Of a DNA stretch of 64,000 nucleotides, positions 1 through 64,000 are shown piece by piece. The notes beneath the pieces were generated by a model. It searched no databases, was not told the origin of the DNA, and saw only the letters and a program-made list of their open reading frames with translations. Source of the stretch: an uncultured bacterium (GTDB taxonomy: Bacteria; Planctomycetota; Uabimicrobiia; Uabimicrobiales; JABWCH01). Location: contig CALKWO010000084.1 in assembly GCA_938003875.1 (NCBI GenBank), forward strand, positions 4,128 to 68,127, given 5' to 3'. Position 1 is the first letter of the stretch; the number at the start of each line of letters is the position of its first letter. The position numbers were made by a program, and so were the translations under genes.

Positions 1-123
1 ATAGCATGCGCTATAGGTAGAAGATGCTGTATGAGGATAGCTTACATTAGAAACATCTCGATATGTTTCTGCAAATGCAAAGCTACACAGAATCATCATT
101 ATGATAAAAAAATTTTTGATCAT
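1..123 (-). CDS. Partial CDS (N-terminus only, continues off the left edge): exported protein with signal-peptide-like start
   Basis: ATG at 123 with AAGGA about 8 nt upstream. Reading frame is open to the window edge. N-terminus MIKNFFIIMMILCSFAFA looks like a signal peptide. Absent from the ORF track because no stop lies in the window. Confidence 0.35.
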   Translation of the reverse strand, partial: MIKNFFIIMMILCSFAFAETYRDVSNVSYPHTASSTYSACY

Positions 124-156
124 AAGATTGTCCTTTCTATTAATATATTATGAATT

Positions 157-3100
157 TTACTGCCATGTTTTTAATTCCATGACAGAATCATTCCATTGTT
201 TTGCCATATAAGCCAAAATCCGCCTGAGCATTTCTCTTCGGTATTCCAGAAGCCATGCACTCAGAATCAGAATGCTTCCTAAGCTTGCCCACCAGATTGC
301 CTGGGGAATAGTGCCGAAATTTACGTATGCAAAAAGCAGGAGCAAGATATCGCTTAGCAAGAAAACCGTACCTGAGAAGAAGAAAATAAGACGCTTTTGG
401 GTGACTCCATAGATAAGTACAGCCAGGGATTCGATAGACAGGAAAAGAGAATGGTATAGATGCTTATAGGGCGAAATACCTAAAGGTGCAAGGTGAGCAA
501 ACCATCCTGAACAGCTTTGTACCAGGGTAGGCAATAAAATCAAGACAATCCCCAGGAAAAAGCAATCGTTGTGGTAGTCTGCTTCTTTGTCGGATTTCTC
601 GAAGATATAACCCAGAACAAGAAGAAACAGCCCTAATGGCACTGTATAGAATTCCCAGACATTGGCAGCCCATGAAATCAGAGTGGCATAGTAGGAAAAA
701 AAGAAGCTTAGTGCAGCAAGTCCAAGGTGTTTTCTTGTAATTCTATACAAAACGAACAAAAGAATGGCACTTACCAGAGAAAGGGAAATTGGATAGTAGA
801 GACTTGCATGGGGAACTCCCACAAACAAGAAGAAAAAGGCAACATGAGCCAGATAGCCATTCTTGAGCATAGCGTCTGTCCAAATTTCCGCAAGCCTGCT
901 TTTGGTGGCTGCTGCAAGATAAAGCAAAAGCAAGGCAAGGACTATGGCAACAAGCATGAAAGTATCGATGGTGAAAGAATAGTATGCTCCCATAGCAAAA
1001 ATTCCGACAACACCAAAAGATACGCTCAGGAAAGCAAGCATCTTTTCCTGGATTTTATGCGCTACTATACCATAGAAGATGCCTGACAGGAACATCAAAA
1101 TCGAGAGCGAGAGACTACCCTGGTTTTTAGATAAGGCCAGAATAGGCGCAAGAAGAGTCAGACCTAAAAAAGCATGGAAAAATTCTGTCTTTCGTAGAAG
1201 TAGTGCCAGCCCTAGAGAAATCAAGGAAAGAAGGATATACTGGAATTCTATGATGTTTGTATACAGAGAAAGCTTTTCCAACATGAGATAGTAGGCAATA
1301 GCAAATAGCGTTACGGATGTATAGGACATGGTCTTTCGACTCAGCCAGAGCTTCTCTACAGGGAAAAAAGAGAGTAGCGCAAAAGAAACAGAACAAACCG
1401 ATAGCGTCATCAACGTAGGATTGACGATTTTCCCCTGAACCAATACAGACACAATCAGCCCCATGTTGCAAAGCAAGTTTACCCTGAAGATAGGAAGAGC
1501 AAAAGAAAGATCATTTTTTTTCTTGATAAGATAGGCTATCATCAGCAAGAACACATTTCCCAGAGAAAGGATAAAGGTCATCTCATTGCCATGAAATTTT
1601 TTGCTTGCAAACAAGGCTGCGAGAAGACAGGCTAAAAAGAGAATGCTGCTCAGATAGCAATAGAATGTCTGGCGATATAGGACAATGTATAGGAAATAAT
1701 AGGCAAAGGCCAGGCCAATCACAAAGGTCGAAACCAGAGCACCAGGCGTTACGCCAGGCATGAGGAAAGGCAAGGCGAGGAATGAAAACACCGTAAGCTG
1801 TGCTGTGGAAAAAGCTACCTTTTTGACGAGCGAATCTTCTCTGAGGTGTTTGCTCAGTGCCAGGAGAGCTATGGCTACAGGGATGAAGTACAGTGCGTAC
1901 TCAAAGGCATACAAATTTCGGGGCAGCCAGAAATAGTAGTGTACATACCCAAAAATAAATAGTGTATGCATGGTGAATAGATTGGGTGAGTAGCACCATA
2001 ACCCGATAGAGGCAAAAAAGAACAGGAAAGTAAACAGGATTCCTGTTTTGATTTCTGTAGCATAATAGAAATTCCAATGAACCAAAAGCTGAACAAGACA
2101 CAATAGTATCAGAACAGACGCATAGCCTCCCAGAATTCTAGCAATAGAGGCATGGGAATAGAAAAAGTAGATTGCCAGGATCAAGGCAAGGATAGCAAGA
2201 AACAGGTACAGAGTACCCCAGGAATAGAAATCTATCTTTTCGTGAAAAACAAGGAAGAAGCCTGCCGTGAAATAGGCAAGGCTAAAGACAATGTCTGTTC
2301 TTTTCTTGTATAGAGCAAGACGAATGAGGAAGAAAAGCATTCCTAGAAATACAGTGCTTTGAGCAATCCACAGATCATAGCCCAGAGAGCGAAAAAAAGA
2401 TACTAGAGTAAATGCGATTACAAGCAAAAGTGCAAACACAGGCAACACAGAAAAAACTTTGCTGTAAGAACACAGGAAATGCCCTGACACAAAGAAAAAA
2501 ATGCCCAACGCCGTCATGGAAAAACAGATATACTGTAAGCTTGCATCCAGCCTGTTGGCATGAAGAACACACAGGACAAGAAGAATCAATATGCCCGCAA
2601 GCATCATGTCTTTTCTTTGCAAAGAAATAGAGCAATAGATGTAAAAACACAAAGCAAAGACAAGAATCATGGTCAGCGTGTTAAAGTGTTCTTGGTAGAA
2701 TTCTTTTCCCCAGATAGCGACAAACACCAAGACCATAAGCACAACAATATGAGAGGCATAGAAAAGGGGTCTTTGTATCCATTCTTTTTTCTTCCAGAGA
2801 GGAAGATACTCCAGCCCTGCAAGAACCAGTCCCCAAAGTAAAAATAAGACAGACCAGGTAGAATGGCTGATGGTCGTTGTTTTTTGATACAAATTGATAA
2901 TCAAAAGCCCATTCATGGCAATGGCCAGGGAAGTGCAAAAAGCACTATGGTAAAGGCGATTGATGGCTATGTATCCAAGCATCGCAGCAACAGGAAAAGC
3001 TACAAGGCCTGATTCCTGTACATGGGTTGTGTATGCGCCCAGAATACAATATACAACAAGAACCACTGGCACAGCAATAAATCCAACCGCCTGAACGAGG

Positions 3101-4728
3101 TCTTTTCCCTTATCAGGGAGATAAGGAGCATACCGAGGCATCAGACCAAGCATCAGAAAAGAAGCCAGTACAGGCAAGATTCCCTGCCAGAAAGTTGCCA
3201 TTCCTGCGATATGGCTAAAACCTGCAATCGCCAGTAGCAAAGAAATAGACGTGCTGGCACAGGAAAACAGGGCAAAAAAAGGATGAGGCAAGAAAAGAAT
3301 CTGGAGAAGCCCCAAAGCAGAGGTACATAGCATGACCCAGGAAAAAATATCTGTGTTCCACCAAAAAACGCATTCTACAATGGCTATTAGCGAGATTAGA
3401 TTCGCTGCGGACTGCAAAATCAAGGTAATCAAAGCAAGCGTTTTTTTCTGGGTGAAATAGGCTGGCAGAAGGAATAGAATCGAGTTCAAAGCGAAAAATA
3501 AGGCAAATTTTTCGGAAGGAACAATAAATTTTTGCAGTGTCAGGAAATGCGACCAGAAAACGAGAATACTGGCAAGCAAGGTAAACAAGGCACTTCGTAG
3601 CAACCAGGCATTCCAGGCAAAAAGCAAGCTTGTAAGCCAAAAAACGATATAGCGATTGCCATGATCCGCCAGCAACCCTACTTTTACGGCAAAGTAGAAA
3701 TTCAGGGGGAAAAACACAGATGCCAGAAGCACAAGTGTGAACCCGATTTTATGAATCCACTGGTTTTTTCTAAGGATGTTGTAGCCTACAGCAAAGCAGG
3801 TAAGAGTGCATAGCAGAAAGCTTCCAAAAACCAGATATTTATAGCTTTCCCAATGGCTTCGTAAAAAGACGACAACAGCAGTGAAAACAAAGGATACGCC
3901 TAGAATCAAAAGGATAGTGACAATGTTCTGGCTTAAAAAGGAAGCAAGAGCAAAAGAAGATTTTGGCTCAGGCATTTTTTCTGGAATAGAGACACTCTTC
4001 TCTGTTTTTTCTAAAGGAGCAGAAGACGTTTTATCCTCCTGCTTTTCCGTAGCAATTTTCTCAGGAATCGCAACAGATTGTCTGAAATCTTGTGGCTCTA
4101 TCACAGATACACAATAGAACCATGCAAAAGCAAGACATAAAAATTCTGGGCTGTGATCTAGGATTCCATGATTGAAAAAGCATATCGCCAGAAAAGTGAG
4201 AATCTCCCATGCCAAATTGCCCGCTGCTTTGCTTATATTGCTTTTGGCTAAAGCAAAGACTTTATAGAGTTTTTTCCTTCTCAGGCCTAAATACCAGTAA
4301 AGGCCAAGAAAGATGCCGATTCCTATAATATTATGCCTGCTAGGAATCATACAAAGCAGTATGAGAAAAACCAGAACAGCGATGCCTCTTCTTGTCCAGA
4401 GTGCCTTCTTGTCTGTTATTTTCCTGATCAGGAAATCCAGTGTCATATCCACTTTGATTGCCCCTGCAATCCACCAAAAGATAAGCAGCGCAGAGACCCA
4501 ATACCAGTTATATCTGGAAGAAAAATGATAGTGAATTATGAACAGAGTAAGGGTCAGTTTTATCGCTGTTTTGATAAGATAGGGATTGCTAAAGAGGACT
4601 TTCCAGCGATTGTAGCTGGCTGTAAGCCAAAAGACAGCAAGAACAAATGCCAGCAAAGCGGATTCATAAATCATTCCTGTTATAGCAAGCACAATGGCAA
4701 ATAGTATCCCAATCTTTTTTGTGGACAC
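157..4728 (-). CDS. Giant (1523 aa) polytopic integral membrane protein, family not recognised
   Basis: One uninterrupted ORF, almost entirely hydrophobic helices (dozens of TM-like segments). The only clear soluble linker is at about aa 215-265 (…AIPEKIATEKQEDKTSSAPLEKTEKSVSIPEKMPEPKSS…). Starts 3 nt after the stop of the SPFH gene. Confidence 0.8.
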   Translation of the reverse strand: MSTKKIGILFAIVLAITGMIYESALLAFVLAVFWLTASYNRWKVLFSNPYLIKTAIKLTLTLFIIHYHFSSRYNWYWVSALLIFWWIAGAIKVDMTLDFLIRKITDKKALWTRRGIAVLVFLILLCMIPSRHNIIGIGIFLGLYWYLGLRRKKLYKVFALAKSNISKAAGNLAWEILTFLAICFFNHGILDHSPEFLCLAFAWFYCVSVIEPQDFRQSVAIPEKIATEKQEDKTSSAPLEKTEKSVSIPEKMPEPKSSFALASFLSQNIVTILLILGVSFVFTAVVVFLRSHWESYKYLVFGSFLLCTLTCFAVGYNILRKNQWIHKIGFTLVLLASVFFPLNFYFAVKVGLLADHGNRYIVFWLTSLLFAWNAWLLRSALFTLLASILVFWSHFLTLQKFIVPSEKFALFFALNSILFLLPAYFTQKKTLALITLILQSAANLISLIAIVECVFWWNTDIFSWVMLCTSALGLLQILFLPHPFFALFSCASTSISLLLAIAGFSHIAGMATFWQGILPVLASFLMLGLMPRYAPYLPDKGKDLVQAVGFIAVPVVLVVYCILGAYTTHVQESGLVAFPVAAMLGYIAINRLYHSAFCTSLAIAMNGLLIINLYQKTTTISHSTWSVLFLLWGLVLAGLEYLPLWKKKEWIQRPLFYASHIVVLMVLVFVAIWGKEFYQEHFNTLTMILVFALCFYIYCSISLQRKDMMLAGILILLVLCVLHANRLDASLQYICFSMTALGIFFFVSGHFLCSYSKVFSVLPVFALLLVIAFTLVSFFRSLGYDLWIAQSTVFLGMLFFLIRLALYKKRTDIVFSLAYFTAGFFLVFHEKIDFYSWGTLYLFLAILALILAIYFFYSHASIARILGGYASVLILLCLVQLLVHWNFYYATEIKTGILFTFLFFFASIGLWCYSPNLFTMHTLFIFGYVHYYFWLPRNLYAFEYALYFIPVAIALLALSKHLREDSLVKKVAFSTAQLTVFSFLALPFLMPGVTPGALVSTFVIGLAFAYYFLYIVLYRQTFYCYLSSILFLACLLAALFASKKFHGNEMTFILSLGNVFLLMIAYLIKKKNDLSFALPIFRVNLLCNMGLIVSVLVQGKIVNPTLMTLSVCSVSFALLSFFPVEKLWLSRKTMSYTSVTLFAIAYYLMLEKLSLYTNIIEFQYILLSLISLGLALLLRKTEFFHAFLGLTLLAPILALSKNQGSLSLSILMFLSGIFYGIVAHKIQEKMLAFLSVSFGVVGIFAMGAYYSFTIDTFMLVAIVLALLLLYLAAATKSRLAEIWTDAMLKNGYLAHVAFFFLFVGVPHASLYYPISLSLVSAILLFVLYRITRKHLGLAALSFFFSYYATLISWAANVWEFYTVPLGLFLLVLGYIFEKSDKEADYHNDCFFLGIVLILLPTLVQSCSGWFAHLAPLGISPYKHLYHSLFLSIESLAVLIYGVTQKRLIFFFSGTVFLLSDILLLLFAYVNFGTIPQAIWWASLGSILILSAWLLEYRREMLRRILAYMAKQWNDSVMELKTWQ

Positions 4729-4731
4729 AGG

Positions 4732-6030
4732 CTATTCCCCTTTGTGTTTAAGTGCTTTCATGGCTTCTTCCATCATAAAACCATCTGCCTGGGAAGGAAC
4801 CACAATGACTTGTACTTTATCCGAAATCTTGTCTACATATAAAAAGCGTAGAAGAGCAGGATTCTCTGCAATCACTTTTTGTACTTTCAGCAGAGCTTCT
4901 GCTTTCCCTTCGGCCTTGAGGATCTCCGCTGCCTTATAGCCTTCTGCGCGGATAAGATCAGCAGCCTTTTGGGTTTCTGCTTCTTTGAGCTGCATTTCCT
5001 GTTCTTTGAGCTTTTTCTGCATGGTAATTTCATCTTGTTTTTGCTCGACCTTTGCAGTAAGCTCCAGTTGCTCTATTCTTTTCTGGGTTCTCTGAATTTC
5101 ATCCAGAACTTTTTGGTATTCTGGATCGAATTCCATAGATTCCAGAGCAACATCGTCAATTTTCACCTTAGAATCAAGGATTTTGTTGTAAGCTTCTTTG
5201 CGCAGACGTTGGGTCAATTCTATACGGCTTTCGCTGGCATAGATTTTTTCTAGCTCTTCGGAAACCACGATCTGGTTTACAATGCTCTCGATTTTAGGCA
5301 TGACAAAGCCCTTCAGATAGCCTGTGCCTAAAAGATTGTGTACAAATTCAGCATCCTGTGGCTCTACATGGTAGTATACCTGAAGATTCAAAAAGAATCG
5401 CTTTTTGTCTTTGCTAAAGCATTCTTTTCTCAGTCTTTCCATTTTGACCTGAGAGGGATAGTAGCTTTCAATATCCTTTGTGTATTGAGAAGGAAAAGAA
5501 ATGCTGTCTAAAACAATATTGGTAATTTTGACCCCTGCCTCTTCCCATTCTGCTATAAGATTTTTCCGAATGCTCGCCAGCAGGCTTTCTTTTGCCTGAG
5601 CAAATATTTCTTGCCTGTTGAAACTTCTGATTCCTTCTAGCAAATACATCTGGGAAACTTTACGCATTTTTTCTGTGATTTTATAGTCATTCCCATATTT
5701 TTTGTGGAGCTCAATGAGCTTTTCTGGGATGATTTGATAGTAAGTACTTAAAGAAGCATAAACTTCTCTCTTATCTGCTGTGATAGCCTTATCAGCAGTA
5801 ATATTGATAGCCATTTCTCGCATATCGTACTCTCGTATGCTAATCATCAGAGGCCTTCTCCAATACCAGCCAGCAGGCAAAGGATCAGGCAAAACACGAG
5901 GCTGGCCTATGGCAGCGATTTCGACTCCCATATAACCATCTTCGATAATACGGAATCCAGAGAAAAATAAAACCAGAGCGACAATAAGAATCACGACCAA
6001 AAGCAAAGCACGAAAGAGAAAATTTTTCAT
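4732..6030 (-). CDS. SPFH/Band-7 (stomatin/prohibitin/HflKC-like) membrane scaffold protein; apparently two SPFH-like halves plus a coiled-coil tail
   Basis: N-terminal TM helix followed by FRIIEDGYMGVE…, a typical SPFH start. C-terminal coiled coil with AEGYKAAEILKAEGKAEALLKVQKVIAENPALLRFLYVDKI. Internal similarity between …VKITNIVLDSISFPSQYTKDIE… and …VKIDDVALESMEFDPEYQKVLDEIQ…. Confidence 0.8.
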   Translation of the reverse strand: MKNFLFRALLLVVILIVALVLFFSGFRIIEDGYMGVEIAAIGQPRVLPDPLPAGWYWRRPLMISIREYDMREMAINITADKAITADKREVYASLSTYYQIIPEKLIELHKKYGNDYKITEKMRKVSQMYLLEGIRSFNRQEIFAQAKESLLASIRKNLIAEWEEAGVKITNIVLDSISFPSQYTKDIESYYPSQVKMERLRKECFSKDKKRFFLNLQVYYHVEPQDAEFVHNLLGTGYLKGFVMPKIESIVNQIVVSEELEKIYASESRIELTQRLRKEAYNKILDSKVKIDDVALESMEFDPEYQKVLDEIQRTQKRIEQLELTAKVEQKQDEITMQKKLKEQEMQLKEAETQKAADLIRAEGYKAAEILKAEGKAEALLKVQKVIAENPALLRFLYVDKISDKVQVIVVPSQADGFMMEEAMKALKHKGE

Positions 6031-6050
6031 AGAACTCTCTCCAAAAATGT

Positions 6051-6344
6051 TTATTTTTGTATATATATGGTGCGCCTGGAAACAATCCCTACACTAAAAA
6101 AATGAATCAGGCTATCCCATACACTGAATTTGCTTATTACCTGATAGTTAGGACTTTGAGCAAGAGCACCAGCATCTTTGTCCTGCCCGACAGGAACTAT
6201 ACCCCATAAAACATACCATTGATGGTGGATTTCTTCTTCACTGGATTTATGAAAGCCACTTCCCATAGTATATTGGTGTCTGAAACAACCAGAACACAAA
6301 ACCAAACACAACAGCAATAATAAAGAACATTTTTTCAACATCAT
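6051..6344 (-). CDS. Small lipoprotein, Bor-family-like
   Basis: Lipobox LVLCSGC. 97 aa, the same length as lambda Bor and alignable to it by eye (…HHQWYVLWGI… / …FFSVGIVSRRTIY…). AGGAG RBS upstream. Confidence 0.55.
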   Translation of the reverse strand: MMLKKCSLLLLLCLVLCSGCFRHQYTMGSGFHKSSEEEIHHQWYVLWGIVPVGQDKDAGALAQSPNYQVISKFSVWDSLIHFFSVGIVSRRTIYIQK

Positions 6345-6487
6345 TTACTCCTGGTTATAAAAAAAATATCGTGGTGTGTTTACTATTTTTAGCGACCGGA
6401 ATTAAATAACTTCCCCATTTTCTAAAATAAAACAAGTGGAATTTCTAAAAGTAAGTATAAAGCCCATAGTTCAACATCAAATTAGAA

Positions 6488-7363
6488 TTAAAAATTTGCA
6501 TTTTCCCCCAATATCAAGATCACCCCAAACAACATCCCCAAGATAGCAATAGCCTTACGACAGAGGGCATGTTCATGGAAAATTTTTCCACCTAGAATTG
6601 CGCTAAAGAAAACAGATGTTCTCTTGATTGATAAAACCAGAGCTACTGGCGCAATTTTTACGGCTTCTATTTGAGTATAGCGATAAATCAAGGTAAAGAT
6701 AGCTACAAGAACAATCCATTTCCATGGAATTGTTGTTACCGCCTGTTTTTTGGCAAAAAAACAAAAAACAGCCAGGAAAAAAAGCAGAAAAAAAATTTCC
6801 TGAAAGAACAAAAAAGCATAGGGCTGTACCCTGTATTTTCCTAACAACAGCTTATCTAAAAGTGATGTGATACTAAAAAGAAGCAAAGCGATGAAAACAT
6901 AGTGGTGTTTGGAAGACCGCAAAAAGGAAAAAAATTCTGTTCTGATTTTTTTCTCTTGTTCCCATTCTAACGCATAGGCCCCTGAGATCAAAAGCAGCAT
7001 ACCTAAAATGCTATGAATAGAAAGTGCTTCTCCTAATAGTATCCATGCACTTAATGCAACAAAACCTGGCGTAAGAACCATCAATGGCAATGCAATGCTA
7101 ATTTCTAGATTTTTCAGAGACAGCATTACAAAAAGAAAGGCGTTGGCATTTAGGATACTTTTTACCAATAGAACCAACAGGATAGTCCAGGAAAGTTTGC
7201 TAAAATCAATATTCCAGACAAAGGGAAGACAAAAAAAAATATTAAATAGACTAAGATAAAAAGAAAATGCTAATGCTTCCATTTGATGTAGGATTTTTTT
7301 TTGTGAAATAGCAGCAGCGGAAGAAAAAATAGAGGATATAAGAGCGAAAAAGAACCATTGCAT
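6488..7363 (-). CDS. EamA/DMT-superfamily transporter (10-TM permease)
   Basis: 291 aa made of two similar 5-TM halves, with a composition typical of the EamA family. Confidence 0.6.
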   Translation of the reverse strand: MQWFFFALISSIFSSAAAISQKKILHQMEALAFSFYLSLFNIFFCLPFVWNIDFSKLSWTILLVLLVKSILNANAFLFVMLSLKNLEISIALPLMVLTPGFVALSAWILLGEALSIHSILGMLLLISGAYALEWEQEKKIRTEFFSFLRSSKHHYVFIALLLFSITSLLDKLLLGKYRVQPYAFLFFQEIFFLLFFLAVFCFFAKKQAVTTIPWKWIVLVAIFTLIYRYTQIEAVKIAPVALVLSIKRTSVFFSAILGGKIFHEHALCRKAIAILGMLFGVILILGENANF

Positions 7364-7542
7364 AGATTAAGCCCTAACTTTGTTTTAGTCAAAATTTTGT
7401 TAAACATATTTCAAGAGAAGATATAAATAGTGACTTCTTTAAAAGTATGCTAGAACCGCAAAATGGAGTAGATGCTATTTCCATAGCACTACTCATTTTG
7501 CACAAGATCATTTTGACCAATACAGTAAATTCAAAATTTTTC

Positions 7543-9300
7543 CTATACGATGCCACGAGGTTTTTTTTCACAATAATGAGTATGAAGCAATTCATGAGCT
7601 TTGTGCCCATTGGGCGTACCTAAAAATTCTTCATACAGCTTCTTTATATATTCATTTTCATGAGATTTGCGAAGCTTTTTCTGGCTGTCTATCGTATACA
7701 ATGCCTTCGCTCTTTGCTGGATTAGTTCAGTATCCATGATATGGATGCCTTCGGGAGGATAAGGCTGTCCACCGCCACCAATGCATCCTCCAGGACATGC
7801 CATGATTTCAATAATGTGGTATTTCTTTTCACCTCTTTGTAACTTGCCAAGAATGTGTTTAGCATTTTCCAATCCGTTAGAAACAGCAATGCTCAAAACT
7901 TTACCATTGATAGTGAGTTCGGCTTCTTTTGCTCCTGCCACTCCTCTCACCTGATGAAAATCGAGATTTTCGCAGACTTTTCCAGTAAGTTTTTCGTATG
8001 CAGTCCGCAGCGCAGCTTCCATGACACCGCCTGTAGTTCCAAAAATATCGCCTGCTCCAGAGGAAAGGCCTAAAGGATTATCAAAATCACTGTCATGAAG
8101 GTGCTGGAAATCAATTCCATAGCATTTCATCATCCAGATAAGTTCTCTCGTTGTTAAAACGGTATCTGTATATGGATATCCATCTTTTGATATATGTTCA
8201 GGTCTTTTGGCTTCATATTTTTTTGCTGTACAGGGCATGACCGCTACGACGTAAATATTTTTAGGATCAATTCCCTCTTTTTCAGCATAGTATGTTTTCA
8301 ACAAAACGGATTGCATAGACATTGGAGAACGACAAGTGGATGCATAAGGAATCAACTCTGGATAAAAGTGTTCCATAAAATTGATCCAGCCAGGAGAGCA
8401 AGAAGTGATCAAAGGCAAATTTTCATTTTTTTCCAATCGAGTCAAAAATTCCGTAGCTTCCTCGATAATTGTCAAATCTGCACTGAAATTTGTATCGAAA
8501 ACTTTAGCAAATCCCATCAGTCGAAGAGCAGTGACCATTTTCCCCGTTGCAGGTGTTCCAATGGGGTATCCAAATCCTTCGCCAATAGCCGCACGAATAG
8601 AAGGTGCTGTATGAACAACAACGTGTTTCTTTTTATCCATCAATGCCTGAAAAACTTCTTCCGTATGATTGTGTTCTATAATAGCAGCAGTAGGACATAC
8701 GTTTGCGCATTGTCCACAATGTACGCATACAGATTCTTGCATTGGCTTCATATAAGCAGGAGCTACCACCATATCGCTTCCTCTATGATGCTGACTCAAG
8801 TTATTTACTCCCTGCACTTCAGAACAGACTCTTACGCAACGACCACAAAAGATACACTTTTCTGGATTTCGAGCTATGGCAGGAGAAGAAATATCTTTGG
8901 AATGATGGTTACGTTCCTTGACATTAAAAAATCTTTGTCTAATTCCAAGATCATAAGCCAATTTCTGTAGTTCACAGTTGCAGTTTCTTTCGCATGTCTG
9001 ACAATCCTGGGGATGATTGTTGAGAATTAACTCCACAATATCACGCCTCAACTGTCGAAGAGATGTAGAATGTGTGTGTATCTTCATACCTTCCTGAACT
9101 GGATAAGTACAAGATGCTATTGGTTTGGGAAAACCTTCTACTTCTACCAGACAAACGCGGCAAGAGCCTTGAATGCTAAGATGAGGGTGATAGCAAAGTC
9201 TCGGTATATGGATACCTATTGCATCGGCTGCCTGCAATACTGTGCTTCCTGCAGAAATTTTTGTTTTTATACCATCAATCGTAAGATTCACTTCCGTCAT
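7543..9300 (-). CDS. [FeFe]-hydrogenase, CpI-like M3 architecture (2Fe-2S, His-ligated 4Fe-4S, 2x 4Fe-4S, H-cluster domain)
   Basis: N-terminal 2Fe-2S ferredoxin fold (CYHPHLSIQGSCRVCLVEV). HPQDCQTCERNCNCELQ. CIFCGRCVRVC and CVHCGQCANVCP. H-cluster motifs TSCSPGW (L1 variant), MPCTAKKYE (L2) and EIMACPGGCIGGGGQP (L3). Confidence 0.93.
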   Translation of the reverse strand: MTEVNLTIDGIKTKISAGSTVLQAADAIGIHIPRLCYHPHLSIQGSCRVCLVEVEGFPKPIASCTYPVQEGMKIHTHSTSLRQLRRDIVELILNNHPQDCQTCERNCNCELQKLAYDLGIRQRFFNVKERNHHSKDISSPAIARNPEKCIFCGRCVRVCSEVQGVNNLSQHHRGSDMVVAPAYMKPMQESVCVHCGQCANVCPTAAIIEHNHTEEVFQALMDKKKHVVVHTAPSIRAAIGEGFGYPIGTPATGKMVTALRLMGFAKVFDTNFSADLTIIEEATEFLTRLEKNENLPLITSCSPGWINFMEHFYPELIPYASTCRSPMSMQSVLLKTYYAEKEGIDPKNIYVVAVMPCTAKKYEAKRPEHISKDGYPYTDTVLTTRELIWMMKCYGIDFQHLHDSDFDNPLGLSSGAGDIFGTTGGVMEAALRTAYEKLTGKVCENLDFHQVRGVAGAKEAELTINGKVLSIAVSNGLENAKHILGKLQRGEKKYHIIEIMACPGGCIGGGGQPYPPEGIHIMDTELIQQRAKALYTIDSQKKLRKSHENEYIKKLYEEFLGTPNGHKAHELLHTHYCEKKPRGIV

Positions 9301-9368
9301 AATTCTTAATTTCCTTATATTATTACTCTACAAATGGCTTCTTTCACTATACTATCCTCTATAAAAAC

Positions 9369-9530
9369 AATATTGACGTTTGTGTAAAAAGTCCTGATAG
9401 ATCTTTTTCGTTATCATTATCGTTCTCTTTATCTAAATCCTTTATAATTAACAGGATGCTTTTCGATAACGATAACGATAACGATAAAGATAACGACTAT
9501 TAAAAGACTTTTTACACAAGCATCAATATT
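9369..9530. repeat. ~160-bp imperfect palindromic intergenic element with an internal (GATAAC)n hexamer run
   Basis: Outer arms aatattgacgtttgtgtaaaaagtc (9369-9393) and gactttttacacaagcatcaatatt (9506-9530) are complementary at 23/25 positions. The inner arms are rich in cgttatc/gataacg. Five tandem hexamers at 9465-9494. Confidence 0.8.
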
Positions 9531-9667
9531 AAACCATTCTACAATAAAAAAAGAATAAAACAAGTGGAATTTCTAGTCAAATCCTATAAATTGGATGTGG
9601 TACAATTTTATTTTCCATTAGCTAACTCTATACTAGCCATTTTGGTAAGCTTAAGCAAAGTAACCCA

Positions 9668-10465
9668 TTATCGCATATCTCCGAATTTTTTTGTCAGGGC
9701 ATCCTGTCTGGATAGGACTTCCTTATAGTAGTCTCGCATTTTTAATTTTGAAGCGGCTGCTTCGTCAATAAGAAAAGTCGTGTTAGGGTGCATTTGAAGG
9801 ATGGATGCTGGCCATAGAGCACTGAGGGGCGATTCCACTGCATTGGCGATAGCAGATGCTTTATGCTCTCCAAATGCCATCAAAAGAATACGTCTGGCTT
9901 CTGTGATGGTACCGATTCCCATCGTGATTGCCAGATGAGGCTGAAATTCTCCTTCTTGGAAAAATCGCCTGTTGTCCTGAAATGTCTGGTTCGTCAGTGT
10001 TTTGATTCGCGTTCTCGACCCCAAGCTGGAAGTTGGTTCATTGAAGCCTATATGACCATTGGCACCAATTCCCAATATTTGTAAGTCTATGCCACCAGCA
10101 TCTCGAATCATCTTTTCATACTGAGGCCCTACATCCATAGGATTCTCTGCCATACCATCAGGTACATGGGTATTGTTCATATCAATGTCTATATGCTTGA
10201 ATAGATTCTCGTTCATAAAATAGCGATAGCTTTGGTGATGCGAAGGAGGCAGGCCAATGTATTCATCCAGATTGAAAGTGATGACTTTTTGAAAAGAAAT
10301 CGTCCCTTTTTTATAGCGTAGGATTAACTCTTGATAGAGTGCTAGAGGTGTGCTGCCTGTTGCAAGGCCAAGAACAGCATGGGGTTTCTTTTTCAGTAGG
10401 GTACAGCAAATATCCCCCCCGCGTTCAGATACCTCTTGCGAAGAATTGACAATAATCACTTCCAT
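9668..10465 (-). CDS. nagB: Glucosamine-6-phosphate deaminase
   Basis: GLATGSTPLALY, FNLDEYIGL and GIGANGHIGFNEP motifs. Start moved to MEVIIVNSS (ATG 10465) because GGGAG lies upstream; the ORF track extends to 10525. Confidence 0.9.
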   Translation of the reverse strand: MEVIIVNSSQEVSERGGDICCTLLKKKPHAVLGLATGSTPLALYQELILRYKKGTISFQKVITFNLDEYIGLPPSHHQSYRYFMNENLFKHIDIDMNNTHVPDGMAENPMDVGPQYEKMIRDAGGIDLQILGIGANGHIGFNEPTSSLGSRTRIKTLTNQTFQDNRRFFQEGEFQPHLAITMGIGTITEARRILLMAFGEHKASAIANAVESPLSALWPASILQMHPNTTFLIDEAAASKLKMRDYYKEVLSRQDALTKKFGDMR

Positions 10466-10532
10466 ATTTTTCTCCCACATTATTATAGAATCCCAGGGCA
10501 ATGCCCTGGGAGATAGAATTATCATGGATAGG

Positions 10533-11786
10533 CTAGAATTTATCGAATGCGATCATGGATTCGGGGACATGATATTTTTTCTGAAGAAGATCCAGGACAG
10601 CATCAATCATCATGGGAGGCCCGCATAGATAGTATTCGATTTGTTTTGGGTCTGCGTGCTTGGAAAGATACATCTGATCGCACACGCTATGGATAAAGCC
10701 TGTTGGTCCTTCCCATACATCTTCTGGCTGCTTTTCGGATAGAGCTACGTTGAAACTGAAGTTGGGACAGTTTTTCTGTAATTCACTAAATTCTTTATAG
10801 TAGAACATTTCCTTGACAGACCTTGCACCATACCAGAAAGTGATCTTTCTGTTGCTTTTGATCTGGTTGAGCAAATAGAACAGATGGGAGCGCATGGGGG
10901 CCATGCCTGCTCCACCGCCTAAATAAAGCATCTCTCGATCTGTTTCCTTGATGAGGAATTCGCCGTAAGGCCCGCTGATTTCGACTTCGTCTCCTGGTTT
11001 CAGATTGAAAATATAAGATGAACCCAGACCAGCACTATGGCTCGTTCCTTTAGGAGGAGTGGCAATACGCACATTCAGCATGACAACGTCGTTTTCGTAA
11101 GGTGCACTGGCCATAGAGTAGGCACGGTAGATTACAGCTTCCTTGCTTTGCACTTTGAGATTTTCAAAAGGCTTATAGGCACTTTGGAACTGTTCTTCTA
11201 TTGCAAAATCCTTGAAATTACAGGTATATTTAGGAATATGGAACTGGATGTATTGACCCGCTTTGAACTTGATCTCTTTGGGGTTGACAAGTTCCAGAAC
11301 CGTTTCTTTTATATAGCTTGCCACATTACGATTAGAACGTACTCTTGCTTTGAAAGCCTGGATGGCAAAATATTCTTCAGGGATGAAAATTTTTACATCA
11401 CTCTTCACCTTTACCTGGCAGGACAAACGCCATTGATCGCGAATTTCTTTTTTGGTGAGAAAGCCTTCTTCAGTAGGTAAAACAGGCCCACCATTTTCCA
11501 GAACCTTCACCTTACAATATCCGCATGTTCCCTGGCCACCGCAAGCAGAAGGGACAAAAATTTTATTGGAAAAAAGATAGGATAGAAGACTGCTACCGCC
11601 TCGTACTTTAAGAGGCTCTCTTTCTTCTCCCATATCAATTTTGCATTCGCCATAGTTGGCTATGGTAGCATCGGAAATGGCCATTACAATAGCCAGGAAA
11701 GCCCCTATACCACCTAGTATTCCTATGGATAAAAGATAGGCACTGATGTTGCTTTCCATTAGAATAAAAAACAAAAAGATTTCCAT
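10533..11786 (-). CDS. nqrF: Na+-translocating NADH:quinone oxidoreductase subunit F (TM anchor + 2Fe-2S ferredoxin + FAD/NAD(H) FNR-like domain)
   Basis: CGGQGTCGYCKV plant-type 2Fe-2S motif. RAYSMAS FAD motif. GGGAGMAPM NAD motif. Last gene of the nqr-ordered operon. Confidence 0.9.
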   Translation of the reverse strand: MEIFLFFILMESNISAYLLSIGILGGIGAFLAIVMAISDATIANYGECKIDMGEEREPLKVRGGSSLLSYLFSNKIFVPSACGGQGTCGYCKVKVLENGGPVLPTEEGFLTKKEIRDQWRLSCQVKVKSDVKIFIPEEYFAIQAFKARVRSNRNVASYIKETVLELVNPKEIKFKAGQYIQFHIPKYTCNFKDFAIEEQFQSAYKPFENLKVQSKEAVIYRAYSMASAPYENDVVMLNVRIATPPKGTSHSAGLGSSYIFNLKPGDEVEISGPYGEFLIKETDREMLYLGGGAGMAPMRSHLFYLLNQIKSNRKITFWYGARSVKEMFYYKEFSELQKNCPNFSFNVALSEKQPEDVWEGPTGFIHSVCDQMYLSKHADPKQIEYYLCGPPMMIDAVLDLLQKKYHVPESMIAFDKF

Positions 11787-11807
11787 TTCTTACCTTTCAT
11801 TGAAATA

Positions 11808-12398
11808 TTATTGCATGCTCACAACACCAGCGAAACCACTGAAAGCCAGAGCCATAATCCCTGTAATGATCATGGTAATTCCGATACCTTCCAGAGATTT
11901 AGGTACATTGGAAAATCGCAATCGCTGGCGGATGGCTGCCATTCCTATTATGGCAAGGGACCAGCCTATTCCACTGGCGATTCCGTAAGAGATAGACTGA
12001 AGAAAGGTATAGTTGCGTACTATGGAAAAAAGACATGCTCCGAGGATAGCGCAGTTGACTGTAATCAAGGGAAGGAAAATTCCCAGAGCAAAATACAGAG
12101 TAGGGCTGTATCTTTCGACTACCATTTCTACAAATTGAACCAGGGCAGCAATCACCATGATGAAAATCAAAAAATAAAGATACTCCAGGCCTAATGGCTT
12201 TAGAATAAGATGGAATATCAGCCAGTTTACTGTAGTAGTAATGCTCATCACGAAGGTAACAGCGCAGCCAAGCCCAAAAGAAGCCTTCAGTGTTTTAGAG
12301 ATAGCGATGAAGGAACACATTCCCAAAAAATTGGACAAGAGAATGTTGTTCGTAAAAATCGCTGCTATAAAGATTATAATAGGATTGATTTCCGACAT
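11808..12398 (-). CDS. nqrE: Na+-NQR subunit E (RnfA/NqrE family)
   Basis: 196-aa 6-TM protein with FTNNILLSNFLGMCSF. Position in the operon fits. Confidence 0.88.
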   Translation of the reverse strand: MSEINPIIIFIAAIFTNNILLSNFLGMCSFIAISKTLKASFGLGCAVTFVMSITTTVNWLIFHLILKPLGLEYLYFLIFIMVIAALVQFVEMVVERYSPTLYFALGIFLPLITVNCAILGACLFSIVRNYTFLQSISYGIASGIGWSLAIIGMAAIRQRLRFSNVPKSLEGIGITMIITGIMALAFSGFAGVVSMQ

Positions 12399-12417
12399 AC
12401 ATTATTTCCTTATTTCC

Positions 12418-13068
12418 TTATTTTCCTTCTTGGGCGACTTTTTTGCCCGAAGCGTTGACGATCCAGATTAAAGTTCCCAACATCAAAAAAGCTCCTGGAG
12501 GCATAATCATGATATTCCAGGCAATCCAACTTTCCTGAGGAAGTATAGGATAGTAGCAAATGCTGCCAAATCCGAGAATTTCCCTTGGTATAGCAATGGC
12601 TATTAAAATTATGGAGTAACCAATACCAGCACCAAGCCCATCCAGAAAGGAAGGCCAGGGACGATTTTTCATGGCAAACACCTCAGCACGGCCCATGACG
12701 ATACAGTTTGTAGCAATCAAGCCAACATAAGCCCCTAGTTGTTTGCTGACTTCATAGGAAAATGCCTGAAGCAAGAGGTCAACGATGGTCACAAACACTG
12801 TAATGATTAGAACCTGTGTAATCATGCGGATTCGCCCAGGAATGTATTCTCTAAGCAAAGAGACAAAAACATTCGTAGCAACTGTAACCACAATAAGAGC
12901 AATGCACATAATCAAGGTATTGTACACAAGGTTTGTGACTGCCAGGCAGGAACATATACCTAAAATCTGGCGGAAAATAGGATTTTCTTTCCATATATTT
13001 TCCAAAAATACTTTTTTGTTTTCAGCACTGAACAAACTCATTTTCTTAAGCTCCTTAGCAGCAGGCAA
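12418..13068 (-). CDS. nqrD: Na+-NQR subunit D (RnfE/NqrD family)
   Basis: N-terminal AKELKK…NPIFRQILGICSCLAVT matches the Vibrio NqrD N-terminus as I recall it. That requires the TTG start at 13068, 2 nt after the nqrC stop. An alternative ATG lies at 13041. Confidence 0.85.
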   Translation of the reverse strand: MPAAKELKKMSLFSAENKKVFLENIWKENPIFRQILGICSCLAVTNLVYNTLIMCIALIVVTVATNVFVSLLREYIPGRIRMITQVLIITVFVTIVDLLLQAFSYEVSKQLGAYVGLIATNCIVMGRAEVFAMKNRPWPSFLDGLGAGIGYSIILIAIAIPREILGFGSICYYPILPQESWIAWNIMIMPPGAFLMLGTLIWIVNASGKKVAQEGK

Positions 13069-13070
13069 AA

Positions 13071-13988
13071 CTATGGTTTTGCTTCTGGAAAATTCTTTAA
13101 AAAAGCCTGTGTGTTCGCATCGAAAAATTCTTTATCGTTTTTATCTCTTACAACTTTGGCCAGTTTGCTAAAAACATGGTAAAGATTTTTGCTGATGAAG
13201 CGATCCAGGGCACGACTTGTCTCGGAAGCTCCTGTGATAGCATCCACTTCATTCTGTTTTTTATCATAGTTGGCCGTTGCTTCGCCATCGTAAGTGCCTT
13301 TCCTGGCGGTCACTCTTAGTTCAGGCTTTAAGGAACCTTCCCTGAAGATTGTTTTGTTCCAGAAAGTGAATTGTCCCTGGAACCATCCTTCCTCTATTCT
13401 CTGTCCCAGGCCTGGGGTTTCCTTATGGTCGTAGAAAGTGATTCCTGCTATGTTCCTGAAGCCTTCTTTGAGTGCAATATATCCAGAGACTTTGTCCCAA
13501 AATCCAGCCCCTGCAATCTCAAAGGTATATATTGACTGGCCTTCTTTTTTGGCCTGGAAAATATATAGGTTATGCAAATAGTCTATCTTTTGAGAAGGAA
13601 GATAGGCAAATTCTTTTCCCTTATAGAAAGTAACTTCATTTTGGGAAGTAACTTCCAGGACATCAATGCAACTGCTGAATGTTTCCAGAATTTTTTCTGT
13701 TTTTTCTTTTTTCAAATAGTACTCGGTTCGTTCAATTCGGATTGCTTCTTTTTGGAATTTTTCCTGAATCGTATTTTCTGGCATATTGCTAAGTTTTTCA
13801 TCTTTAGCCAGAAGGTTTTCTACTTCCTGAGGGAGAATGCGCATGGATTTTAAAATATGGATAAATCTTTCTCTCTGCTTATTTTTGGCGATATATTCTT
13901 TTGTTTCTAATGCAAAAAATGTAAGCAAAATAGCAGAAATCACAGAGAGTACGAAGAGGAACAATATCATACGAATGTAGTTTTTCAC
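13071..13988 (-). CDS. nqrC: Na+-NQR subunit C (RnfG/NqrC, FMN-binding), longer than usual
   Basis: N-terminal TM helix. FMN_bind-like C-terminal half with the flavinylation-type motif DAITGASETS. Overlaps the nqrB stop by 4 nt. Confidence 0.85.
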   Translation of the reverse strand: MKNYIRMILFLFVLSVISAILLTFFALETKEYIAKNKQRERFIHILKSMRILPQEVENLLAKDEKLSNMPENTIQEKFQKEAIRIERTEYYLKKEKTEKILETFSSCIDVLEVTSQNEVTFYKGKEFAYLPSQKIDYLHNLYIFQAKKEGQSIYTFEIAGAGFWDKVSGYIALKEGFRNIAGITFYDHKETPGLGQRIEEGWFQGQFTFWNKTIFREGSLKPELRVTARKGTYDGEATANYDKKQNEVDAITGASETSRALDRFISKNLYHVFSKLAKVVRDKNDKEFFDANTQAFLKNFPEAKP

Positions 13989-15187
13989 TTTTTTACCCCC
14001 CGATAGCGAACCATGATAACGATTTCATCAATCAATGCGGCAAATATGTTCATGAGCAAAATAGCGAACATGATCCCTTCCGCGTACCCAGAAAATCTAC
14101 GAATCACAAGAGCGATGCAGCCAATGGCAAAACCATAGAAATAGCGGCCTGCTTGCGTTACAGGCCCAGTTACAGGGTCTGTTGTCATAAAGATAGCACC
14201 AAACAGGAACCCCCCTGAAAGAAGGCTGAAAGCAACAAGATAAAGGCGATCTGCCAGGCAATGGGCATCATAGAAGAAGAAAGCGCATATTGCTCCACCT
14301 GCTATGGTTGACAAGATAGTACGCCAGTTGGCGACTTTCATCACCATCAACGCGATTCCACCTAAAATCAATAGGACTGAGCAGGTTTCTCCCATAGAAC
14401 CACTTCGATATCCCCAAAGCAGATTGGGAATAGTTTTTTTTACATATTCCATATATTTCTTGTAGTCTTCTTGCGTGCTTCCTTCCTCTGCGAGTTTCAA
14501 ACGCAATTCTTTGGCTTTGGCTAGAGGAGTGGCCTCGCTGACAGCCTCGTATTTCCCATTTTTTTTCTCATGAGAAAGCAAACCACGATGGGAAGTAAAG
14601 CCCCCCAATCCTTGGAAAACAGGCTTATAGTTTTCTACCGAAATACTATTGGGATAAGGTTCGACAAAGGCTCCACCTGTCATATAGAGAGGAAAAGCAA
14701 TATAGAGAAAGCAGCGAGCGACGAGGGCTGCATTGAAAGGATTCTTGCCCGTGCCGCCAAAGACTTCTTTTCCAAAAATGACACCAAAAAAGATCCCCAC
14801 AGAAATCATCCATAGAGGAATGGTGGGCGGTAATATCAAAGGGTATAGAATTCCTGTAATCAAAAAGCCTTCTGTGATTTCTTCTTTGCGCACAATGCAA
14901 AAAACGACCTCCGTAAGACCACCAACAATGTAGGAAGTCAGAATCACCAGAATTGCCCGTTGTCCATAGAAATAAACAGATGCAATCGCAGCAGGCAAAA
15001 CAGCGAAAAGCACCATAATCATAAACCGTTTTATATCAATCCCTTCTCGTATATAAGGCTTTTCCTTTGTTGTATGAGGTGTGCCATAAAAAAAATTGTC
15101 GCCAGCATCAACCAGAGGTTTGAGGGGGCGAAGAAAAGGGTATTTTTCCAGCATTTTATACTGTAAATCAAAAATTTTTCTAAACAT
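13985..15187 (-). CDS. nqrB: Na+-NQR subunit B (RnfD/NqrB family)
   Basis: NqrB-type N-terminal extension (…PLVDAGDNFFYGTPHTT…IDIKRFMIMVLFAVLPA). Polytopic. Flavinylation-like EAVSEATPL. Confidence 0.88.
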   Translation of the reverse strand: MFRKIFDLQYKMLEKYPFLRPLKPLVDAGDNFFYGTPHTTKEKPYIREGIDIKRFMIMVLFAVLPAAIASVYFYGQRAILVILTSYIVGGLTEVVFCIVRKEEITEGFLITGILYPLILPPTIPLWMISVGIFFGVIFGKEVFGGTGKNPFNAALVARCFLYIAFPLYMTGGAFVEPYPNSISVENYKPVFQGLGGFTSHRGLLSHEKKNGKYEAVSEATPLAKAKELRLKLAEEGSTQEDYKKYMEYVKKTIPNLLWGYRSGSMGETCSVLLILGGIALMVMKVANWRTILSTIAGGAICAFFFYDAHCLADRLYLVAFSLLSGGFLFGAIFMTTDPVTGPVTQAGRYFYGFAIGCIALVIRRFSGYAEGIMFAILLMNIFAALIDEIVIMVRYRGVKK

Positions 15188-15241
15188 ATTCCTTGTATTT
15201 CCTTACATGGATAAACGATAAATGTCATCCTTCTTAATTTT

Positions 15242-15493
15242 TTAGATTGAAGAGATAGCTACCTCGCCTGATGGCATAGGTAAACTAAGCAACCTTTCTT
15301 CCATTTGCTGTACTTTATCTTCTAATTCTAAAAGAATTTTTTGAATCATTTCTACTTCTTCATCTCTAATCAAATATTGTCCACACTGCTGGCATACATA
15401 GGCAGGAAGATTATCAATCACTAACTGGTATCCCCTTTTTTTATGAAATAGGGAATCTTTCCTATTTTTAAGTTTCCTTTGCAATAGTAGCAT
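15242..15493 (-). CDS. Small zinc-ribbon protein resembling the C-terminal half of a YgiT-type zinc finger, followed by a coiled coil
   Basis: …VIDNLPAYVCQQCGQYLIRDEEVEMIQKIL… matches the second knuckle of YgiT-type fingers; the first CxxC is absent. Lies between nqrA and nqrB on the same strand, 4 nt after the nqrA stop. Confidence 0.5.
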   Translation of the reverse strand: MLLLQRKLKNRKDSLFHKKRGYQLVIDNLPAYVCQQCGQYLIRDEEVEMIQKILLELEDKVQQMEERLLSLPMPSGEVAISSI

Positions 15494-15497
15494 TCCA

Positions 15498-16916
15498 TCA
15501 TAGCTCTTTTTTCAATTCTTCTTTGCCTTTTTGTATATCATTCATAATCGAAATTTTGGAAGGGCATACATAAGAGCATAGTCCACATTCTATACAGGCG
15601 TGAAGCCTGATCCCTTTGGCTTCCTCTGCCATCCCATGAGAGCAATATTTATGCAGCAAATGAGGGTACAAGGGTCTGGGACAAATGTCTTCACAATAAG
15701 CACACTGAATGCAAGGTCTGTGTTCTCCATGCAGATTTGTATCTAGCTTTTTCCCAAAGGGAAGGAAAGAGCTAACGAAAGTCTTGCTGTTAGAATCTGA
15801 CCTAAAACCAGGTTGCAGGAATGCTAGGAAATGACGCGTCTTGTCATCTTCTATACAACTTGTGGATTTGATATCTCTGCCAATGGGAGTAAGCTGCATG
15901 TTTTCAGCCATGTCTCCTGTGAGGGGATCACCTAGCAAGAATCTTGTTTCTGTATCACGCCTTGCAAATTGCTCTGCGATTTCGCTTACAGGGGTTCCAA
16001 CCCTTACTTTGAGAATTTTGTTTTCTTTGTAGCCTTTGCCCCCTAGAGAAATCCATTTTTCGATGACAGGCTTTCCAGCCGAAAGAGCTTCATAAACAGC
16101 TATGGTATCGGCGATGTCCAATACCACAGCACCGATAGCATCAGGCTTTTGTCCATCAGGAACACATATTCCCGTCAGAGATTCTGTCAGAATTTCTGGA
16201 AGTTCCTGGGGATATTTGGGAGACAAAAATTTTATGGCAATCCCTTTGCTTTGTGCCAGTGCATTTTCCAGGCTTTGGGCAAATTTTTTATCTTTGGAAG
16301 AAACGCCTATATAAACAGGCACATCCTGATAGAATCTCTGCAAGGCTTGTATTCCCATAGAAATAGCAGAAATCTTACTCTCATATACAAGGCCAGTGGG
16401 CATAGCAAAAGGTTGGGTTTCCAAAGCGCAAACTATCAAACATTTTACCTTTTCTATCTCTAAGGCACTAGATTTTTCTAAAGTAGGCAAACCTGTAGCA
16501 CCCAAAGAACTCACACCACTCATATACAGAAGACGGCTTATGCTTTCTTTATTCAATTTGAAGAGATCCTGCTTTGCTCCTTCCAAGAGCACGATATCTT
16601 GAGATGCACTGGCATCAAGGATGGCGGCCAGAATTTTTTTGCCTTTGTATTCTACTTCTCGTATTTCTCGTACAGTTCCATTTACACTGGAATGGACAGG
16701 AGTGGATATTCCTTCGCTGCCTTTCCCGATAATCTGGCCTGCTTTAACACTATCTCCTGCTTTGACCAAAGGTATGGTCTGTTCTCCAAATCCCTGAGCA
16801 AAAGGAATTACAACATACTTGGGGATTTTCATTTCTTCAACATTCGCTTTCGGTATACCTTGAATATTCTTAAACAAATACCCGCCCCGAAAGCCTTTTG
16901 CACAACAAATGCTCAT
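15498..16916 (-). CDS. nqrA: NqrA-position subunit with RnfC-like features (barrel-sandwich N-terminus, degenerate nucleotide-binding motif, two intact 4Fe-4S ferredoxin motifs)
   Basis: FRGGY…IPLVKAGDSVKAGQIIGKG N-terminus. SSLGATGLPT. KYPQELPEILTESLTG. GDPLTG. C-terminal CIQCAYCEDICP and CIECGLCSYVCP. First gene of the operon. Confidence 0.8.
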   Translation of the reverse strand: MSICCAKGFRGGYLFKNIQGIPKANVEEMKIPKYVVIPFAQGFGEQTIPLVKAGDSVKAGQIIGKGSEGISTPVHSSVNGTVREIREVEYKGKKILAAILDASASQDIVLLEGAKQDLFKLNKESISRLLYMSGVSSLGATGLPTLEKSSALEIEKVKCLIVCALETQPFAMPTGLVYESKISAISMGIQALQRFYQDVPVYIGVSSKDKKFAQSLENALAQSKGIAIKFLSPKYPQELPEILTESLTGICVPDGQKPDAIGAVVLDIADTIAVYEALSAGKPVIEKWISLGGKGYKENKILKVRVGTPVSEIAEQFARRDTETRFLLGDPLTGDMAENMQLTPIGRDIKSTSCIEDDKTRHFLAFLQPGFRSDSNSKTFVSSFLPFGKKLDTNLHGEHRPCIQCAYCEDICPRPLYPHLLHKYCSHGMAEEAKGIRLHACIECGLCSYVCPSKISIMNDIQKGKEELKKEL

Positions 16917-16973
16917 AAATAAAACCTCTTTTAGAAAGACACTAAATACGGAGTATATAAAAAATATTTCGAT

Positions 16974-17002
16974 ATTCTAATAAATGAATATTTTTTTGTC
17001 AA
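16974..17002 (-). promoter_or_regulatory. Sigma70-type promoter candidate for the nqr operon
   Basis: Minus strand reads TTGACA-17 nt-TAGAAT. The -10 element ends about 58 nt upstream of the nqrA ATG. Confidence 0.5.
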
Positions 17003-17036
17003 TATCACACAGACCTATTTTCCAGTTGTGGGATAT

Positions 17037-17085
17037 AAAAAAATACAGATAGATACAGATAATCTTTATCTATATCTATCTGTGG
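17037..17085 (-). terminator. Rho-independent terminator downstream of the LamG gene pair
   Basis: Minus strand: stem acagatagatatagat / atctgtatctatctgt followed by a T7 run. Lies 13 nt past the stop at 17098. Confidence 0.7.
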
Positions 17086-17097
17086 TTTAATAAATTA

Positions 17098-17844
17098 TTA
17101 AATATGCACATATCGTAAAAAGGCCAATATAAAAATTGCTATTGCAAGACTATAAAATGTTCCTGTTTCTGGTATCGAAGAATAGATCCCATTTATCTGG
17201 GACAGGGAAAGAACATCCGTAGTAAAGAAAACTTCATCTACCATGCCATAAAGAAGGGTATCATTGCTATAAGTATAGCTGTTGCCTATTCTAAGCTCTT
17301 GCCCTGCGCCAGTGCTATGCCTTTCTTCCATGGAGCTGGAAATAGCAAGCCTCGAACCTACCAGAACACCATCAATATAAAGGTACATTGTATCTCCATC
17401 AAATGTCTGCGCAACATGATGCCAGACACCTGTGGAAATGGAATGAGAAAGAGAAGTACTTCCACCACAAACATAAGAATATAGCCTTCCGTTGCCATGG
17501 TATGTTAATCCATAGGCTAGATTTGACTGTGCGACCAGACCTGCATCGCATGCTGTTGCAGCAATGGACGGATCTATATAAACCCATGCTCCTAAAGAAA
17601 AGCTTGTAAAATTGGCATTCAAAGAAGAAGAAACTAGGGAAAGATAGCTATTCTTTTGGAAATTAGCGGCATTGTTCACAAGTCCCGATGCAATAGAGAC
17701 TGATCCCAATTGTGCTGACAAATGGTTTCCATTTCCACTGGTATCCTGAAAATTGCTGTCAAAGCTCCATTGTCCAAGCATTGCTGCATGAAGCCCTACA
17801 GCGCATAGTAGATATAAAAATAAAATATCTATTGTTCTTGCCAT
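17098..17844 (-). CDS. Secreted LamG-like (concanavalin-A-like lectin) protein with a variant PEP-CTERM-type tail
   Basis: Signal peptide MARTIDILFLYLLCAVGLHAA (ATG 17844, AAAGGA RBS). LamG_3-like FDGDTMYLYIDGVLVG. C-terminal IPETGTFYSLAIAIFILAFLRYVHI. Confidence 0.7.
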   Translation of the reverse strand: MARTIDILFLYLLCAVGLHAAMLGQWSFDSNFQDTSGNGNHLSAQLGSVSIASGLVNNAANFQKNSYLSLVSSSLNANFTSFSLGAWVYIDPSIAATACDAGLVAQSNLAYGLTYHGNGRLYSYVCGGSTSLSHSISTGVWHHVAQTFDGDTMYLYIDGVLVGSRLAISSSMEERHSTGAGQELRIGNSYTYSNDTLLYGMVDEVFFTTDVLSLSQINGIYSSIPETGTFYSLAIAIFILAFLRYVHI

Positions 17845-17863
17845 AAAAAAAATTCCTTTCTCT

Positions 17864-19399
17864 TTATTTTTGGCGAATGCCATTTCTCTGCCAGAAATAA
17901 AGCACTATAATAAAACCCAGGAGTATAGCAGTGGCTGGTTCAGGAATCGCAGTTCCTATTCCACTTCCTAGCTTGATATAGTACTGGCCTTCATAGATCC
18001 AGCTATCGCCTATGGCTCTGTTTCCATCATCTCCAGGGAGCAGACCGCCGTAATATTTCCAGGGAGTTCCACCAACCAAGATGTCTATAGGATTCAGTCC
18101 TGCTTTTCCATTAGAATATAGTGTTGTCAGTGCATTTAGTTCTTCTGTGCTATAATCAAAATTCCAGACATTGTTGATCGTACTCGCTATGGTTTCGTAA
18201 GTTTCTACACTCACCTGATACAAGGATGCTATCTCGTTTGCATCCAAAGCTCTGTTCCATATAGCTGTATCATCCATAGCCCCCTGGAGAGTTTTGTCTG
18301 CTGTGGCCCATCCAAAGCTTATATAGCTTGTGTTTAGGAAGCTCATAGGTGCCTGTGCCTGGGATTGCAAGATACCATTTTTATATAATTTTGTAGTTGT
18401 CCCATCGAAAGTCGCAGTGATAAGAGACCATTCGTTAAGATTGAAAGAAGTAGCCAGATTGGCGATTTCCCCTGGCACAATATCATGCTGGATATAGGTA
18501 GGATCAATGAACAATCTCAAAGCATCACCACCAGGATTTTGTAACAGCATAAGCCCCTGCCTGTTTCCAGCACCCTGGATTTCAGGTTTGACCCAACAAG
18601 AAAGAGTATAGTTGTTCAAATTCAAAGAAGACGTATTGATCCCAATATAATCGTTGACTCCATCCAGATCTAAAGCATTGCCAAATTTTCCTGCAACTGT
18701 AGCATTGTATCCTGGGACAGGCTCATAACCGCTACCAAAATTAGCTACACCACTAGAATTATGATGGACAGCCGAGGTATAGCTCTCTCCATTGTAAATG
18801 TTTTTTCTGACATTTCCTGATCCATCTGTGATAGCTACATTTTTCAGATAAGCTGTTTTGGTTGAGGTATAGTCAACTTCACAGGCAATATCATAATACC
18901 CTATTGTCCTTCCTACATGACTTTCAGGCAAAGCAATTTTTCTGTGATACCATTGGTTTACAGCATAACTGGATAAATTACTAGCAGGGTGAGCACCTAC
19001 ACCATTCTGATCTTTTGTGGCACTACCATCATTCATGCGAGTATCTCGTAGTGTACCTCCATCCGTCAGAGTATAGTCAAAAGCAATCCTGTCGTCGTTG
19101 GATGTCCACATCACATCGTATTCAAGATAGCTCCCAGAAGTAATGGTATAGTCTGTTACACTGGTTAAATCCTGATATCCATAAGCATTACCACCAAAAT
19201 AGGTCATATTAAAAGACGCTTTTAGCCCTGTACCATCATACAAAATTCCTTGCCTTGAACCAGCAGAGTCAGAAAAATTTGGGCCGCTGATTTCATCGAA
19301 TTTCCAGAGTCCTATAGCAGAATTGTAGTCATCTGCAAAGGAAACAGAAGAAAGGACAATAAAAAAAATTAAAAAACTTATTTTTTTGTTTTTTAGCAT
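17864..19399 (-). CDS. Secreted LamG-domain protein with canonical PEP-CTERM sorting signal
   Basis: Signal peptide. LamG_3 signature (GKFGNALDLDGVNDYIGI…TATFDGTTTKLYKNG…MDDTAIWNRALDANEIASLY). C-terminal IPEPATAILLGFIIVLYFWQRNGIRQK. Confidence 0.8.
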   Translation of the reverse strand: MLKNKKISFLIFFIVLSSVSFADDYNSAIGLWKFDEISGPNFSDSAGSRQGILYDGTGLKASFNMTYFGGNAYGYQDLTSVTDYTITSGSYLEYDVMWTSNDDRIAFDYTLTDGGTLRDTRMNDGSATKDQNGVGAHPASNLSSYAVNQWYHRKIALPESHVGRTIGYYDIACEVDYTSTKTAYLKNVAITDGSGNVRKNIYNGESYTSAVHHNSSGVANFGSGYEPVPGYNATVAGKFGNALDLDGVNDYIGINTSSLNLNNYTLSCWVKPEIQGAGNRQGLMLLQNPGGDALRLFIDPTYIQHDIVPGEIANLATSFNLNEWSLITATFDGTTTKLYKNGILQSQAQAPMSFLNTSYISFGWATADKTLQGAMDDTAIWNRALDANEIASLYQVSVETYETIASTINNVWNFDYSTEELNALTTLYSNGKAGLNPIDILVGGTPWKYYGGLLPGDDGNRAIGDSWIYEGQYYIKLGSGIGTAIPEPATAILLGFIIVLYFWQRNGIRQK

Positions 19400-19468
19400 T
19401 TGTATCCCCCCTTTCTAGTTTAAGCTAGTTTTTTTTGACTGGTTGCCTAACTAATGAAATACTATGGA

Positions 19469-20092
19469 CTATTTATGTTCTAATTTTTGAAGTATCTTAA
19501 AGGCTATATCAGGATATTTTTCCTTTAAGCAGTCAGGGCATATTCCATGGCTGAATTCTGCTTTAGAATGGCTGCTTATATATTCGTCTACTTGTTGCCA
19601 GTAATTTTGATCATTACGAATTTTTTTACAAAAAGAGCAGATAGGTATTATACCTTGTAGCGTTTTAATATGAGCAGAGGCCTCTTCTAGTTCTCGGATT
19701 TTAGCTGTTAGTTTTGCTTGAAGTCCTAATGTATATATACCAACAGAAACGCGTGCTTGAAGTTCTTCCCTGTGATAGGGCTTTCCAATGTAATCATTGG
19801 CCCCGACAGCCAATCCTGCGACAATGTCTTCTTTGCTGTCTCTTGTAGTCAAAATAATGATATAAGGGGGGTCATTGGTTTCCAGAGAACGGATTTTACG
19901 GCACACTTCAATTCCATCCATTTGGGGCATAATCCAGTCTAAAATTGCCAGTTGAGGGTGATCGGGCTTTTGCATAATTTCCCATGCATCTAGCCCATTG
20001 CATACATCAATTACATCGTAGCCTTGTTTTTGGAGTATATTTTTGAGCATAAAGCGCGATGTAAAGTCATCTTCGGCTATCAAAATATGCAT
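19469..20092 (-). CDS. Response regulator: REC domain + coiled coil + C-terminal 4-Cys module
   Basis: MHILIAEDD…DVIDV…LAILDWIMPQMDG…KP is a REC domain. Tail is CSFCKKIRNDQNYWQQVDEYISSHSKAEFSHGICPDC. Start at ATG 20092 with AGGAG 8 nt upstream. Confidence 0.85.
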   Translation of the reverse strand: MHILIAEDDFTSRFMLKNILQKQGYDVIDVCNGLDAWEIMQKPDHPQLAILDWIMPQMDGIEVCRKIRSLETNDPPYIIILTTRDSKEDIVAGLAVGANDYIGKPYHREELQARVSVGIYTLGLQAKLTAKIRELEEASAHIKTLQGIIPICSFCKKIRNDQNYWQQVDEYISSHSKAEFSHGICPDCLKEKYPDIAFKILQKLEHK

Positions 20093-20188
20093 TTTAAAAC
20101 TCCTAAGCACTTGAAGATAAATCCTTTTTCCATTATTATATAAAATTGTTAAAAAATCAATAGAATTTTATTCCAATTCCAGGGCAAC

Positions 20189-21694
20189 CTATCCCCATCT
20201 ACTTGCTTTATACTGGGCTTTTTTTCCTTCCAATACGAGAGATATAAAATTGGCAGGAATTTCTGAGCTGGAAAGAATGTGCTTGCAGACTCTTTCTAAA
20301 TCAGGCCCAACAGCAGGGTTAATGGACTGGATTTTATCGCTTAAAACAGATGGAGAATAACCAAAGATTAAAACCGATGGATCTTCATAGCGAGGATTCT
20401 TTAAGAGTTTAAGCAAATTGAGAAGCCTGGAAAGAGAAGATTCCTGGGACTGCAATAGGCTATGAATCTCACCTTTTAGCTCCTTAGCGATACCATGGCG
20501 AACAATAGAAAGTGCCTTCTGGCTTAGAGCAGGAGAGAAGATGTTAAGGCTTGTTGCAAAAGAAGAGAATGCAACCTTTTCTCCTGGCTCAATGTATGTA
20601 CGAATCAGAGTTAAAAGCTTATTAGCAGTAGAAGACGTTTCCTGAGTATTTTTTAATTTCTCCAATTTTTGCAACAGCTCAGGCAGAGTGTTCAATCGCA
20701 ATATTTCTTTACAGATTTTAGCATCTACTTCGCTTGTCAAAAGCAAGCGGGAAAGCTTTTCCTTTATATTGACCTCTCCATAAGTTCCTAAAAATTGATT
20801 CAGGATCGCAATCAGTCTGTCTGGCTTACTCTGATATAATTTTTGTATATTCTTAAGATCAGAAATGATTTTCAGAGAGGGATATTTTTTTAATATTGTA
20901 GTACTTTTTAAAGTATATTTATCCAGCAAAGATGTCAGCTCTTCGCAATTTTTCATGGAAAGAATCTGCTTGCGAAAATTTTCACTTTGCTCCATGAGCC
21001 TGTTTTCTGTTTCCTGATGCAGATAATCCCATATTTTCTTATTGATTTTTTTCCCTGAAGTAAGCAAAGACAAACGATCCAGAGTGTGGCAAAAAGAGCG
21101 ATAGCCCTGGTTGATGATGTTGATTAAAATGCTTTCTTCTGTTAAAAGCTTAGTCCTTACAATCAAGGCATTCTTGAGCTGGTTTATGGCCAGGCGATTT
21201 TGCCCTGTTATGTCTTTTCTGGCCAAATAAGAATTGAGGATCTTCAATAGATCTCCAGCTTTTATTTTTTCTAATTCTTTTTCTTTCAAGGAAGTAGGCC
21301 ATTCTATTACAGAAGGTGTACTGTGCAAAGAAACAAGGGTCTGCGTTCTTACTGCTTCTAACTCATAGTCCTCTAAAGGCAAGGCAGTAGACAAGATAGT
21401 TTGTGCTTTTTTTTGGGAGAGTTTCATGCTCCATCTTTGGACTATGCTAAGCCTGGGCTTGGAGGAAAACAATGTATTTTCTCCCTTTTCTTCCAACACC
21501 TGATGCAATTCATGAGAAAGAGAATCTTTCTTTCGACTTGCCATGATAGTTTCATCTTCTTGCACTTTTTTCTTTATAGGAGAGCTGGCAACAAGCGTTT
21601 CGTCTTCTTCTATTTTGGGGGGCTTTCCCTTGGGGCTGCTCCCAACAATCGTATCGTCTTCCTTTTTCTGCTTAAACCATTTCAATGGTACCAT
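20189..21694 (-). CDS. Hypothetical protein, mostly helical, with a triple acidic N-terminal motif
   Basis: Long ORF with codon usage like its neighbours. N-terminus repeats EDDTIVGSSPK / EDETLVASSPIKK / EDETIMASRKK. No family recognised. Confidence 0.6.
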   Translation of the reverse strand: MVPLKWFKQKKEDDTIVGSSPKGKPPKIEEDETLVASSPIKKKVQEDETIMASRKKDSLSHELHQVLEEKGENTLFSSKPRLSIVQRWSMKLSQKKAQTILSTALPLEDYELEAVRTQTLVSLHSTPSVIEWPTSLKEKELEKIKAGDLLKILNSYLARKDITGQNRLAINQLKNALIVRTKLLTEESILINIINQGYRSFCHTLDRLSLLTSGKKINKKIWDYLHQETENRLMEQSENFRKQILSMKNCEELTSLLDKYTLKSTTILKKYPSLKIISDLKNIQKLYQSKPDRLIAILNQFLGTYGEVNIKEKLSRLLLTSEVDAKICKEILRLNTLPELLQKLEKLKNTQETSSTANKLLTLIRTYIEPGEKVAFSSFATSLNIFSPALSQKALSIVRHGIAKELKGEIHSLLQSQESSLSRLLNLLKLLKNPRYEDPSVLIFGYSPSVLSDKIQSINPAVGPDLERVCKHILSSSEIPANFISLVLEGKKAQYKASRWG

Positions 21695-21756
21695 ATACTC
21701 CCTTTCAAGATATAGAGATTTTCTAACTAAAAGCCCCTTCTAATATTCGGATATGC

Positions 21757-22254
21757 TTATTTATACTGCGAAGCTTTGGGCCCCAGGACTTTCCATGCTT
21801 CATTCATGTACTCTGTAAGTGCTTTAGCCTGGGTCTCTGTATAGAGGTTTTCTCTGTTTCCGACTCCAGCAACCGCTACAATTTTATTGCCATCAAAAAC
21901 AGGAATATTCATGTGCCTTTTTACATCTACATGCCCTGGAGGATAGCCCTTTTTGGTTGGTTTGGAAAGAGCTTTGTAATCATTTGTGATAACAGGCTTT
22001 CTTTCTCTTACTGCATCACCCCAAAGTCCTGTGTCTTCCAGGATATAGACAATCGGTTTTACAATCAGTTGGCAGGTTGCCATAGCAGATTTAGACCATC
22101 CGATCATAGTCAGGACATCTTCATCCTCGTTCATCACTGCAAAATATGACAGCTTACTCTCTGTTATTTTACAGGCATCTTCGAGTATTGTATCCAAAAT
22201 TTCCTGTATTGGTAAATTTTGCTTTTTTTTCAAATTTTCTAATAAAGGATTCAT
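21757..22254 (-). CDS. Stand-alone GAF-domain protein
   Basis: 165 aa with …[21 protein letters not shown]…[19 protein letters not shown]…[20 protein letters not shown]…VAVAGVGN…, a GAF_2-like pattern. ATGA overlap with the upstream gene. Confidence 0.7.
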
Positions 22255-23225
22255 GTATGTTGCTCTCCTATTTTCTTTTTTAGTTCGTCTAGCTTTTCAT
22301 CTGTTATAAAAATATTTTTTTCTATTCGGTTCGTAAATTTATTCAGAGTCACAAAATAATTCTTGATAACATCCGAAGAATTTTTCACTTCTTTATATTT
22401 TTCTGTACTCTCTTTTGCTGAATTTTTAATTTCTATAGAGGAAGTAGCAATGCTCTGGATTTTTTCTTTCTGAGCTTGTGATATTTTTTGCATCTTCTCC
22501 AGGTCAGAAGAAAGCCTGCAAGACTCTTCGGCTATAGAAGAAAAAATTTGCAGGGATTTGCTAAGATAGTCTGAGGATTCCTGTATTTCTTTAATCCCGT
22601 TGCTGATGTATTCCTGAGCACTCTTTGCCTCTTTATTCGCTATCTGTGAAAGAGACTTAATTTCTCTTGCAACTACACCAAATCCAGCCCCTGCATTCCC
22701 TGCTCTTGCTGCCTCGATAGAGGCATTCAAAGAAAGCATATTGGTCTGCTCTGCTACATCATTGATGACTCTTACAAAATTTTTAAAGAACTGGACTCTT
22801 TCTCTTAGATTTTTCATTATCTTAGAAATGTGTTCTACTGCTTCCATTCCATTTTGAGAAAAATGAGAAAGATGACGCGCTCTTTGGTTAGATTCTTCTA
22901 TACTATGAAAAACTTCCTGGGAGATTCCCTGCATCTCATCTGTAATCTCCGTCATCAACGTTGTTTTTGCCATATTATCATCCAGAACATGGCTTATATT
23001 TTCATTGCAATGAAGAAGACGGATGATGAAATCATCAATATCAGAGGCGATTTTTTTATAATACGACATATCGGCTCTGATTTTTTTCAAAACAACAGCC
23101 TGTTCTTCTAGGGAAGCGATCATCCACGTATTGTCAGAGAGTCTTTCTTCTTGACAATTCTTCTTTTTGACTAGATTAGAAAAAAAATGTGATAATTTTT
23201 TATAAATTCTTTCTAATATTATCAT
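22251..23225 (-). CDS. Soluble methyl-accepting-chemotaxis-protein signalling-domain protein (no TM, no sensor domain recognised)
   Basis: Highly conserved MCP tip [35 protein letters not shown] flanked by heptad-rich helices. TAATG overlap with the upstream ORF. Confidence 0.85.
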
Positions 23226-23518
23226 TAAGCAGGTTTATCCTTTTTAAAAATGCTTTTCAGAAACTCTAAAAAAGCATGGAGTTTTTCCAACAATTCTATA
23301 TCATATCCTTTAGCAACAACATCCTTGATTTCTACTTTTTTAGCTATGTTGGCTTTTTTTTCTTCTTCTGTTTCTTCCTGAAACTGAGGGAATTTTGTCT
23401 GGATGTTGAATTTATCGGTTTTTTTGAATTTATGTAGTGGAGATGCTACCTTGCAGCGCAGCCTTTGTAAAAATTCCTCTACATTTTCAGATATATTGTC
23501 TTTATGATTTTCTTCCAT
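23225..23518 (-). CDS. Small charged hypothetical protein (97 aa)
   Basis: Start placed at MEENHKD (ATG 23518), which forms a TAATG overlap with the TPR gene stop. The ORF track's longer form would overlap the TPR gene by 58 nt. No family recognised. Confidence 0.5.
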
Positions 23519-25149
23519 TATTTTCCATCCTTGTTTTCTGATAACGGCTGAGTTTTTTGCCATAGTTCTTTCCATTTTTTTTCCAGTTTTTCATAGTGTT
23601 CATCAAAATTTTTTTTCCGTTTAAAATAGAGAAGCGAATAGAATAAAGCAGCTTGTTTATCCTGGTATTCTAAAAGCTCCTTCAAAAGGCTTTCTATTGT
23701 TTCCGAAGGGGCAATACCATCCTGGAAGATCGCTTCATAAACAAGTGTTTCAAGATGAGGAACTTGTTGCTTTATAAAAATATCTTTTGCCTGTTGGTTG
23801 AATACTATCGCTTCTTTTGTTTTTCCTGAGGAAAAAAGATCCATTGCACAGCATAGCTTCATATAGCTTTGTAAATATTCAGGCACGACCAGCTCTATTT
23901 GTTGTGCAATTCCTTCTGTTTTACCATCCAGAAGCGATTTCATGATTTCCGATTCTCTGGAGGTACCCATTTCTTGAGATTTTTCTATATAAAAGCGGGA
24001 TTGGGAAGTATTCTCCAAAAGGAAATAGAAAATCCCTAATGCAAGGCTGGATGAAGGAAAATCTGGCCAGTTTTCCAGGGATTTCAACCATAGATTCACA
24101 GCTTCAACAGGATTTTTCCTCTGCATTTCACACCAACCCTGGCAAACCATCGTTTCAGCAAGATAGCTTTTTTGCGATTTATCATAATTTTCTTTTGCAT
24201 CCTGGTATTTATAGTCTGCCATAGCCATTCGGGCTTGATGTGCGTAAGCTTGATGCAAAGGTGGATAAAGAACAAGAGCGATTTTGGCTCTCTCTCTTTG
24301 CTCTTCTGGACTTCCCAGCATAGCATAAGAAGAAAAATATTCTTTTGACAAAGATATCTTGTCTGTTAAAGAAAGCATTTGTGCAAGTATGTCCGTGACT
24401 TTTAGGTTATGGGTACTCAGCAGCTTTTTTGCTGTATTTAAAAAAGAAGCTTCTTCTTTTCCTAGTGCTTGCTGTATTTCTTTTCTTTCGATTCCCAGAT
24501 CTTGCTGGAATTGCCATACCATAAGCAGGGATTCGCTATTTCCTTCTTGCAAAGAACCCAACAATGCTTTTTTTATAGGATTGAGGGATGTCTGATTTTT
24601 TTTGGCAAAGCGAATGGTGTTCCTGATGATGCTTTCCGCTTCCTCGCCTTTTTTTTCTTTTAGAGAAACTATCGTTTTGTCGATATTTTCTCTATATTGC
24701 ATCAATCTTTCAATTTGTTGAACAAAATTCTGGCAATGAGCAAAATAAATTTTTAGCATCTCTTCTGACCATGCTTCTTTTTGACCTATTTCCAGGAGCC
24801 TTTTTACTTCTTCTGATTCCCCTTGAGAAATCAATTGATCCATTCTCGTAAGATAGATCGCCATTCGATATCGGATTTCCAGGAAACTGGTATTCTTGTG
24901 TTCTGCAATGTCCAGGGCTTTTTTATATGCTATTCTGGCTTCTTTATAGTTTCTATTCGCAAAAAGGCTTTCTCCTAAAAGAACACTTTCTTGGAACTGG
25001 GGCTTTAAAACAGAACCAGAAAGTATAAAAGGGGAAACCGATGCAAAAGAAATAAAAATGGAAAATAGAGAAACGAAAAGGACTTTAGGCCAATTTGTAT
25101 TTTTTTTTTGACTTTCGCCATTAGAAAAAGAAGTTACTTCTTGTTGCAT
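23518..25149 (-). CDS. Membrane-anchored TPR-repeat protein
   Basis: N-terminal TM helix (WPKVLFVSLFSIFISFASV), then multiple TPR-like A/Y/L patterns (…YKEARIAYKKALDI…, …YQDAKENYDKSQKS…, …ALGIFYFLLENTSQSRFYIEKSQEM…). Confidence 0.7.
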   Translation of the reverse strand: MQQEVTSFSNGESQKKNTNWPKVLFVSLFSIFISFASVSPFILSGSVLKPQFQESVLLGESLFANRNYKEARIAYKKALDIAEHKNTSFLEIRYRMAIYLTRMDQLISQGESEEVKRLLEIGQKEAWSEEMLKIYFAHCQNFVQQIERLMQYRENIDKTIVSLKEKKGEEAESIIRNTIRFAKKNQTSLNPIKKALLGSLQEGNSESLLMVWQFQQDLGIERKEIQQALGKEEASFLNTAKKLLSTHNLKVTDILAQMLSLTDKISLSKEYFSSYAMLGSPEEQRERAKIALVLYPPLHQAYAHQARMAMADYKYQDAKENYDKSQKSYLAETMVCQGWCEMQRKNPVEAVNLWLKSLENWPDFPSSSLALGIFYFLLENTSQSRFYIEKSQEMGTSRESEIMKSLLDGKTEGIAQQIELVVPEYLQSYMKLCCAMDLFSSGKTKEAIVFNQQAKDIFIKQQVPHLETLVYEAIFQDGIAPSETIESLLKELLEYQDKQAALFYSLLYFKRKKNFDEHYEKLEKKWKELWQKTQPLSENKDGK

Positions 25150-25161
25150 ACTTTTGCTCTC

Positions 25162-27453
25162 TTAAAATCTCAGGCTAACACCTAAGATAGCTCCAATATT
25201 GAAAATTTCCAGCTTACTATTTTCATAGGCTTGATGAACAAGGTTCGAATCGCCTGAGTGCATCCTGGCTGGTAAAGAAAATTCCAGAGCAGCGTTGAGA
25301 GAAAGATAGCGATTGACCAGATAGCTTGTCCCTAAAGTAATATGATGCTCTGTAATGGCAGCCAGTTGAGGGTTGAGATACTTTTTCGGAACAGGATTGT
25401 TTCCGTAATTGTAGCCTGTTCTCCATATCCAATGAGGACTGCTTTGCCATACAAGGCCCAGTGCAATAACATATTGGTCTTTCCAGCCTATCTTAAAACT
25501 AGGATTCACATCTGCCGAACCGACCAGAGCATTCAAGTCAGCGTTAGATCCACTTTTCAGCTTTGCTTTCAGTTCAAACTGCGTTTCAGAGTAGTTGATC
25601 CATTGAAAGTCCATTGCAAAAAGAAGGCTATCCGTGAAAAGCCAGCTAAACCCAACACCTAGCCTCTGGGGAATATCGAAATCCAGCTCTACATCGTATT
25701 TTCCAGAGAAACCATATTGTCCCTTATTGGGTAAAACGATTTTAGCGATATTCGCTACCCCAATTTTTTCAAAATGGCGGTTAAAATCCAACTTTGCTGT
25801 TCCTTTAGCATCCATCATCCAACCAGGAGGGCTGTACATGGCTCCGATTTGGAAACGATTGTGAATTTTCCAGAGAAAACCAATTCTGCCTCCTATGCCA
25901 AACGCCAGAAGATAGTTTGTGTCTATTTCACCTCTGACATTGTTTTCTCCGACTATGCCAATGAGATAGTCCCCAAAGGTAATGTCTGTGTCTTCAATGG
26001 GTTTGCCTTTTAAAATATTGGATTCCTGGGAAACCAGACCATCCAGTTCCAGTGTCATAAAATGAAAATTCAACGAAACACCAATGCTGAAGTGGTCATT
26101 GAAACGATAGGCGATACCAGGGACAAGAGATGCCAGGATTAAATCCGTACGATTTTCAATTCCTTCTGGAAAAAGTTCAGGATCTACGACTTCCATAGAA
26201 TACCTGGCCCCTGCCTGGGGAAAAACGCCTAGTCCCCATTTCCATCCTGAAGGACGGTCTGCATTTCTAGCCTGGTGGTCTGCCCATCGATGGCAAACAG
26301 GAATGTCTTTATGACCTGCTTCACGATAGGCACTCAGATGCCTTGCTGTCTGGATATCTTTTCCCTGAGATACAAGAGATACTTCTAATTTTTTAGAGCT
26401 TTCCAGTCTATAGTCGTAATATACACTGATACTTTCCCATTCTCCGCCATGCGCAGAATCTGTTAAAGATAAAGGGATTATCAATCTGTCTTGTTCCAGC
26501 TTGTATTCTTTTGGATCAGAAAAAATAAGCCTGGAAGCCTGTCTGGCTAGATTAGCAACAGAAGAAAGCTCTTGCCAAAAATATTTTTCCTCTACTTTAT
26601 AGCCTGATTTTACCCGAATGTTTCTGATCTGTAAAGGAGCATTTTCTGTAAGACAGAAAAAGTGTACATTTGTGGGAATGCTTGCTTTATCCCAGACTAA
26701 AGCAAGATAACCATCCTGCCAGCTTTCCAGCTTTCTTTTTAAAATCAGTACCTCCTGTTTGTCTTCGGCTGACAGAGCGACCTGGGCCTGCTCATATTCA
26801 GGAGAAATTTTCCATTGAAATGAAACCTGGATGCTCCTCACCCTTGCATTTTGAGGCAAAGAAGGGTGGCTATTGCACGAGAAAAAAGTTTTCTGATCGT
26901 TTTGGGCAGAGGGCATACTGGCATAAACCCGAATCCCCGAAAGAACAGAACCTCTGCCTTGCAATTCCAGAGAAAGGCCAGGTATGTTTTTGGGGAGGTT
27001 ACACTCCAGAACGCCTTGTCCTTTACTAGCGGAATGCTGATTCACAGGAAAAGGCTGACCACCCGAAAAGTATACATACTCTGTCTGTAGTGGCTCTCCT
27101 CCAAAAGCATATACAAAAGGGTCGCTGATGGCTTGCCCTGCCTGCGATGGAAAATCGAAAACAGTGGCGAAGGTTGCTATGGGTACTGGTTCAAAATCAG
27201 AATCAGCGTCGTTACTATCATTGGAGAAAGTAATTGTAGGGAAAAAAAATCCTGTGGAGAATTCTGTTGCCTTACCATGCAAAAAGCCAATTCCAGCAGG
27301 ATTTGTGTTTAAACAGGTTGGATCGCTCGCTATTCCTATGTCTACACCGCCACGCCCTGCTCCTTGTGCGCCCATAAAAGTCGGAAACATACCATTTGTA
27401 GCATAAAGACTAAAGGAAAAACAAAAAAGGAGCAAAAAACAAATACGATACAT
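25162..27453 (-). CDS. Outer-membrane beta-barrel of the FadL/OmpP1/TodX type with a large inserted domain
   Basis: Signal peptide. N-terminal GMFPTFMGAQGAGRGGVDIGIASDPTCLNTNPAGIGFL. Alternating beta-strand pattern with terminal …GAILGVSLRF. About 280 aa of non-barrel sequence at roughly aa 125-405. Confidence 0.65.
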   Translation of the reverse strand: MYRICFLLLFCFSFSLYATNGMFPTFMGAQGAGRGGVDIGIASDPTCLNTNPAGIGFLHGKATEFSTGFFFPTITFSNDSNDADSDFEPVPIATFATVFDFPSQAGQAISDPFVYAFGGEPLQTEYVYFSGGQPFPVNQHSASKGQGVLECNLPKNIPGLSLELQGRGSVLSGIRVYASMPSAQNDQKTFFSCNSHPSLPQNARVRSIQVSFQWKISPEYEQAQVALSAEDKQEVLILKRKLESWQDGYLALVWDKASIPTNVHFFCLTENAPLQIRNIRVKSGYKVEEKYFWQELSSVANLARQASRLIFSDPKEYKLEQDRLIIPLSLTDSAHGGEWESISVYYDYRLESSKKLEVSLVSQGKDIQTARHLSAYREAGHKDIPVCHRWADHQARNADRPSGWKWGLGVFPQAGARYSMEVVDPELFPEGIENRTDLILASLVPGIAYRFNDHFSIGVSLNFHFMTLELDGLVSQESNILKGKPIEDTDITFGDYLIGIVGENNVRGEIDTNYLLAFGIGGRIGFLWKIHNRFQIGAMYSPPGWMMDAKGTAKLDFNRHFEKIGVANIAKIVLPNKGQYGFSGKYDVELDFDIPQRLGVGFSWLFTDSLLFAMDFQWINYSETQFELKAKLKSGSNADLNALVGSADVNPSFKIGWKDQYVIALGLVWQSSPHWIWRTGYNYGNNPVPKKYLNPQLAAITEHHITLGTSYLVNRYLSLNAALEFSLPARMHSGDSNLVHQAYENSKLEIFNIGAILGVSLRF

Positions 27454-27507
27454 TATCAGCCTCTTTCTGAAATTATTGTTTCTTTCATAATTTTTTTTCG
27501 TGAATCA

Positions 27508-29379
27508 TTACTGAGCATATTTTTTATACCAGCGATGGAATACCCATAGATTCCACAGTGGATCTCTATAGTCACAGATGCCAGAGAGATGGTTTTGGTA
27601 AAGTTTTTCTATATTTTCATAATCGAAGTAAGGCAGGTTGCCATTTTTGATCACCTCTTCCCTGAAAGATTGGGCGAGTTCAGAGCGCAGCCATTTTTCT
27701 AAAGGAATAGAAAACCCCATTTTGCTTCTATAGAGAATATCATCGGGAAGCAAATCGCTTACCGTTTTTTTCATGATATACTTCCCTTGCATTTTATGAA
27801 TTTTAAACCTTGTAGGAAGCGAAAAGGCATATTCTACAATATGATGATCCAAAATAGGAACCCTGACCTCTAAGGAATGAGCCATGCTTGCTAAATCTAC
27901 TTTTGTAAGTATATCTCCGCTCAGGTACATTTTTATATCAACATAGAAAATTTTCTTTAATGGATCTGAGCATTTTGCCTTGTCATAGTATGATTTAAAG
28001 ACTTCAAAAGAGCGATAGCCCGCAAGTTCTTTCAGCATATCCTGGGAGAGCATTCTTTCTTTAATTTTATCCGTAATCGAAGAAACACTGTTGTAGTAAG
28101 CCTCATCGGGGGTTTTGGCAATATTTTGCAAGGTTGTTTTGGCTCTAAGAAAACGAGGAAGCCAATCTGCCTTGGGATATAAGAGAGACAGAGGGTGTAT
28201 AATCCCCTGTCTGATACAATTCGGCAAATAGCGTCTTACCCTGTTTTCCCACAAGTCCAGATAGTAACGCCTGTAGCCTCCAAAATTTTCATCACCGCCA
28301 TCTCCTGATAGCACAACAGTCACAACACGAGCAGCTTCTCTGCAAACAATAAAAGTAGGAAGCGAAGAACTGTCGGCAAAAGGTTCATCGAAATATTTTA
28401 AAAGAACATCCATTTCCTCTGGCCCAGGAGCATTAACGATGGTTTCATGATGCTCTGTCTGGTATTGGTTCGCTACCATTCTGGCGTAGTCTGTCTCATT
28501 ATAGGCTTTGCTTTCAAACCCAATGCTAAAGGTTTTGACTGGCTGCCTTGTTGCTTTAGCCATCAAAGCAACTACCGTAGAAGAATCAATTCCTCCAGAA
28601 AGAAAAGCACCTAAGGGAACTTCACTTTCCAGATGGCTTTCCACACATTCGCCAAGAAGTCGTTTTATTTCCTGGCTTGCTTCGGGGAAAGAGTTGTTTT
28701 CATAGGAAAAATCCAAATCCCAATAAGCCCGTGTCACTATATTCTCAGGACTGGCAATCAATATATGGCCAGGCAAAAGTTTGTAGACATTCTTGAAAAT
28801 TGTAGCTGGTTCTGGGACATAGCGATAGGTCAGATAGTCTGAAATCGCTTTGGGGCAGATTTCACGCTGGATACCTGCAACCAGCAATGCTTTCATCTCA
28901 GAAGCAAACAAAATACCCTGTTCTGTAACAGCATAAAGCAAGGGCTTAATCCCAACACGGTCCCTGGCAAGTATCAGCTTTTTTCGGCTGGAATCCCATA
29001 AAGCAAAAGCAAACATCCCTCGCAGTCGTTCCACAAAAGATTCGCCTATTTCTTCATACAAATGCAAAATGGCTTCCGTGTCGCAATGGGTTTTAAAGAT
29101 ATGCCCTTTAGCGATCAGGCCTTCTCTGATAGAGTGGTGGTTGTATATCTCACCATTGAACACCACTGCAATCCGTCCGTCTTCATTGAACATAGGCTGG
29201 CCACCGCCAGCTTTATCTATGATGGAAAGTCTTCTATGGCCAAGTCCCAGATTTTTTTCAGAGTAAAAACCCTCTGCATTGGGCCCTCGATGAGCTATGG
29301 TATCTGTCATGGCCTGCAAAGTTTTTCTATCCACATCTTGCAAGCTACGATAGTTATAAATTCCACATATACCACACAT
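27508..29379 (-). CDS. asnB: Asparagine synthase (glutamine-hydrolysing) family amidotransferase
   Basis: MCGICGIY Ntn-Cys start. SGGIDSS PP-loop. 623 aa. Confidence 0.88.
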   Translation of the reverse strand: MCGICGIYNYRSLQDVDRKTLQAMTDTIAHRGPNAEGFYSEKNLGLGHRRLSIIDKAGGGQPMFNEDGRIAVVFNGEIYNHHSIREGLIAKGHIFKTHCDTEAILHLYEEIGESFVERLRGMFAFALWDSSRKKLILARDRVGIKPLLYAVTEQGILFASEMKALLVAGIQREICPKAISDYLTYRYVPEPATIFKNVYKLLPGHILIASPENIVTRAYWDLDFSYENNSFPEASQEIKRLLGECVESHLESEVPLGAFLSGGIDSSTVVALMAKATRQPVKTFSIGFESKAYNETDYARMVANQYQTEHHETIVNAPGPEEMDVLLKYFDEPFADSSSLPTFIVCREAARVVTVVLSGDGGDENFGGYRRYYLDLWENRVRRYLPNCIRQGIIHPLSLLYPKADWLPRFLRAKTTLQNIAKTPDEAYYNSVSSITDKIKERMLSQDMLKELAGYRSFEVFKSYYDKAKCSDPLKKIFYVDIKMYLSGDILTKVDLASMAHSLEVRVPILDHHIVEYAFSLPTRFKIHKMQGKYIMKKTVSDLLPDDILYRSKMGFSIPLEKWLRSELAQSFREEVIKNGNLPYFDYENIEKLYQNHLSGICDYRDPLWNLWVFHRWYKKYAQ

Positions 29380-29507
29380 GATTTTCCCTTTTCTTCCCAG
29401 GCATTACGCCTGGTCTGTGCTGCACTTTTGTGCCTTCTACAAAATCTACGCAAAGGTTATTTTATTTTGTTTCTATTCACTTGGCAATAGAAAATTCCTT
29501 CCTTGCA

Positions 29508-30308
29508 TCAACAATTCTCAAGAGAATACACGCTTTCTCTTAAGAACTCTTGTAACTCCTTTAAATCTTGATATTTCTGTATTGTTTCAGGAAGTATCAA
29601 ATGTCCTGTCGTCACCTTCACCATGCTATTTCTTTTTCGTAAAAATTCTGCTGGCAGCCTCACTGTCCTGAGCAAAGGGTGAATTTTTCCAGCCAGGTGG
29701 AAAAGGCGACTGTTCTGTCCATGAAAATACAAAGGAAGTACAGGAACCTGGGCTTTTTGGATCAAACGTATGGGAGAGAGCGGCCAGGGACGGTCGCTAA
29801 CGCCTTTTTGCCCTCGATAGTATGTAGACACTTCTCCTGCAGGGAAAAGTCCAACAGATCCCCCCTTAGCAAGATGCTCCAGACATTGAGTGGTTCCGCC
29901 CATGCCCTGGTGTTTTTTATCATCGAAGGGATTCACAAAAATAAAAAAGTCTTTTAGGGGTTCTAGTTGTTGGAGTAAAAAGTTGGCAGTAACTTTGTAA
30001 TCTGGCCTGATTTTGCGGATCAGCAGGATGCTTGTAAGTCCATCCAAAAAACCGAAAGGATGATTGGAGATAGTGATAAAAGGACCTTGTTGTAATATAT
30101 CACAAAGTTTACTTTGCTCTTTCAGGAAAATCCGAATATTCATTTGCTGCAAAATCTTTTCTACAAGTTCTAGCCCCTGAGATGGATAAATCGTATCATA
30201 AATTTTATTCAATTCCTTTATCTTGAGCAACTTCATGATAAGATTGACCCAAAAATCCCCCAGAGATATAGCCTTTTGAATCGCCTGCCTTGGTACAATT
30301 TCCTTCAT
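29508..30308 (-). CDS. Lysophospholipid/glycerolipid acyltransferase family protein (PlsC-like)
   Basis: HX4D motif NHPFGFLDG and FPAGEVS block. Start set to MKEIVPRQ (ATG 30308) with GGAGAGG upstream; the ORF track's GTG is at 30371. Confidence 0.7.
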   Translation of the reverse strand: MKEIVPRQAIQKAISLGDFWVNLIMKLLKIKELNKIYDTIYPSQGLELVEKILQQMNIRIFLKEQSKLCDILQQGPFITISNHPFGFLDGLTSILLIRKIRPDYKVTANFLLQQLEPLKDFFIFVNPFDDKKHQGMGGTTQCLEHLAKGGSVGLFPAGEVSTYYRGQKGVSDRPWPLSPIRLIQKAQVPVLPLYFHGQNSRLFHLAGKIHPLLRTVRLPAEFLRKRNSMVKVTTGHLILPETIQKYQDLKELQEFLRESVYSLENC

Positions 30309-30413
30309 AATACAGCCTCTCCAAAAATTGTGGTAAAATCGCCCATATCGTTTTGGTTGATTGCTTGACACCAGAAATATTTTAAAGTAGAATACTCGTC
30401 TTTCTGTTTTACT

Positions 30414-30860
30414 ATGATTGGAAATGGATTTATGAATAAAGAAAAAATCAAAAAGATTATATTGATTCTGATAGGGAGCGTTTGCGTTGGACTGGGTTTT
30501 ATCGGTATGTTCCTTCCCCTTTTACCAACGACTCCTTTCTTACTTCTTGCTGCCGTATGCTATGCTAAAAGCTCCCATGCTTTTTACCAATGGCTAATGA
30601 CAAATTCCTGGTGTGGTCAGTATATCAAAAATTATCGTGAAGGTAAAGGCATGATCTTGAAACAAAAAATACTTACTATCCTCTTGTTATGGCTGACCAT
30701 AAGCTACTCATGCTTTTTCATAGTATCCAGACTTATAGTGCAATTTCTTTTATTGACAATAGCCATCCTTGTTACGGCTCATCTTCTATATCTAAAAAAT
30801 ATAAAGCCTGCCCAACACCCCAACGCTAAAATGAATCCAAGGCAAGAGACAAAGATTTAA
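30414..30860 (+). CDS. ybaN: YbaN/DUF454-family inner-membrane protein
   Basis: GFIGMFLPLLPTTPFLLLAAVCYAKSSHAFYQWL…YIKNYREGKG is the family signature. An alternative start is ATG 30432. Confidence 0.8.
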   Translation: MIGNGFMNKEKIKKIILILIGSVCVGLGFIGMFLPLLPTTPFLLLAAVCYAKSSHAFYQWLMTNSWCGQYIKNYREGKGMILKQKILTILLLWLTISYSCFFIVSRLIVQFLLLTIAILVTAHLLYLKNIKPAQHPNAKMNPRQETKI

Positions 30861-30911
30861 TTTTTTTGGACGTAGCCGCTATTGTCAAAAGCACAGCAGA
30901 GCTACAAACAG

Positions 30912-30950
30912 AAAGAGAACCAAAGATAGAGTCTATCTTTGGTTCTCTTT
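30912..30950. terminator. Perfect 18-bp stem-loop between convergent genes (terminator-like, no clear U tract)
   Basis: aaagagaaccaaagatag-agt-ctatctttggttctcttt, between the ybaN stop (30860) and the histidine-kinase stop (31120). Confidence 0.45.
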
Positions 30951-31119
30951 AGAGGATATTGAGAGAAGACGCAGGGATTGCGCTAGCGTTTGACTTTTGA
31001 GCAGACATGACTTTTTCGGCGCAACCCTGCGACTACAATCTGTTGCAAGACAAAATTTTAAAACTTAACACGAATGACGATAACGACAAAACTATAATTT
31101 CCTATACAGCAAGTTAGGA

Positions 31120-34100
31120 CTATTTCTTTTCGACTTTTTTGTCCAGGGATTCTCTTACCTTTTGTGCCAGATCATGAAGTAAAAATGGTTTTTGAATAAA
31201 ATTAATATCTTTATCCAACAAACAACGTGAAGCAATGGTATTGCTGCTATAGCCAGACATGAATATCTTTTTCATTTCAGGACAAAAAGAGGTTATTTTT
31301 TTTGACAGATCCCATCCATTCATATCAGGCATAACTACATCAGTTATAAGAAGTTGTATCTCTTCATGATGCTCACTAGCAATACGAATGGCCTCCCCTG
31401 GCGTAGAGGCAGGCAGCACACGATATCCTAATCTCTCTAACATTATCTTCACCATATCCAAAATCGCTGGTTCATCTTCCACCAGCAGAAGAGTTTCATT
31501 ACCTTGATTATTTGTAACCATGAAATTTATCTTTGGCGTTGGATCCGCCTTAGCAGAATAGCGTGGGAGGTAGATACTAAAAGTCGCTCCGCATCCAGGT
31601 TCACTGTATACTTTAATGAAGCCATTGTTTTGTTTTACGATTCCATAGACAGTAGCCAGCCCAAGACCCGTGCCTTTGCCAATTTCTTTGGTAGTAAAAA
31701 ATGGCTCAAATAGCCTATCCAAAATTTCTTTGCTCATGCCGCATCCGTTATCAATGACTTCCAGAAATACAAATTCCCCTGGAATAAACCCTGGATGATG
31801 AGTGCAATAGATATTATCGAAAGTAGCAATCCCTGTTTTAATTGTAATTTTTCCTACTCCTATAATAGCATCGCGGGCATTGACACATAAATTGGCCAGT
31901 ATCTGATCAATCTGAGATGGATCCATATTTACCGTCCCTGTTTTTAGCCCTGGTTGCCAGTCGAGATGAATATTCTCTCCAATCAAACGCCTTAGCATTT
32001 TAAGCATCCCCTCTATTGTTTCATTTAAATCAAGAACTTTAGGCATGATAGGTTGTTGGCGTGCAAAGGCTAACAATTGTCGGGTGAGATTAGCGGATCG
32101 CGTGGCTGCCTTGCGGATTTCCTGCATGTCAGTGTAGAATGGCTGTAATGGATACATCTGCTCCATAGCCATATCCACATGCCCAAGGATTACCCCTAGC
32201 ATGTTATTAAAGTCGTGGGCAATTCCGCCTGCCAGGCTACCGATGGATTCCATTTTTTGAGCCTGAAGAAACTGAGCTTCCAAAGAAAGTTTCTTGGTAA
32301 TATCTTCGACTATCTCGATTACTGCCGTAATCTCTCCAGATGAGTTGAGGATAGGAGAAGAAACAATACGATAATTTCGTATTGTTCCTGCCTGAGGTGT
32401 TTGGCTTGTAGCTTCATGTACCTGTTTGTCTTCTAGTGTTTTAATGACAGGGCAATATTCGCACACTTTTTCTCGTGGCGGATTGTTGAATGCATGATAG
32501 CATATAGGATGTTGATCTGGCTCAATTATGGGAAACCACTTATGCATTCGATTGTTTAGTTCTAGAATTTCCATTTTAGGGCTGATAAGACTAATCCCGA
32601 TTTCAATGTTTTCCAGGATACTACGCATCTTGGCTTCACTTTCTTCCAGTGCCTTCTCTGCCTGCTTATGCTTAGTAATATCAATAAAAGTTACAATGAT
32701 TTGCGCTATTTTTCCTTCTTTATCAAAAACAGGATCAGCGTTCACCAAAGTCCAAAAATGCTTGTCTTTTTCTATATGGCGTACACCAATAATAAAATTT
32801 TTCAAGGATTGTTGTTGTGTAAGTACCTGGTTTACAGGATATTCCTCAGCAGGCATATTGCTTCCATCTTCGCAGAAAAAATTCCAGGCTATATTGAGCA
32901 CTGTTTTTCCAATCAATTGCTCTTTTGTTAGCCCAAGCAATCTTTCTGCTGCGGGATTGCATGTCAATATCTCTGTGTTAGAGCTATGAACGATAACACC
33001 TGCCTGTATTTTTTGGACTAATGTTCGATATTTTTCTTCGCTTTCCTTAAGATCGCGTAGTATTAAAAAATTGGCTAACGCATCATGGAGTTTTCTGGTG
33101 ATTTCTTGAAATAGCCGCTTATCTTCTTGTGTCCAAACCTGATAAGATGAATCATAGTGTAATTCAAGCAACCAGGGTTTATCTACTTGAGGATACAAAG
33201 CCGTTGAAATCCAAAAGTAGGGTTTTACATATTGCAATGCCTCACTTAGCGGATAATTGGATTGAGAATCGAATATTTTAATATTGTTTATATCTCTCAT
33301 TGCCTGAAAATATTGGGAGATATTCGTATCCATCTGAATTTCAAACCCTACAGGAAAAGCAGATTCTATTCGAAAACTCTCCATCATCACACGGAATGAA
33401 GCCGCATCAGGATCGCAAGGAGAAAATAACAGCACTCTGTTGCAATCAAATATAGAAAGCATTGTATTCAAAACGCCCTTTAGCATCTGCTCAAGATCAT
33501 TTGTCTCTTGAATAGCCTTGTTGATTTGATCCATACTTTCAAAGAATCGAAGATGAGCTAAACGTTCTTGCTCTGCTTTTTTTCTTTCCGTGATATCCAT
33601 TAGTACAGCGACATTTCCTGTGATTTTTCCATCCAGATCATGCAAGGGCGATGCATAGATACTATACTCGATGGGGGTGCCATCACGCTTTTGGCGTTTA
33701 ACATCTACACCATCCATCGTCTTGCCGCTTCGTATCCAATCACGAAATTTTTTGAATTCTTCCTTTTTATCTTGGGGTACAGAGGGAAGAAAATGTCCAA
33801 TTGCTTCTTGCGCATTCCAACCAAGCAATTTTTCAGCCGCAGGATTCCATACGGTATGTACATATCCTTCTAAATCCAGTCCCATGATGGCCGTTGGGGC
33901 TGCTTCGATAATTGCTCGAAGCATGTCATTGGACTTCTTCAGATCATCTTCTACTCGTTTTCTTTCATAGCGGATACGTAAAGCAATGATCCCAAATGCC
34001 AGATCGCTTGCCAATTCTTCCATGAGTTTAATTTCATCCATTGTGATTGAATTGGACTCTGAAGAATAGATCAGCAGAACTCCGAAAACTTTTCCATTTT

Positions 34101-34590
34101 CATCCTTAAGGGGCAGAGCGATACCAGCGCGATATCCACGTTGCAATGCGCTTTGGCACCATGGGGACATTTGTGGATCTGTTGTGAAATCCTGAACATA
34201 GAGTATTTGTCCACTTCGAATAGCTTTTCCCGCAGGCCCTTTCCCGTATTCTGAATTTTCTGACCAGGTAAGTTTTATATTTGCGATGTATCCATTATCA
34301 AACCCAGACCAGGCTACAGGCCTTATTGTTTTATCAGCATCGTTTTCGGCGTAGCCTACCCATGCCAGGCGATAGCCTGCATCATCGCATATAATACGAC
34401 AAATTTCGTTAAGCAATGTCTGCTCATCCGTCGCTCTCAAAAGAGTCTGGTTGCAGTTACTGAGTGCATGCAATTTGCGATTCACGTTGTGGAGTTGTTC
34501 TACCAGTTTAAGATCGCTAAGTTCTTTTTCTAATTGCAGATTTGCTTTTTGTGATTCATGACTTTTTGATATAATTATTGGATCGTCCAT
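31120..34590 (-). CDS. Hybrid sensor histidine kinase (coiled coil, GAF, multiple PAS, second GAF-like region, HisKA, HATPase_c, C-terminal REC)
   Basis: GAF (…[21 protein letters not shown]…). PAS blocks with …[11 protein letters not shown]…, …[16 protein letters not shown]… and …[11 protein letters not shown]… junctions. H-box [13 protein letters not shown] boxes ([24 protein letters not shown]). REC (LLLVEDEP…[10 protein letters not shown]…KP). Confidence 0.9.
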
Positions 34591-34652
34591 GGGAATACTC
34601 CTTACAAAAGATTAAAAAGAGATTATCCCTGTTTTAGAACAGCTCTGTCAGA

Positions 34653-35489
34653 CTAATGAGAAAAGGAAAATTCTTGTTTATCGAAGAAAAAAAGCCCTGC
34701 CAGAAGCATCACAAAGCTAACACAAAGCAAAACAAGAGAGGCATCCCAGAAGGTACTCATATAGCCTGATCTTTGTCCAAGCAAATCGAAAATCATGGAT
34801 TCCAGATAGTGAGAAACAGCAAACTTTCTTGCTCTTTCTGTTACTGCAACCATCATGAACTCCCAGAAAAAAGCATAGAGGAGGGAAAAATACATTCCTC
34901 CTTTGAACATGCCAATCAAGAGAAAAAGGGAGCTATAGCTCAGAATTCCTAAAAAATAGACAAAAAGCATCTGAAAGAAAATTGTGAGTTCGCCTTTCAT
35001 TCCAAAGAGAAAGAAGAACATCAGGATTAGGGGAACAAGAGAAATGGAAAGGCCTGTGAGCGTCAAAGCCGTAGCCTTGGAAAGATAGATGCTTTTTCGG
35101 CTCAAAGGCCTTAAAAAAAGCATCTGGAGCGTTCCCATCTCTACTTCTTCGCCTATTGCCTTGCTGCCCAGACAGCTCAGTCCAAAAAGGAGAATAAATC
35201 CGAGCAGAAAGCGGTAGCTCAGGAGCGAAAAGATTTCTTTTTGGCTCAAGGGGACGACTTTGGTTTTAAAAGGAACTCCTTGTGGATTGAATTCTTCAGG
35301 AGCTTGCAGGGTGCTATACTCTTCTTCATGAGCGTATACCTTGCGGGTATTCTTTGCCAGATCAGGGTTTAGCTCAATAAAAATACAAACGAGTACAGGG
35401 AGAAAGCTAATTATTAAAAAAAGCAGAGTATAGCGATTCTGGAAAAGATGGAGAAAATTCCATTTGAGAATGCTGATAAAACCTTTCAA
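34653..35489 (-). CDS. ABC-2-type transporter permease-like membrane protein
   Basis: 278-aa polytopic protein. 4-nt overlap with the ATPase gene. Confidence 0.55.
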   Translation of the reverse strand: MKGFISILKWNFLHLFQNRYTLLFLIISFLPVLVCIFIELNPDLAKNTRKVYAHEEEYSTLQAPEEFNPQGVPFKTKVVPLSQKEIFSLLSYRFLLGFILLFGLSCLGSKAIGEEVEMGTLQMLFLRPLSRKSIYLSKATALTLTGLSISLVPLILMFFFLFGMKGELTIFFQMLFVYFLGILSYSSLFLLIGMFKGGMYFSLLYAFFWEFMMVAVTERARKFAVSHYLESMIFDLLGQRSGYMSTFWDASLVLLCVSFVMLLAGLFFFDKQEFSFSH

Positions 35490-36427
35490 TGGACACCCCC
35501 TACAAGAAATCGGAAAAGGGATTCTAAATTTTGCGTTACGGGCATTATCTTTTTGATTCTATAGTCTTTTTCACTCAGAAGCTGAGGAAGGCGCAGGGAA
35601 AAGGATTCAAAGTCTTTTGTACTGACAAGGATAGTTCTGTCATCTTCTTGGATTTCGATGCCTGTCACATCCTGAAAAGAAAGGAGATCGCAGGCAAGGG
35701 AACGAAGATTCTCGCCTTCTATCGAAACTCTGTTTTCTTGCTTTTTGGCTTGCTTCTGAAGTTCTGCTATCTTTCCATGAGCGACCATTTTCCCTCGATC
35801 CAGAATCACTACCTGGTCCGTGAGGGCTTCCATTTCCTTGAGATTGTGGCTCGTGATAAAAATTGTCGCTCCCTGGCGTTCCATTTCCTTGAACAGCTCT
35901 TTGAGATGATGCTTCACGAGAGGATCACATCCCGTAAGCACCTCATCCAAAAGCAAGATTTCTGGATCGTGGGCAATGGCCTGCGCCAGCTTAACGCATT
36001 GCCTCATACCCTTAGAGAGAGTTTCTATCTTTTGGTTTAATTTATGGGAAATTCTTACTTTTTCGATGGCTTGTATTGCCTTTTGTCTGGCTTCACGCGA
36101 AGAAAAGCCATGAAGCTCCGTAAGAATGCTGACGAATTCTAAAACCGTTATATTCTGATAAAGAGCCTCTTTTTGAGGGCATAGACCTAAATGGCGGCGA
36201 AAGTGCGTGCCAGAAAAGGAATTCTCACCCAAAACCAGGACTTCTCCCTGGCTAGGCTTTAAAAGGCCTGCGATGAGATGTAAGAGTGTGGTTTTTCCAG
36301 CAGCGTTGCTGCCTACAAGCCCTGTGATTCCTTTGGGAATTTCCAAATTTACGCCAAGAATGCCTCTCACATCTCCATACCATTTAGAAAGATTTTTTGC
36401 CTCAAGAATCACTTTCTCTGTCATCAT
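35486..36427 (-). CDS. ABC transporter ATP-binding protein
   Basis: Walker A GSNAAGKTT, signature LSKGMRQ, Walker B LLLDEV. Confidence 0.9.
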   Translation of the reverse strand: MMTEKVILEAKNLSKWYGDVRGILGVNLEIPKGITGLVGSNAAGKTTLLHLIAGLLKPSQGEVLVLGENSFSGTHFRRHLGLCPQKEALYQNITVLEFVSILTELHGFSSREARQKAIQAIEKVRISHKLNQKIETLSKGMRQCVKLAQAIAHDPEILLLDEVLTGCDPLVKHHLKELFKEMERQGATIFITSHNLKEMEALTDQVVILDRGKMVAHGKIAELQKQAKKQENRVSIEGENLRSLACDLLSFQDVTGIEIQEDDRTILVSTKDFESFSLRLPQLLSEKDYRIKKIMPVTQNLESLFRFLVGGVH

Positions 36428-37308
36428 GCTAATCCTTCAAAAATGATTTTTCCTAATTTACGATATACAAAAGCAATAGAGAAAAGAGTCAGACAAAGGA
36501 CAACTCCCCCTGATATCCAGAACAATCCTGGAGACAGGCTTTTAAAGAGAAAGATACTATGTCCTATTCTATCTAAATTGCCCAGAAAAGAAGAAAAATG
36601 CAAGGAAGAAAGCTTTTGTATATTTTGAGCGACATATTCTAATACAAAGCCCACAATAAAAACAGCAAGAAAGGACAGCGTCACCATGCGAGAATTCTTA
36701 GTAAAGCAAGAAAACATCAAAAGTAAAAAACCCATGGAAAGGCTTACAACAAATAGATAAGCCAGGGTTTGTATAAATCGCATGAAATGAATGTCTTTGC
36801 TGACAATATACCAGTTTGGAGATTGGGTAAAGCCAGAAAAGATAAAAGAATGCGTCCAGAAAAGAAAGACAGGCAGCCATACAACTAAAAAAGAATAGAA
36901 AAAAGTTACCAAAAATTTTCCCAAAAAATAGTCTTTGCGAGTTATGGGCCTTGAGAAATAGATATGGTATGCGCCTTTTTTCAAATCATCGCTGATCAGA
37001 CCGCCTGTAACTGTTGCCAGGATCAAGCTTAGCCAGGGTAGTTGTATATAGATCATGCTGAGAATGGTTTTACTGAAATATCGTTCCCCTTGAATTTGCA
37101 AAAGATCAGCATCCAACTGTCCCTGGGTAAGAAGAAGAAAGAGAATAGATTTTATAATGGCAGTAAGCCAGGCAGCGACCAGCAAGAAGGTTGTCCATTT
37201 TTTCCGAAAAGTGCATTCCATGCCAAATAAAAAAACAGGCAACCATCTTCTTTTGGAATTTGTTTTTCCTTGAAAAGGGATATAGCGATAATCATCCATT
37301 ATTACCAT
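36424..37308 (-). CDS. Polytopic membrane protein, probable second ABC-2 permease component
   Basis: 294 aa with several TM helices. 4-nt overlap with the ATPase gene. Starts 9 nt after the pilT stop. Confidence 0.5.
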   Translation of the reverse strand: MVIMDDYRYIPFQGKTNSKRRWLPVFLFGMECTFRKKWTTFLLVAAWLTAIIKSILFLLLTQGQLDADLLQIQGERYFSKTILSMIYIQLPWLSLILATVTGGLISDDLKKGAYHIYFSRPITRKDYFLGKFLVTFFYSFLVVWLPVFLFWTHSFIFSGFTQSPNWYIVSKDIHFMRFIQTLAYLFVVSLSMGFLLLMFSCFTKNSRMVTLSFLAVFIVGFVLEYVAQNIQKLSSLHFSSFLGNLDRIGHSIFLFKSLSPGLFWISGGVVLCLTLFSIAFVYRKLGKIIFEGLA

Positions 37309-37317
37309 AACAGTCTC

Positions 37318-38382
37318 TTAAATTTTAGCAATTTTGTCAGGTTTTTTCATGTGAGTTAAGGCTGTTTCTTTTGATATGATACCTTCTCTATAAATGCTTT
37401 CTATAGCAAGATCCAGAGAACACATACCTTCCTGGGTTCTGGTTTCCAGAACGCTATAAATCTGATGAGTTTTGGCATCACGAATCAAATTCGCTACAGC
37501 AGTGTTGTTCAACAAAACTTCACAGGCAACCACTCGTCCTTCTTTATCTGATCTGGGAAGGAGTCTTTGAGCGATAACACCTGTCAAGCACAACGCCAGT
37601 TGCAAGCGTATCTGGTGTTGCTGCTCTGGAGGAAAGACATCCACAAGGCGATCTATGGTTTGCACAGCATCGTTAGTGTGCAAGGTTGCCATAACAAGAT
37701 GCCCTGTTTCCGAAGCAGTCAAGGCACAAGAAATGGTTTCCCTGTCTCTCATTTCTCCAACTAAAATCACATCAGGGTCTTGTCTCAAGACATATTTTAA
37801 AGCAGCATGGAAGGTGGGAGTATCACGCCCAACCTCTCTTTGCTCTACAATGCTTTTTTTATGCACATGGATGTATTCGACAGGGTCTTCAATCGTAATG
37901 ATATGAGAAGCCTTGGTTCTGTTGATCAAATCTACGGCAGAAGCCAGAGTCGTGCTTTTACCATGCCCTGTTGGGCCTGTGATAATCAAAAGCCCTAAAG
38001 AAGACTGAACCAGTGTTTTCAAAATTTTGGGAAGCCTTAGCTCTTCAAAATCAGGAAGTACATTAGGAATACTACGGAAGGCAGCACTGACGGTACCTTG
38101 TTGCTGGAAAACATTGATACGAAAACGATGTATCCAGTTGTCTTCCTCGCACCAATAGCAAAAGCCAATATCCAAAGATTTTTCTTGCTCAAAGGTTTTT
38201 TTCTGCTCTTCCGTCATAATGTTATAAAGCATCTTGTGGGTATCCTGGGAACTGAGAATTTCCTTTCCCACAGGCCAAAGCTCTCCATCCACTCTCAAAT
38301 AGGGAGGGGCATTGGCAATGATGTGCAAATCCGATGCTTTTTTTTGCGATACCAGACGAAACAATTTTTCCAGTTCTATCAT
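37318..38382 (-). CDS. pilT: Type IV pilus retraction ATPase PilT
   Basis: Size 354 aa. Walker A GPTGHGKST. Asp box. His box GHLVMATLHTN. PilT-type AVANLIRDAKTHQI. Confidence 0.9.
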   Translation of the reverse strand: MIELEKLFRLVSQKKASDLHIIANAPPYLRVDGELWPVGKEILSSQDTHKMLYNIMTEEQKKTFEQEKSLDIGFCYWCEEDNWIHRFRINVFQQQGTVSAAFRSIPNVLPDFEELRLPKILKTLVQSSLGLLIITGPTGHGKSTTLASAVDLINRTKASHIITIEDPVEYIHVHKKSIVEQREVGRDTPTFHAALKYVLRQDPDVILVGEMRDRETISCALTASETGHLVMATLHTNDAVQTIDRLVDVFPPEQQHQIRLQLALCLTGVIAQRLLPRSDKEGRVVACEVLLNNTAVANLIRDAKTHQIYSVLETRTQEGMCSLDLAIESIYREGIISKETALTHMKKPDKIAKI

Positions 38383-38471
38383 AAATTTCTTTAATTAAAG
38401 ATAATGTACAAAAAACAAACTCTGGCACTGTTCATGCCAGAGTTTACAGTTAATTACAACAATATAGCATC

Positions 38472-40097
38472 TTATTTTTTGTCATAATCAGGATTGAGTT
38501 TGTCCATTTCGAGTTTTTGTTTCAGATGAGGATAGAATTCAAATTCTGTATCGAATTTATCGAATTTTTCCTGCTGGGCTTTCCATTCTTGTTTTCCCAT
38601 ATTTTTCAGGTATTCTTCATTTACGATGCTGATGTTCATGAAGATCAGGAGTTCGGTTTTGATCATTTCCTGGATTTCATTGCTGAAAAGGAGTCCCAGA
38701 AGAGGAATATCGCCTAGCAAGGGTACTTTGAAACGGGTTTTACGGACAGTGTCTTCCAGAATACCACCAATGACGATGGTCTGGCGATCTCTGGCAACCA
38801 CATTGGATTCTACGATTTTTTTCTTCAAAATGGGAACGATATTTTCGATTCCATTGGCAGTATAACGGAAATTATCGATTTTGGCAGAAACTTCGCCTTT
38901 GAGAGCCAGTTTGACATTGCCATCGGAATAGATATCGGGTGTGACTTCCAGTTTGATACCAGCTTCCTTGAAGGAAATTGTGACAGTCACAGTGTTGGTA
39001 TCTTTATCCAGCTCTGAAGTAGTATAAGGAATGTCCTGGGTGACTTCAATCTTGGATGTCAGCTTGTTGGCACACAAAAGATTAGGACTGGACAAGAGTC
39101 TGGCATTGTTGCGATTGGCTGTTGCAGAGAAACCAGCAGTGAAATTATCGTGAGGACTCTTGAAAGCCATTCCCATAGTATCTGTATAACTATCAGGAAG
39201 AGCATTGAAATAGGATGGATTGACCAGCATATCGTCTAACTTCCAACCTTCGCTTTCAAAAGCAAAACCAGCACCAGTGTTGGCATCCAAAGTTACTTCC
39301 ATAACATGGCAACGGATATAGACCTGGGGTTCAGGCTGATCGGCTGTGTTGATGAATTGAGCTACTTTGTTTAGGACTTCTTCTTTGTCTCTTACAACCA
39401 GAGTCATGGTTTTTTTGTCAAAAGAAAGTTTTCCTTTGTCCTGGGTCAACATGCTTTTGATGGTTTCTTCTACATTGTCAGGATTGAGACGATTGATCTT
39501 GAAGGTTCTCTCTTGCAATCTTGCATCAATAGCACTGCTGGGATCCAGGTTTAAAAACTCTACATATTCTTTGACTTTAGCAACATTCTCAGGGGCATCC
39601 CAAACCAAAACAGCATTTCCATCACGGTTGACTTCCATCTTTCCCTGGAAGGAAAGCATGCTTCTGATTTTGGCTTCGACTTGCTCTACAGGTGTTCTGA
39701 GAAGCTGAAAATAGTTCTTTTCTGATGCGGATGTACCGCCTATTCCTAGCTTGTCATCCAGGCCAGCCTCAGCCTTTACAGCAGCTTCTTTTACTCTTTC
39801 TTCCAAAGTATAGATATTTTCCTTTTTGACGAGAAGATAGCCATGCTCATTGCAGACGATTTCCAGAAGCTTTAGAGGAGGTATGCTGTCTTTCAGTTGC
39901 AATGTGACTTTTTTGTCAATCTCTTTGGTCAGAACCAGGTTGATTTTGGCTTGCTCTGCCAACATGCGGACAACATCATCCAGTCTGGCATCTTTTAAAC
40001 TAATAGCAGGAATACCATCTTGGGCTACGATAGTAGCAAAATTTCCCAAAAGAATCATTGCTAAAACAAGCAATAAAGTTTTACATTTGAGTACCAT
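38472..40097 (-). CDS. Secretin (PilQ/GspD family) outer-membrane channel
   Basis: Signal peptide. N0/N1-like repeats. Secretin core …LLSSPNLLCANKLTSKIEVTQDIPY… and …VPLLGDIPLLGLLF…. Confidence 0.88.
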   Translation of the reverse strand: MVLKCKTLLLVLAMILLGNFATIVAQDGIPAISLKDARLDDVVRMLAEQAKINLVLTKEIDKKVTLQLKDSIPPLKLLEIVCNEHGYLLVKKENIYTLEERVKEAAVKAEAGLDDKLGIGGTSASEKNYFQLLRTPVEQVEAKIRSMLSFQGKMEVNRDGNAVLVWDAPENVAKVKEYVEFLNLDPSSAIDARLQERTFKINRLNPDNVEETIKSMLTQDKGKLSFDKKTMTLVVRDKEEVLNKVAQFINTADQPEPQVYIRCHVMEVTLDANTGAGFAFESEGWKLDDMLVNPSYFNALPDSYTDTMGMAFKSPHDNFTAGFSATANRNNARLLSSPNLLCANKLTSKIEVTQDIPYTTSELDKDTNTVTVTISFKEAGIKLEVTPDIYSDGNVKLALKGEVSAKIDNFRYTANGIENIVPILKKKIVESNVVARDRQTIVIGGILEDTVRKTRFKVPLLGDIPLLGLLFSNEIQEMIKTELLIFMNISIVNEEYLKNMGKQEWKAQQEKFDKFDTEFEFYPHLKQKLEMDKLNPDYDKK

Positions 40098-40172
40098 GAA
40101 AGTTCTCCACTCCTAAATTGTAAATAAAGGAACAATAGTATGATAAAACGACCTTGAGAAGGCAATAGAGAA

Positions 40173-40745
40173 CTATTTTTTGATAGCTTTCTCTACTTTT
40201 TTTCCTTCCACGGAAAACACAATAGCATCCGAACGAATTTCCAAAATTTTTACTTTTCCCTCTTTTATGGATTCGCCTACTCTGACGAATTTATTTTCAC
40301 CACCAACTTTGATATTGGCGTTGCCATAGAAAATCCCTACGATTTCCACATCGTCCAGGTTTATCGCTTCCCCCTGTACTGTAGAAGGAGGAAAATAAAA
40401 ATACCTTTCTAATCGGGAGATTTTTTGAATTTGCTCGCCCATTTTGGCATTCATAATCTCCAGTTCCTGGAGTTTATAAACTTTTTCTACGTCCAGTTGC
40501 ATGTCCGCTTCTTTCTGTAGTTCGGTCAGAGCCAATATCAAGTCTTTTGCACTGGGATTCTCTTTGTTTGTGACTTTTTCCCATACGCTGGGAGGCACAA
40601 ACGCTTCCCCTTCGGTTTCCTCTATTCTCTTTTCTGAGAACTGGACTTGCGCCAGAAGAGGAACTTCAAATGTAGAAAGATATGCCATAGCTCCTATGCA
40701 AAAAAGTACAGGCATAAGAACTGCGAAGAGATAGGATTTATTCAT
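40173..40745 (-). CDS. Bitopic pilus/secretion assembly protein: TM + coiled coil + PilP/GspC-like C-terminal beta domain
   Basis: N-terminal TM helix, then a coiled coil. C-terminal …VEIVGIFYGNANIKVGGENKFVRVGESIKEGKVKILEIRSDAIVFSVEG… resembles PilP/GspC HR domains. 4-nt overlap with the upstream gene. Confidence 0.5.
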   Translation of the reverse strand: MNKSYLFAVLMPVLFCIGAMAYLSTFEVPLLAQVQFSEKRIEETEGEAFVPPSVWEKVTNKENPSAKDLILALTELQKEADMQLDVEKVYKLQELEIMNAKMGEQIQKISRLERYFYFPPSTVQGEAINLDDVEIVGIFYGNANIKVGGENKFVRVGESIKEGKVKILEIRSDAIVFSVEGKKVEKAIKK

Positions 40746-41176
40746 TGTAAATTTTTCACTCCATCAATTTTCCAAGTTCCATTTTCTTCCACAAACACAA
40801 ACATGGTTCTGTTGTTCTGAAAATTGACTGTAGTGATTGCCCAAATTTGTTTGCCATTATAAGCACTCTGGACAATCGTGTCTATTCTTGCGTCTTTCAG
40901 ATGCTCGCTCCCTACCTGCTGCATATTCTGAGAAAATCTTTCCAGAGAGCGATCTTTCTGCCATCTACTAGACAGCATTTGATAGGCTTTTTTCCAATCT
41001 TGATGTTCACATGCTGCCTTAAACTGCATAAAAGCATCTTTTTGCGGGGTCAAGGCCTTAGGCTTGGACTCCGATTCCTGGATCAGCTCATTTTCTTCAT
41101 TGACCTTGACCCAGCAACCCGACAGAAAAAACATGCACACAAGACAAACAGAAAGATAGAATTTTTTTATACCCAT
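40742..41176 (-). CDS. Lipoprotein, NTF2/DUF4878-like fold suspected
   Basis: Lipobox FFLSGC. 144 aa. Lies inside the pilus cluster. Confidence 0.5.
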   Translation of the reverse strand: MGIKKFYLSVCLVCMFFLSGCWVKVNEENELIQESESKPKALTPQKDAFMQFKAACEHQDWKKAYQMLSSRWQKDRSLERFSQNMQQVGSEHLKDARIDTIVQSAYNGKQIWAITTVNFQNNRTMFVFVEENGTWKIDGVKNLQ

Positions 41177-41244
41177 TTTTTACCTAAAGTTCAAGAAAAA
41201 TTCTTAAAATTTGTTTTAGTCAAGTAGAATCTTATAACTTTCGC

Positions 41245-42357
41245 TCAATCTAAATTATTGGATTTTACCTTTGGTACAGAAGAGGTAGTATCAAAAATAT
41301 ATGCTGTACCCCATGCATCTGTATAATATTCACCCGTGCCATTGGTTCCAGGCAATAAAGGAGGAGATTGATTCTGCATATATCGAAGCGCAGTCTGCCA
41401 AGATGTTGGGATTGCTGGTGTATAACCTGCGTTCCGATAGTAATTCAGGGCTGCATTGATGGCATCAATTTCTGCTAGAGTTACGTCCCTTTTAATATCA
41501 GATACATAAACAATCTTTATCTGATCATCGCCTTGAGGATTCATTTGAGTGGCGGGTGTCTGGTGTATTCTGTCTGGCCCTGCACTCTGGATTTTAAATT
41601 GGTTATTGGAAATAAAAATCGCTCTATAACGGTTTCTCCAGATATCATAAAGCACTGTATTCTCCTCTGGTGTTTTGGGAAGACGCTCAGACGATATATA
41701 AGGGCCATTCCAGCCAGCAACACCTGGATTTTGGTATAAATACAATAGATTTCTTTCAGGAGGTGTAACTCCTGTTACAGGAGGCCATTGATTTGTATCT
41801 CGGTTATAATCACGAATTGCCCTGGCAAGTTTATCCATAGATTCTGTTAGGTCAACATTTCGTTTTTTTATTGCAAGATCGCCTACATAAGCTTGTTTTA
41901 CAATATCGTCGCCTTGCATACTTGCATGGTATGCTTTATCTGGGCCAGCACTTTGTATTTTCAAAATAATGTCTGGATTGTCAGTGTCTGGGATAGCTCT
42001 ATAGGGCATTCTCCATTTATCGTAGAGAACAGTGTTGTCTTCTGCATCTGTAGAAATATAGTTCGTTGCAATATAAGGGCCTCGCCAACCAGGAATTGAA
42101 GGTCCTAGCGTTCTATCAAACAAATAGCGTAAATTTCTTTGCTGCGGCGTAGTGCCACCAATAGGAGGCCATTGTCCTACATCTCGATAGTAATAATATA
42201 CCGCTTTGGCAATAGCATCCATATTTTTGATTGTTTCTTGTTCTCTTTCTAGGTCTATAAGTCTGCTTCCTGTAGGTAATAATGTCCCTGCAACCATAGC
42301 CATGAGAGCAAGAACTACAATCATTTCTATAAAGGTAAAGCCTTTTTGATATCTCAT
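41245..42357 (-). CDS. Large type IV pilin / pseudopilin with about three tandem GspG-like modules (paralog 2)
   Basis: Prepilin leader and methylation motif MRYQKG|FTFIEMIVVLALMAMVAG. Repeated …YYRD.GQWPP…NL.YL…GW.GPYI…DNTVLYD.WR..YRA…IQSAGPD…QGDD… blocks. ATG 42357 with AAGGA RBS. Confidence 0.85.
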   Translation of the reverse strand: MRYQKGFTFIEMIVVLALMAMVAGTLLPTGSRLIDLEREQETIKNMDAIAKAVYYYYRDVGQWPPIGGTTPQQRNLRYLFDRTLGPSIPGWRGPYIATNYISTDAEDNTVLYDKWRMPYRAIPDTDNPDIILKIQSAGPDKAYHASMQGDDIVKQAYVGDLAIKKRNVDLTESMDKLARAIRDYNRDTNQWPPVTGVTPPERNLLYLYQNPGVAGWNGPYISSERLPKTPEENTVLYDIWRNRYRAIFISNNQFKIQSAGPDRIHQTPATQMNPQGDDQIKIVYVSDIKRDVTLAEIDAINAALNYYRNAGYTPAIPTSWQTALRYMQNQSPPLLPGTNGTGEYYTDAWGTAYIFDTTSSVPKVKSNNLD

Positions 42358-42469
42358 AATTTTTTCCTTCACTTTAGAAAGTTTTTATACTTTATTTATT
42401 GTAAAAGGAAAAACAAAAATTTTCTAAAATGTATTTTTTAAAATCTGTAACTCATTTTTTTATATTGAG

Positions 42470-43603
42470 TTATTGAGTATTATTAGAGCGAACCTTTTGA
42501 CCAGCACTTATTAGACGATATTGTTGACCCCATGAATCTGTCAAATAGGGCCCAGTTCCATTGGTTCCAGTCAATAAACTGCGGTTTTGTAAATATCTTA
42601 ATGCATTTGGCCATGTTGTGTTTGGAACTATTTTAGGCGTATAGCTAGATTGAGAATGGTAATAGTCAAGAGCTTCATTGATGGCTTCAATTTCTGTCAG
42701 AGTTACCTCTCTTTGGATATCAGAGACATAAACATTCACTATAATATCATCTCCTTGAGCGGTAGTGTGGATAACAGAAGTCTGATGCACTTTATCCGAA
42801 CCAGCACTTTGGATTCTCAGTACTGTATTGGGGTAAGTAGTATCAGGGGTCACTCTATAGCGTGTTCGCCATTTATCATAAAGTACTGTGTTGTCTTCTG
42901 TAGTTTTAGGAAGAAGCGAAGACATGATATAAGGGCCATTCCATCCTGTAATGCCTGGATTTTGATATAAATATAATAAATTTCTTTCAGGCGGAGTAAC
43001 TCCTGTTGTAGGAGGCCACTGGCCTATATCTCGGTAGTAAGAACGTACAGCATTAGCAATTTCTTTCATACTGTTTGTTACTACATCTTCTTGCTCGACA
43101 ATGGTAAGATCCCCTACATACACCTGTCTTACAATATCATCACCTTGAGCAGTCATCTGGTTAGTATTAGTTTGAAATGTTTTATCTCTGCCAGCACTCT
43201 GTATTCCCAAGATATAGTTGTTGGATGATGTATCGGGTACTGCTCTGTAAGCAGTTCTCCATTTATCATAAAGAATAGTATTGTCTGCTGCATCTGTAGA
43301 AAGAAAATTCGATGAAATATAAGGTCCTCTCCAGCCAGGAATTGCCCCCCCTAGAGTTCTATCATATAAATATCTTAAATTTTTTTGTGGAGCAGTAACT
43401 CCAGTGGTTGGTGGCCATTGCCCAACATCTCGATAATAAGAACGCACGCCCTCGGCAATTGCGTCCATATTATCCATGGTTACTCTCTCTCTTTCGTTCT
43501 CTAGTATTTGCATCCCAGCAGGCACCAAAGTACCCGCAACTATAGCCATAACAGAAAGCACCACAACCATTTCAATTAAAGTAAAACCTTTTTGGTGTCG
43601 CAT
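42470..43603 (-). CDS. Large type IV pilin / pseudopilin with about three tandem GspG-like modules (paralog 1)
   Basis: MRHQKG|FTLIEMVVVLSVMAIVAG. Same modular repeat pattern as its neighbour. Strong GGAGGAG RBS. Confidence 0.88.
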   Translation of the reverse strand: MRHQKGFTLIEMVVVLSVMAIVAGTLVPAGMQILENERERVTMDNMDAIAEGVRSYYRDVGQWPPTTGVTAPQKNLRYLYDRTLGGAIPGWRGPYISSNFLSTDAADNTILYDKWRTAYRAVPDTSSNNYILGIQSAGRDKTFQTNTNQMTAQGDDIVRQVYVGDLTIVEQEDVVTNSMKEIANAVRSYYRDIGQWPPTTGVTPPERNLLYLYQNPGITGWNGPYIMSSLLPKTTEDNTVLYDKWRTRYRVTPDTTYPNTVLRIQSAGSDKVHQTSVIHTTAQGDDIIVNVYVSDIQREVTLTEIEAINEALDYYHSQSSYTPKIVPNTTWPNALRYLQNRSLLTGTNGTGPYLTDSWGQQYRLISAGQKVRSNNTQ

Positions 43604-43626
43604 ATTTTCTCCTCCACAAGAAATTT

Positions 43627-44847
43627 TTATTTTTTCCCAACGATTTTCAAAAGATCGTAGATTGGCATCAATGTTCCCATGATGATAAAAAGCACGATTC
43701 CACCAGCACCAAAAATGATCAGGTTTTCTGTAATCTGTAAGAATCGCTTGATAGAATTGGGAATTTCCTGGTCATAGAAAATACATACCTTTTGCAAGCT
43801 TTCATCCAGCTTACCTGCTTCATCTCCTACTTTTACCATGGTAACGACAAGAGAAGGAAAAACTTCTGTGGCTTTCATGGCAACGGAAAACCTTTCTCCT
43901 TCCTGGATGGCTTTGGAGACTTGCTGTATTTTTTTCTTGAGATAATGGTTGGAAAGCACTTCTTCGCAATAGCCAAGGGAATCGCTGACATCCACACCTG
44001 ATTTTTGCAGTGAAGCCAGTGTGCTGCAAAATGCAGAGGCATTGTCTTTGATGATTAATGGACCAAAAAGTGGTAGATTCAGCAACCATTTATCCGTTGT
44101 CAGGCGCATTCCTGGATTTCTGCGAGAAATAATAATCATAAATACGCCAGCAATGGCTAATACAATAAGAATCAAAGCATTGTTGATCAGGAAGTTGCTG
44201 GCCCCCTGGATGACCCTTGTAGGGAAAGGAAGGAGAACGCCTGCATCACTATATACCTGGACGATCTTGGGCAACAGATAAAGCAGCAAAACCAAAATCA
44301 GACAAAAAACGGCAAACGATAGCGTTACAGGATAGATCATAGCACTGACCAATCTGCCTTTTGTCTCTTCCCTTCTTTCGATAAAACGAATCAAGCTATC
44401 CAATGCTGTATCGAGATTACCTGTGGCTTCGCCAACGCGAATCAATGCTATATAAATTTTGGGGAATACTTTAGGATACGCAGCCAGGGCATCGGAAAGA
44501 GAGCTTCCATTCTTGAGTGCCATGCAAACATTGTCCAGTACCTGGGCAAAATAAGGATTGGATGTTTCACCCTTTAAATCCTCCAGCCCAGAGATCAAGG
44601 GAACACCAGCAGAGTACAGCGTCTTTAGATGATGGGTGAAGGGTAGAACATCTTTCATCTTCACTGTGCCTGTTATCTCTGCTTTTTTGGGCGCGTCTGT
44701 AGATTTAGCAACAGCGTATTTAACCAATGTGAGATTCTGTGCTTTGACTTTGGACAAAAGATCGGCTATGGATTCCGCCTCCATAGTGCTGTTGATTTCA
44801 TCGCCTTTGTTGTTTCTGGCTTTATAAGAATACATTGTTTTTGCCAT
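43627..44847 (-). CDS. Type II secretion / type IV pilus platform protein (GspF/PilC family)
   Basis: 406 aa, two T2SSF-like halves each followed by TM helices. Lies between the ATPase and the pilins. Confidence 0.88.
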   Translation of the reverse strand: MAKTMYSYKARNNKGDEINSTMEAESIADLLSKVKAQNLTLVKYAVAKSTDAPKKAEITGTVKMKDVLPFTHHLKTLYSAGVPLISGLEDLKGETSNPYFAQVLDNVCMALKNGSSLSDALAAYPKVFPKIYIALIRVGEATGNLDTALDSLIRFIERREETKGRLVSAMIYPVTLSFAVFCLILVLLLYLLPKIVQVYSDAGVLLPFPTRVIQGASNFLINNALILIVLAIAGVFMIIISRRNPGMRLTTDKWLLNLPLFGPLIIKDNASAFCSTLASLQKSGVDVSDSLGYCEEVLSNHYLKKKIQQVSKAIQEGERFSVAMKATEVFPSLVVTMVKVGDEAGKLDESLQKVCIFYDQEIPNSIKRFLQITENLIIFGAGGIVLFIIMGTLMPIYDLLKIVGKK

Positions 44848-44895
44848 CGTACGATCCTTTTATTGATATTTCACAATGAATTGACAGCCTTAAAA

Positions 44896-46599
44896 TTAAT
44901 GCTCTGGTAAAACTCTCATGGCTTCCAGTATTGTTGTGGTTCCATCCAATACTTTTGCTCTTGCATCTTGTTTGAAGAATGTCATTCCTTTTGCAATACA
45001 GAATTTTTTCAGTTCGATTTCATCTACTTTCTGGAGCATGAGACTACGAACATCGTCATCGGGCATGAAAAGCTCATAGATAGCCCTTCTTCCTCTATAC
45101 CCATTGCCTTTGCATTTTTTACAGCCAACCTGTTTGTAAAGTTTGAGTTGCTGCTCTGGTGGATACCCCAGCCATTCATTTTCTTGCGGAGTGGACATAT
45201 AGGACTCTTTGCAATAAGGGCAAAGTGCACGAGCCAGACGCTGGGCAAGAACGCCATTTAAAATGGAAGTGAGCATAAAAAGATCAATGTCCATATAGAG
45301 AAGACGCGGAATAGCACCAATAGCCGTGTTAGTATGAAGTGTGCTAAGGACAAGATGCCCTGTCTGCGCTGCATGAACAGCCATCTCTGCTGTTTCTTTA
45401 TCTCGAATTTCTCCCACGAGAATAACATTAGGGTCATGGCGTAAGAATGCTCTCAAACCCGTTGCAAAGGTATACCCGATAGAGTGGTTTACCTGGGATT
45501 GACGAATAAAGGGAAGCTGATATTCTACAGGGTCTTCGATAGTGACGATGTTTTTTTCAATCGCGTTCAGGCTCTTAAGACAAGAGTAAAGACTGGTGGA
45601 CTTTCCTGAACCTGTTGGCCCAGTTACAAGAAATAGCCCAAAATTTTTAGAAATGATGTTTTCTATATTTTTGAGCATCTCTCGGTTAAAGCCTATGGAG
45701 CGTAAACTGAAAAGTTTATTCTTTTCGAGAATACGAATGACGATGTTTTCCCCATGCGTAATCGGCATGGTAGAAACACGAAGATCAATGTCTATTTTAT
45801 CTTGCTTAAAGCTGATTTTTCCATCCTGTGGCAATCTGCGTTCGGAAATGTTCAACTTTGCCATGAGCTTAATACGGGAAATGATACTGTTTTGCAATTC
45901 TGTAGGAATCGAAGGCCCAGAACATAGAATACCATCTACTCTGTATCTCATCTGAACATGGCTGCCCAGTGGGTTGATATGAATATCGCTCGCCTTCCAC
46001 GCAGCACCCAAAGCAAGGAGCTGGTCTACCAGAGTTTGAACAGGTAAGCTGGATGCATCCGTATCCGTAGTTCCTTCCAGCTCTTTAAGGCATCTCTGGA
46101 TTGTTTCCTGGATGCTTTCATCCAAAGCTTCTTTTTTGGTTTTGTCAAAATAATAACCGTCTATTGCTTTGAGTACCTCTTCTTCTGAAACGGAAACGCA
46201 TTTTACGATAAGACTTTCGTCGGTATTTCGAATCAGATCGTTGATAGCATCCATAGCAACGATATCATAAGGATTAGACAAACCAACGGTCAGTTCGCCT
46301 TCCTGTATGTAAAGAGGTATACATTTATATTTGACGACAAACTCAGGCGGAAACAATTTTATAACTTCAGGGGCAATTTCAATGCCCTCAAGAGTGGGAA
46401 TATGTTCTATATCCAGATCCAGACAGAGCAAGCTTGTCAGAGTCTCTTCCGTAATAAAGCCTCTGTTTACGAGAATTTTTCCAAGAGATTCGTGCGTCTG
46501 CTTTTGCTCCGCCAGGGCTACGTCAATCTGTTGTTGTGTAACACAGCGCAAAGCAATAAGATTATCAACCAATTTGGTCATTTTTGTTGAAATTGCCAT
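44896..46599 (-). CDS. Type II secretion / type IV pilus assembly ATPase (GspE/PilB family)
   Basis: N-terminal GSPII_E_N-like domain. Walker A GPTGSGKST. Tetracysteine CPYC…CKKCKGNGYRGR. His box GHLVLSTLHTN. Confidence 0.92.
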   Translation of the reverse strand: MAISTKMTKLVDNLIALRCVTQQQIDVALAEQKQTHESLGKILVNRGFITEETLTSLLCLDLDIEHIPTLEGIEIAPEVIKLFPPEFVVKYKCIPLYIQEGELTVGLSNPYDIVAMDAINDLIRNTDESLIVKCVSVSEEEVLKAIDGYYFDKTKKEALDESIQETIQRCLKELEGTTDTDASSLPVQTLVDQLLALGAAWKASDIHINPLGSHVQMRYRVDGILCSGPSIPTELQNSIISRIKLMAKLNISERRLPQDGKISFKQDKIDIDLRVSTMPITHGENIVIRILEKNKLFSLRSIGFNREMLKNIENIISKNFGLFLVTGPTGSGKSTSLYSCLKSLNAIEKNIVTIEDPVEYQLPFIRQSQVNHSIGYTFATGLRAFLRHDPNVILVGEIRDKETAEMAVHAAQTGHLVLSTLHTNTAIGAIPRLLYMDIDLFMLTSILNGVLAQRLARALCPYCKESYMSTPQENEWLGYPPEQQLKLYKQVGCKKCKGNGYRGRRAIYELFMPDDDVRSLMLQKVDEIELKKFCIAKGMTFFKQDARAKVLDGTTTILEAMRVLPEH

Positions 46600-46814
46600 A
46601 GTTTTACTCTACTCTATAGAAAATAAAATTTTCAAGGAAAAATACTTTTTGATGCTTCTTTTTTCCAGCATATAAAATTTTATTTAAAAATCAAGAACTA
46701 TTCTAAATTCCTTGCGAACTTTTTTATTTTAATTTTTTTTAATTTTTGGTATTCTGTAATTTATTGACAAATATAAACATTATTTTATTGTAAAAACATT
46801 TGTATAGGAAAACA

Positions 46815-47528
46815 ATGGAAAGAATAAATGCATTTTTAAGCACTGCACCTGCCCTGATTTTATATCAGGGAGATTTGGAAAAAGCCAGACAAAAGGGTAC
46901 GATTCTTTTTTATCATGGTTTGGGAGCGTGCAAAGAATCTCAGGAAAAAGAAATTGTAAGCCTTGCACAGCATGGTTTTCTGACGGTTGCCCTGGACAAT
47001 ATAGGGCATGGGCAAAGAAAGTACAAAGATTTTGAAAAAAAATTTTCGATGAACAATCCTGCTCTGGAATACGACTTTACAAAAGCCGTACAGGAAACAG
47101 CCAAGGAAACGCCTGATGTAATACATGCTCTCTTGGAAAGAGGCCTGGCTCAAGCAGGCAAAATAGGAATATGCGGAATTTCTATGGGAGGCTACATTGT
47201 ATATTCTGCTCTTTTAAACAAGTGTGGTATACAGGCAGGTGTTTCGATTCTGGGGTCGCCTACATGGAAAATCCAGAATACAGAAAGCCCTCACCACTTT
47301 CCAGAGCGTTTTTTTCCAGTGGCTTTTCTGGCTATGAATGCAGGATCGGACAGAAGCGTTCCGCCCAAATTCGCAAGGGAATTCCACGAAAGACTCAAGC
47401 CTTTTTACAAAGCCTCCCCTGGACGGCTTTCTTACAAAGAATACCCAGGAGCCGACCATTTTATGCCAGAAAAAGACTGGAATGATTTGTGGGTGAGAAC
47501 GCTCGAATGGTTTGATTCTTTTTTATAA
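46815..47528 (+). CDS. Alpha/beta hydrolase (dienelactone hydrolase / S9-like)
   Basis: Nucleophile elbow GISMGG. C-terminal …PGADHF… histidine. ATG 46815 preferred over the TTG at 46800. Confidence 0.7.
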   Translation: MERINAFLSTAPALILYQGDLEKARQKGTILFYHGLGACKESQEKEIVSLAQHGFLTVALDNIGHGQRKYKDFEKKFSMNNPALEYDFTKAVQETAKETPDVIHALLERGLAQAGKIGICGISMGGYIVYSALLNKCGIQAGVSILGSPTWKIQNTESPHHFPERFFPVAFLAMNAGSDRSVPPKFAREFHERLKPFYKASPGRLSYKEYPGADHFMPEKDWNDLWVRTLEWFDSFL

Positions 47529-47543
47529 AACACTAGGGCGAAA

Positions 47544-48332
47544 TCAATTATCGGATTTATTCATTTCTCTCCAGGGAACCAAAATACTATAAAGCCTTTG
47601 CATTAAAAAATTGAAGCTGCTGCCTAAAAGAGAAATAACAACAAGTGTAGCATACAATTCTGCCAGATGCAATGTCTCCCAGGCGAACCATATCAGCGTT
47701 CCCAAACCATTTTTAGCAGAAATGATTTCTATTGCAATTGTATTGACAAGACTCATGTTAAGGGCAAGACGCACTCCGCTCAATGTTGAGGGCATGCTTG
47801 CGGGCAAGATCACACGGAGAAAAATATGATAATTGCCTGCGCCATAGCTGCGTGCAATTTCATAATAGTCTTTTGGGATTTGCATGACTCCACTCATGGT
47901 ATTGATAACCATAGGGAAAAAAGAGGCCAGGGCAATAGAAAATATTTTACTGGCCTCACCAATCCCTAAAATAGCCATAATTAAAGGAAGAAGGGCTATC
48001 TTAGGGATGGGATGTATGGCTGCAATGAAGGGGTCTATCATATTGCGAAAAAAGGAAGAATACCCCATTAATATACCCAAGATAAAACCTACATTGCATC
48101 CTATCAGAAAACCAAATAATAATCTCTGCAAAGTCGCCAATAGATGTATTGACAAGGTGCCATCCATGAAAAAGGAATATATTGTCTGTAAAATTTTACA
48201 AGGAGATGGGAAAAAAAAGGAAGAGATAATTCCATGGCGAGAAAAGAATTCCCAACTACTTAGCACAAGGAAAACAAACAGACAAGATATACATATTCCT
48301 TTTTGTGTATATTTTTTTTTCAAAATTTTCAT
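47544..48332 (-). CDS. ABC importer permease (SsuC/TauC/NrtB-type, BPD_transp_1)
   Basis: 6-TM protein with an EAA-loop-like ARSYGAGNYHIFLRVILPASMP. Confidence 0.85.
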   Translation of the reverse strand: MKILKKKYTQKGICISCLFVFLVLSSWEFFSRHGIISSFFFPSPCKILQTIYSFFMDGTLSIHLLATLQRLLFGFLIGCNVGFILGILMGYSSFFRNMIDPFIAAIHPIPKIALLPLIMAILGIGEASKIFSIALASFFPMVINTMSGVMQIPKDYYEIARSYGAGNYHIFLRVILPASMPSTLSGVRLALNMSLVNTIAIEIISAKNGLGTLIWFAWETLHLAELYATLVVISLLGSSFNFLMQRLYSILVPWREMNKSDN

Positions 48333-48333
48333 C

Positions 48334-49149
48334 CTATATTTCGCAACTTCTAGTAACTTCTTTTTCTATCAATTTCCATATATGAAATTTTATTTCTGCT
48401 ATTGTTTTGAGATGTTCTCCAGAAAGTTGCCTGGGGCGTTCTAAGGGAATAGAAATTTCACAAAGAATTTTTCCTGGTCGGCTGCTCATGACTAAAATTT
48501 TGTCTGAAAGGAAAATAGCTTCTTCGATATCATGTGTCACATAAATTACAGACTTCTGGTATCTCTCCCATATATAAAGTAGCCTGGCTTGTAAAATACG
48601 TTTGATTTGTGCGTCTACAGAAGCAAATGGTTCATCCATCAAAAGAACATAGGGGTCTGTCGCCAATGCTCGCAAAATAGCTACCTGCTGACGCATTCCT
48701 AGAGAAAGCTGATCGGGAAAATACCTGGCAAAAGAATCTAAAGATATTTGTTTGAGAAAAGACATAGCTCTTTCCGATCTTTCCTTCTTGTTGACTCCTT
48801 GCATCTCCAGGCCAAAGGCAACATTCTCCAAAACGGTAAGCCAGGGAAATAAACCGTGATTTTGGAATACCATGGATGTAAGAGTTTTTTTCTCTGGCAT
48901 ATTGTACATTATCTCCCCTGAAGTAGGGCACAGGATTCCATCTATAATTTTTAAAATCGTTGTTTTTCCGCAGCCATTCGGCCCTACAATGCTTAAAAAT
49001 TCCTGAGATTGAAGCTGAAAAGAAATATCTTGCAAACAAAGCAATTCTTTGTCCTTAGCTTTGTAAGATTTAGAAATTTTATTGCATGTTATAAGCATAT
49101 TCGTTATTTTTGTTTCAGCCAAAATGTTATTGAATATATCAATACACAT
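48334..49149 (-). CDS. ABC importer ATP-binding protein (SsuB/TauB-like)
   Basis: GPNGCGKTT, LSLGMRQQVAILRAL, LLMDEPF. The true start may be MLITCNKISKSY at 49098. Confidence 0.88.
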   Translation of the reverse strand: MCIDIFNNILAETKITNMLITCNKISKSYKAKDKELLCLQDISFQLQSQEFLSIVGPNGCGKTTILKIIDGILCPTSGEIMYNMPEKKTLTSMVFQNHGLFPWLTVLENVAFGLEMQGVNKKERSERAMSFLKQISLDSFARYFPDQLSLGMRQQVAILRALATDPYVLLMDEPFASVDAQIKRILQARLLYIWERYQKSVIYVTHDIEEAIFLSDKILVMSSRPGKILCEISIPLERPRQLSGEHLKTIAEIKFHIWKLIEKEVTRSCEI

Positions 49150-49154
49150 ATTCG

Positions 49155-50195
49155 CTATTTTTTATCCAATTTTTCAAAAATTTGTTTTGCATACTCCACA
49201 AACCGAGAGTCATACAACTGGCTTTCTTCAATTCTTTCTTTGATGTAACCACGAGATAAACACCAATTCTGAAATTTTTTTAAAGATTCCAGATTTACTG
49301 TTCCATCTATCTTAATAAGAGGCCATCCCATTTTAAGGCATGTTTCCTTATCATGTTTTGTATGCTTCATCATGATTTCCACGTTTCGATCCGTTTTGCC
49401 TTGCATGTATTGTCTGACACCTTTGAGATAGGCAACCATGAATTTTTTTCCCAATTCTGGTTCTCTACGAAGCAAACGTTCTCCATACATTATATACCCA
49501 AATTCAAAATCAGGTATGATTTCTTCTGTAGTGAATCGCAAATCAAAATTGCCTCTTTTCGAGAGAAGAGTAAGCAGAGGCTCTCCCAGGCTTACAAAAT
49601 CAATAGAGCCATTGATAAGGGCTTCTGAAGCCATATTATCTGGCATACGATCACTTTCTATATCTTTTATTGTTAGACCTGCCTTTTGTAAACAGCAATC
49701 AATATGGTATTCTTCATAGCTTCCCATGTCAATGTATGCCTTAAGACCTTTGAGCTTCTCTATAGGAAAAGGTTTATCAGGCTCTATCAGGTTTTTGCGG
49801 AATACAATCGCTTTTTGTATGGTTCCATCCTGGGATCTGGCAATGCCTTTGTTGGCGACAATACGAATGTCTACCTTTTGGGAAAAAATATTAAAAAAAC
49901 CTGCTCGGCTACCTCCTGCCCAGACATCAAGCTCTCCTTTCGCCAACAAAAAGAGAGCTTTTGGCCCCTGGTTGGCGTGGACGAATTCTATTTCCAACCC
50001 TTCCTGATCAAAGTATCCTTCTTCCAGGGCAATATGAATAGGGATGAAGCTGGGACGAGGCTGACATAGCAGCTTTAATTTGATTTTGGCTTCTGAAGGC
50101 TTTTTGGACTGAATTGTTTTTTCAGATTCTGAAGTATTGCAAGAGCATAGAATCATGAAAAAGACAATAAGCAAAAACAGCGATAGTTTTTTCAT
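49155..50195 (-). CDS. Periplasmic substrate-binding lipoprotein (NMT1/SsuA-like)
   Basis: Lipobox MILCSC. Size and pattern of the SsuA/NMT1 family. ATGA overlap with the upstream A-T-TE gene. Confidence 0.65.
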   Translation of the reverse strand: MKKLSLFLLIVFFMILCSCNTSESEKTIQSKKPSEAKIKLKLLCQPRPSFIPIHIALEEGYFDQEGLEIEFVHANQGPKALFLLAKGELDVWAGGSRAGFFNIFSQKVDIRIVANKGIARSQDGTIQKAIVFRKNLIEPDKPFPIEKLKGLKAYIDMGSYEEYHIDCCLQKAGLTIKDIESDRMPDNMASEALINGSIDFVSLGEPLLTLLSKRGNFDLRFTTEEIIPDFEFGYIMYGERLLRREPELGKKFMVAYLKGVRQYMQGKTDRNVEIMMKHTKHDKETCLKMGWPLIKIDGTVNLESLKKFQNWCLSRGYIKERIEESQLYDSRFVEYAKQIFEKLDKK

Positions 50196-52816
50196 ATTTT
50201 TTCTTCCTTCCTGTCGCGAGCCAGTGCCAACTCACGTTTAAAATGTTCTGCAAGAATTTGAACATTAGGCTCCTGCTCAATGCCTTTATGGTCTCCTGGT
50301 ATGGTATAGACCTGTTTTTTTTCTATCCTATCGAACCATAAATTTCTGGAGCCATGTGTATAATCTATGAGAGAATCCCTGCCTACAAAAAACACAATTT
50401 TGTCTTTGTATTCTTTTGGTATATAATTTTGTGCCGCAAGGGCGACGAAATGTTTGATTTTTTCGTAGTGTTCTTTTCTAGGACGATTTAGAGAACGGGC
50501 TTTTTTTCTTACCAGAAATCTTTTGATATATTCTTTGAACTCGGAAAATGTCATGCCATATACTGCCTTGCTATGCCTGCGGATGCTTCTTAGTATATTG
50601 ATAGTCCATGATCGTAAGATTTTAAGCTTTTTAAATATGCCTCGTTTTATTTTGGTGATGCCTTGTGGCTTTTCAGGATAATACATTTCCATCAAAGCAA
50701 GAAAAGGAATTTTTTCTCCCTGAGCAGACAATTGCTGTGCCATTTCAAAGGTAATTATGCCACCCAGACACGTGCCACAAAAGAAATAAGGGCCTTGAGG
50801 TTGTATTTCTTTAATTTCCTGGATAAAAGTGGAGGCAACGTCCTCCAGAGAAAAATCTTTTGTAAATCGTTCTCCTTGCAGATGAAGTCCATAGCAAGGC
50901 TGGTCTTGTCCAAGATAGCGTATAAGGTGTACAAAAAAATTGGGGTTTAGTGTTGTGATAAAGAAAATAGGAGGTTGTGTCCCTTTTGTCTGAAGAGGAA
51001 GAATGCAAGAAATGTCTTCCTGGCTTTTCCCTTGGGCGATAGCATAGCCAAGAAGCTCGATAGTAGGCAGTTGCCAAAAACGAGATAAAGAAAAATTTTT
51101 GCCAAAATATTTTTCTATCTTTGCCAGAACCTGCTGGGCCAGAAGAGAAGTTCCTCCTAATTCAAAAAAATTATCATGAACTCCGATAGGATATATTTCT
51201 AAAACTTCCTGCCAGATAATAGCTAGTTTTTCTTCCATTTCATTTCTGGGAGGCTCATATCCGGTCAGCATTTCATGCCTTGTATGAGAAGGCTCTGGTA
51301 AGACAGAACGGTCAATTTTACCATGAACATTTAGAGGCATCGCCTTTAAAAATACAAAGACAGCAGGGATCATATAGTAAGGTAACTTTTCTTCTAGTTT
51401 TTTCCTTATTTCTGTGGAATTTAGAGAATATTTTTCTTTGAGGACAATGTAGGCCACAAGACGATTGTTATTGTTGGCTTCTTTTCTTGCAATAACAATC
51501 GCCTGGCTTATACAGTCAAGAGAATATAGGATATTTTCTACTTCAGCAAGCTCAACCCGAAATCCAGCGATTTTCACCATATTGTCTTTTCTGCCTGAAT
51601 GAAGTATAGAGCCATCGGGCAGGCGTTTCCCCATATCTCCTGTACGATAGATAATCGTCCCATCTTCACAAAACTGGAAAGTCTTTTTGGTAAGCTCTTC
51701 ATTGCGCCAATATCCATGAGCAAGGTAGCGGCTTCGGATAACGATTTCGCCTTCATCGCTTTCTATAGGAGGATCCTGGGTAGTATCGAGAAGAGAAATT
51801 TCTTTGTCCTTGGCCTTAACAGTGAGTGGTATAGGTCCATCGCTCAATTCCGTGGTTCTTGTAATGTAGTTGCACATGATTGTATTGGTTTCTGAAGAAG
51901 AAAGGTTATGTCTCAAAATACAATCACGGCTGACATGATTCCAAAACCTCATTATATCGCTTTTGTACAGAGCCTCTCCGCCTACTCCCATTAAACGCAG
52001 ATGAGGAAAAAAATCTTTTGGCTTCAGCACATCCAAAAAGGTTCTGAAAAAAGAAGACATCATGCTCGTCATGGTAATCTCTTCTTTTTTCAGATGTTCA
52101 GCAAGGCTTTGAAAGCTCTCAGCAGCAGTATTATAAAGAAAGAGCGTAGCCCCATTAAAAAGAGAATTCATAATCTGGGATCGAGAGGAACCAAAGCTGG
52201 AAGAAGTCAAGAGGCTAATACGCTCATGAAAGTTGCCGGAATAAATATTGTTTTTCGCCATAGCAGCATATATAGCAGTAAGGTGCGTGTTGATCGCTCC
52301 TTTGGGAATTCCTGTAGAGCCAGAGGTATAGTAAACACAGGCAAATCGATTGGGTTCTATTTTCAGGCCAGGGTTTTCTGAAGACAGACTTTCCGAAATT
52401 TCTTCTATACAAACCAGAGGAACTTTATTTCCTATGATTTCTCGTACTTTAGAGCGATAATGATAATCTGTTATGACAAGACTGGCCTGAGAATTTTGCA
52501 ACATCATGGAAATCCTATCAGCAGGGTATTGTGGATCAACAGGTATATAGAATTTTCCTGCCTTGAGGGAGCCCAAAAGGGCTTCTATAAAAGCTATATC
52601 TTTGTCCAATAAAAGAGCAACTGCCTCTTCTTTTTCTCCTATTTTGGATAGAATACCATGGGCCAGGCGGTTGCTCTTTTCGTTGAGATGGCTATAACTC
52701 AATTCCGCCAGAGCAGATTTTACCGCAATACGATTTGGATATTTTTGCACCTGCTCTTCAAAGCATTCTGGTATAGATCGTTCTATGTTATAGCTAAAAT
52801 TTATATTTTTTTGCAT
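50192..52816 (-). CDS. Stand-alone NRPS-like enzyme: adenylation - thiolation (PCP) - thioesterase, no condensation domain
   Basis: A-domain cores: LSYSHLN, LKAGKFYIPVD, YYTSGSTGIPKG, FGSS, NLSSSET, GEIVIRSRYLAHGYW, YRTGDMG, GRKDNMVKIAGFRVELAEVE, LPYYMIP, HGKIDR. PCP motif FFELGGTSLLA. TE motif GTCLGG with a late GDH. Confidence 0.88.
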   Translation of the reverse strand: MQKNINFSYNIERSIPECFEEQVQKYPNRIAVKSALAELSYSHLNEKSNRLAHGILSKIGEKEEAVALLLDKDIAFIEALLGSLKAGKFYIPVDPQYPADRISMMLQNSQASLVITDYHYRSKVREIIGNKVPLVCIEEISESLSSENPGLKIEPNRFACVYYTSGSTGIPKGAINTHLTAIYAAMAKNNIYSGNFHERISLLTSSSFGSSRSQIMNSLFNGATLFLYNTAAESFQSLAEHLKKEEITMTSMMSSFFRTFLDVLKPKDFFPHLRLMGVGGEALYKSDIMRFWNHVSRDCILRHNLSSSETNTIMCNYITRTTELSDGPIPLTVKAKDKEISLLDTTQDPPIESDEGEIVIRSRYLAHGYWRNEELTKKTFQFCEDGTIIYRTGDMGKRLPDGSILHSGRKDNMVKIAGFRVELAEVENILYSLDCISQAIVIARKEANNNNRLVAYIVLKEKYSLNSTEIRKKLEEKLPYYMIPAVFVFLKAMPLNVHGKIDRSVLPEPSHTRHEMLTGYEPPRNEMEEKLAIIWQEVLEIYPIGVHDNFFELGGTSLLAQQVLAKIEKYFGKNFSLSRFWQLPTIELLGYAIAQGKSQEDISCILPLQTKGTQPPIFFITTLNPNFFVHLIRYLGQDQPCYGLHLQGERFTKDFSLEDVASTFIQEIKEIQPQGPYFFCGTCLGGIITFEMAQQLSAQGEKIPFLALMEMYYPEKPQGITKIKRGIFKKLKILRSWTINILRSIRRHSKAVYGMTFSEFKEYIKRFLVRKKARSLNRPRKEHYEKIKHFVALAAQNYIPKEYKDKIVFFVGRDSLIDYTHGSRNLWFDRIEKKQVYTIPGDHKGIEQEPNVQILAEHFKRELALARDRKEEKI

Positions 52817-52819
52817 AGT

Positions 52820-54262
52820 TTAGAACCGAACTTGAAAGCGTGTCATGAAAATATGGGCATCTGTTTTTTCGTTATTTTTTTCGTTATGCAGCATAGAATA
52901 AATATAGTCAAACATAATGCGAAGATGAGAATTGGGATACCAGTTCAAACCCACGATGATATTATCCATACGTCCACCGCGTATTTCATCATTCAGATCA
53001 AGCTTGGAATAGCAAACTGCCATTTCCCAAGCACCATATCCGCCTTCCAGAAAACTTTTTTCAGGCTTTATATCAAGAAAACGGCCTCTTTCTTTATCGT
53101 AGTTGCGGTGTTCTCCTGTAAGAAAGTATGTAGCATACACATAATAGCCCCAGAAACGATCATTGTCTTTATCAGCAGAGCTTTCATAGTTGATAAAAGA
53201 GCAAATCAACTCGCTCTGTATGGACAGAGGGCCAATAACACATGCACCTTCTAAACCAAGAAGATGGTTATCTTCTACATTTCTTAGTATACCTGTGTCT
53301 ACGAAATAAGGAGTCATGCGAGCTTCAGGCTTTGCTCTATATCGGGCTTCATCATTAATAGGATTGCGATAGCTATAGCCTATACCCAAATGAACAAGGG
53401 TTTCCCCCTTATTTTCATAATAAGGCAATCCTGCTATTCTCGCTGTAAAAGCATAGGACCCGCTATCTCCTTCCACTTTAGGGGGATTGTTATTAGGTGT
53501 GTCACGGAAAAATCCAAAGCTAAAAGATATGCGTTCTTCTGCCAGATTCCCGAAATAGGCAATGCCTAAATTTCGGTTAGGAGAAAGTATTTCCACAGAG
53601 TTTCTTTCCATAAAGGTAAGCCAGGGGGCAGGTCTTTGCGTTTCCAGGCAGAAAGGCTCTTTGAAATGCCCTAGTATCAATTTTCCAGAAAGAGGAAGTC
53701 CTGAAATTCCCATATAAACATCAAAAAAAGCTGCTGTTCCACCTGCAAATGATAAGTCTATTTTGTAAAAGAAATGCTTACATACCGTGCCTTCTAAGGT
53801 AGGTCTTACAGAACGAAATTCCATAGAGTCTTCAATCGGCCCCTGGTTTTCATGAATCGTTCTATCTTCATGCCCAAAGATAAAATCTACAGCCACCCTA
53901 CCTCCTACAGTCATGGTAAATTTTTTATCTTCTGTTTCAAAAGAAAATCGCCCTTTCCAAAAACTTTCCACAGGAATTTTCTTGGGGTCTTTTTTCGTTT
54001 CCAGAATATTGGAAACTTCTTCTTTTATCATTTGTCTTAAGCTGTCTTTATCCTGGATTGGCTCCTGTTGTTCCTGATTTTTTTCAGGAAGAGAACCTTT
54101 TTCTTTATCCTTTTCCAGATCTATCACTCTCTTTTGGAGAGATTCTAAAAGCTTTTTCATGCTTTCGATTTCTTGCTGTTGCTTTAAGATGATTTCCTTA
54201 TCAGACTCTTGAGAAAATAAAAAGAAAGGAAATAAAAAGATACATAAAAATAGCAATTTCAT
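52820..54262 (-). CDS. Porin of the phosphate-selective OprO/OprP-like family with an N-terminal coiled coil
   Basis: Signal peptide MKLLFLCIFLFPFFLFSQ (ATG 54262, AAGGA RBS). Coiled coil QQQEIESMKKLLESLQKRVIDLEKD. Beta-strand alternation ending …MTRFQVRF. Confidence 0.65.
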   Translation of the reverse strand: MKLLFLCIFLFPFFLFSQESDKEIILKQQQEIESMKKLLESLQKRVIDLEKDKEKGSLPEKNQEQQEPIQDKDSLRQMIKEEVSNILETKKDPKKIPVESFWKGRFSFETEDKKFTMTVGGRVAVDFIFGHEDRTIHENQGPIEDSMEFRSVRPTLEGTVCKHFFYKIDLSFAGGTAAFFDVYMGISGLPLSGKLILGHFKEPFCLETQRPAPWLTFMERNSVEILSPNRNLGIAYFGNLAEERISFSFGFFRDTPNNNPPKVEGDSGSYAFTARIAGLPYYENKGETLVHLGIGYSYRNPINDEARYRAKPEARMTPYFVDTGILRNVEDNHLLGLEGACVIGPLSIQSELICSFINYESSADKDNDRFWGYYVYATYFLTGEHRNYDKERGRFLDIKPEKSFLEGGYGAWEMAVCYSKLDLNDEIRGGRMDNIIVGLNWYPNSHLRIMFDYIYSMLHNEKNNEKTDAHIFMTRFQVRF

Positions 54263-54314
54263 AAAATTCCTTTTTTGATATTTTTTTGTCTTTACTAACA
54301 TCAATATTCATAAT

Positions 54315-54358
54315 CTAAAAAAAGTGAGGCTACTACTTGACTTCAGCAATAGCCTCAC
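54315..54358 (-). terminator. Rho-independent terminator after the lipoprotein gene
   Basis: Minus strand: gtgaggcta…tagcctcac stem followed by a T7 run. About 50 nt downstream of the stop at 54407. Confidence 0.7.
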
Positions 54359-54406
54359 TTTGTAGCCGCTACGTTTTCGATCTAATAGCAGCCTGTAAAA
54401 AAAGCT

Positions 54407-54922
54407 TTAATTTTTTGTCTGAAATGTCTTTAAATACGATGCCAGGGTAACTTCCTTTGTATTGCTTTGGTTCAAAGGAAGCTTATGGCATTCTACAATC
54501 TGGTTTTCATAATAGAATCGCCATTCCTGGGAATTTTTGGCACTATAGAGTAGCTCTGAGTTTTTTTCCAGTTTATTGCTTCCAGAAAGGGTTCTCAGGG
54601 AAATGGTTTTGCTTCCCTCTTTGCTCAAAAACTGGATTTTGGCTTTTTGAGAAAATTCCGCTATTCGAGCATTGTCTTTTTCTTTACCCTCGCTATATCC
54701 TGGAGGAAGATAGATGTATCCACTGTCTATATCAATATAGAAAGCCACAACACCAGGGATGACAAAACAAAGGCATAAAAGAGCGTCCATAAGAACCACT
54801 TTGCTGTCCAGCTTTCCGCCAGATTGGCCTTTTCTTTCAGGATACCAGTAACTCCCACAGCCTGTGCTTATCGCAATTATCGAAAGGCATAAAAGAAGGC
54901 ATATTGCTTTGTTGAGATTCAT
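54407..54922 (-). CDS. Lipoprotein with an internal hydrophobic segment, unknown function
   Basis: Lipobox AISTGC. 171 aa. No family recognised. Confidence 0.55.
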   Translation of the reverse strand: MNLNKAICLLLCLSIIAISTGCGSYWYPERKGQSGGKLDSKVVLMDALLCLCFVIPGVVAFYIDIDSGYIYLPPGYSEGKEKDNARIAEFSQKAKIQFLSKEGSKTISLRTLSGSNKLEKNSELLYSAKNSQEWRFYYENQIVECHKLPLNQSNTKEVTLASYLKTFQTKN

Positions 54923-54945
54923 GTTTTACCCTTATCAAAAGATCA

Positions 54946-56223
54946 TTATGAAATAGAATTTTTTACTTCCCATGTTTTGGAAATCTGACGATAAATATAA
55001 ACAAACAAAAATCCTAAGAAAAATCCTGCAATATGGGCCCACCATCCAACATTCTTTTGTCCTGAAAGTTGGCCGACAAATTGTACGATAACCCAAAAAC
55101 CCAGATAAAAATACACAGGAATTTTAAAGGGATAAGGAATGATGATGGTCTGGTATAAGGCTGCTTTGGGGAAAAAATATAGATATGCACCCATCACTCC
55201 AGCGACAGCTCCACTGGCTCCTACCAGAGGGGTAGCAGGAATACCCATTTTTACCATAGCGATGACTTGCACCAGGGCAGAAAGAATACCACAGGCAAGA
55301 TAAAAAAGGATAAAGCCAAAATGGCCAAGGCGATCCTCTACATTGTCTCCAAATATCCAGAGGAAATACATATTTCCAATCAAATGCAACCATCCACCAT
55401 GAATAAAAGCATAACTTACTAAAGTAAAAAGGCTCATGCCCCCTAAAATTTTCTCAGGAACAGCCCCATAGGTACGGAAAAAATCGCTAAGATGCGCCAT
55501 ACTGAAAGTAGAGAGTATCCATTGAATCAAAAAATTGATGACAATAAAAGAAACAACTACGTATGGAAAACGCCTTCTAGGTGGGTTATAGGCTTCTACA
55601 GGAAAGCCTGTTAAAGCAGTGAAGGCCCAGAGCCCTGCTGTGACTTCAGCAGCATAGGTTCCTTCGTCCAGCTCTCTTTCTTCTGCCACTTCATCTCTTT
55701 CTTCCATATCCAGTGTTATTGGTTGTATCTTTTTGATAACAACAGGCATGGGCTTTTCTGTTTTAGGGACAGGATAGAGACGGAAAGGGTGAATTTTTCC
55801 TATAGTTTCCTGGTTAGCAGCATCTTTTCTCTTGGCTGCAACTTGTTCGCGTATCAGTTGTTTTGTTTTAGGAAATTCATTTTTATCCAGCCATACACCC
55901 TGGCAATGCTTGCACTGGTCTATGGTAAGCCCCTTGTCGTTTTTAAAGGTTTTGGCTTCCATGTGGCATTTGCATTCAGGGCAATTCAAATCGCTTTCTT
56001 GTTGCAGAAAAATATCTTTAGAAAAGTTCATCAACTCGCGATTTTTTTGCAAGGAAAGAAGTTTGGCCAGCGTTTCTCCATAATACCATGTCCCTCTACA
56101 TTGGGAGCAGGTGGCAAGATGAATGTTGGAGAATGCTTCTTTTTTTAAATCGCATTGGCATCGTGGACATAGCATGGTTTCCAAAGGGAATCCCTCCTGA
56201 TAAAAAAATGTTTTTACTCCCAT
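54946..56223 (-). CDS. Rhomboid-family intramembrane serine protease with two N-terminal zinc-ribbon modules
   Basis: CPRCQCDL…CSQCRGTWY and CPECKCHM…CKHCQGVWLD. Rhomboid core HGGWLHLIGNM, GASGAVAGVMGAY (catalytic Ser) and WAHIAGF (His). Confidence 0.85.
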   Translation of the reverse strand: MGVKTFFYQEGFPLETMLCPRCQCDLKKEAFSNIHLATCSQCRGTWYYGETLAKLLSLQKNRELMNFSKDIFLQQESDLNCPECKCHMEAKTFKNDKGLTIDQCKHCQGVWLDKNEFPKTKQLIREQVAAKRKDAANQETIGKIHPFRLYPVPKTEKPMPVVIKKIQPITLDMEERDEVAEERELDEGTYAAEVTAGLWAFTALTGFPVEAYNPPRRRFPYVVVSFIVINFLIQWILSTFSMAHLSDFFRTYGAVPEKILGGMSLFTLVSYAFIHGGWLHLIGNMYFLWIFGDNVEDRLGHFGFILFYLACGILSALVQVIAMVKMGIPATPLVGASGAVAGVMGAYLYFFPKAALYQTIIIPYPFKIPVYFYLGFWVIVQFVGQLSGQKNVGWWAHIAGFFLGFLFVYIYRQISKTWEVKNSIS

Positions 56224-56549
56224 TTGTCCCCGTTATGAGGGCGATGGATTTCATAACCGTCTTCCTCTAAAAAAGAAAGAATTTTTTCTAAAGCGGATTT
56301 TTTCTTGATAATAAAATCTATAAGCTCTTCTTCGTTTGTTTCATACAAGCTTGGTAGTAAGCTGTCAGGGATACCTTCGCCAGGAATATATACAATTTCT
56401 CCTTTATTTTTCAGAATATCATATAGTTCTTTTGGTATTTCCCCATTGCTTTTGACAACAACCACTCCCATTTCCTCTAGTGCAGTGATAAGGTCTTGCA
56501 TCAATTCTGCTGCACTTTCTGCTTCAAGATTCAGTTTTGCACTACCCAT
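56214..56549 (-). CDS. Small acidic hypothetical protein
   Basis: 111-aa ORF on the same strand, overlapping the rhomboid start by 10 nt. No family recognised. Confidence 0.45.
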   Translation of the reverse strand: MGSAKLNLEAESAAELMQDLITALEEMGVVVVKSNGEIPKELYDILKNKGEIVYIPGEGIPDSLLPSLYETNEEELIDFIIKKKSALEKILSFLEEDGYEIHRPHNGDKWE

Positions 56550-56570
56550 GATCTATCTCCTGTTTGAGTT

Positions 56571-57095
56571 TTAAAAAGGGGCAAAATCGCCCTGGCTCCA
56601 ATAGTCTTCTTTTAAATCATTCTGCTGTTTTAAAAGTACCTGATAGTGTGTCGTTTCCCAATCAGCAAGTTCACGATAAAAAGATTTTATACCAGGATCG
56701 TTTACTTTGTTTGCCTGCTCCTTATAGAATTGGATGGCAGAAAGTTCCAACTGAATTCCAACAGACAATGCCGTCATTTCATAATGTGCATCTTTAACGC
56801 GATCTTTGATACTGTCTGAAAAGATAGGACTTATAGATGTAAAAGCCGTTTTTGTGAGATGCTTGTCAGAAGCAATGTTGCCTGTTTCTATAACGGCTTT
56901 ATACTGTAATTTTAAGAATTGAACATGCTCCATTTCTTCTTTTGCCAATCTTTCAAAAACAATTTTGCCCTGGGGATCTTGTGTGCTTTTGGATGCCATC
57001 ATATAAAAATTATAGCCATCCACTTCAGATTTCATTGCTTCTAAAATGCCTTTAGCAATGTCCTGAGCGTTTGTGTTCATAATGCTTTCCTTCAA
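56571..57095 (-). CDS. Ferritin-like di-iron protein (rubrerythrin-type four-helix bundle without a rubredoxin domain)
   Basis: Two E…ExxH pairs: EVDGYNFY…EEMEH and ELSAIQFY…WETTH. Confidence 0.65.
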   Translation of the reverse strand: MKESIMNTNAQDIAKGILEAMKSEVDGYNFYMMASKSTQDPQGKIVFERLAKEEMEHVQFLKLQYKAVIETGNIASDKHLTKTAFTSISPIFSDSIKDRVKDAHYEMTALSVGIQLELSAIQFYKEQANKVNDPGIKSFYRELADWETTHYQVLLKQQNDLKEDYWSQGDFAPF

Positions 57096-57185
57096 AATCT
57101 TATAGTTACTTTTTTACAGGAGTATTGCGAATCATAAACCTGGAGTTACAGATTACAAATCTGTAACCAAACGATGTATAGTATT

Positions 57186-58157
57186 TTATCCATGAGGTGT
57201 TAAGGTAGGCCAGAAAGAGTAGGGGCTTGCAATTTTTCCCCGAAATAAAAGCTCTGAAAGAATTTCTGTTATAGAAATTTTTGTTTGCTCTTGTATTTCT
57301 TTAAAAGAAGGAATAGGATCAATGCCTAAAAAAATGCAATTGTCCTGATGATCTAATCCTAATTCTATACTGGCATAAAGAAGCCCTGTTATTTTCATCA
57401 GGTTCTGAATTTTTTTCAATATTTCTGCCGGGCATTCAAATGTTTTGAATAGAGGTGTTTCATAGTCGTCTTTATAGAAGACTTCCACGGGAACAGGGAA
57501 ATTCCCTATCATCAAGACACAGAAAAATTTTTTGAAAACGAAGGCTTCCTGAAATAGACAAGGTGCTAATACAAGATTTTCTGTTTCCTCCAAATGCTCT
57601 TTTAATAGCCTGGCTAAACTCGCTCCCAAAGGAATCAGAGGACGGTAGTTGACTTTTGTATTATATTTTTCCCAAAAGGATTTCAAGGAATCAGGATGAG
57701 ATGTAATCAATGTTTCTGGTATTTTGAATCCGGCTATTTTAGCTGCCTGCAACTGGTATATGGAATTCAGTGCGATTTCCTGTCTTTCTGGCTGGTTGAC
57801 CCAAAGACAATCTTGGCTAGTATAGCTTATGGCATTTAAAAATTGGCAACATTCTGTATAGGCAAAGGCAACAAAATCCTTGCTTTGCAATTTATCAGAA
57901 ATTTTTGGTATTCCTGGTGCCCACCACCATACGCTACGCAGCTTCTCAAAAGAAATGCACTTTTTTTCTTCAGAAGCAAGCAATACCAACTTGTTTCCAC
58001 TGTTCGATACATAAAATTCGCATGTGTAATTTTTAGGAAATTCAGCAATATCTAAAATCAAGACATTCTGTGTATGCTTATCCTGGATATATGCTTGAAT
58101 TTTTTGAGCATGCTCATTTTCTTCTGATGCGATAATAAGAATTTCTGGTGTAAGCAT
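57186..58157 (-). CDS. Possible MvdC/MvdD-like ATP-grasp protein with a divergent active-site region (tentative)
   Basis: By-eye colinearity with microviridin-type ATP-grasp ligases as I recall them: ILIIAS…DIAEFP…, …LRSVWWW…, …QLQAAKIAGFKIPETLITS…, …LFQEAF…, …YASIELGL…IFLGIDP. The usual …LE(I/V)N… metal-binding motif reads FLGIDP here. Confidence 0.35.
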   Translation of the reverse strand: MLTPEILIIASEENEHAQKIQAYIQDKHTQNVLILDIAEFPKNYTCEFYVSNSGNKLVLLASEEKKCISFEKLRSVWWWAPGIPKISDKLQSKDFVAFAYTECCQFLNAISYTSQDCLWVNQPERQEIALNSIYQLQAAKIAGFKIPETLITSHPDSLKSFWEKYNTKVNYRPLIPLGASLARLLKEHLEETENLVLAPCLFQEAFVFKKFFCVLMIGNFPVPVEVFYKDDYETPLFKTFECPAEILKKIQNLMKITGLLYASIELGLDHQDNCIFLGIDPIPSFKEIQEQTKISITEILSELLFRGKIASPYSFWPTLTPHG

Positions 58158-58507
58158 ATTCTACCTTGCCCTTTTTAATCTTCACAAATCAGTACGCTTA
58201 CTTCACGTTGGTTATGACTTCCATTCATAAGTATATCACTTATAGTGATTTCTCCCAAGAAAAAAAAATAAAAAATCAGAAATTTTTGAATTTTTATTTT
58301 ACTAAAAAGAATTTATAGTGTAATATTCTACGTTGAAATATAGTGTTGCATTGTAAGTTTAAACTTGAAGGATAGAAAATTATAGTTTTTTGTTAAATGC
58401 ACTTTACGCTATATTCCAATCTTAGCCCTAAAGGTGCGAAATATAATAGCCAGTGGCAATGCACCTGGTAATTTGATTTTCAAAAAAAATCATGGAGATA
58501 AAGAAAA

Positions 58508-59212
58508 ATGTTTGAAGACTATGAAGAAATTTTGACTACAGAAGAATTAGCGCAAATTCTACGGCTCAATGAAAGAACAGTCATCAAGCTGGCAAAAGAA
58601 GGTCAGCTACCTGCTGCTAAGATAGCCAGCCAGTTTCGCTTTAGCAAAGAAAAAATACTGGAATGGTTAGACCTGCAAATGGATAAATACTCTGATGATC
58701 TTTTGTCCGATATGGAAAAGGGAATCTTAAATAAAGCCATTCCTATCCATAGTCTTTTGAAGCCTGTCCATATTAAAATGGAATTGCAATCCGAAACAAA
58801 AGAAGATGTTTTGAAGGAATTGGTAGATGTTGCCCACTCTACTGGCCTGGTAAAAAATCCTGAAGAGCTTTTAAAATGTATCAAAGCCAGAGAAGAACTT
58901 TGTTCTACGGCAGTAGAAAACCAGATTGCATTTCCTCATCCTCGCACAACCAGTTGGACTATTGTCAAAAATTGGCTGATTGTGATTGGAATTTCTAAAA
59001 AAGGAATCGAGTTTGGTGCAGCAGATGAAAAGCCTGTAAGAATTTTTGTGATGATGTCTATTCCTTTGCTACCCTTGCATTTACAATTGCTTTCTCGTTT
59101 GGCTCGAATTTTCAAAGATGATACTATTAAGCAAAAAATCTATGAAGCAAAGACGCCAGAGGAAATAATTACTATTATAGAAAAAAAAGAAGCAGAGTGG
59201 CAAACCAGCTAG
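58508..59212 (+). CDS. HTH (excisionase/MerR-like HTH_17) fused to a PTS EIIA-2 (PtsN-like) domain
   Basis: ILTTEELAQILRLNERTVIKLAKEGQLPAAKI…RFSKEKILEWL is the HTH. The EIIA-2 pattern has the IAFPHPR histidine and …VRIFVMMSIP…LHLQLLSRLARIF. Confidence 0.75.
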   Translation: MFEDYEEILTTEELAQILRLNERTVIKLAKEGQLPAAKIASQFRFSKEKILEWLDLQMDKYSDDLLSDMEKGILNKAIPIHSLLKPVHIKMELQSETKEDVLKELVDVAHSTGLVKNPEELLKCIKAREELCSTAVENQIAFPHPRTTSWTIVKNWLIVIGISKKGIEFGAADEKPVRIFVMMSIPLLPLHLQLLSRLARIFKDDTIKQKIYEAKTPEEIITIIEKKEAEWQTS

Positions 59213-59322
59213 ATCTATGCTGAGTCGTGCATAAAAAAAATTCCACAGAGGACACGATGTCCCAAAGAGGCTGTGTTCTTTGTGGCAAAAACTCTTTCAT
59301 ATTTTGCAGGTTAGGAAAAACT

Positions 59323-60558
59323 ATGGGAAACCTGATACAAACCGTTTTCCTATTGTCTTTAATTTTGTTCCTTCCTTTTTCCTTATATTCTAACGAAGCA
59401 TCTCTTCTCAAGCCTGTCTCTCAATATATTCCAGAATTGATTTCCTTATTGGATCACGAGTGTTCCTCGAAAAGGATGTGGGCAGCAGGTCAACTTTGTC
59501 TTATAGGCGAAGAAGCCCAAAAAATTATTATGCAAAAGTATCCTTCTGTTAGTTATAGAGCCAGACGAGAAATGGTTAGCATTCTTAGCAAAAATCCTAC
59601 AGATGCAACGAAAGAATATCTTATCAAGTGCCTTTTTGATATGGACTATGGCGTAAGAAACCGTGTTTCTGTCGCATTTCTGTCGTTGTGTGACCAAGAC
59701 AAAGAGCTTTGGGGGAGAGTAAAGCTTTTGACTCATAAAAATAAAGAAATAAAGAAAAGCATAGAAACCCTCTTAAGAACTCTAGTATATAAAAAAGTAG
59801 AAAAAGAGCTAGGGAATCTGGTTTCTCCCCAAGGCGGATTTGGATTCTATGAAGGTCAATTCAAAAATATGCTTTATTTACAGGAAGACGCTGTAGACCC
59901 GCTTTTGGAAATTTTTACTCAAAAAGACTACCTGTTCGTTCATATCGAGCAGCAAGAAAAAGAATGGAATGCCTATACGATAAGGTATCTTGCTGGTGAA
60001 GCACTTTCCCAGTTTGAACCGTGGATGAAATCAAAGAAGGCAAAAGTGCTGGTTGCTTTACAAGACATGATTGCCCAGTCTCAGGATCAGAAAGAAGACC
60101 AGCTCAGAGAGATTGCCATGACGGCTCTTTATTTTTTGGGAGATAAGAGCTATTTGGAAGAACGCATAAGAAAATACCAGATCAATATCCAAACTTATGA
60201 AGCCATTATAGGAAGTAGAAAGCTATTTATAGAAGAATATCAACATAAACTTGCGGAAAACTATTCTGAGCTAGGCATGATCTATTTGCGCATTCGCCAG
60301 GGAAAAAAAGGAATAGATATGCTCAAGAAAGCCATATCTCTGGATCCCAAAAACGGCCTCGTTTACTATAACCTGGCATGTGCTTATGCCTGTTTAAATG
60401 AGATCGAACAAGCTTTGGATGCACTAGAAGCAGCAGTGGATAGAGGCTACGATGATTTCGCATGGATGCTTAAAGATGGAGATCTGAGAAACCTACACAA
60501 TACAAAACGCTTTCAGGATGTCATCAAAAAGCTACAAGATAAAGCAATTGGTAAATAG
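59323..60558 (+). CDS. Secreted HEAT-like/TPR repeat protein
   Basis: Signal peptide MGNLIQTVFLLSLILFLPFSLYSNE (ATG 59323). HEAT-like N-terminal repeats. C-terminal TPRs (…AENYSELGMIYLRIRQGKKGIDMLKKAISLDPKNGLVYYNLACAYACLNEIEQALDALEAAV…). Confidence 0.7.
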   Translation: MGNLIQTVFLLSLILFLPFSLYSNEASLLKPVSQYIPELISLLDHECSSKRMWAAGQLCLIGEEAQKIIMQKYPSVSYRARREMVSILSKNPTDATKEYLIKCLFDMDYGVRNRVSVAFLSLCDQDKELWGRVKLLTHKNKEIKKSIETLLRTLVYKKVEKELGNLVSPQGGFGFYEGQFKNMLYLQEDAVDPLLEIFTQKDYLFVHIEQQEKEWNAYTIRYLAGEALSQFEPWMKSKKAKVLVALQDMIAQSQDQKEDQLREIAMTALYFLGDKSYLEERIRKYQINIQTYEAIIGSRKLFIEEYQHKLAENYSELGMIYLRIRQGKKGIDMLKKAISLDPKNGLVYYNLACAYACLNEIEQALDALEAAVDRGYDDFAWMLKDGDLRNLHNTKRFQDVIKKLQDKAIGK

Positions 60559-60631
60559 TCTAGCAATGAAAATTATTCTGCTTGCTATCCTATAATATTT
60601 AAATATACAAGTTTACAAAAATTATGTTATT

Positions 60632-60906
60632 CTGCGAACGGGCATAATTTAAAATTTTACCACAGAGACACAGAGAACACAGAGGAAAACGAGAAGAGAA
60701 CCACAGATGAACACAAATAAACACGGATTAAATAATGTTCTTGTTTCAATTTATGCATATCTAAAAAAACGATAAAATAGAAAGAAGCTATTATAAAAAA
60801 TTATTTGTGTTCATCTGTGTTTATCCGTGGTTCAAAATCTAAAAACTCTCTGTGCCTCTGTATCTCTGTGGTTAATTCTATTTTTTTAGTTTATGGCCGT
60901 TCGCAG
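60632..60906. repeat. ~275-bp imperfect palindromic (MITE-like) intergenic element rich in CACAGAG/CTCTGTG units
   Basis: Termini ctgcgaacgggcata (60632-60646) and tatggccgttcgcag (60892-60906) are complementary at 14/15. Inner arms accacagagacacagagaacacagag and ctctgtgcctctgtatctctgtggtt. The gaaccacagatgaacacaaat blocks appear in both arms. Confidence 0.8.
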
Positions 60907-60933
60907 TATATGATGACAAGAAAGGCAAATTTT

Positions 60934-62370
60934 ATGAAAAAGAATGTCTTGATACTATATTTGTTTATTGTTGTAATCTCTGCTTATTCTCTGGAAAATG
61001 AGATCAAAGAAAATGATGTATTTGCTTTTGTATATACATGGTTTTCTCAATTTGACCGCCAGGTACCTTGCCATGAATTTTTACAATATTTGCCAGACTC
61101 TGAATTTCATATATCCTTCCCTGGAACTAGCATTCGCAATAAACCAGATTTTAAATTGTGGTATGACGGGATACTTCAGTCTATCAAGAGCAATACACAT
61201 AAAATCGTTTCCATAAAAATACTGGAGAAAGAACAAAATTTTTTTGTGCTAACTGTTCTGGTTCGATGGAAAGCAACAACGTATACTGGCGAAAATTATG
61301 ATAATACTTACCAGCAGTCATGGAAGCTTAGAATAATCAATCGTAATATTTTTATTGAAAGCTATATAGTGAAACAGGTTGGCTTGATGGAAGTGTACAG
61401 TTCTTATCGCCAATGGACAGGTATTGCAGTATCTCCACAAGGTCGTATTTTTGTAAACTACCCCCGCTGGTCTAAAGATGTTCCTGTTTCGGTTGCTGAG
61501 ATACTAAGGGATGGTAGTATTCGTCCCTATCCTAATGAGCAAAAAAATCTTTGGACAGAGGAGTCTGGTTCCTTAAACGATTTTGTATGTATTCAAAGTG
61601 TTGTGAGTGATGAAGAAGGATATCTTTGGATACTGGATTCTGGCAATCCTCAATTTCAGGGTGTTAAAAAAGGTGCTGTTAAACTCATCAAAGTAGATAT
61701 CAGTAAAGATCAGATTGTTCATACGTATTTTTTGGATGAGCACATTGCTCCATTGCATAGCTATCTAAACGATGTAAGGTTCGATATACAGAAAGGGTTT
61801 GCATATCTCAGTGATTCTGGTCTTGGCGCAATTGTAGTTTTAGATCTCAAAACGAATAAGGCAAGACGAGTTTTAGAAAATCATTTTTCAACGAAATCAG
61901 AAAATATTGTACTCAAGATAGGTGGAAAAGAATGGCGTATGCCAGATGGTACTGCATTGCAAATACATTGTGATGGAATTGCTCTGAGCCATGATAAAAA
62001 TTATCTGTATTATCAAGCGTTAACAGGAAGATCCTTGTACCGCATTAGAACCTGTTTTTTACAGGATGAAAATATATCAGCAGCAAACTTAGAAAAAAAA
62101 GTGGAGTTCGTTGCTAAGACAGGAGCTGCAGACGGATTAGAATTCGATGCTAACGGGAATCTTTATATTTCTTCTTTGGAAAGAAATGCTATCTGTCTTT
62201 TTACCCCTGAAAATATATTAAAAATTGCTATTGAAGATGAGCGTATTGCCTGGCCAGATAGCTTTGCTATTTCTAAAGATGGAATAGTCTATTTCACAAC
62301 TTCTCAAATTCATTTAGGAAACAACATCAGTATGCCCTATAGAATATTTAAAATTGTGCCTTGTGAATAA
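60934..62370 (+). CDS. Secreted NTF2-like domain + major-royal-jelly/yellow-family beta-propeller protein
   Basis: Signal peptide MKKNVLILYLFIVVISAYS (ATG 60934). The MRJP-like pattern is …GIAVSPQGRIFVNYPRWSKDVPVSVAEI…, …YLWILDSGNP…, …LIKVDISKD… and …SYLNDVRFD…AYLSDSGLGAIVVLDL…. Confidence 0.7.
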   Translation: MKKNVLILYLFIVVISAYSLENEIKENDVFAFVYTWFSQFDRQVPCHEFLQYLPDSEFHISFPGTSIRNKPDFKLWYDGILQSIKSNTHKIVSIKILEKEQNFFVLTVLVRWKATTYTGENYDNTYQQSWKLRIINRNIFIESYIVKQVGLMEVYSSYRQWTGIAVSPQGRIFVNYPRWSKDVPVSVAEILRDGSIRPYPNEQKNLWTEESGSLNDFVCIQSVVSDEEGYLWILDSGNPQFQGVKKGAVKLIKVDISKDQIVHTYFLDEHIAPLHSYLNDVRFDIQKGFAYLSDSGLGAIVVLDLKTNKARRVLENHFSTKSENIVLKIGGKEWRMPDGTALQIHCDGIALSHDKNYLYYQALTGRSLYRIRTCFLQDENISAANLEKKVEFVAKTGAADGLEFDANGNLYISSLERNAICLFTPENILKIAIEDERIAWPDSFAISKDGIVYFTTSQIHLGNNISMPYRIFKIVPCE

Positions 62371-62502
62371 TTTGGTAATGTTAAATTACCAAATTAAATA
62401 GATGATTTCATTTTTTTTTTTTGCAATAGATAAAATTCAAAATACAATATGTCCGTCCAAATCGTTTTTGTAAAATTCTATGTATTTTTCAGGAGATCGA
62501 AT

Positions 62503-63540
62503 GTGAAAAACATCGTGATGTTGTTGCTTTTTGTTTGCAGTATAGCATGGGGTCAATTGAACGATTATATTGGCTCTATAGATGTAACAAATGAAGGAAT
62601 TAATCCAGAATGTGTTTTGATAGATAGCACAAATTTCAAGATATATATTTCTATACATAATACACAAAATACTGGTGCAAAAGATGGACTAATTGGAGTC
62701 TATGATTTACAAACTCATAACCAGGAAAAAATCTTCCAATGTGGAAGCAATGTCCTGATTGATCCTATGGGCATGGCATTGATTGGTAACTTCCTTTATG
62801 TTGCCAACTCAGATTTGACAGGAATCACTGGTGGCAATATTGTCCGTATTAATGTTGTCACAGGAGATTGGGTTTCTGGCGGAAATGGAGTTGCTCTGCC
62901 TGCTGGTGGCAATAACTATTTTGATTTGACAACAGACGGCACTAACTTATGGGCAGGCTCTAGTTTGAGTACGCCAACAGGAAACCTATATCGTTTTTCC
63001 CAACTGGAAAACTGGCCTAATCCTACTGTCAACACGACCAGTCTTGTTACAAATGCAAGAGGAAATGGAGTAATTTTAGGCGCAGGCAATGATATATGGG
63101 TCGCAGACTTCTCTGGCGGGAATCATGCAGGGCATGTCCAAAGCTATGATAGAAACACAGGCACTGTAGGCACTTTATGGAATTTTTTTTCTGTTGGGGC
63201 AAATCTTATGGATGGACTGGCATGGATAGGTGAGCCAGGAAACAGCGATCTGTATACAACGGATTGGGGGGCAAATGTCTATCTTCGAAGCCATAAAAAT
63301 AATTCCTATACAACCATAATCTCTGGGTTTGAACACGCCGCAGATATTGACATTGATAAAAATAACAAGAGATTGTATGTTGTAGATATGACAGCAGATG
63401 AAATTAAAATATACGGAGAAAAAAAATCGGAAAAACACCATAGCAATGGTCATACCTGTGGAGCCATAGGGATTGAATTTTTATTTCTTATGCTAATTCT
63501 AAAACTCTTGAGTAAATTTAAAAATAGAAATAAAACCTAA
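62503..63540 (+). CDS. Secreted beta-propeller (NHL/SMP-30-like) protein with a C-terminal hydrophobic-basic tail
   Basis: GTG 62503 with AGGAG 7 nt upstream (an alternative ATG is at 62518). Signal peptide …MLLLFVCSIAWGQ. Propeller-like blades (…PMGMALIGNFLYVANSD…, …HAADIDIDKNNKRLYVVDMTADEIKIY). Tail CGAIGIEFLFLMLILKLLSKFKNRNKT. Confidence 0.65.
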   Translation: MKNIVMLLLFVCSIAWGQLNDYIGSIDVTNEGINPECVLIDSTNFKIYISIHNTQNTGAKDGLIGVYDLQTHNQEKIFQCGSNVLIDPMGMALIGNFLYVANSDLTGITGGNIVRINVVTGDWVSGGNGVALPAGGNNYFDLTTDGTNLWAGSSLSTPTGNLYRFSQLENWPNPTVNTTSLVTNARGNGVILGAGNDIWVADFSGGNHAGHVQSYDRNTGTVGTLWNFFSVGANLMDGLAWIGEPGNSDLYTTDWGANVYLRSHKNNSYTTIISGFEHAADIDIDKNNKRLYVVDMTADEIKIYGEKKSEKHHSNGHTCGAIGIEFLFLMLILKLLSKFKNRNKT

Positions 63541-63756
63541 GCTTGATGCTTGTGTAAAAAGTTCCTGCCGCGGGTGAGGCACAGTAATAAAACCTGGGGT
63601 TTTAACCCCAGGAAGCAGGAAATACAAAGTTTTGCTAAGAAAAGCAAGAATCTTATCTCCTCTTCTTTTTATTCCTGGAAGAAAGTTTTCCATGGAACAA
63701 CAAACCTCGCTGAATATACATATAAGACTGTCTTCATGTTTTTTAAGGTAGATTTC

Positions 63757-64000
63757 ATGTGGTATTCTATTCTTTTTTTCTTTTTATTTATATTAAATGC
63801 GGTTTTGGCACAGAATTTCCCTGTGGAAAAATTGCTTGAAAAAATGGTGTTGGAGACAAAAAACAGTAAAAATTTTACTCATTTGCCAGACTATAAAAAA
63901 TTAAAGGATATGGGGCAGGAAGGAATATTGCAACTGGTTTCTGTGGCTAAGAAAAAAACATCTCTGCTTTCTTCTCGGATTATGGCTTGTAGGTTGTTGG
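63757..64000 (+). CDS. Partial CDS (N-terminus, runs off the right edge): secreted HEAT-like repeat protein
   Basis: ATG 63757 is open to the window end (81 codons, no stop). Signal peptide MWYSILFFFLFILNAVLAQ. …GQEGILQLVSVAKKKTSLLSSRIMACRLL resembles the N-terminal repeats of the 59323 gene. Confidence 0.5.
   Translation, partial: MWYSILFFFLFILNAVLAQNFPVEKLLEKMVLETKNSKNFTHLPDYKKLKDMGQEGILQLVSVAKKKTSLLSSRIMACRLL

Follow-up and report, generated by a model that had tools for sequence, protein, structure and literature searches.

Organization of the operon

The window analyzed here, a 64-kb stretch of DNA from an uncultured planctomycete, contains six genes on its reverse strand (positions 10533-16916) that were identified by open reading frame (ORF) calls together with Pfam and NCBIfam profile searches and are arranged in the order A-B-C-D-E-F (Table 1). 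The genes following A match the Pfam families NQR2_RnfD_RnfE, FMN_bind, Rnf-Nqr (twice) and, for the last gene, Fer2, FAD_binding_6 and NAD_binding_1.

Table 1. Coordinates and predicted features of the operon and its gene products.
Feature	Position	Strand	Description
Subunit A	15498..16916	-	472 aa; RnfC-like NqrA homologue
Subunit A domains			Barrel-sandwich N-domain, NuoF-like domains, C-terminal 2x[4Fe-4S] ferredoxin domain (predicted)
First 4Fe-4S motif, CIQCAYCEDICP	15678..15713	-	Subunit A aa 402-413
Second 4Fe-4S motif, CIECGLCSYVCP	15561..15596	-	Subunit A aa 441-452
Degenerate flavin/nucleotide loop, SSLGATGLPT	16482..16511	-	Subunit A aa 136-145; motif alignment
83-aa ORF between A and B	15242..15493	-	YgiT/MqsA-like half zinc ribbon; TIGR03831, 25.5 bits
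Subunit B, NqrB type	13985..15187	-	400 aa; N-terminal arm; FMN-attachment Thr220 (SEATPL)
Subunit C, NqrC type	13071..13988	-	305 aa; FMN_bind domain, flavinylation motif ITGASETS
Subunit D, NqrD	12418..13068	-	216 aa; Cys39 and Cys122, predicted intramembrane 2Fe-2S ligands
Subunit E, NqrE	11808..12398	-	196 aa; Cys28 and Cys116 ligands; Nqr-type GMCSF signature
Subunit F, bona fide NqrF	10533..11786	-	417 aa
Subunit F parts			TM helix, 2Fe-2S ferredoxin, FAD (RxYS), NAD (GGxGxxP), both NqrF-specific insertions

The downstream genes are of the Nqr type. Subunit F scores 487.9 bits on the nqrF model TIGR01941 (cutoff 295) and D passes the Nqr model NF006777 (243.8 bits, cutoff 235). Subunits B (319.6 with a cutoff of 414 and 311.6 with a cutoff of 349.9), C (99.9, cutoff 144) and E (236.7, cutoff 247.55) remain below the NCBIfam Nqr equivalog cutoffs, but the best match of each of them is nevertheless an Nqr model, with B reaching 319.6 bits on the NqrB model versus 235 on rnfD. 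The N-terminal arm typical of NqrB is present in B and missing from the Rnf references, F contains two insertions that are common to canonical NqrF, and all core cofactor ligands are intact (T220 in B, TGAS252-255 in C, C39 and C122 in D, C28 and C116 in E). Core residues of B are invariant, and the two cysteines of D are conserved. No RnfB was detected within or adjoining the operon, and NqrF holds its position. The initial annotation, which had called this an Nqr operon by order and content, with an NqrB-type N-terminal extension and a true NqrF, is upheld in these points.

One feature that had been overlooked is the 83-aa ORF between A and B. Its consideration as a conserved extra subunit was abandoned, since it has no counterpart in the six-gene operons of the same kind found in four independent assemblies (L001, L092, L093 and L094) and its GC content is low (33.7%, compared to 38-43% for the nqr genes); it is probably an inserted fragment. 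This odd ORF breaks the A-B junction of a metagenome-assembled contig, as could be expected if the locus were misassembled or misannotated, or if it were a pseudo-operon in decay. The chance of this is negligible, given that six contigs from NCBI, ENA and Logan assemblies encode the identical A protein, none of the six ORFs is disrupted, adjacent genes are closely spaced or overlap, and the cofactor ligands are conserved.

Among the approximately 45 ORFs scanned in the 64-kb window, no family match was obtained for ApbE, NqrM or enzymes of quinone biosynthesis, and no potential acceptor was found beside the operon. The genes apbE and nqrM commonly adjoin nqr in Proteobacteria, though not universally, and both were found in the reference nqr loci of Klebsiella and Ruegeria. 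A neighboring [FeFe] hydrogenase was rejected as a conserved partner because synteny with the nearest relative is limited to the six nqr genes.

Subunit A combines intact ferredoxin motifs with a degenerate nucleotide site

Sequence inspection of subunit A reveals eight cysteines in two intact CxxCxxCxxxCP motifs. The nucleotide range initially given for them (15561-15713) is exact, while the amino acid range (402-451) is one residue short and ends at 452. The further blocks that had been listed are all present: FRGGY (aa 9-13), SSLGATGLPT, KYPQE (aa 234-238), LTG (aa 247-249) and GDPLTG (aa 329-334). Pfam detects RnfC_N (4.9e-18), Complex1_51K (1.1e-13) and 4Fe-4S dicluster domains (1.2e-6). 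The protein marginally passes the rnfC model TIGR01945 (248.1, cutoff 245.95) and fails the NqrA models (120.4 bits on TIGR01936, cutoff 321.05; 163.6 on the best NqrA model, cutoff 450). Searches against PDB sequences yield E-values of 2.9e-41 for RnfC and 2.2e-14 for NqrA, and Foldseek with an AF2 model (pLDDT 86.6) returns TMq values of 0.79-0.82 for RnfC and 0.73 for NqrA. Thus, in sequence and predicted fold, subunit A is closer to RnfC than to NqrA; the initial annotation had described it in this way, pointing to two complete ferredoxin motifs and a partly degraded nucleotide-binding motif.

This degradation extends to all four FMN/NADH motifs of RnfC. In a motif alignment, GxGGAxFPT, NAAECEPY, KYPQGGEKQL and GGPMMG are represented in A by the degenerate versions LGATGLPT, ALETQPF, KYPQELPE and GDPLTG. 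The RnfC loop reads G[ILM]GGA[TG]FPT, and the consensus of the A family is LGxxG[ILF]PT with G142 and P144 invariant. The degeneracy of the four motifs argues against A as a second NADH site and therefore against the two electron-input modules proposed earlier; judging from the sequence, A would more likely be an exit wire or a relic. The pocket of RnfC is partly kept (PT..K and KYPQ), so that A may still bind a ligand. It is nonetheless very unlikely that A still accommodates both a flavin and NAD(P)(H), linking NAD(P)H at F to NAD(P)+ at A, and equally so that the complex works as an ion-coupled transhydrogenase-like or Rnf-like enzyme. Such an arrangement would agree with the narrow pass over the rnfC subfamily cutoff, the Complex1_51K match and the retention in the family of PT..K, KYPQ and a length-conserved LGxxGxPT. 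However, none of GxGGAxFPT, ECEPY, GGEKQL and GGPMMG survives in the window or in any operon with an F gene, Phycisphaerae-type relatives carry NqrA-like deletions in the former flavin/NADH region and yet keep the clusters, and electron transfer from NADH to NAD+ has no driving force.

Distribution and naming of Cys-complete A subunits

Relatives of A are encoded in at least 586 GTDB species genomes. The eight cysteines are invariant in 120 of 120 homologues among the matches listed, and likewise in an alignment of 32 sequences, so the motifs are not a product of chance; the RnfC G-loop is missing from all 120 of the listed homologues. In nearly all loci of sufficient length, A-B-C-D-E are followed by a 2Fe-2S input module. 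Carriers include Thermotogae, Endomicrobia, Omnitrophota and Spirochaetes, and in five Thermotogae loci (L037-L041) an RnfC-like, FeS-bearing A lies directly upstream of B-F. In the metagenome scan, a single F sequence as query gave no matches and an alignment-based query did. Several cultured species also appear to hold operons with an FeS-bearing A.

The Nqr form with a Cys-complete A is widespread, rather than a one-off or a recent mosaic. The initial annotation had allowed that such subunits might turn out to be common and already described: they are common, and no description of a Cys-complete NqrA was found in the searchable literature, including the bioRxiv preprints in which NqrA is named. 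In reviews published between 2014 and 2025, NqrA is presented as cofactor-free; current reviews and structure papers treat it as a remnant of obscure function and place the origin of Nqr in Bacteroidota or Chlorobi (PMC4014512, PMC12174285, PMC11889175). The FeS-bearing A subunits fit no curated family and are variously named 'RnfC', 'NqrA' or '4Fe-4S dicluster protein', an inconsistency that has led to published claims of a missing nqrA.

Phylogenetic position and proposed order of evolution

The subunit phylogenies that had been suggested as a check were calculated, all by neighbor-joining with a simple distance correction and 100 bootstraps. In the concatenated B+D+E tree, the window and L001 are joined by L021 and form a clade with canonical NQR and Phycisphaerae-type operons (99%), and rooting on Rnf unites the F-containing operons in one clade (81%). 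In the F tree, the window F and canonical NqrF are sisters (100%). These two trees conflict on whether the window clade or the Phycisphaerae type is nearest to canonical Nqr (65% vs 100%). In the A tree, RnfC is monophyletic (100%), and one split comprises NqrA and Phycisphaerae-type forms (98%) and another RnfC and Bipolaricaulota-type forms (99%). The window A lies in the grade between them, grouping with NqrA in 0 of 100 bootstraps, and canonical NqrA, devoid of the cluster cysteines, branches from within the Cys-complete forms. In the motif alignment, several FeS-bearing classes lie in graded steps between RnfC and canonical NqrA. The earlier view of an evolutionary intermediate between Rnf and Nqr is in line with these results, and the window operon is best read as an early-branching Nqr lineage near a Candidatus Brocadiia MAG.

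The term mosaic, which had been offered as well, does not hold, given that the A, B+D+E and F trees all put the window among early-branching forms. A recent recombination of rnfC into a canonical nqr operon of this lineage could explain why, when the window is compared with L001, A has diverged further than any other subunit (73% identity, compared to 80-93% for the others). This event is highly improbable: A falls outside both RnfC and the split of RnfC with the Bipolaricaulota type, its GC and GC3 are in line with the other operon genes, and the combination of an FeS-bearing A with F recurs in dozens of loci that are diverse at the phylum level, with broadly congruent A and core trees. In canonical Nqr, moreover, NqrA reportedly evolves faster than any other subunit (PMC4014512).

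With the operon read as an early branch, subunit A would descend vertically from RnfC and the operon would be a preserved Rnf-to-Nqr intermediate. The 2Fe-2S/FNR input module (NqrF) would have been gained first, the FMN/NAD site of RnfC lost next and the clusters lost last, this final loss giving rise to canonical NqrA. The operon and its relatives would then be living intermediates that set the order of the steps leading from Rnf to Nqr, and the origin of NqrF-type pumps would shift to a far broader, mostly anaerobic radiation.

Proposed electron path and role of the clusters

The gene complement, the motifs, the fold, the placement in the trees and the conservation across the family suggest that the operon probably encodes a functional, early-branching redox-driven ion pump of the Nqr type, in which A is a descendant of RnfC with clusters that most likely lie on the electron path. 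NADH would be oxidized at NqrF by FAD and then 2Fe-2S, from where electrons would pass to the intramembrane 2Fe-2S cluster of D/E, the FMNs attached covalently to C and B, and the riboflavin in B, as in canonical Nqr and Rnf. Subunit A putatively still binds two [4Fe-4S] clusters and, having lost its FMN/NAD(H) site, would no longer act as an NAD+ reductase or a second entry for NADH. Its clusters most likely extend the path from riboflavin toward the final acceptor, which would be either menaquinone, reduced where A meets B, or a compound, soluble or peripheral, whose potential exceeds that of NADH.

Since the canonical NqrA fold persists cluster-free and riboflavin can reduce quinone directly, the clusters of A could alternatively be off-pathway. 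The complex would then be an ordinary NADH:(mena)quinone oxidoreductase in which riboflavin reduces quinone at NqrB, with the clusters serving folding or stability only, a structural relic that is conceivable but unlikely. B, D, E and F are of the Nqr type as this would require, the former FMN site beside cluster C1 is degenerate, leaving the cluster chain without an obvious endpoint, and canonical NqrA is functional although it has no clusters (PMC12174285, PMC11889175). The pattern of conservation speaks against a relic. Across phyla, no other part of A is as constrained as the ferredoxin domain (0.68, compared to 0.49-0.58 elsewhere), which shares 86% identity with the closest homologue, compared to 67-75% for the other parts; the eight cysteines are unchanged in every relative examined. 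Partial decay was not seen: 30 A subunits have neither 4Cys motif, five have both and none has just one. Canonical NqrA retains only a remnant of the second motif, LC[TS][YF]VCPGK. Many carrier lineages (Thermotogae, Endomicrobia, Omnitrophota, Spirochaetes) are not known to make quinones, and for these at least, electrons would be expected to leave by another route.

If the clusters are indeed on the path, the pumps with a cluster-bearing A could tentatively be regarded as a third functional class of the Rnf/Nqr superfamily, a reading that is possible but falls short of probable. In it, the pumps would be driven by NADH or a NuoEF-like module, and electrons would exit via the two [4Fe-4S] clusters of A to an acceptor that is not NAD and possibly not a quinone. 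The class would be common among anaerobic members of the Planctomycetota, Omnitrophota, Spirochaetota, Thermotogota and Bacillota. Nqr might have emerged stepwise from this older radiation and not by one RnfB-to-NqrF swap in Bacteroidota, and the loss of the clusters might have signalled a change to direct reduction of quinone at NqrB. The operon and its relatives open two questions to experiment, namely the original purpose of NqrA and the role of 'Nqr' in anaerobes, some of which may be quinone-free.

Comparison with known systems

Canonical Na+-NQR (V. cholerae, PDB 7XK3/8A1U; Klebsiella, Neisseria, Prevotella, Bacteroides) shares with the window the gene order, the TM/2Fe-2S/FAD/NAD domains and both insertions of NqrF, the N-terminal arm of NqrB, the flavinylation sites of B and C, the four cysteines of D/E and the 99% clade of the membrane core. 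Na+-NQR couples NADH:quinone oxidoreductase activity to the export of Na+ (or H+), an activity that the complex of the window may share. The window operon differs in the two intact 4Cys motifs of A, as canonical NqrA is cofactor-less (PMC12174285), in the position of A outside the NqrA clade and in clade-specific insertions in B (400 aa) and C (305 aa).

With Rnf (RnfCDGEAB; A. woodii 9ERI, C. tetanomorphum 7ZC6, A. vinelandii 8AHX), the window has in common the RnfC fold of A (TMq approximately 0.8) and its 2x[4Fe-4S] ferredoxin domain, which in RnfC takes electrons from the riboflavin in RnfD (PMC9588780). Unlike in Rnf, NqrF replaces RnfB, the FMN/NADH motifs of RnfC are gone and B, D and E are on the Nqr side.

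Clusters described as 'NqrBCDEF lacking NqrA' are known from Pseudothermotoga lettingae, P. thermarum, Clostridium ultunense and Alkaliphilus metalliredigens, for which the authors proposed a non-quinone acceptor (PMC5924567), and Brocadiales-related MAGs show an ambiguous NQR/RNF annotation with 'nqrA missing' (PMC9325076). The NqrA-less clusters belong to anaerobes and have Nqr-like B-F and no recognizable NqrA; the RnfC-like gene upstream was not named as their A subunit. They presumably correspond to the operons with an FeS-bearing A seen here in Thermotogae (L037-L041), and their compact F (approximately 360 aa) contrasts with the canonical long NqrF of the window. Cluster N7 of bacterial complex I is an off-pathway Fe-S cluster that is kept in some lineages without an obvious role in the main path. 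It offers an analogy only. N7 is part of a different, non-homologous subunit in another complex, whereas the clusters of the window A would sit on the ancestral electron route.

Operon organization and core subunits

The operon consists of six closely packed ORFs and one small inserted ORF on the minus strand (10533-16916 of the window). F scores 487.9 bits with the NCBI nqrF equivalog model (cutoff 295) and D passes the cutoff of the NqrD model; for B, C and E, Nqr models are the top match, yet the scores fall under the curated cutoffs. In B, the threonine for FMN attachment (SEAT220PL) is present, as is an N-terminal arm of NqrB type that is absent from Rnf references. The flavinylation motif of C, ITGASETS (aa 252-255), has Ser where most NqrC and RnfG proteins have Thr; this form is kept in the compared loci L001, L021 and L092-L094, and Neisseria NqrC has SGAS. 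B (400 aa) and C (305 aa) also contain clade-specific insertions. The core electron path is intact in sequence: D (C39 and C122) and E (C28 and C116) retain their four Cys ligands for the intramembrane 2Fe-2S cluster, and every residue that is invariant in a set of 68 Rnf/Nqr-type cores is kept.

Features of the operon and its surroundings (window positions)
Feature	Position	Strand	Description
A	15498-16916	-	472 aa; RnfC_N, Complex1_51K, 4Fe-4S dicluster (Pfam)
B	13985-15187	-	NQR2_RnfD_RnfE family (Pfam)
C	13071-13988	-	FMN_bind domain (Pfam)
D	12418-13068	-	Rnf-Nqr membrane protein (Pfam)
E	11808-12398	-	Rnf-Nqr membrane protein (Pfam)
F	10533-11786	-	Fer2, FAD_binding_6, NAD_binding_1 (Pfam)
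83-aa ORF	15242-15493	-	between nqrA and nqrB; 4 nt past A stop, 54 nt ahead of B start
[FeFe] hydrogenase, with glucosamine-6-phosphate isomerase-like gene	7543-9300 and 9668-10525	-	monomeric, two genes downstream of nqrF; Fer2_4 + NADH-G_4Fe-4S_3 + Fer4 + Fe_hyd_lg_C + Fe_hyd_SSU
Two adjoining Laminin_G_3/LamG proteins	17098-19399	-	immediately upstream of operon; 17098-17883, precomputed Laminin_G_3 match; 17864-19399, LamG by Pfam scan, PEP-CTERM-like C-terminal signal IPEPATAILLG... (by eye)
1523-aa ORF	157-4728	-	no Pfam match at E<=1e-5
Type II secretion/type IV pilus-like cluster	37318-46599	-	two T2SSE ATPases, secretin, T2SSF, two long pseudopilin-like proteins (N_methyl + T2SSG)
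NRPS-like A-T-TE protein	50192-52816	-	stand-alone; AMP-binding + PP-binding + Thioesterase
Rubrerythrin-like protein	56571-57095	-	consistent with anaerobic lifestyle

The 83-aa ORF resembles YgiT/MqsA-type zinc ribbons (TIGR03831, 25.5 bits) with a single CxxC pair. Its absence from four relatives (L001, L092, L093 and L094) and its low GC content (33.7% vs 38-43% for the nqr genes) argue against a further subunit; an antitoxin-like fragment inserted here is the probable explanation. The hydrogenase, separated from nqrF by a glucosamine-6-phosphate isomerase-like gene, indicates a fermentative anaerobe; this neighbourhood is not conserved in L001.

Identity of subunit A

Every motif quoted in the initial annotation was found at its given position, including the two CxxCxxCxxxCP motifs of A (aa 402-413 and 441-452; nt 15561-15713). 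A scores 248.1 bits with the rnfC subfamily model (cutoff 245.95) and just 120-164 bits with NqrA models (cutoffs 321-450), all of which are also failed by ten further A proteins from the surveyed loci. In sequence comparison with solved structures, RnfC entries score E-values of 1e-29 to 3e-41 against A, and V. cholerae NqrA scores 2e-14. The AlphaFold2 model (pLDDT 86.6, pTM 0.86; confident outside residues 1-6 and the 359-399 linker) superimposes best on RnfC of A. woodii, A. vinelandii and C. tetanomorphum (TMq 0.79-0.82, E ~1e-32 to 1e-35), followed by V. cholerae NqrA (TMq 0.73, E ~1e-28).

Five RnfC and five NqrA sequences served as references in an alignment with A; they come from annotated records of Klebsiella, Ruegeria, Neisseria, Prevotella, Bacteroides, Monoglobus, Parabacteroides, Fusobacterium and Methylococcus. 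All four RnfC/NuoF-type flavin and NADH signature motifs are degenerate: G[ILM]GGAxFPT, NAAECEPY, KYPQGGEKQL and GGPMMG of RnfC are replaced by LGATGLPT, ALETQPF, KYPQELPE and GDPLTG, respectively. This argues against A as a second NADH site and leaves the proposal of two electron-input modules without support. The PT..K and KYPQ elements remain and loop length is constant across the A family, so that a residual ligand site is possible.

Phylogeny and order of loss

Neighbour-joining trees with simple distance correction, and hence coarse, were generated for A, F and concatenated B+D+E (739 columns, 100 bootstraps, Rnf root). The B+D+E tree unites all F-containing operons (81%) and groups {L021, {window, L001}} with canonical NQR and a 25-member Phycisphaerae/Pirellulales-type group (99%). 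In the F tree, canonical NqrF joins the window clade (100%), with which it shares two FAD-domain insertions that compact F proteins lack; the sister of canonical Nqr among FeS-bearing groups differs between the B+D+E and F trees (65% vs 100%). In the A tree, canonical NqrA forms a clade of its own (100%), as does RnfC (100%), and splits join NqrA with the Phycisphaerae type (98%) and RnfC with the Bipolaricaulota type (99%), which nests Cys-less NqrA among Cys-complete forms. Window A pairs with L001 (100%) in a grade between the NqrA-side and RnfC-side groups, in line with the earlier reading as an intermediate, and groups with NqrA in 0 of 100 bootstraps. The alternative reading as a mosaic is not borne out: the A and core trees broadly agree and the GC content of A matches that of the operon, favouring stepwise vertical evolution over a recent mosaic.

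The motif alignment provides a graded series from RnfC (all motifs and 8 Cys) through the Bipolaricaulota, Omnitrophota, window and Phycisphaerae types, the last with NqrA-like deletions, no G-loop and 8 Cys kept, to canonical NqrA, devoid of clusters and left with the remnant LC[TS][YF]VCPGK alone. This series sets the order of loss, with the flavin/NAD site gone first and the clusters last. Canonical NqrA C-termini (L081-L084, L089) keep 1-3 Cys in the stretch corresponding to the second cluster motif (e.g. LALCTYVCPGKYEY in Klebsiella and Neisseria), a visible fossil of the ferredoxin domain.

Distribution and variants of Cys-complete A

Cys-complete A relatives form a large coherent family. 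Searching 5.8 billion proteins yielded 724 clusters (E<=1e-10, among candidates scored); among the matches listed from this search, both 4Cys motifs are kept in 120/120 homologues and the RnfC G-loop occurs in 0/120. When GTDB species were scanned with one genome each, at least 586 relatives were confirmed. Among these, the closest relative is the Candidatus Brocadiia MAG L001 (73% identity for A, 93% for F), and further carriers bear the labels Omnitrophota, Planctomycetota/Phycisphaerae/Pirellulales, Spirochaetes, Endomicrobia, Thermotogae, Bipolaricaulota, Fraserbacteria, Dethiobacter and Syntrophomonadaceae. Naming is inconsistent ('4Fe-4S dicluster domain-containing protein' at NCBI, 'NqrA' or 'RnfC' at JGI). 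The window-type architecture recurs in L001, L092 (GCA_964585305.1), L093 and L094 (A ~470-486, B ~392-400, C ~300-305, D 208, E 196 and F 416-418 aa).

Across 57 loci of sufficient length, the F position holds a compact NqrF-like protein of ~360 aa (TM + Fer2 + FAD + NAD, without the NqrF insertions) in 34, a Fer2-only or Fer2-fusion protein in 14, long NqrF in three and truncated F in two; it is empty in four, three of which are ordinary Firmicute rnf. In eight Rnf/Nqr-like operons with Cys-complete A, F comprises no more than a TM + 2Fe-2S ferredoxin domain, with a length of 149 aa (L003, L005, L013, L023) or ~320 aa (L006, L012, L019, L027); this domain stands alone or is joined to a NuoE-like thioredoxin-like 2Fe-2S domain. 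After it comes a NuoF/HydB-like flavoprotein, fused in L012 to a GltD/NfnB-like module, and L005 has an additional Fer2_4/Fer4 protein. Such loci would couple an ion pump to a NADH module of NuoEF/HydBC-like type, an arrangement for which we have met no description. In the Bipolaricaulota and Fraserbacteria loci L016 and L034 (also L031-L033 and L045), A is nearest RnfC, lacks the G-loop and is followed by proteins joining Fer2 with a PF04060 RnfB-type 'FeS' domain, which may reflect an even earlier stage of input-module replacement.

Cluster function and electron acceptor

The ferredoxin domain is the best-conserved region of A (mean top-residue frequency 0.68 vs 0.49-0.58 in other globular domains; 86% vs 67-75% identity with the closest homologue). 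Among the A subunits of a metagenome sample anchored on NqrF, 30 lack the motifs, five have both and none has only one; this all-or-none pattern and the invariance across phyla favour a redox role. In Rnf and Nqr, electron flow from F to A is the ion-exporting direction, so the acceptor should be more positive than NADH. Given canonical-type B and F, menaquinone would be the simplest candidate in this planctomycete lineage, and a soluble acceptor could also serve. Homology with Rnf points to riboflavin in B as the electron donor of the A clusters (PMC9588780, PMC11889175).

Comparison with known systems

According to an evolutionary study of 2014, the Rnf structure papers of 2022 and 2025 and a review of 2025 (including PMC4014512, PMC12174285 and PMC11889175), NqrA is free of cofactors; two of these works place the origin of Nqr in Chlorobi/Bacteroidetes. 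Widespread as the family is, no description of Cys-complete NqrA was found in the searchable papers and preprints, mostly from outside subscription journals, and an earlier description may exist. 'nqrBCDEF lacking nqrA', with a proposed non-quinone acceptor, was reported for Pseudothermotoga lettingae, P. thermarum, Clostridium ultunense and Alkaliphilus metalliredigens (PMC5924567), and Brocadiales-related MAGs contain genes annotated both NQR and RNF with 'nqrA missing' (PMC9325076); both works describe this symptom but offer no diagnosis. Reading the operon as an early-branching Nqr with an RnfC ferredoxin domain retained in A is well supported, and the graded motif series agrees with the intermediates that Reyes-Prieto et al. 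proposed (PMC4014512).

Follow-up and report, generated by a model that had tools for sequence, protein, structure and literature searches.

A soluble MCP gene coupled to a stand-alone GAF gene in an uncultured Planctomycetota genome: a candidate split chemoreceptor

Cytoplasmic chemoreceptors that lack a sensor are common, and their signal input is mostly unexplained. In MBP-Tar, as with other periplasmic binding proteins, the ligand is sensed indirectly, by a separate binding protein that docks on the chemoreceptor. In Staphylococcus, NreA is a stand-alone GAF co-sensor that binds ligand and modulates the kinase NreB, which is encoded alongside it. Soluble MCPs without a sensor domain are an already described class, IVb, characterized by the absence of a TM segment and by a signalling (MA) domain that is preceded by fewer than 108 residues (PMC8466855). 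We found no description in the literature of a stand-alone GAF protein paired with an MCP. Here, we analyzed a 64-kb stretch of an uncultured Planctomycetota genome (64,000 nt; hereafter, the window) in which the genes for two such proteins overlap.

Like the class IVb receptor Tm14 of Thermotoga maritima (PDB 3G67/3G6B), the window MCP is soluble and essentially a hairpin with a canonical tip, free of any TM segment, HAMP domain or ligand-binding domain. It is longer than the 213-residue Tm14, at ~21 heptads per arm. Its gene, unlike that of Tm14, is translationally coupled to that of a stand-alone GAF protein with no che genes in the vicinity, and a methylation consensus is lacking. Fused GAF-MCP proteins exist: an MCP-derived GAF domain (PDB 3OOV) is among the structural neighbors of our GAF model. 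In such proteins, and in the class IVa receptors with PAS/GAF input, a GAF fold is the cytoplasmic input to an MCP output, as we propose for the window. However, sensor and transducer are separate polypeptides here, and the window GAF comes from a distinct, far more conserved subfamily, with no sequence-level relative in the PDB. Compared by description only, the arrangement resembles NreA in that a single-domain GAF lies beside the gene of a separate signalling protein, but the partner is an MCP hairpin and not a PAS histidine kinase. In the proposed model, the receptor itself does not bind ligand and a separate protein docks on it, as in MBP-Tar; however, both proteins are cytoplasmic in our case, whereas MBP-type adaptors work in the periplasm, on a receptor domain located there.

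The two genes are part of a probable long minus-strand operon that runs from about 30.4 to 17.05 kb. All its genes are on one strand, separated by overlaps or short gaps without a strong internal terminator, and the unit is flanked by two 18-bp hairpins. The features, in the direction of transcription, are as follows.

30912-30950, minus strand: terminator-like hairpin, 18-bp stem, after the hybrid histidine kinase gene; upstream boundary of the unit
29508-30371, minus strand: acyltransferase similar to the N-terminal portion of OlsF/GlsA; the probable transcription unit starts with this gene
27508-29379, minus strand: Gln-dependent amidotransferase, AsnB family (NCBIfam); upstream of the FadL-like gene also in MAG_51
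25162-27453, minus strand: FadL/Toluene_X-like OMP, 763 aa, with signal peptide (Pfam); the MAG_51 counterpart has 770 aa
23518-25149, minus strand: TPR protein, 543 aa; a single N-terminal membrane anchor (residues 25-43), a single clear TPR repeat
23225-23518, minus strand: charged cytoplasmic protein, 97 aa, of no known family; conserved in four relatives
22251-23225, minus strand: soluble MCP-domain protein, 324 aa (Pfam, AlphaFold2, PDB and Foldseek matches)
21757-22254, minus strand: stand-alone GAF_2 protein, 165 aa (Pfam, AlphaFold2); common to both conserved units
20189-21694, minus strand: 501-aa protein with no homolog outside this species; outside the conserved block
19469-20110, minus strand: REC domain (Pfam) plus a 4-Cys segment (CxxC...CxxC) at the C-terminus; start at 20092 according to gene callers
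17098-19399, minus strand: two LamG (Laminin_G_3) proteins (Pfam) with PEP-CTERM-like C-terminal tails, identified by eye without HMM support
17045-17083, minus strand: terminator-like hairpin, 18-bp stem with a T run after it; the transcription unit probably ends here

The TPR, 97-aa, MCP and GAF genes follow each other in this order with stop-start overlaps. The TPR stop codon (TAA, 23520-23518) shares a base with the ATG of the 97-aa gene (23518-23516), the 97-aa stop (TAA, 23227-23225) overlaps the MCP ATG (23225-23223) in the same TAATG arrangement, and the GAF ATG (22254-22252) overlaps the MCP stop (TGA, 22253-22251) in an ATGA. The start codons of the overlapping genes are backed by orthologs of the 97-aa, MCP and GAF proteins: the small proteins of relatives begin with METMEEN or MEEN, which supports the 97-aa start, an MCP ortholog (P0258, described below) aligns from residue 1 of the window MCP, and the alignment of the GAF homologs runs from the N-terminus. 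Shine-Dalgarno-like AAGGA/AGGAG motifs, read from the sequence, precede all three internal starts. Overlaps of four bases are frequent in operons and unremarkable by themselves. An earlier, sequence-only reading had placed overlaps at 23518, 23225 and 22251 and the end of the FadL-like gene 12 nt upstream of the TPR gene, and had called the four genes translationally coupled. The gap (25162 vs. 25149) and overlaps were present in the ORFs, the overlaps survived the start-codon check against orthologs, and the description as translationally coupled was correct.

The third gene encodes a class-IVb-type cytoplasmic chemoreceptor. Its coiled-coil signalling hairpin is complete, is of 40-44H size and has a canonical tip, and there is no input domain. 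Residues 117-284 score 95.1 bits with the Pfam model MCPsignal (PF00015; cut-off 34.6), and TM1143, Tm14 and Tsr are matched among PDB sequences with E around 1e-15. In the AlphaFold2 model (pLDDT 86), a helix at residues 2-22 is followed by an unbroken helix at 29-323, with the hairpin tip at N177 and arms of ~148 and ~146 residues. The total of ~42 heptads lies in the 40H-44H range, a figure that comes from arm lengths only and not from class-specific HMMs. A Foldseek search with the model gave MCP entries on top, the best solved structure being the 309-residue cytoplasmic domain of TM1143, with 305 alignment columns. No TM segment was detected in the protein (maximum 19-residue Kyte-Doolittle value 0.76), nor was a HAMP or ligand-binding domain found, and the helical bundle starts at residue 29, well within the 108-residue limit of class IVb. 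Pfam, hydropathy and AlphaFold2 thus bear out the description of this protein, in the sequence-only reading, as soluble, made up almost entirely of the MCP signalling hairpin, and free of TM, HAMP and ligand-binding regions.

The hairpin tip (…QTN.L.LNA.IEAARAG..G.GF..VA…) is the best-conserved stretch between the window MCP and P0258. Residues T161, L164, L166, N167, A168, E171-G176, G179, G181, F182, V185 and A186 are invariant in a comparison with 32 MCPs, while N177 and A180 occupy positions where most MCPs carry E and R (GNAGAGF vs. GEAGRGF). Such conservation of a canonical tip is what retained contacts with CheW/CheA or within an array would predict. Neither the window MCP nor P0258 has a strict match to the methylation consensus [ASTG][ASTG]xx[EQ][EQ]xx[ASTG][ASTG], which was derived from model organisms; this weakens the case for methylation of the MCP, but does not exclude it. 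The C-terminal pentapeptide is absent from the window MCP. The GC3 of the MCP gene (0.31) is in line with that of the neighboring genes, so that there is no compositional sign of a recent foreign origin. A recent horizontal insertion of the MCP gene therefore gains no support from composition, and the GAF tree (see below) favors an ancestral pairing followed by losses.

No Che-family Pfam domain was found in the non-nested ORFs of at least 120 aa in the 64-kb window, most of which were scanned directly, while five Rnf genes and a DUF454 gene were covered by precomputed Pfam hits. This agrees with the observation in the sequence-only reading that cheA, cheW, cheR and cheB are missing from the window. 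The same reading took the lack of cheA and cheW as a pointer to novel wiring, an argument that we do not retain. MCP genes routinely lie dispersed and a long way from che clusters, so that the absence of these genes from 64 kb says nothing about wiring, and the canonical, conserved tip fits classical partners. We have assumed coupling to the classical Che pathway.

The GAF protein matches GAF_2 (PF13185) in Pfam with 90.9 bits, against a threshold of 28.6. Its AlphaFold2 model (pLDDT 88) retrieved the GAF domains of PDE2A, PDE6, DosS/DosT, PtsP and Lcd1 in Foldseek, with query-normalized TM-scores of 0.6-0.8 and 12-20% identity, which is a fold-level resemblance only. Searches of the PDB sequences and of NCBIfam gave no significant match and no family, respectively. 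A homolog search returned 282 members within E ≤ 1e-5. The family is very conserved, with about 51-78% identity across phyla and 33 invariant residues, including C61, H108 and H114. The subfamily also occurs embedded in PAS histidine kinases, in GGDEF and HD-GYP proteins and in one REC-GAF-PocR protein, and its fusion to PAS kinases, GGDEF/diguanylate cyclases and HD-GYP proteins identifies it as a signal-input (sensory) domain. A hybrid histidine kinase gene lies nearby in the window (31120-34590). The possibility that the stand-alone GAF is a duplicate of the GAF of this kinase was ruled out, since the two sequences show no similarity.

Within the species-representative genome collection, the closest relative carries the label “Candidatus Brocadiia bacterium”. 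The order (AsnB-FadL-)TPR-small-GAF, without an MCP gene, occurs in three related lineages that are Brocadiia-like (Planctomycetota), namely “Candidatus Brocadiia bacterium MAG_51” (loci L016/L006), L065 and L063, and in MAG_51 the AsnB-type amidotransferase and the FadL-like OMP are conserved upstream. The window MCP gene is an exact indel relative to MAG_51. TPR-small-GAF is kept in four lineages. The sole MCP ortholog found, P0258 at locus L015 (44% identity, 237 bits), was missed by a word-index search and recovered by an exhaustive HMMER search. Its gene lies after speD-speE and overlaps a GAF gene by 23 nt, at a locus without OMP, TPR, small protein or REC genes. Gene order in the relatives thus shows that the chain consists of two evolutionarily separable units joined through one shared stand-alone GAF gene. 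Unit A is made up of the amidotransferase, the FadL-like OMP, the membrane-anchored periplasmic TPR protein, the 97-aa protein and the GAF protein, and the link of the GAF to this unit is conserved. Unit B is the MCP-GAF pair, and is the better supported of the two. Conservation of gene order, which the sequence-only reading had proposed to check for its four-gene block, therefore held for TPR-small-GAF and for MCP-GAF, each of which recurs, but not for the block as one unit.

We surveyed the neighborhoods of 46 GTDB loci with the GAF family, covering 600 kb of flanks, with a sensitive MCP HMM. Six MCP genes were found, all directly beside the GAF gene and none elsewhere in the flanks. Five are Pfam-confirmed (Spirochaetales, Fibrobacteria, two Polyangia and Ca. 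Moduliflexus), and one is a truncated candidate. There were no che genes near any of the seven MCP-GAF pairs. The paired MCPs in the clade nearest to the window, two of which are soluble (324 and 334 aa) and two of which have only an N-terminal hydrophobic segment (386 and 410 aa), are all without a ligand-binding domain. In a neighbor-joining tree of the GAF sequences, the MCP-adjacent members (window, L015, Spirochaetales and Fibrobacteria) bracket MCP-less ones, and the pairing therefore looks ancestral. About 26 of ~32 stand-alone GAFs have no MCP neighbor, and there are also examples from Acidobacteria and JGI. Since three close relatives hold the GAF but lost or never gained the MCP, the GAF must also have an MCP-independent role.

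We consider the chances about even (probability of roughly 0.5) that the MCP and GAF proteins are a chemoreceptor divided into a transducer subunit and a sensor subunit, in which the GAF acts in trans as the sensor for the sensor-less MCP, with output probably through CheW/CheA encoded elsewhere. The GAF protein would use its invariant pocket and loop to bind a small molecule or cofactor, and would dock on the MCP dimer in trans, at the end distal to the tip. The docked GAF would then bias the control that the hairpin exerts on a CheW/CheA-type kinase whose gene lies elsewhere in the genome. The recurrent, cross-phylum pairing of MCPs with an extremely conserved GAF makes the latter a concrete candidate, open to testing, for a cytoplasmic sensor subunit that acts in trans. 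The GAF family itself is uncharacterized, with its invariant Cys and two His, no solved sequence-level relative and variable small partners, and its ligand is worth finding. The present evidence does not reveal a new signalling pathway.

It is possible, though distinctly less likely, that the two proteins are independent neighbors, with the GAF serving the 97-aa, TPR and OMP proteins here or small Cys-rich proteins elsewhere, and the MCP being an ordinary orphan chemoreceptor. This would agree with the many genomes that keep the GAF without an MCP, with the conservation of TPR-small-GAF in four lineages, and with a 4-Cys mini-protein that adjoins the GAF at 16 loci, more often than an MCP does, and is fused to it in frame in L043. 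However, chance proximity is hard to reconcile with MCP genes that, in five phyla, occur in the flanks only immediately next to the GAF gene, with a start/stop overlap in two species with orthologous MCPs, or with the lack of a sensor domain in all paired MCPs of the nearest clade.

More doubtful is a scheme in which the MCP-GAF pair feeds a non-flagellar, CheA-dependent pathway (type IV pilus or “alternative cellular function”) that controls pilus/T2SS-like machinery or envelope/PEP-CTERM functions. The window has a pilus/T2SS-like cluster (37318-46599) with a PilT-like ATPase, a secretin, pseudopilins, GspF and GspE-MshEN, and at an Omnitrophota locus the GAF gene has a T2SS-F gene on one side and a pseudopilin gene on the other. 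The 40H class is linked to Tfp/ACF systems, and the ~42-heptad hairpin is compatible with it. However, this heptad range derives from arm lengths, the link to the pilus cluster is a proximity of ~14 kb, and the window contains no CheA-, ChpA- or PilG-like gene.

The two genes that follow the GAF gene are lineage-specific passengers of the operon. A homolog search with the 501-aa protein returned only itself, and NCBIfam gave no family; the protein is unrelated to the product of a HEAT-repeat gene that follows the GAF in MAG_51. The 4-Cys tail of the REC protein has no family assignment and no significant PDB sequence match. In relatives, neither gene was found downstream of the GAF, nor was the REC-4Cys gene found beside the block. 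The sequence-only reading had combined the OMP, TPR, 97-aa, MCP, GAF, 501-aa and REC-4Cys proteins into a self-contained envelope-to-cytoplasm module. The tight one-strand layout between the two hairpins, the lack of che genes in the window and of a methylation consensus, and a TPR membrane anchor that might in principle link the periplasm to the cytoplasm all suit one pathway in which the MCP signals to REC-4Cys without CheA/CheW, but this is very improbable, given that three relatives retain TPR-small-GAF without the MCP, that the 501-aa ORFan and REC-4Cys are both missing downstream of the GAF in relatives, that the MCP ortholog lies without OMP, TPR, small protein or REC, that no member of the block could phosphorylate the receiver domain, and that the canonical tip argues for classical partners. 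We give equally little weight to the idea of a CheA/CheW-free MCP hairpin and GAF that act as a cytoplasmic scaffold or switch, reporting an internal signal to the envelope operon (OMP, TPR, 97-aa and PEP-CTERM cargo), for example via REC-4Cys, although it would, if true, mean that the MCP signalling domain is used outside chemotaxis and independently of a kinase.

A search with PADLOC defence models gave no significant match. In unit A, the FadL-like OMP has a match to Toluene_X (PF03349; 88 bits) that covers only residues 404-727 (model positions 106-383), less than the complete 14-stranded barrel with its N-terminal hatch. The N-terminal half of the OMP carries roughly 300 extra residues, and its scores for the FadL and BamG equivalog models are far under the cut-offs. 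The bulk of the TPR protein is probably periplasmic. It is conserved in L016, L065, L063 and L062, and has no significant PDB sequence match and no NCBIfam family. The 97-aa protein shares 81-87% identity with its counterparts in three relatives and 48% with that of a fourth; it has no significant PDB sequence match, and its NCBIfam match is far sub-threshold. A metagenome scan with this protein gave one 1.47-kb contig, which ends 11 nt into the next gene and is too short to show an MCP. The acyltransferase gene is not kept at the corresponding position in MAG_51. The amidotransferase passes the generic asparagine synthase model TIGR01536 (508.7 vs. 267.1) and scores 800.2 bits with the XrtA/PEP-CTERM model TIGR03108, under the cut-off of 816.9. 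Unlike XrtA/PEP-CTERM loci, in which a TIGR03108 amidotransferase accompanies an OMP and a TPR lipoprotein, the locus has a FadL-like OMP and no match to an exosortase or to the OMP and TPR models of the PEP-CTERM system. It resembles them in having an amidotransferase near the TIGR03108 cut-off, followed by OMP and TPR genes, and PEP-CTERM-like LamG proteins at the end of the operon.

Six-frame ORF analysis and Pfam searches placed the block and the outer-membrane protein (OMP) gene next to it as follows; two flanking hairpins are listed with them.

30950-30912, minus: upstream hairpin, perfect 18-bp stem
25162-27453, minus: FadL-like OMP (Toluene_X match to the C-terminal part only)
23518-25149, minus: TPR protein (one TPR repeat)
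23225-23518, minus: 97-aa protein
22251-23225, minus: MCP-domain protein (MCPsignal, 95 bits)
21757-22254, minus: GAF protein (GAF_2, 91 bits)
17083-17045, minus: downstream hairpin, perfect 18-bp stem

The overlaps described in the sequence-only reading (TAATG, TAATG and ATGA) were confirmed from the ORFs and the minus-strand sequence, as was the 12-nt gap between the OMP and TPR genes. As to whether the overlaps would vanish with corrected starts, the start codons that create them are backed by orthologs and by Shine-Dalgarno-like sequences. The block is also present on contig DAIOHE010000008.1 of the NCBI MAG GCA_036744895.1, as well as in Logan assemblies from several sequencing runs. Eleven minus-strand genes lie between the hairpins, with no strong terminator in between: acyltransferase, AsnB-type amidotransferase (TIGR03108, 800 bits, below the cut-off of 817), OMP, TPR, 97-aa, MCP, GAF, 501-aa, REC-4Cys and two LamG proteins (genes 10 and 11), both ending in PEP-CTERM-like tails. 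This hairpin-flanked set spans 13.9 kb. The hairpin at 30912-30950 also lies just 3' of a plus-strand DUF454 gene, and could thus terminate transcription both ways. The FadL-like OMP has ≈300 extra residues (roughly 100-400) between its hatch-like N-terminus and the barrel match, an insertion kept in the related 'Candidatus Brocadiia bacterium MAG_51'. REC-4Cys (19469-20110, minus) carries, after its receiver domain, a C-terminal segment with four Cys (…ICSFCKKIRNDQNYWQQVDEYISSHSKAEFSHGICPDC…) that had no match in Pfam, NCBIfam or the PDB; in spirochaetes and deltaproteobacteria, such a tail is also seen on PAS/REC proteins.

The MCP-domain protein contains no hydrophobic segment, in agreement with its description as a protein without a TM region. 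The AlphaFold2 model (pLDDT 86) has a helix at residues 2-22 followed by an unbroken helix at 29-323, with the hairpin tip at N177 and ≈21 heptads in each arm; the best match among solved structures was the cytoplasmic domain of T. maritima TM1143, over 305 alignment columns. The GC3 of the gene agrees with that of its neighbours. Neither a methylation consensus nor a C-terminal pentapeptide was found in the protein. The 64 kb were likewise free of Che-family domains, as had been claimed for cheA, cheW, cheR and cheB, in all non-nested ORFs of at least 120 aa and, through precomputed Pfam matches, in the Rnf and DUF454 genes.

The chain comes apart in relatives. In MAG_51 (Planctomycetota), the nearest genome in the species-representative collection, the genes for AsnB, a 770-aa FadL-like protein, TPR, a 100-aa protein and GAF are present, the MCP gene is absent, and a HEAT-repeat gene follows GAF instead of the 501-aa gene. 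This gene, ≈560 nt 3' of GAF (L016 9050-10525), encodes a 491-aa HEAT/PBS-lyase-repeat protein; in Myxococcus, the Che7 system has HEAT-repeat PBS-lyase-like proteins among its partners. Between the window and L006, a locus with the same proteins as L016 of MAG_51, DNA colinearity is lost precisely at the start codon of MCP (23222) and restarts 13 nt inside the GAF gene (22241), so that the MCP gene is a clean indel. The closest lineage (L063; GAF 78% and small protein 87% identical to the window's) has a 104-nt spacer where the window has MCP, and in L065 the TPR, small-protein and GAF genes overlap, again with no MCP. A fourth, more distant relative (L062) has TPR, the small gene and an ATGA overlap with the next gene, where the contig is cut off. 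One conserved gene order was therefore not borne out, since all three MCP-less lineages have TPR-small-GAF. Nor is the proposed self-contained envelope-to-cytoplasm pathway supported, as the synteny test splits the chain and the 501-aa protein had no homolog among 5.8 billion proteins.

The MCP and GAF genes, by contrast with the chain, recur together. An exhaustive HMMER search returned one MCP ortholog, P0258 (334 aa, 44% identity, gap-free from about residue 45 to 320), whose gene lies 3' of speD-speE and has a 23-nt overlap with a GAF gene; a Ser/Thr kinase gene follows. A GAF-family profile (alignment A1) gave 46 loci from GTDB species representatives, 600 kb in all, which were scanned with a sensitive MCP HMM. 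All six MCP genes detected were immediate neighbours of the GAF gene, and none occurred elsewhere in the flanks. Five were confirmed with Pfam (Spirochaetales, Fibrobacteria, Polyangiales, Polyangiaceae and Ca. Moduliflexus); the sixth (L023), cut by a contig end, is an unconfirmed candidate. By a rough estimate with ≈12 genes per locus, six randomly placed genes would all fall on the two GAF-adjacent positions with a chance of the order of 1e-5. The majority of stand-alone GAF copies have no MCP neighbour. In a neighbor-joining tree of the GAFs, the MCP-paired members (window, the P0258 locus, Spirochaetales and Fibrobacteria) bracket the three MCP-less Brocadiia-like ones, which suggests an ancestral pairing with two later losses. 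A DUF454 membrane-protein gene lies directly 3' of MCP in the Spirochaetales locus (L018 9725-10180); that of the window (30414-30860, plus) is ≈7 kb from the GAF/MCP genes on the opposite strand, and the co-occurrence may be coincidence.

The family to which the GAF protein belongs is strikingly well conserved: its members, stand-alone proteins of some 150-190 aa, share about 51-78% identity across Acidobacteriota, Chloroflexota, Bacteroidota, Spirochaetota, Myxococcota, Fibrobacterota and others. Alignment A1 has 33 invariant positions, among them C61, H108, H114 and those of the loop K98-P99-x-K101-K102-G-Y-P-x-G-H. No sequence relative was found in the PDB; the model (pLDDT 88) has the standard GAF fold, like cNMP-, haem- and PtsP-type GAF domains and the MCP GAF domain 3OOV. 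The subfamily is also embedded in PAS-rich histidine kinases, in GGDEF and HD-GYP proteins, and in a REC-GAF-PocR protein of methanogens and Desulfovibrionales, which marks it as a domain for sensory input and not as an enzyme.

None of the four paired MCPs in the nearest clade has an input domain; two of them are soluble, and the other two carry just a hydrophobic segment at the N-terminus. A split chemoreceptor, in which GAF would be the sensor subunit and MCP the transducer, is the simplest reading. Between the window MCP and its ortholog, conservation is highest in the canonical tip, which argues that the classical contacts (CheW/CheA, trimer-of-dimer packing) are retained, with the partners probably encoded elsewhere in the genome; MCP genes usually sit away from those of their CheW/CheA partners. 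The missing methylation consensus and pentapeptide, together with the lack of a che gene near any MCP-GAF pair, leave room for a non-classical output. Soluble, sensor-less MCPs have already been described (class IVb, Tm14), and the window MCP is the same in that respect. Fused GAF-MCPs are also known (3OOV), whereas here the two are separate, translationally coupled genes. What is new is the split into two coupled genes, one of them from this particular family of GAF proteins; no description of a stand-alone GAF-MCP pair was found in the searchable literature.

Two small Cys-rich ORFs accompany the GAF family. At 16 loci from at least six phyla (L009, L017, L022-L026, L028, L030, L033-L036, L042-L044), the stand-alone GAF gene has as its immediate neighbour, on the same strand and within about 230 nt (for example, L033 8495-8686), an ORF of 34-75 aa with the motif K-G-x-C-x-[DE]-C-x5-[DN]-C-P-R-M-[KR]-G-x3-C. 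In L043, the motif is upstream of and in-frame with the GAF domain, and the start codon is uncertain. The product is a putative metal- or Fe-S-binding mini-protein and a candidate partner for the GAF family; the ORF is absent in the window's clade. The second, a conserved ORF of ≈71 aa (MSSCNNKILC…) and with no Pfam family, overlaps the GAF gene end in Bacteroidales/Marinilabiliaceae and Chloroherpeton MAGs (L022 8476-8691, L024 8488-8706, L025 8476-8691, L026 7030-7245 and L030 574-831), by 17 nt in the four Bacteroidales loci.

Elsewhere in the window, a T2SS/type IV pilus-like cluster (37318-46599, minus) encodes a PilT-like ATPase, a secretin, GspF, GspE with an MshEN domain, and two unusually long N-methyl pseudopilins (375-377 aa); in an Omnitrophota MAG (L048), a T2SS-F gene lies on one side of GAF and a pseudopilin gene on the other. 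A 1523-aa ORF with no Pfam family (157-4728, minus) is followed by an SPFH/Band 7 gene, and an HTH_17-PTS_EIIA_2 fusion protein (58508-59212, plus) adjoins a HEAT/TPR protein.

Follow-up and report, generated by a model that had tools for sequence, protein, structure and literature searches.

What kind of machine is encoded by this locus, and does the ABC-2 transporter encoded immediately behind pilT belong to it? The twelve genes are all encoded on the minus strand of the window, the whole 64-kb stretch of DNA that was analyzed (Table 1). The ORF and junction check returned the coordinates given in the initial annotation and bore out the spacing reported there: a 9-nt gap after pilT, two successive 4-nt overlaps between the transporter genes, and a 62-nt gap before a hybrid kinase gene.

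Table 1. Genes and terminator-like hairpin of the locus, in positions of the window.
Feature	Coordinates	Strand	Length	Remarks
PilB/GspE-family extension ATPase	44896..46599	-	567 aa	
GspF/PilC inner-membrane platform protein	43627..44847	-	406 aa	
Modular prepilin 1	42470..43603	-	377 aa	N_methyl + T2SSG
Modular prepilin 2	41245..42372	-	375 aa	Mechanical ORF, GTG start
Lipoprotein, family not assigned	40742..41176	-	144 aa	Lipobox LSG/C
TM + coiled coil + GspC/PilP-type HR beta-domain protein	40173..40745	-	190 aa	
Short secretin	38472..40097	-	541 aa	
Intrinsic-terminator-like hairpin + U-run	38415..38447	-		Terminator scan
PilT retraction ATPase (predicted)	37318..38382	-	354 aa	
First ABC-2 permease (mem294)	36424..37308	-	294 aa	
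ABC ATPase	35486..36427	-	313 aa	
Second ABC-2 permease (perm278)	34653..35489	-	278 aa	TTG start
Hybrid histidine kinase	31120..34590	-	1156 aa	

Composition of the filament machine

The extension ATPase matched T2SSE (409 bits) and MshEN (46 bits) in Pfam. It carries an N-terminal c-di-GMP-binding MshEN domain, whose motif NF053729 scored 49 bits against an NCBIfam cutoff of 38, and a CxxC...CxxC zinc motif. NCBIfam scores for GspE (522 bits) and PilB (494 bits) each fell below their cutoffs. The best full-length matches in the PDB were Thermus PilF (432 bits) and M. xanthus PilB (395 bits), with GspE trailing at 362 bits over a partial alignment. The second motor scored 451 bits on TIGR01420 (cutoff, 319) and matched Geobacter PilT4 (361 bits) and Aquifex PilT (338 bits) in the PDB. 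It is 48% identical to Myxococcus-type PilT and retains intact Walker A, Walker B, and His box motifs, together with an AIRNLIRE-like motif that reads AVANLIRD. Judged by its sequence, this protein is predicted to be a bona fide PilT retraction ATPase.

The platform protein contains two T2SSF copies (Pfam, 187 bits) and scored 315 bits for GspF and 255 bits for PilC in NCBIfam, both under the cutoffs, and 202 bits against M. xanthus PilC (3jc8). The secretin has an N0-like domain and one N-domain ahead of the secretin domain, ends in a charged C-terminal tail, and lacks AMIN domains. It matched Secretin (135 bits), Secretin_N (46 bits) and, weakly, GspD N0 in Pfam, PilQ (209 bits) and GspD (195 bits) in NCBIfam, both under the cutoffs, and GspD 5wln (106 bits) and PilQ (94 bits) in the PDB.

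The 190-aa protein is bitopic, with an N-terminal TM helix, a long coiled coil, and a C-terminal HR beta-domain of the GspC/PilP type, and presumably links the inner membrane to the N0 domain of the secretin. Its earlier description as GspC/PilP-like is backed by structure comparison: the AF2 model (pLDDT of ∼80 for residues 130 to 187) retrieved HR domains of GspC, PulC, or LspC, or PilP, as 11 of the 12 top Foldseek matches in the PDB. The best of these was 3oss_C (TM score, 0.81; rmsd, 1.5 Å; E value, 4e-3); the exception was a Dot/Icm T4SS chain at rank 11, and GspB followed at rank 17. Pfam added a weak T2SSB match at residues 154 to 184, and the family comprises only 3 proteins among 5.8e9. 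The lipoprotein gene overlaps the gene of this protein by 4 nt. The lipoprotein showed no significant match in Pfam, NCBIfam, or the PDB and has a counterpart in the equivalent position of MAG_51 (72% identity); that it is pilotin-like is only a guess.

The two "giant pilins" of the initial annotation are indeed pilins, and module alignment traced their size to tandem GspG-like modules. Prepilin 1 (N_methyl, 36 bits; T2SSG, 43 bits; Pfam) has the leader MRHQKG/FTLIEM, followed by the alpha1 helix, and no cysteines. Its modules A (residues ∼31 to 168) and B (∼169 to 302) share 58% identity, and the truncated module C (∼303 to 377) is ∼30% identical to A. Prepilin 2 has the same A-B-C architecture, matches N_methyl and T2SSG, and is 60% identical to prepilin 1. 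Its start is likely the ATG at 42357, giving 370 aa, as in the NCBI gene call, and the leader MRYQKG/FTFIEM.

No PilM/N/O, PilD/GspO, or minor pilins, and no prepilin-motif ORFs beyond the two pilins, were found anywhere in the 64-kb window, so that the minimal composition proposed at the outset holds across its whole length. Since both pilins bear the canonical G/FT(L/F)IEM leader, a prepilin peptidase must be encoded elsewhere. The cluster is best read as a reduced type IV filament machine of a Brocadiia-class planctomycete, in which type IV pilus motors are combined with T2SS-like structural parts and the TM-anchored HR protein stands in place of PilMNOP or GspCLM.

Transcription units and the ABC-2 trio

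The stop codon of the secretin gene and the start codon of pilT flank a hairpin with a stem of 13 to 14 bp, a 5-nt loop, and a following U-run (fold energy, −22.2 kcal/mol; z = −3.2). An identical hairpin follows the secretin gene of locus L003, and locus L006 has a hairpin of different sequence followed by U7 at the equivalent position between secretin gene and pilT. The terminator scan revealed no terminator-like site in the junction between pilT and the permease gene or in the interval between the ABC and kinase genes (34653 to 34590), and the next strong hairpin downstream is at 30950 to 30912. With a predicted terminator after the secretin gene, the run reads as one unit from the ATPase to the secretin gene and another comprising pilT, the ABC trio, and the kinase gene, and is probably not one uniform operon. 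The term "wired directly" of the initial annotation therefore suits pilT and the ABC genes, which we infer to be cotranscribed, and does not suit the whole run, which the hairpin divides. Given that the U-run ends only 27 nt from the pilT ATG, partial read-through most likely drives pilT and the ABC genes, which would then be expressed below the structural genes. The kinase, a soluble protein with the Pfam architecture GAF-PAS-PAS-HisKA-HATPase-REC, is probably encoded by the last gene of the pilT unit; in the relatives, the contigs stop short of this position.

The first product of the trio, previously listed simply as a membrane protein, is an ABC-2 (type V) permease and a distant paralogue of perm278. 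It showed weak Pfam matches to ABC2_membrane_2/3/5, the best Foldseek matches of its AF2 model (pTM, 0.75) were NosY, PmtD, and ABCG2/G5G8, and hhalign aligned it with the perm278 family at 91% probability over 234 columns. Its subfamily is very rare (5 representative clusters at E ≤ 1e-30 among 1.84e9 proteins). The ATPase is of the DrrA/GldA-like ABC-2 type (Pfam ABC_tran, 103 bits; NCBIfam DrrA, 195 bits, and GldA, 173 bits, both under the cutoffs). Perm278 exceeds the cutoff of Pfam ABC2_membrane_2 (36.5 versus 27.2 bits) and weakly matches GldF (21 bits). From these matches and the model, the trio would form a heteromeric ABC-2 exporter with two paralogous permeases and one ATPase. No curated family was found for the trio beyond generic similarity at the level of DrrA, GldA, GldF, and NosY.

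Conservation of the linkage and role of the exporter

The adjacency of pilT and the trio is not unique to this genome. Within the rare planctomycete ABC subfamily, pilT lies upstream of the trio in five of nine informative lineages, with gaps of 9 to 166 nt. The four further lineages are MAG_51 ‘Candidatus Brocadiia’ (78% identity; 12-nt gap), L006 (45%; 17 nt), L091 (54%; 166 nt), and L098 (PilT 62% identical; 74 nt), such that linkage persists down to 45% permease and 62% PilT identity. The coupling is not obligatory, as four related lineages have the trio without pilT (L010/L089/L090; L011/L099; L094; L096); in L096, a prepilin-like gene on the same strand and a GspK-like gene precede the trio by 280 nt. 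In a neighbor-joining tree, one unlinked clade is surrounded by the linked lineages, a pattern suggesting that the linkage is old and inherited. The linked lineages may all be members of one planctomycete order, in which gene order could be conserved neutrally. In Aminicenantes, Acidobacteriota, and Poribacteria, the distant relatives are free-standing ATPase-permease-ATPase-permease modules without pilus genes. No description of an ABC-2 transporter paired specifically with pilT was found in the literature searched.

A functional link between the trio and the pilus is plausible. That the ABC system energizes the filament machine or exports something through it, as the initial annotation suggested, is conjecture. 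We tentatively favor, at a little short of even confidence, a reduced type IV machine in two units with the ABC-2 exporter as an accessory of pilus dynamics. Such an accessory would have been acquired independently of, yet be analogous to, PilGHI of Myxococcus, and may handle inner-membrane material needed for filament turnover, either the pool of hydrophobic pilins or a polymer or lipid exported to the surface. It is also quite possible that the trio is unconnected with the pilus and is an ordinary exporter, for efflux, immunity, or envelope maintenance, that was fused by chance into the pilT unit and has since been inherited. The unit that is conserved is the trio, with pilT upstream in only part of the lineages; the free-standing distant homologues, the lack of orthology to PilGHI, and the generic level of the curated matches all point the same way. 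However, the adjacency has outlasted considerable sequence divergence, with gaps of 9 to 17 nt in three lineages, the conserved hairpin parts pilT from the structural genes while nothing parts it from the ABC genes, and the L096 trio adjoins pseudopilin-like genes.

Two other readings concern the machine itself. The cluster might encode a T2SS-like apparatus, in which a GspG-like periplasmic pseudopilus would act as a piston, PilT would reset it, and the ABC-2 transporter would deliver or prime a hydrophobic or lipid-linked cargo that leaves through the secretin. For the pilins, the platform, and the HR protein, the GspG, GspF, and GspC models give higher scores than T4aP models do, the short secretin without AMIN domains is closest to GspD in the PDB, and three-module pilins of ∼40 kDa would give an unusually thick fiber. 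Nevertheless, a bona fide PilT marks retractile T4aP rather than T2SS, the extension ATPase aligns best at full length with PilF/PilB, there is no GspL/M and none of the minor pseudopilins GspH-K, and the cluster holds no candidate cargo gene; we consider this apparatus unlikely. Finally, PilT could be a partner of the ABC transporter instead of a retraction motor, having taken the position of the first ATPase gene in an ancestral four-gene module. Indeed, the gene directly upstream of the mem294-like permease gene is an ABC ATPase gene in Aminicenantes-type relatives and pilT in the linked lineages. This is highly improbable, given that the first ATPase is missing from the unlinked planctomycete lineages too, with no PilT substituting for it, that PilT, a hexameric secretion ATPase, is not known to have an interface with ABC-2 permeases, and that the protein has the scores and the full set of intact motifs of an orthodox PilT.

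Comparison with known systems

The machine shares with canonical T4aP (Pseudomonas, Myxococcus, Thermus) a PilB-like ATPase with an MshEN-type N terminus, a PilC-family platform, PilT, a secretin, and pilins with class III signal peptides. It differs in that PilM/N/O, minor pilins, PilY1, and PilD are all absent from the cluster and the window, the HR domain is carried by a TM-anchored coiled-coil protein instead of the lipoprotein PilP, the GspG-like pilins lack cysteines and consist of two and a half to three modules in tandem, and the secretin lacks AMIN domains. With T2SS, including the reduced PVC/chlamydial type, it has in common the GspF-like platform, the GspG-like pilin fold, the GspC-like HR protein, and the short GspD-like secretin; chlamydial T2SS clusters are themselves reduced. 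Unlike T2SS, it has PilT and lacks GspL/M and GspH-K, and its ATPase has MshEN in place of the N1 (GspL-binding) domain of GspE.

Among structurally characterized ABC-2/type V exporters, NosY and PmtD give the best superpositions with the mem294 model. The ATPase-permease-ATPase-permease gene order of staphylococcal PmtABCD resembles that of the distant relatives of the trio, although the PmtA and PmtC models match only the Aminicenantes ATPase, far below cutoff (124 and 103 bits versus 350 and 375). NosDFY differs in that no NosD/NosL partners occur at this locus, and the substrates of both exporters are unrelated to pili. GldAFG of Bacteroidota gliding motility likewise ties an ABC-2 ATPase and permease to a surface-motility apparatus. 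In NCBIfam, the trio ATPase has GldA as its second-best match and perm278 has GldF as its sole match, but the scores are far below the cutoffs (173 versus 403 and 21 versus 289), and a GldG-like accessory is absent here.

The initial annotation held that ABC coupling was absent from any described T4P operon. This is contradicted by M. xanthus, where pilA-pilG-pilH-pilI encodes an ABC-2-type transporter required in pilus biogenesis (PMC3724824, PMC3546991, PMC3924187), a locus retrieved here as L093. PilGHI (TC 3.A.1.144.5) and the trio are each an ABC module of three genes within a type IV pilus locus, and they share overlapping start and stop codons, similar order and sizes (∼300 aa, ATPase, PF12679 ABC-2 permease), DrrA-like ATPases, and a permease, PilI or perm278, in ABC2_membrane_2. 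However, PilG is a secreted helical-repeat protein unrelated to mem294, which is itself an ABC-2 permease; the trio ATPase is 31% identical to PilH, no more than to an unrelated Aminicenantes ABC-2 ATPase; and PilI resembles perm278 only in the motif E..T...P.SR. Direct comparison thus gives no orthology, and the genes adjoining the transporter are pilA/pilD in Myxococcus and pilT here. An ABC-2 transporter within a T4P operon is thus already known, from a transporter to which the trio is not orthologous, and the precedent set by Myxococcus is one of analogy only.

Gene content of the run and make-up of the filament machine

The minus strand of the window carries twelve consecutive genes from 46599 to 31120, and their identification with Pfam and NCBIfam bore out the gene content read in the initial annotation. 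The junctions first described also proved exact: the gene after pilT follows at 9 nt, two 4-nt overlaps come next, and 62 nt then separate the last of these genes from the hybrid kinase. The sequence matches a contig of an NCBI metagenome-assembled genome (MAG; GCA_036744895.1), and the nearest named relative of the window is a "Candidatus Brocadiia bacterium" MAG.

Features of the window and of the related loci (L-numbers) retrieved for comparison
Feature	Locus	Coordinates	Strand	Identification or remark
PilB/GspE-family ATPase, N-terminal MshEN	window		minus	first gene of the run; Pfam, NCBIfam
N-terminus of the ATPase	window	46599-46400	minus	c-di-GMP motif
GspF/PilC platform protein	window		minus	Pfam, NCBIfam
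Large prepilin 1	window	43603-42470	minus	Pfam, NCBIfam
Large prepilin 2	window	42357-41245	minus	Pfam, NCBIfam; alternative start 42372
144-aa lipoprotein	window		minus	
190-aa bitopic protein (tm190)	window		minus	
541-aa secretin	window		minus	Pfam, NCBIfam
Terminator-like hairpin and U-run	window	38447-38415	minus	between secretin stop and pilT start
PilT	window		minus	above TIGR01420 cutoff
294-aa membrane protein (mem294), 313-aa ABC ATPase, 278-aa ABC-2 permease (perm278)	window		minus	the trio
Soluble GAF-PAS-PAS hybrid histidine kinase	window		minus	last of the twelve; Pfam
Terminator-like hairpin	window	30950-30912	minus	after kinase
NMT1-type binding protein, ABC ATPase and permease, 874-aa AMP-binding-PCP-thioesterase enzyme, phosphate-selective-type porin	window	47544-54304	minus	
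GAF, MCP and response-regulator genes	window	19469-23225		
Two secreted Laminin_G_3 (LamG) proteins	window	17098-19399		adjoining; 261 and 511 aa
Large ORF	window	157-4728		1523 aa
Large ORF	window	20189-21694		501 aa
242-aa pilin, modules A and C	L003 (MAG_51)	5276-6004		
Hairpin	L003 (MAG_51)	about 8855-8890		sequence identical to 38447-38415
Hairpin	L006	about 880-915		13-bp stem, U7
Filament-gene cluster	L096	4019-9722		same strand as trio
Trio	L096	10001-12707		280 nt downstream of cluster
Kinase flank of trio	L010	557-6658		
Kinase flank of trio	L011	8132-9430		
Kinase flank of trio	L094	1-1518		
Kinase flank of trio	L099	32-2206		
Four-gene ABC module	L016	9090-12616		
PilG	L093 (Myxococcus-type)	15225-16136		

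Pfam assigned T2SSE and T2SSF matches to the extension ATPase and the platform protein, and the best full-length PDB alignments of the ATPase were with Thermus PilF and M. xanthus PilB. The run thus holds the PilB-type ATPase and PilC-type platform of type IVa pili (T4aP); the NCBIfam PilB and PilC equivalog cutoffs were not reached. PilT scored 451 bits against TIGR01420 (cutoff, 319) and 361 bits against PilT in the PDB, where its best alignments were with the Geobacter and Aquifex proteins. The absence of PilM/N/O and of a prepilin peptidase, first noted for the cluster, was found to hold across the whole 64-kb window: neither PilM/N/O nor Peptidase_A24 was detected there, which leaves the window without the PilM-PilN-PilO-PilP subcomplex of T4aP. 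Minor pilins and a PilY1 priming complex were likewise not found in the window, in which the two pilins are the only prepilin-motif ORFs. Within the window, missing parts just beyond the cluster were ruled out by the content of the flanking genes, which encode an alpha/beta hydrolase on the opposite strand, nitrate/sulfonate-type ABC uptake proteins, an NRPS-like enzyme, a porin, a DUF454 protein, an acyltransferase and an asparagine synthase; elsewhere lie ordinary genes, among them those for Nqr/Rnf subunits and an Fe-hydrogenase. The cluster at 47544-54304 is separate, being divided from the pilus genes by the divergently oriented hydrolase. Also outside the pilus cluster, the LamG proteins have signal peptides and no prepilin motif, and neither of the two large ORFs has a Pfam match at E<=1e-4.

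The core components scored below the NCBIfam equivalog cutoffs of type II secretion systems (T2SS) as well (score/cutoff: GspE, 522/630; GspF, 315/424; GspG, 43/89; GspD, 195/351). GspL, GspM and GspH-K are absent from the window and a GspC-like HR protein alone is present, together with PilT, so that the T2SS combination of GspC-GspL-GspM and GspH-K without PilT is not found. The platform, pilins, HR protein and secretin lean to T2SS models, none attaining an equivalog cutoff. The system combines, in reduced form, motors of the T4aP type with parts that resemble those of T2SS.

In the structural model of tm190, a transmembrane helix is followed by a long coiled coil and then by a small beta-domain (pLDDT about 80). 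Of its best 12 Foldseek matches, all but a Dot/Icm T4SS chain are HR domains of GspC/PulC/LspC or PilP, headed by 3oss_C (TM 0.81, rmsd 1.5 A); the E-values are weak and the matches consistent. On these matches tm190 is the presumed link that binds the secretin N0 domain, with a membrane anchor as part of the same protein. The 144-aa lipoprotein had no match in Pfam, NCBIfam or PDB sequences.

Both pilins lack cysteine, and they share 60% identity. In each, a class III leader and an alpha1 helix precede GspG-like modules A and B and a truncated module C, with mature lengths of about 371 aa (pilin 1) and 364 aa (pilin 2). MAG_51, a 78%-related "Candidatus Brocadiia" genome, has a single pilin built of modules A and C only. 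The absence of module B from that protein indicates that B is probably a recent internal duplication, which would be older than the duplication of the pilin gene. By our estimate, a fiber of such subunits of about 40 kDa would be thicker than is usual for passage through a secretin; from mass per length, its diameter would come to about 9-10 nm if all three modules are displayed. For pilin 2, the mechanically called ORF begins at a GTG and encodes 375 aa; an ATG lying 15 nt downstream gives the leader MRYQKG|FTFIEM, which parallels that of pilin 1 and agrees with the 370-aa NCBI call.

The MshEN domain of the ATPase scored 49 bits against the NCBIfam c-di-GMP-motif model (cutoff, 38), and filament extension may therefore be under c-di-GMP control. 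Dense signaling input is hinted at by the GAF-PAS hybrid kinase alongside and by the GAF, MCP and response-regulator genes nearby.

Transcription architecture and conservation of the pilT-trio adjacency

On the minus strand of the region, strong terminator-like hairpins were predicted at two places only, and the one between secretin and pilT has a fold energy of -22 kcal/mol (z = -3.2). A hairpin of identical sequence occurs in MAG_51, and L006 has at the same place a stem of another sequence. That the structure is kept while the sequence differs argues that the hairpin is functional. Since just 27 nt lie between the U-run and the pilT ATG, read-through at a reduced level is the probable mode of expression of pilT and the ABC genes; this spacing suggests attenuation or read-through and not a separate promoter. 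The terminator scan revealed no such site at the pilT-trio and trio-kinase junctions. The same-strand run initially described would therefore be split by the hairpin between secretin and pilT, with pilT, trio and kinase probably forming one unit. No Rfam family or riboswitch was found in 30000-48000 at E<=0.1, and promoter-like matches, which were not enriched (48 found versus 40.5 expected), were left out of the analysis.

The mem294 subfamily is very rare: a word-indexed search gave 6 matches, and an exhaustive search through 1.84 billion proteins gave 5 representative clusters with E<=1e-30. Genomic contexts were recovered for ten lineages, with L092 counted neither as linked nor as unlinked; the metagenome scan contributed two short loci only. 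In five lineages pilT lies directly upstream of the trio, with gaps of 9 nt in the window, 12 nt in MAG_51, 17 nt in L006, 74 nt in L098 (PilT 62% identical) and 166 nt in L091. In four others pilT is missing beside the trio (L010/L089/L090; L011/L099, where a NUDIX gene precedes it; L094; L096). Other genomes thus share the adjacency, but not every carrier of the trio has it. In a neighbor-joining (NJ) tree a single unlinked clade (bootstrap, 80) nests among the linked lineages and makes them paraphyletic, and the two lineages that diverge most also lack the linkage. This topology fits an old pilT-trio linkage with one loss, the deep nodes being weakly supported.

A second kind of association between the trio and type IV filament genes is present in L096, from the high-GC planctomycete MAG GCA_029260755.1, where the upstream cluster encodes a prepilin-like 298-aa protein (RGLTLIEV), an 898-aa GspK-like protein and a 488-aa secreted protein. 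Unlinked trios are repeatedly flanked by signaling kinases (giant Ser/Thr kinase, FHA-STK, STK, histidine kinase). These flanks echo the hybrid kinase downstream in the window, which may be chance, planctomycete genomes being kinase-rich.

Distant trio homologues (24-30% identity) occur without pilus genes in Aminicenantes, Acidobacteriota and Poribacteria. In MAGs of Aminicenantes, Acidobacteriota and Desulfaltia (L012-L088) they form a highly conserved, free-standing module of four genes in the order ABC ATPase, mem294-like permease, ABC ATPase and perm278-like permease; in the Poribacteria loci a permease match alone was seen. In many Aminicenantes loci phmmer gave pilin-like matches some 9 kb upstream (24-32 bits), which were treated as noise; a related locus with genes called by Pfam (L007/L008) has no pilus genes there.

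Readings of the pilT-exporter unit

The anatomy of the locus is well supported: a reduced, PilT-equipped type IV filament machine, predicted to be c-di-GMP responsive, whose pilins are modular and GspG-like, and, distinct from its structural genes, a pilT-ABC-2(-kinase) unit. The initial observation was thus confirmed; of its interpretation, the reduced machine and the pilT-ABC unit stood, and the claim of novelty met a precedent in Myxococcus. The functional link between exporter and pilus is inferred. An accessory role of the ABC-2 exporter in pilus dynamics, for which operon-like spacing, recurrence of the adjacency over considerable divergence and the Myxococcus analogy speak, has somewhat less than an even chance, weakened as it is by the unlinked lineages and the free-standing distant relatives. 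Those same loci would suit an exporter functionally unrelated to the pilus and joined to it by an inherited operon fusion, an account held to be almost as likely. Smaller weight than to either is given to two further readings. The machine may be a T2SS-like secretion apparatus, for which the leaning of its parts speaks and against which PilT speaks; or PilT may serve the ABC system, its neighbor in five lineages and missing beside the trio in four.

A broader proposal, which we consider unlikely, is that ABC-2 exporters are a recurrent, independently recruited accessory of type IV pili, as PilGHI in Myxococcota and Desulfuromonadales and as an unrelated pilT-linked two-permease trio in Brocadiia-class Planctomycetota, and that the cluster may represent a lineage between T4aP and T2SS, with PilB/PilT motors, GspG/GspF/GspC-like parts and tandem-GspG pilins and without PilMNO or GspLM. 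If recruitment were recurrent, pilus turnover would seem to make some general, still unexplained demand at the level of the membrane, such as extracting hydrophobic pilins, re-inserting them or clearing their pool while PilT drives retraction. What PilGHI does in the making of Myxococcus pili has, to our knowledge, lacked an explanation since 1998. If an ABC-2 exporter without homology to it is tied to a pilus gene in another phylum, here that of the retraction motor, this would argue for a functional link and not a one-species quirk, and would give a comparative handle on the function of such transporters. The cluster also illustrates the extent to which secretin-based type IV filament machines can be pared down, a single HR-domain protein presumably taking the place of PilMNOP or GspCLM, and pilins arising by tandem duplication of the GspG head domain bear on the divergence of T2SS and T4aP. 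Should the gene order be neutral, the locus would be no more than a divergent pilus cluster of a planctomycete.

Comparison with known ABC-2 systems

The model of mem294 (pTM 0.75) matches NosY, PmtD and ABCG transporters, and its family aligns with that of perm278 over 234 columns (hhalign probability, 91%), which marks this "membrane protein" as a predicted ABC-2 (type V) permease. With perm278 scoring 36.5 bits against PF12679 (cutoff, 27.2) and an ATPase with intact Walker A, signature LSKGM and Walker B (ABC_tran, 103 bits), the trio has the DrrA-like ATPase and six-TM permeases of type V exporters and is predicted to combine two different permeases with one ATPase. Assignment to a characterized ABC system was rejected, since Pfam and NCBIfam gave only sub-threshold DrrA, GldA, GldF and MutG matches; a match to an unrelated known system, which would have told against the initial proposal, was thus not obtained, no cutoff being reached for the curated families DrrA, GldA/F, MutG, NodI and Pmt. 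Against GldAFG, the ATPase scored 173 bits for GldA (cutoff, 403) and perm278 21 bits for GldF (cutoff, 289), and no GldG-like gene is present here. PmtABCD has the same gene order as the four-gene module of the Aminicenantes-type relatives.

According to the initial annotation, tight pilT-ABC coupling is not known from any described T4P or T2SS operon. An ABC transporter within a type IV pilus operon is already described: M. xanthus pilA-pilG-pilH-pilI includes an ABC-2-type system (TC 3.A.1.144.5) without which pili are not properly made (PMC3724824, PMC3546991, PMC3924187, PMC6060248). No description of a pilT-ABC-2 operon was found in the literature searched. A Myxococcus-type pil locus (L093) was reached via M. 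xanthus PilC rebuilt from the PDB 3jc8 alignment, and orthology was tested by direct BLASTP and hhalign comparison. PilGHI and the trio are similar in order and sizes (303-aa protein, ATPase and PF12679 permease in overlapping genes). PilG has no similarity to mem294, which has an ABC-2 permease fold, and the trio contains no PilG-type periplasmic accessory protein. PilH is 31% identical to the trio ATPase (132 bits); the latter scores 137 bits against an unrelated Aminicenantes ATPase and 211-233 bits against the trio's own distant relatives. PilI and perm278 have the motif E..T...P.SR alone in common. Orthology was rejected on all three comparisons; like PilGHI, the trio lies within a T4aP gene cluster.
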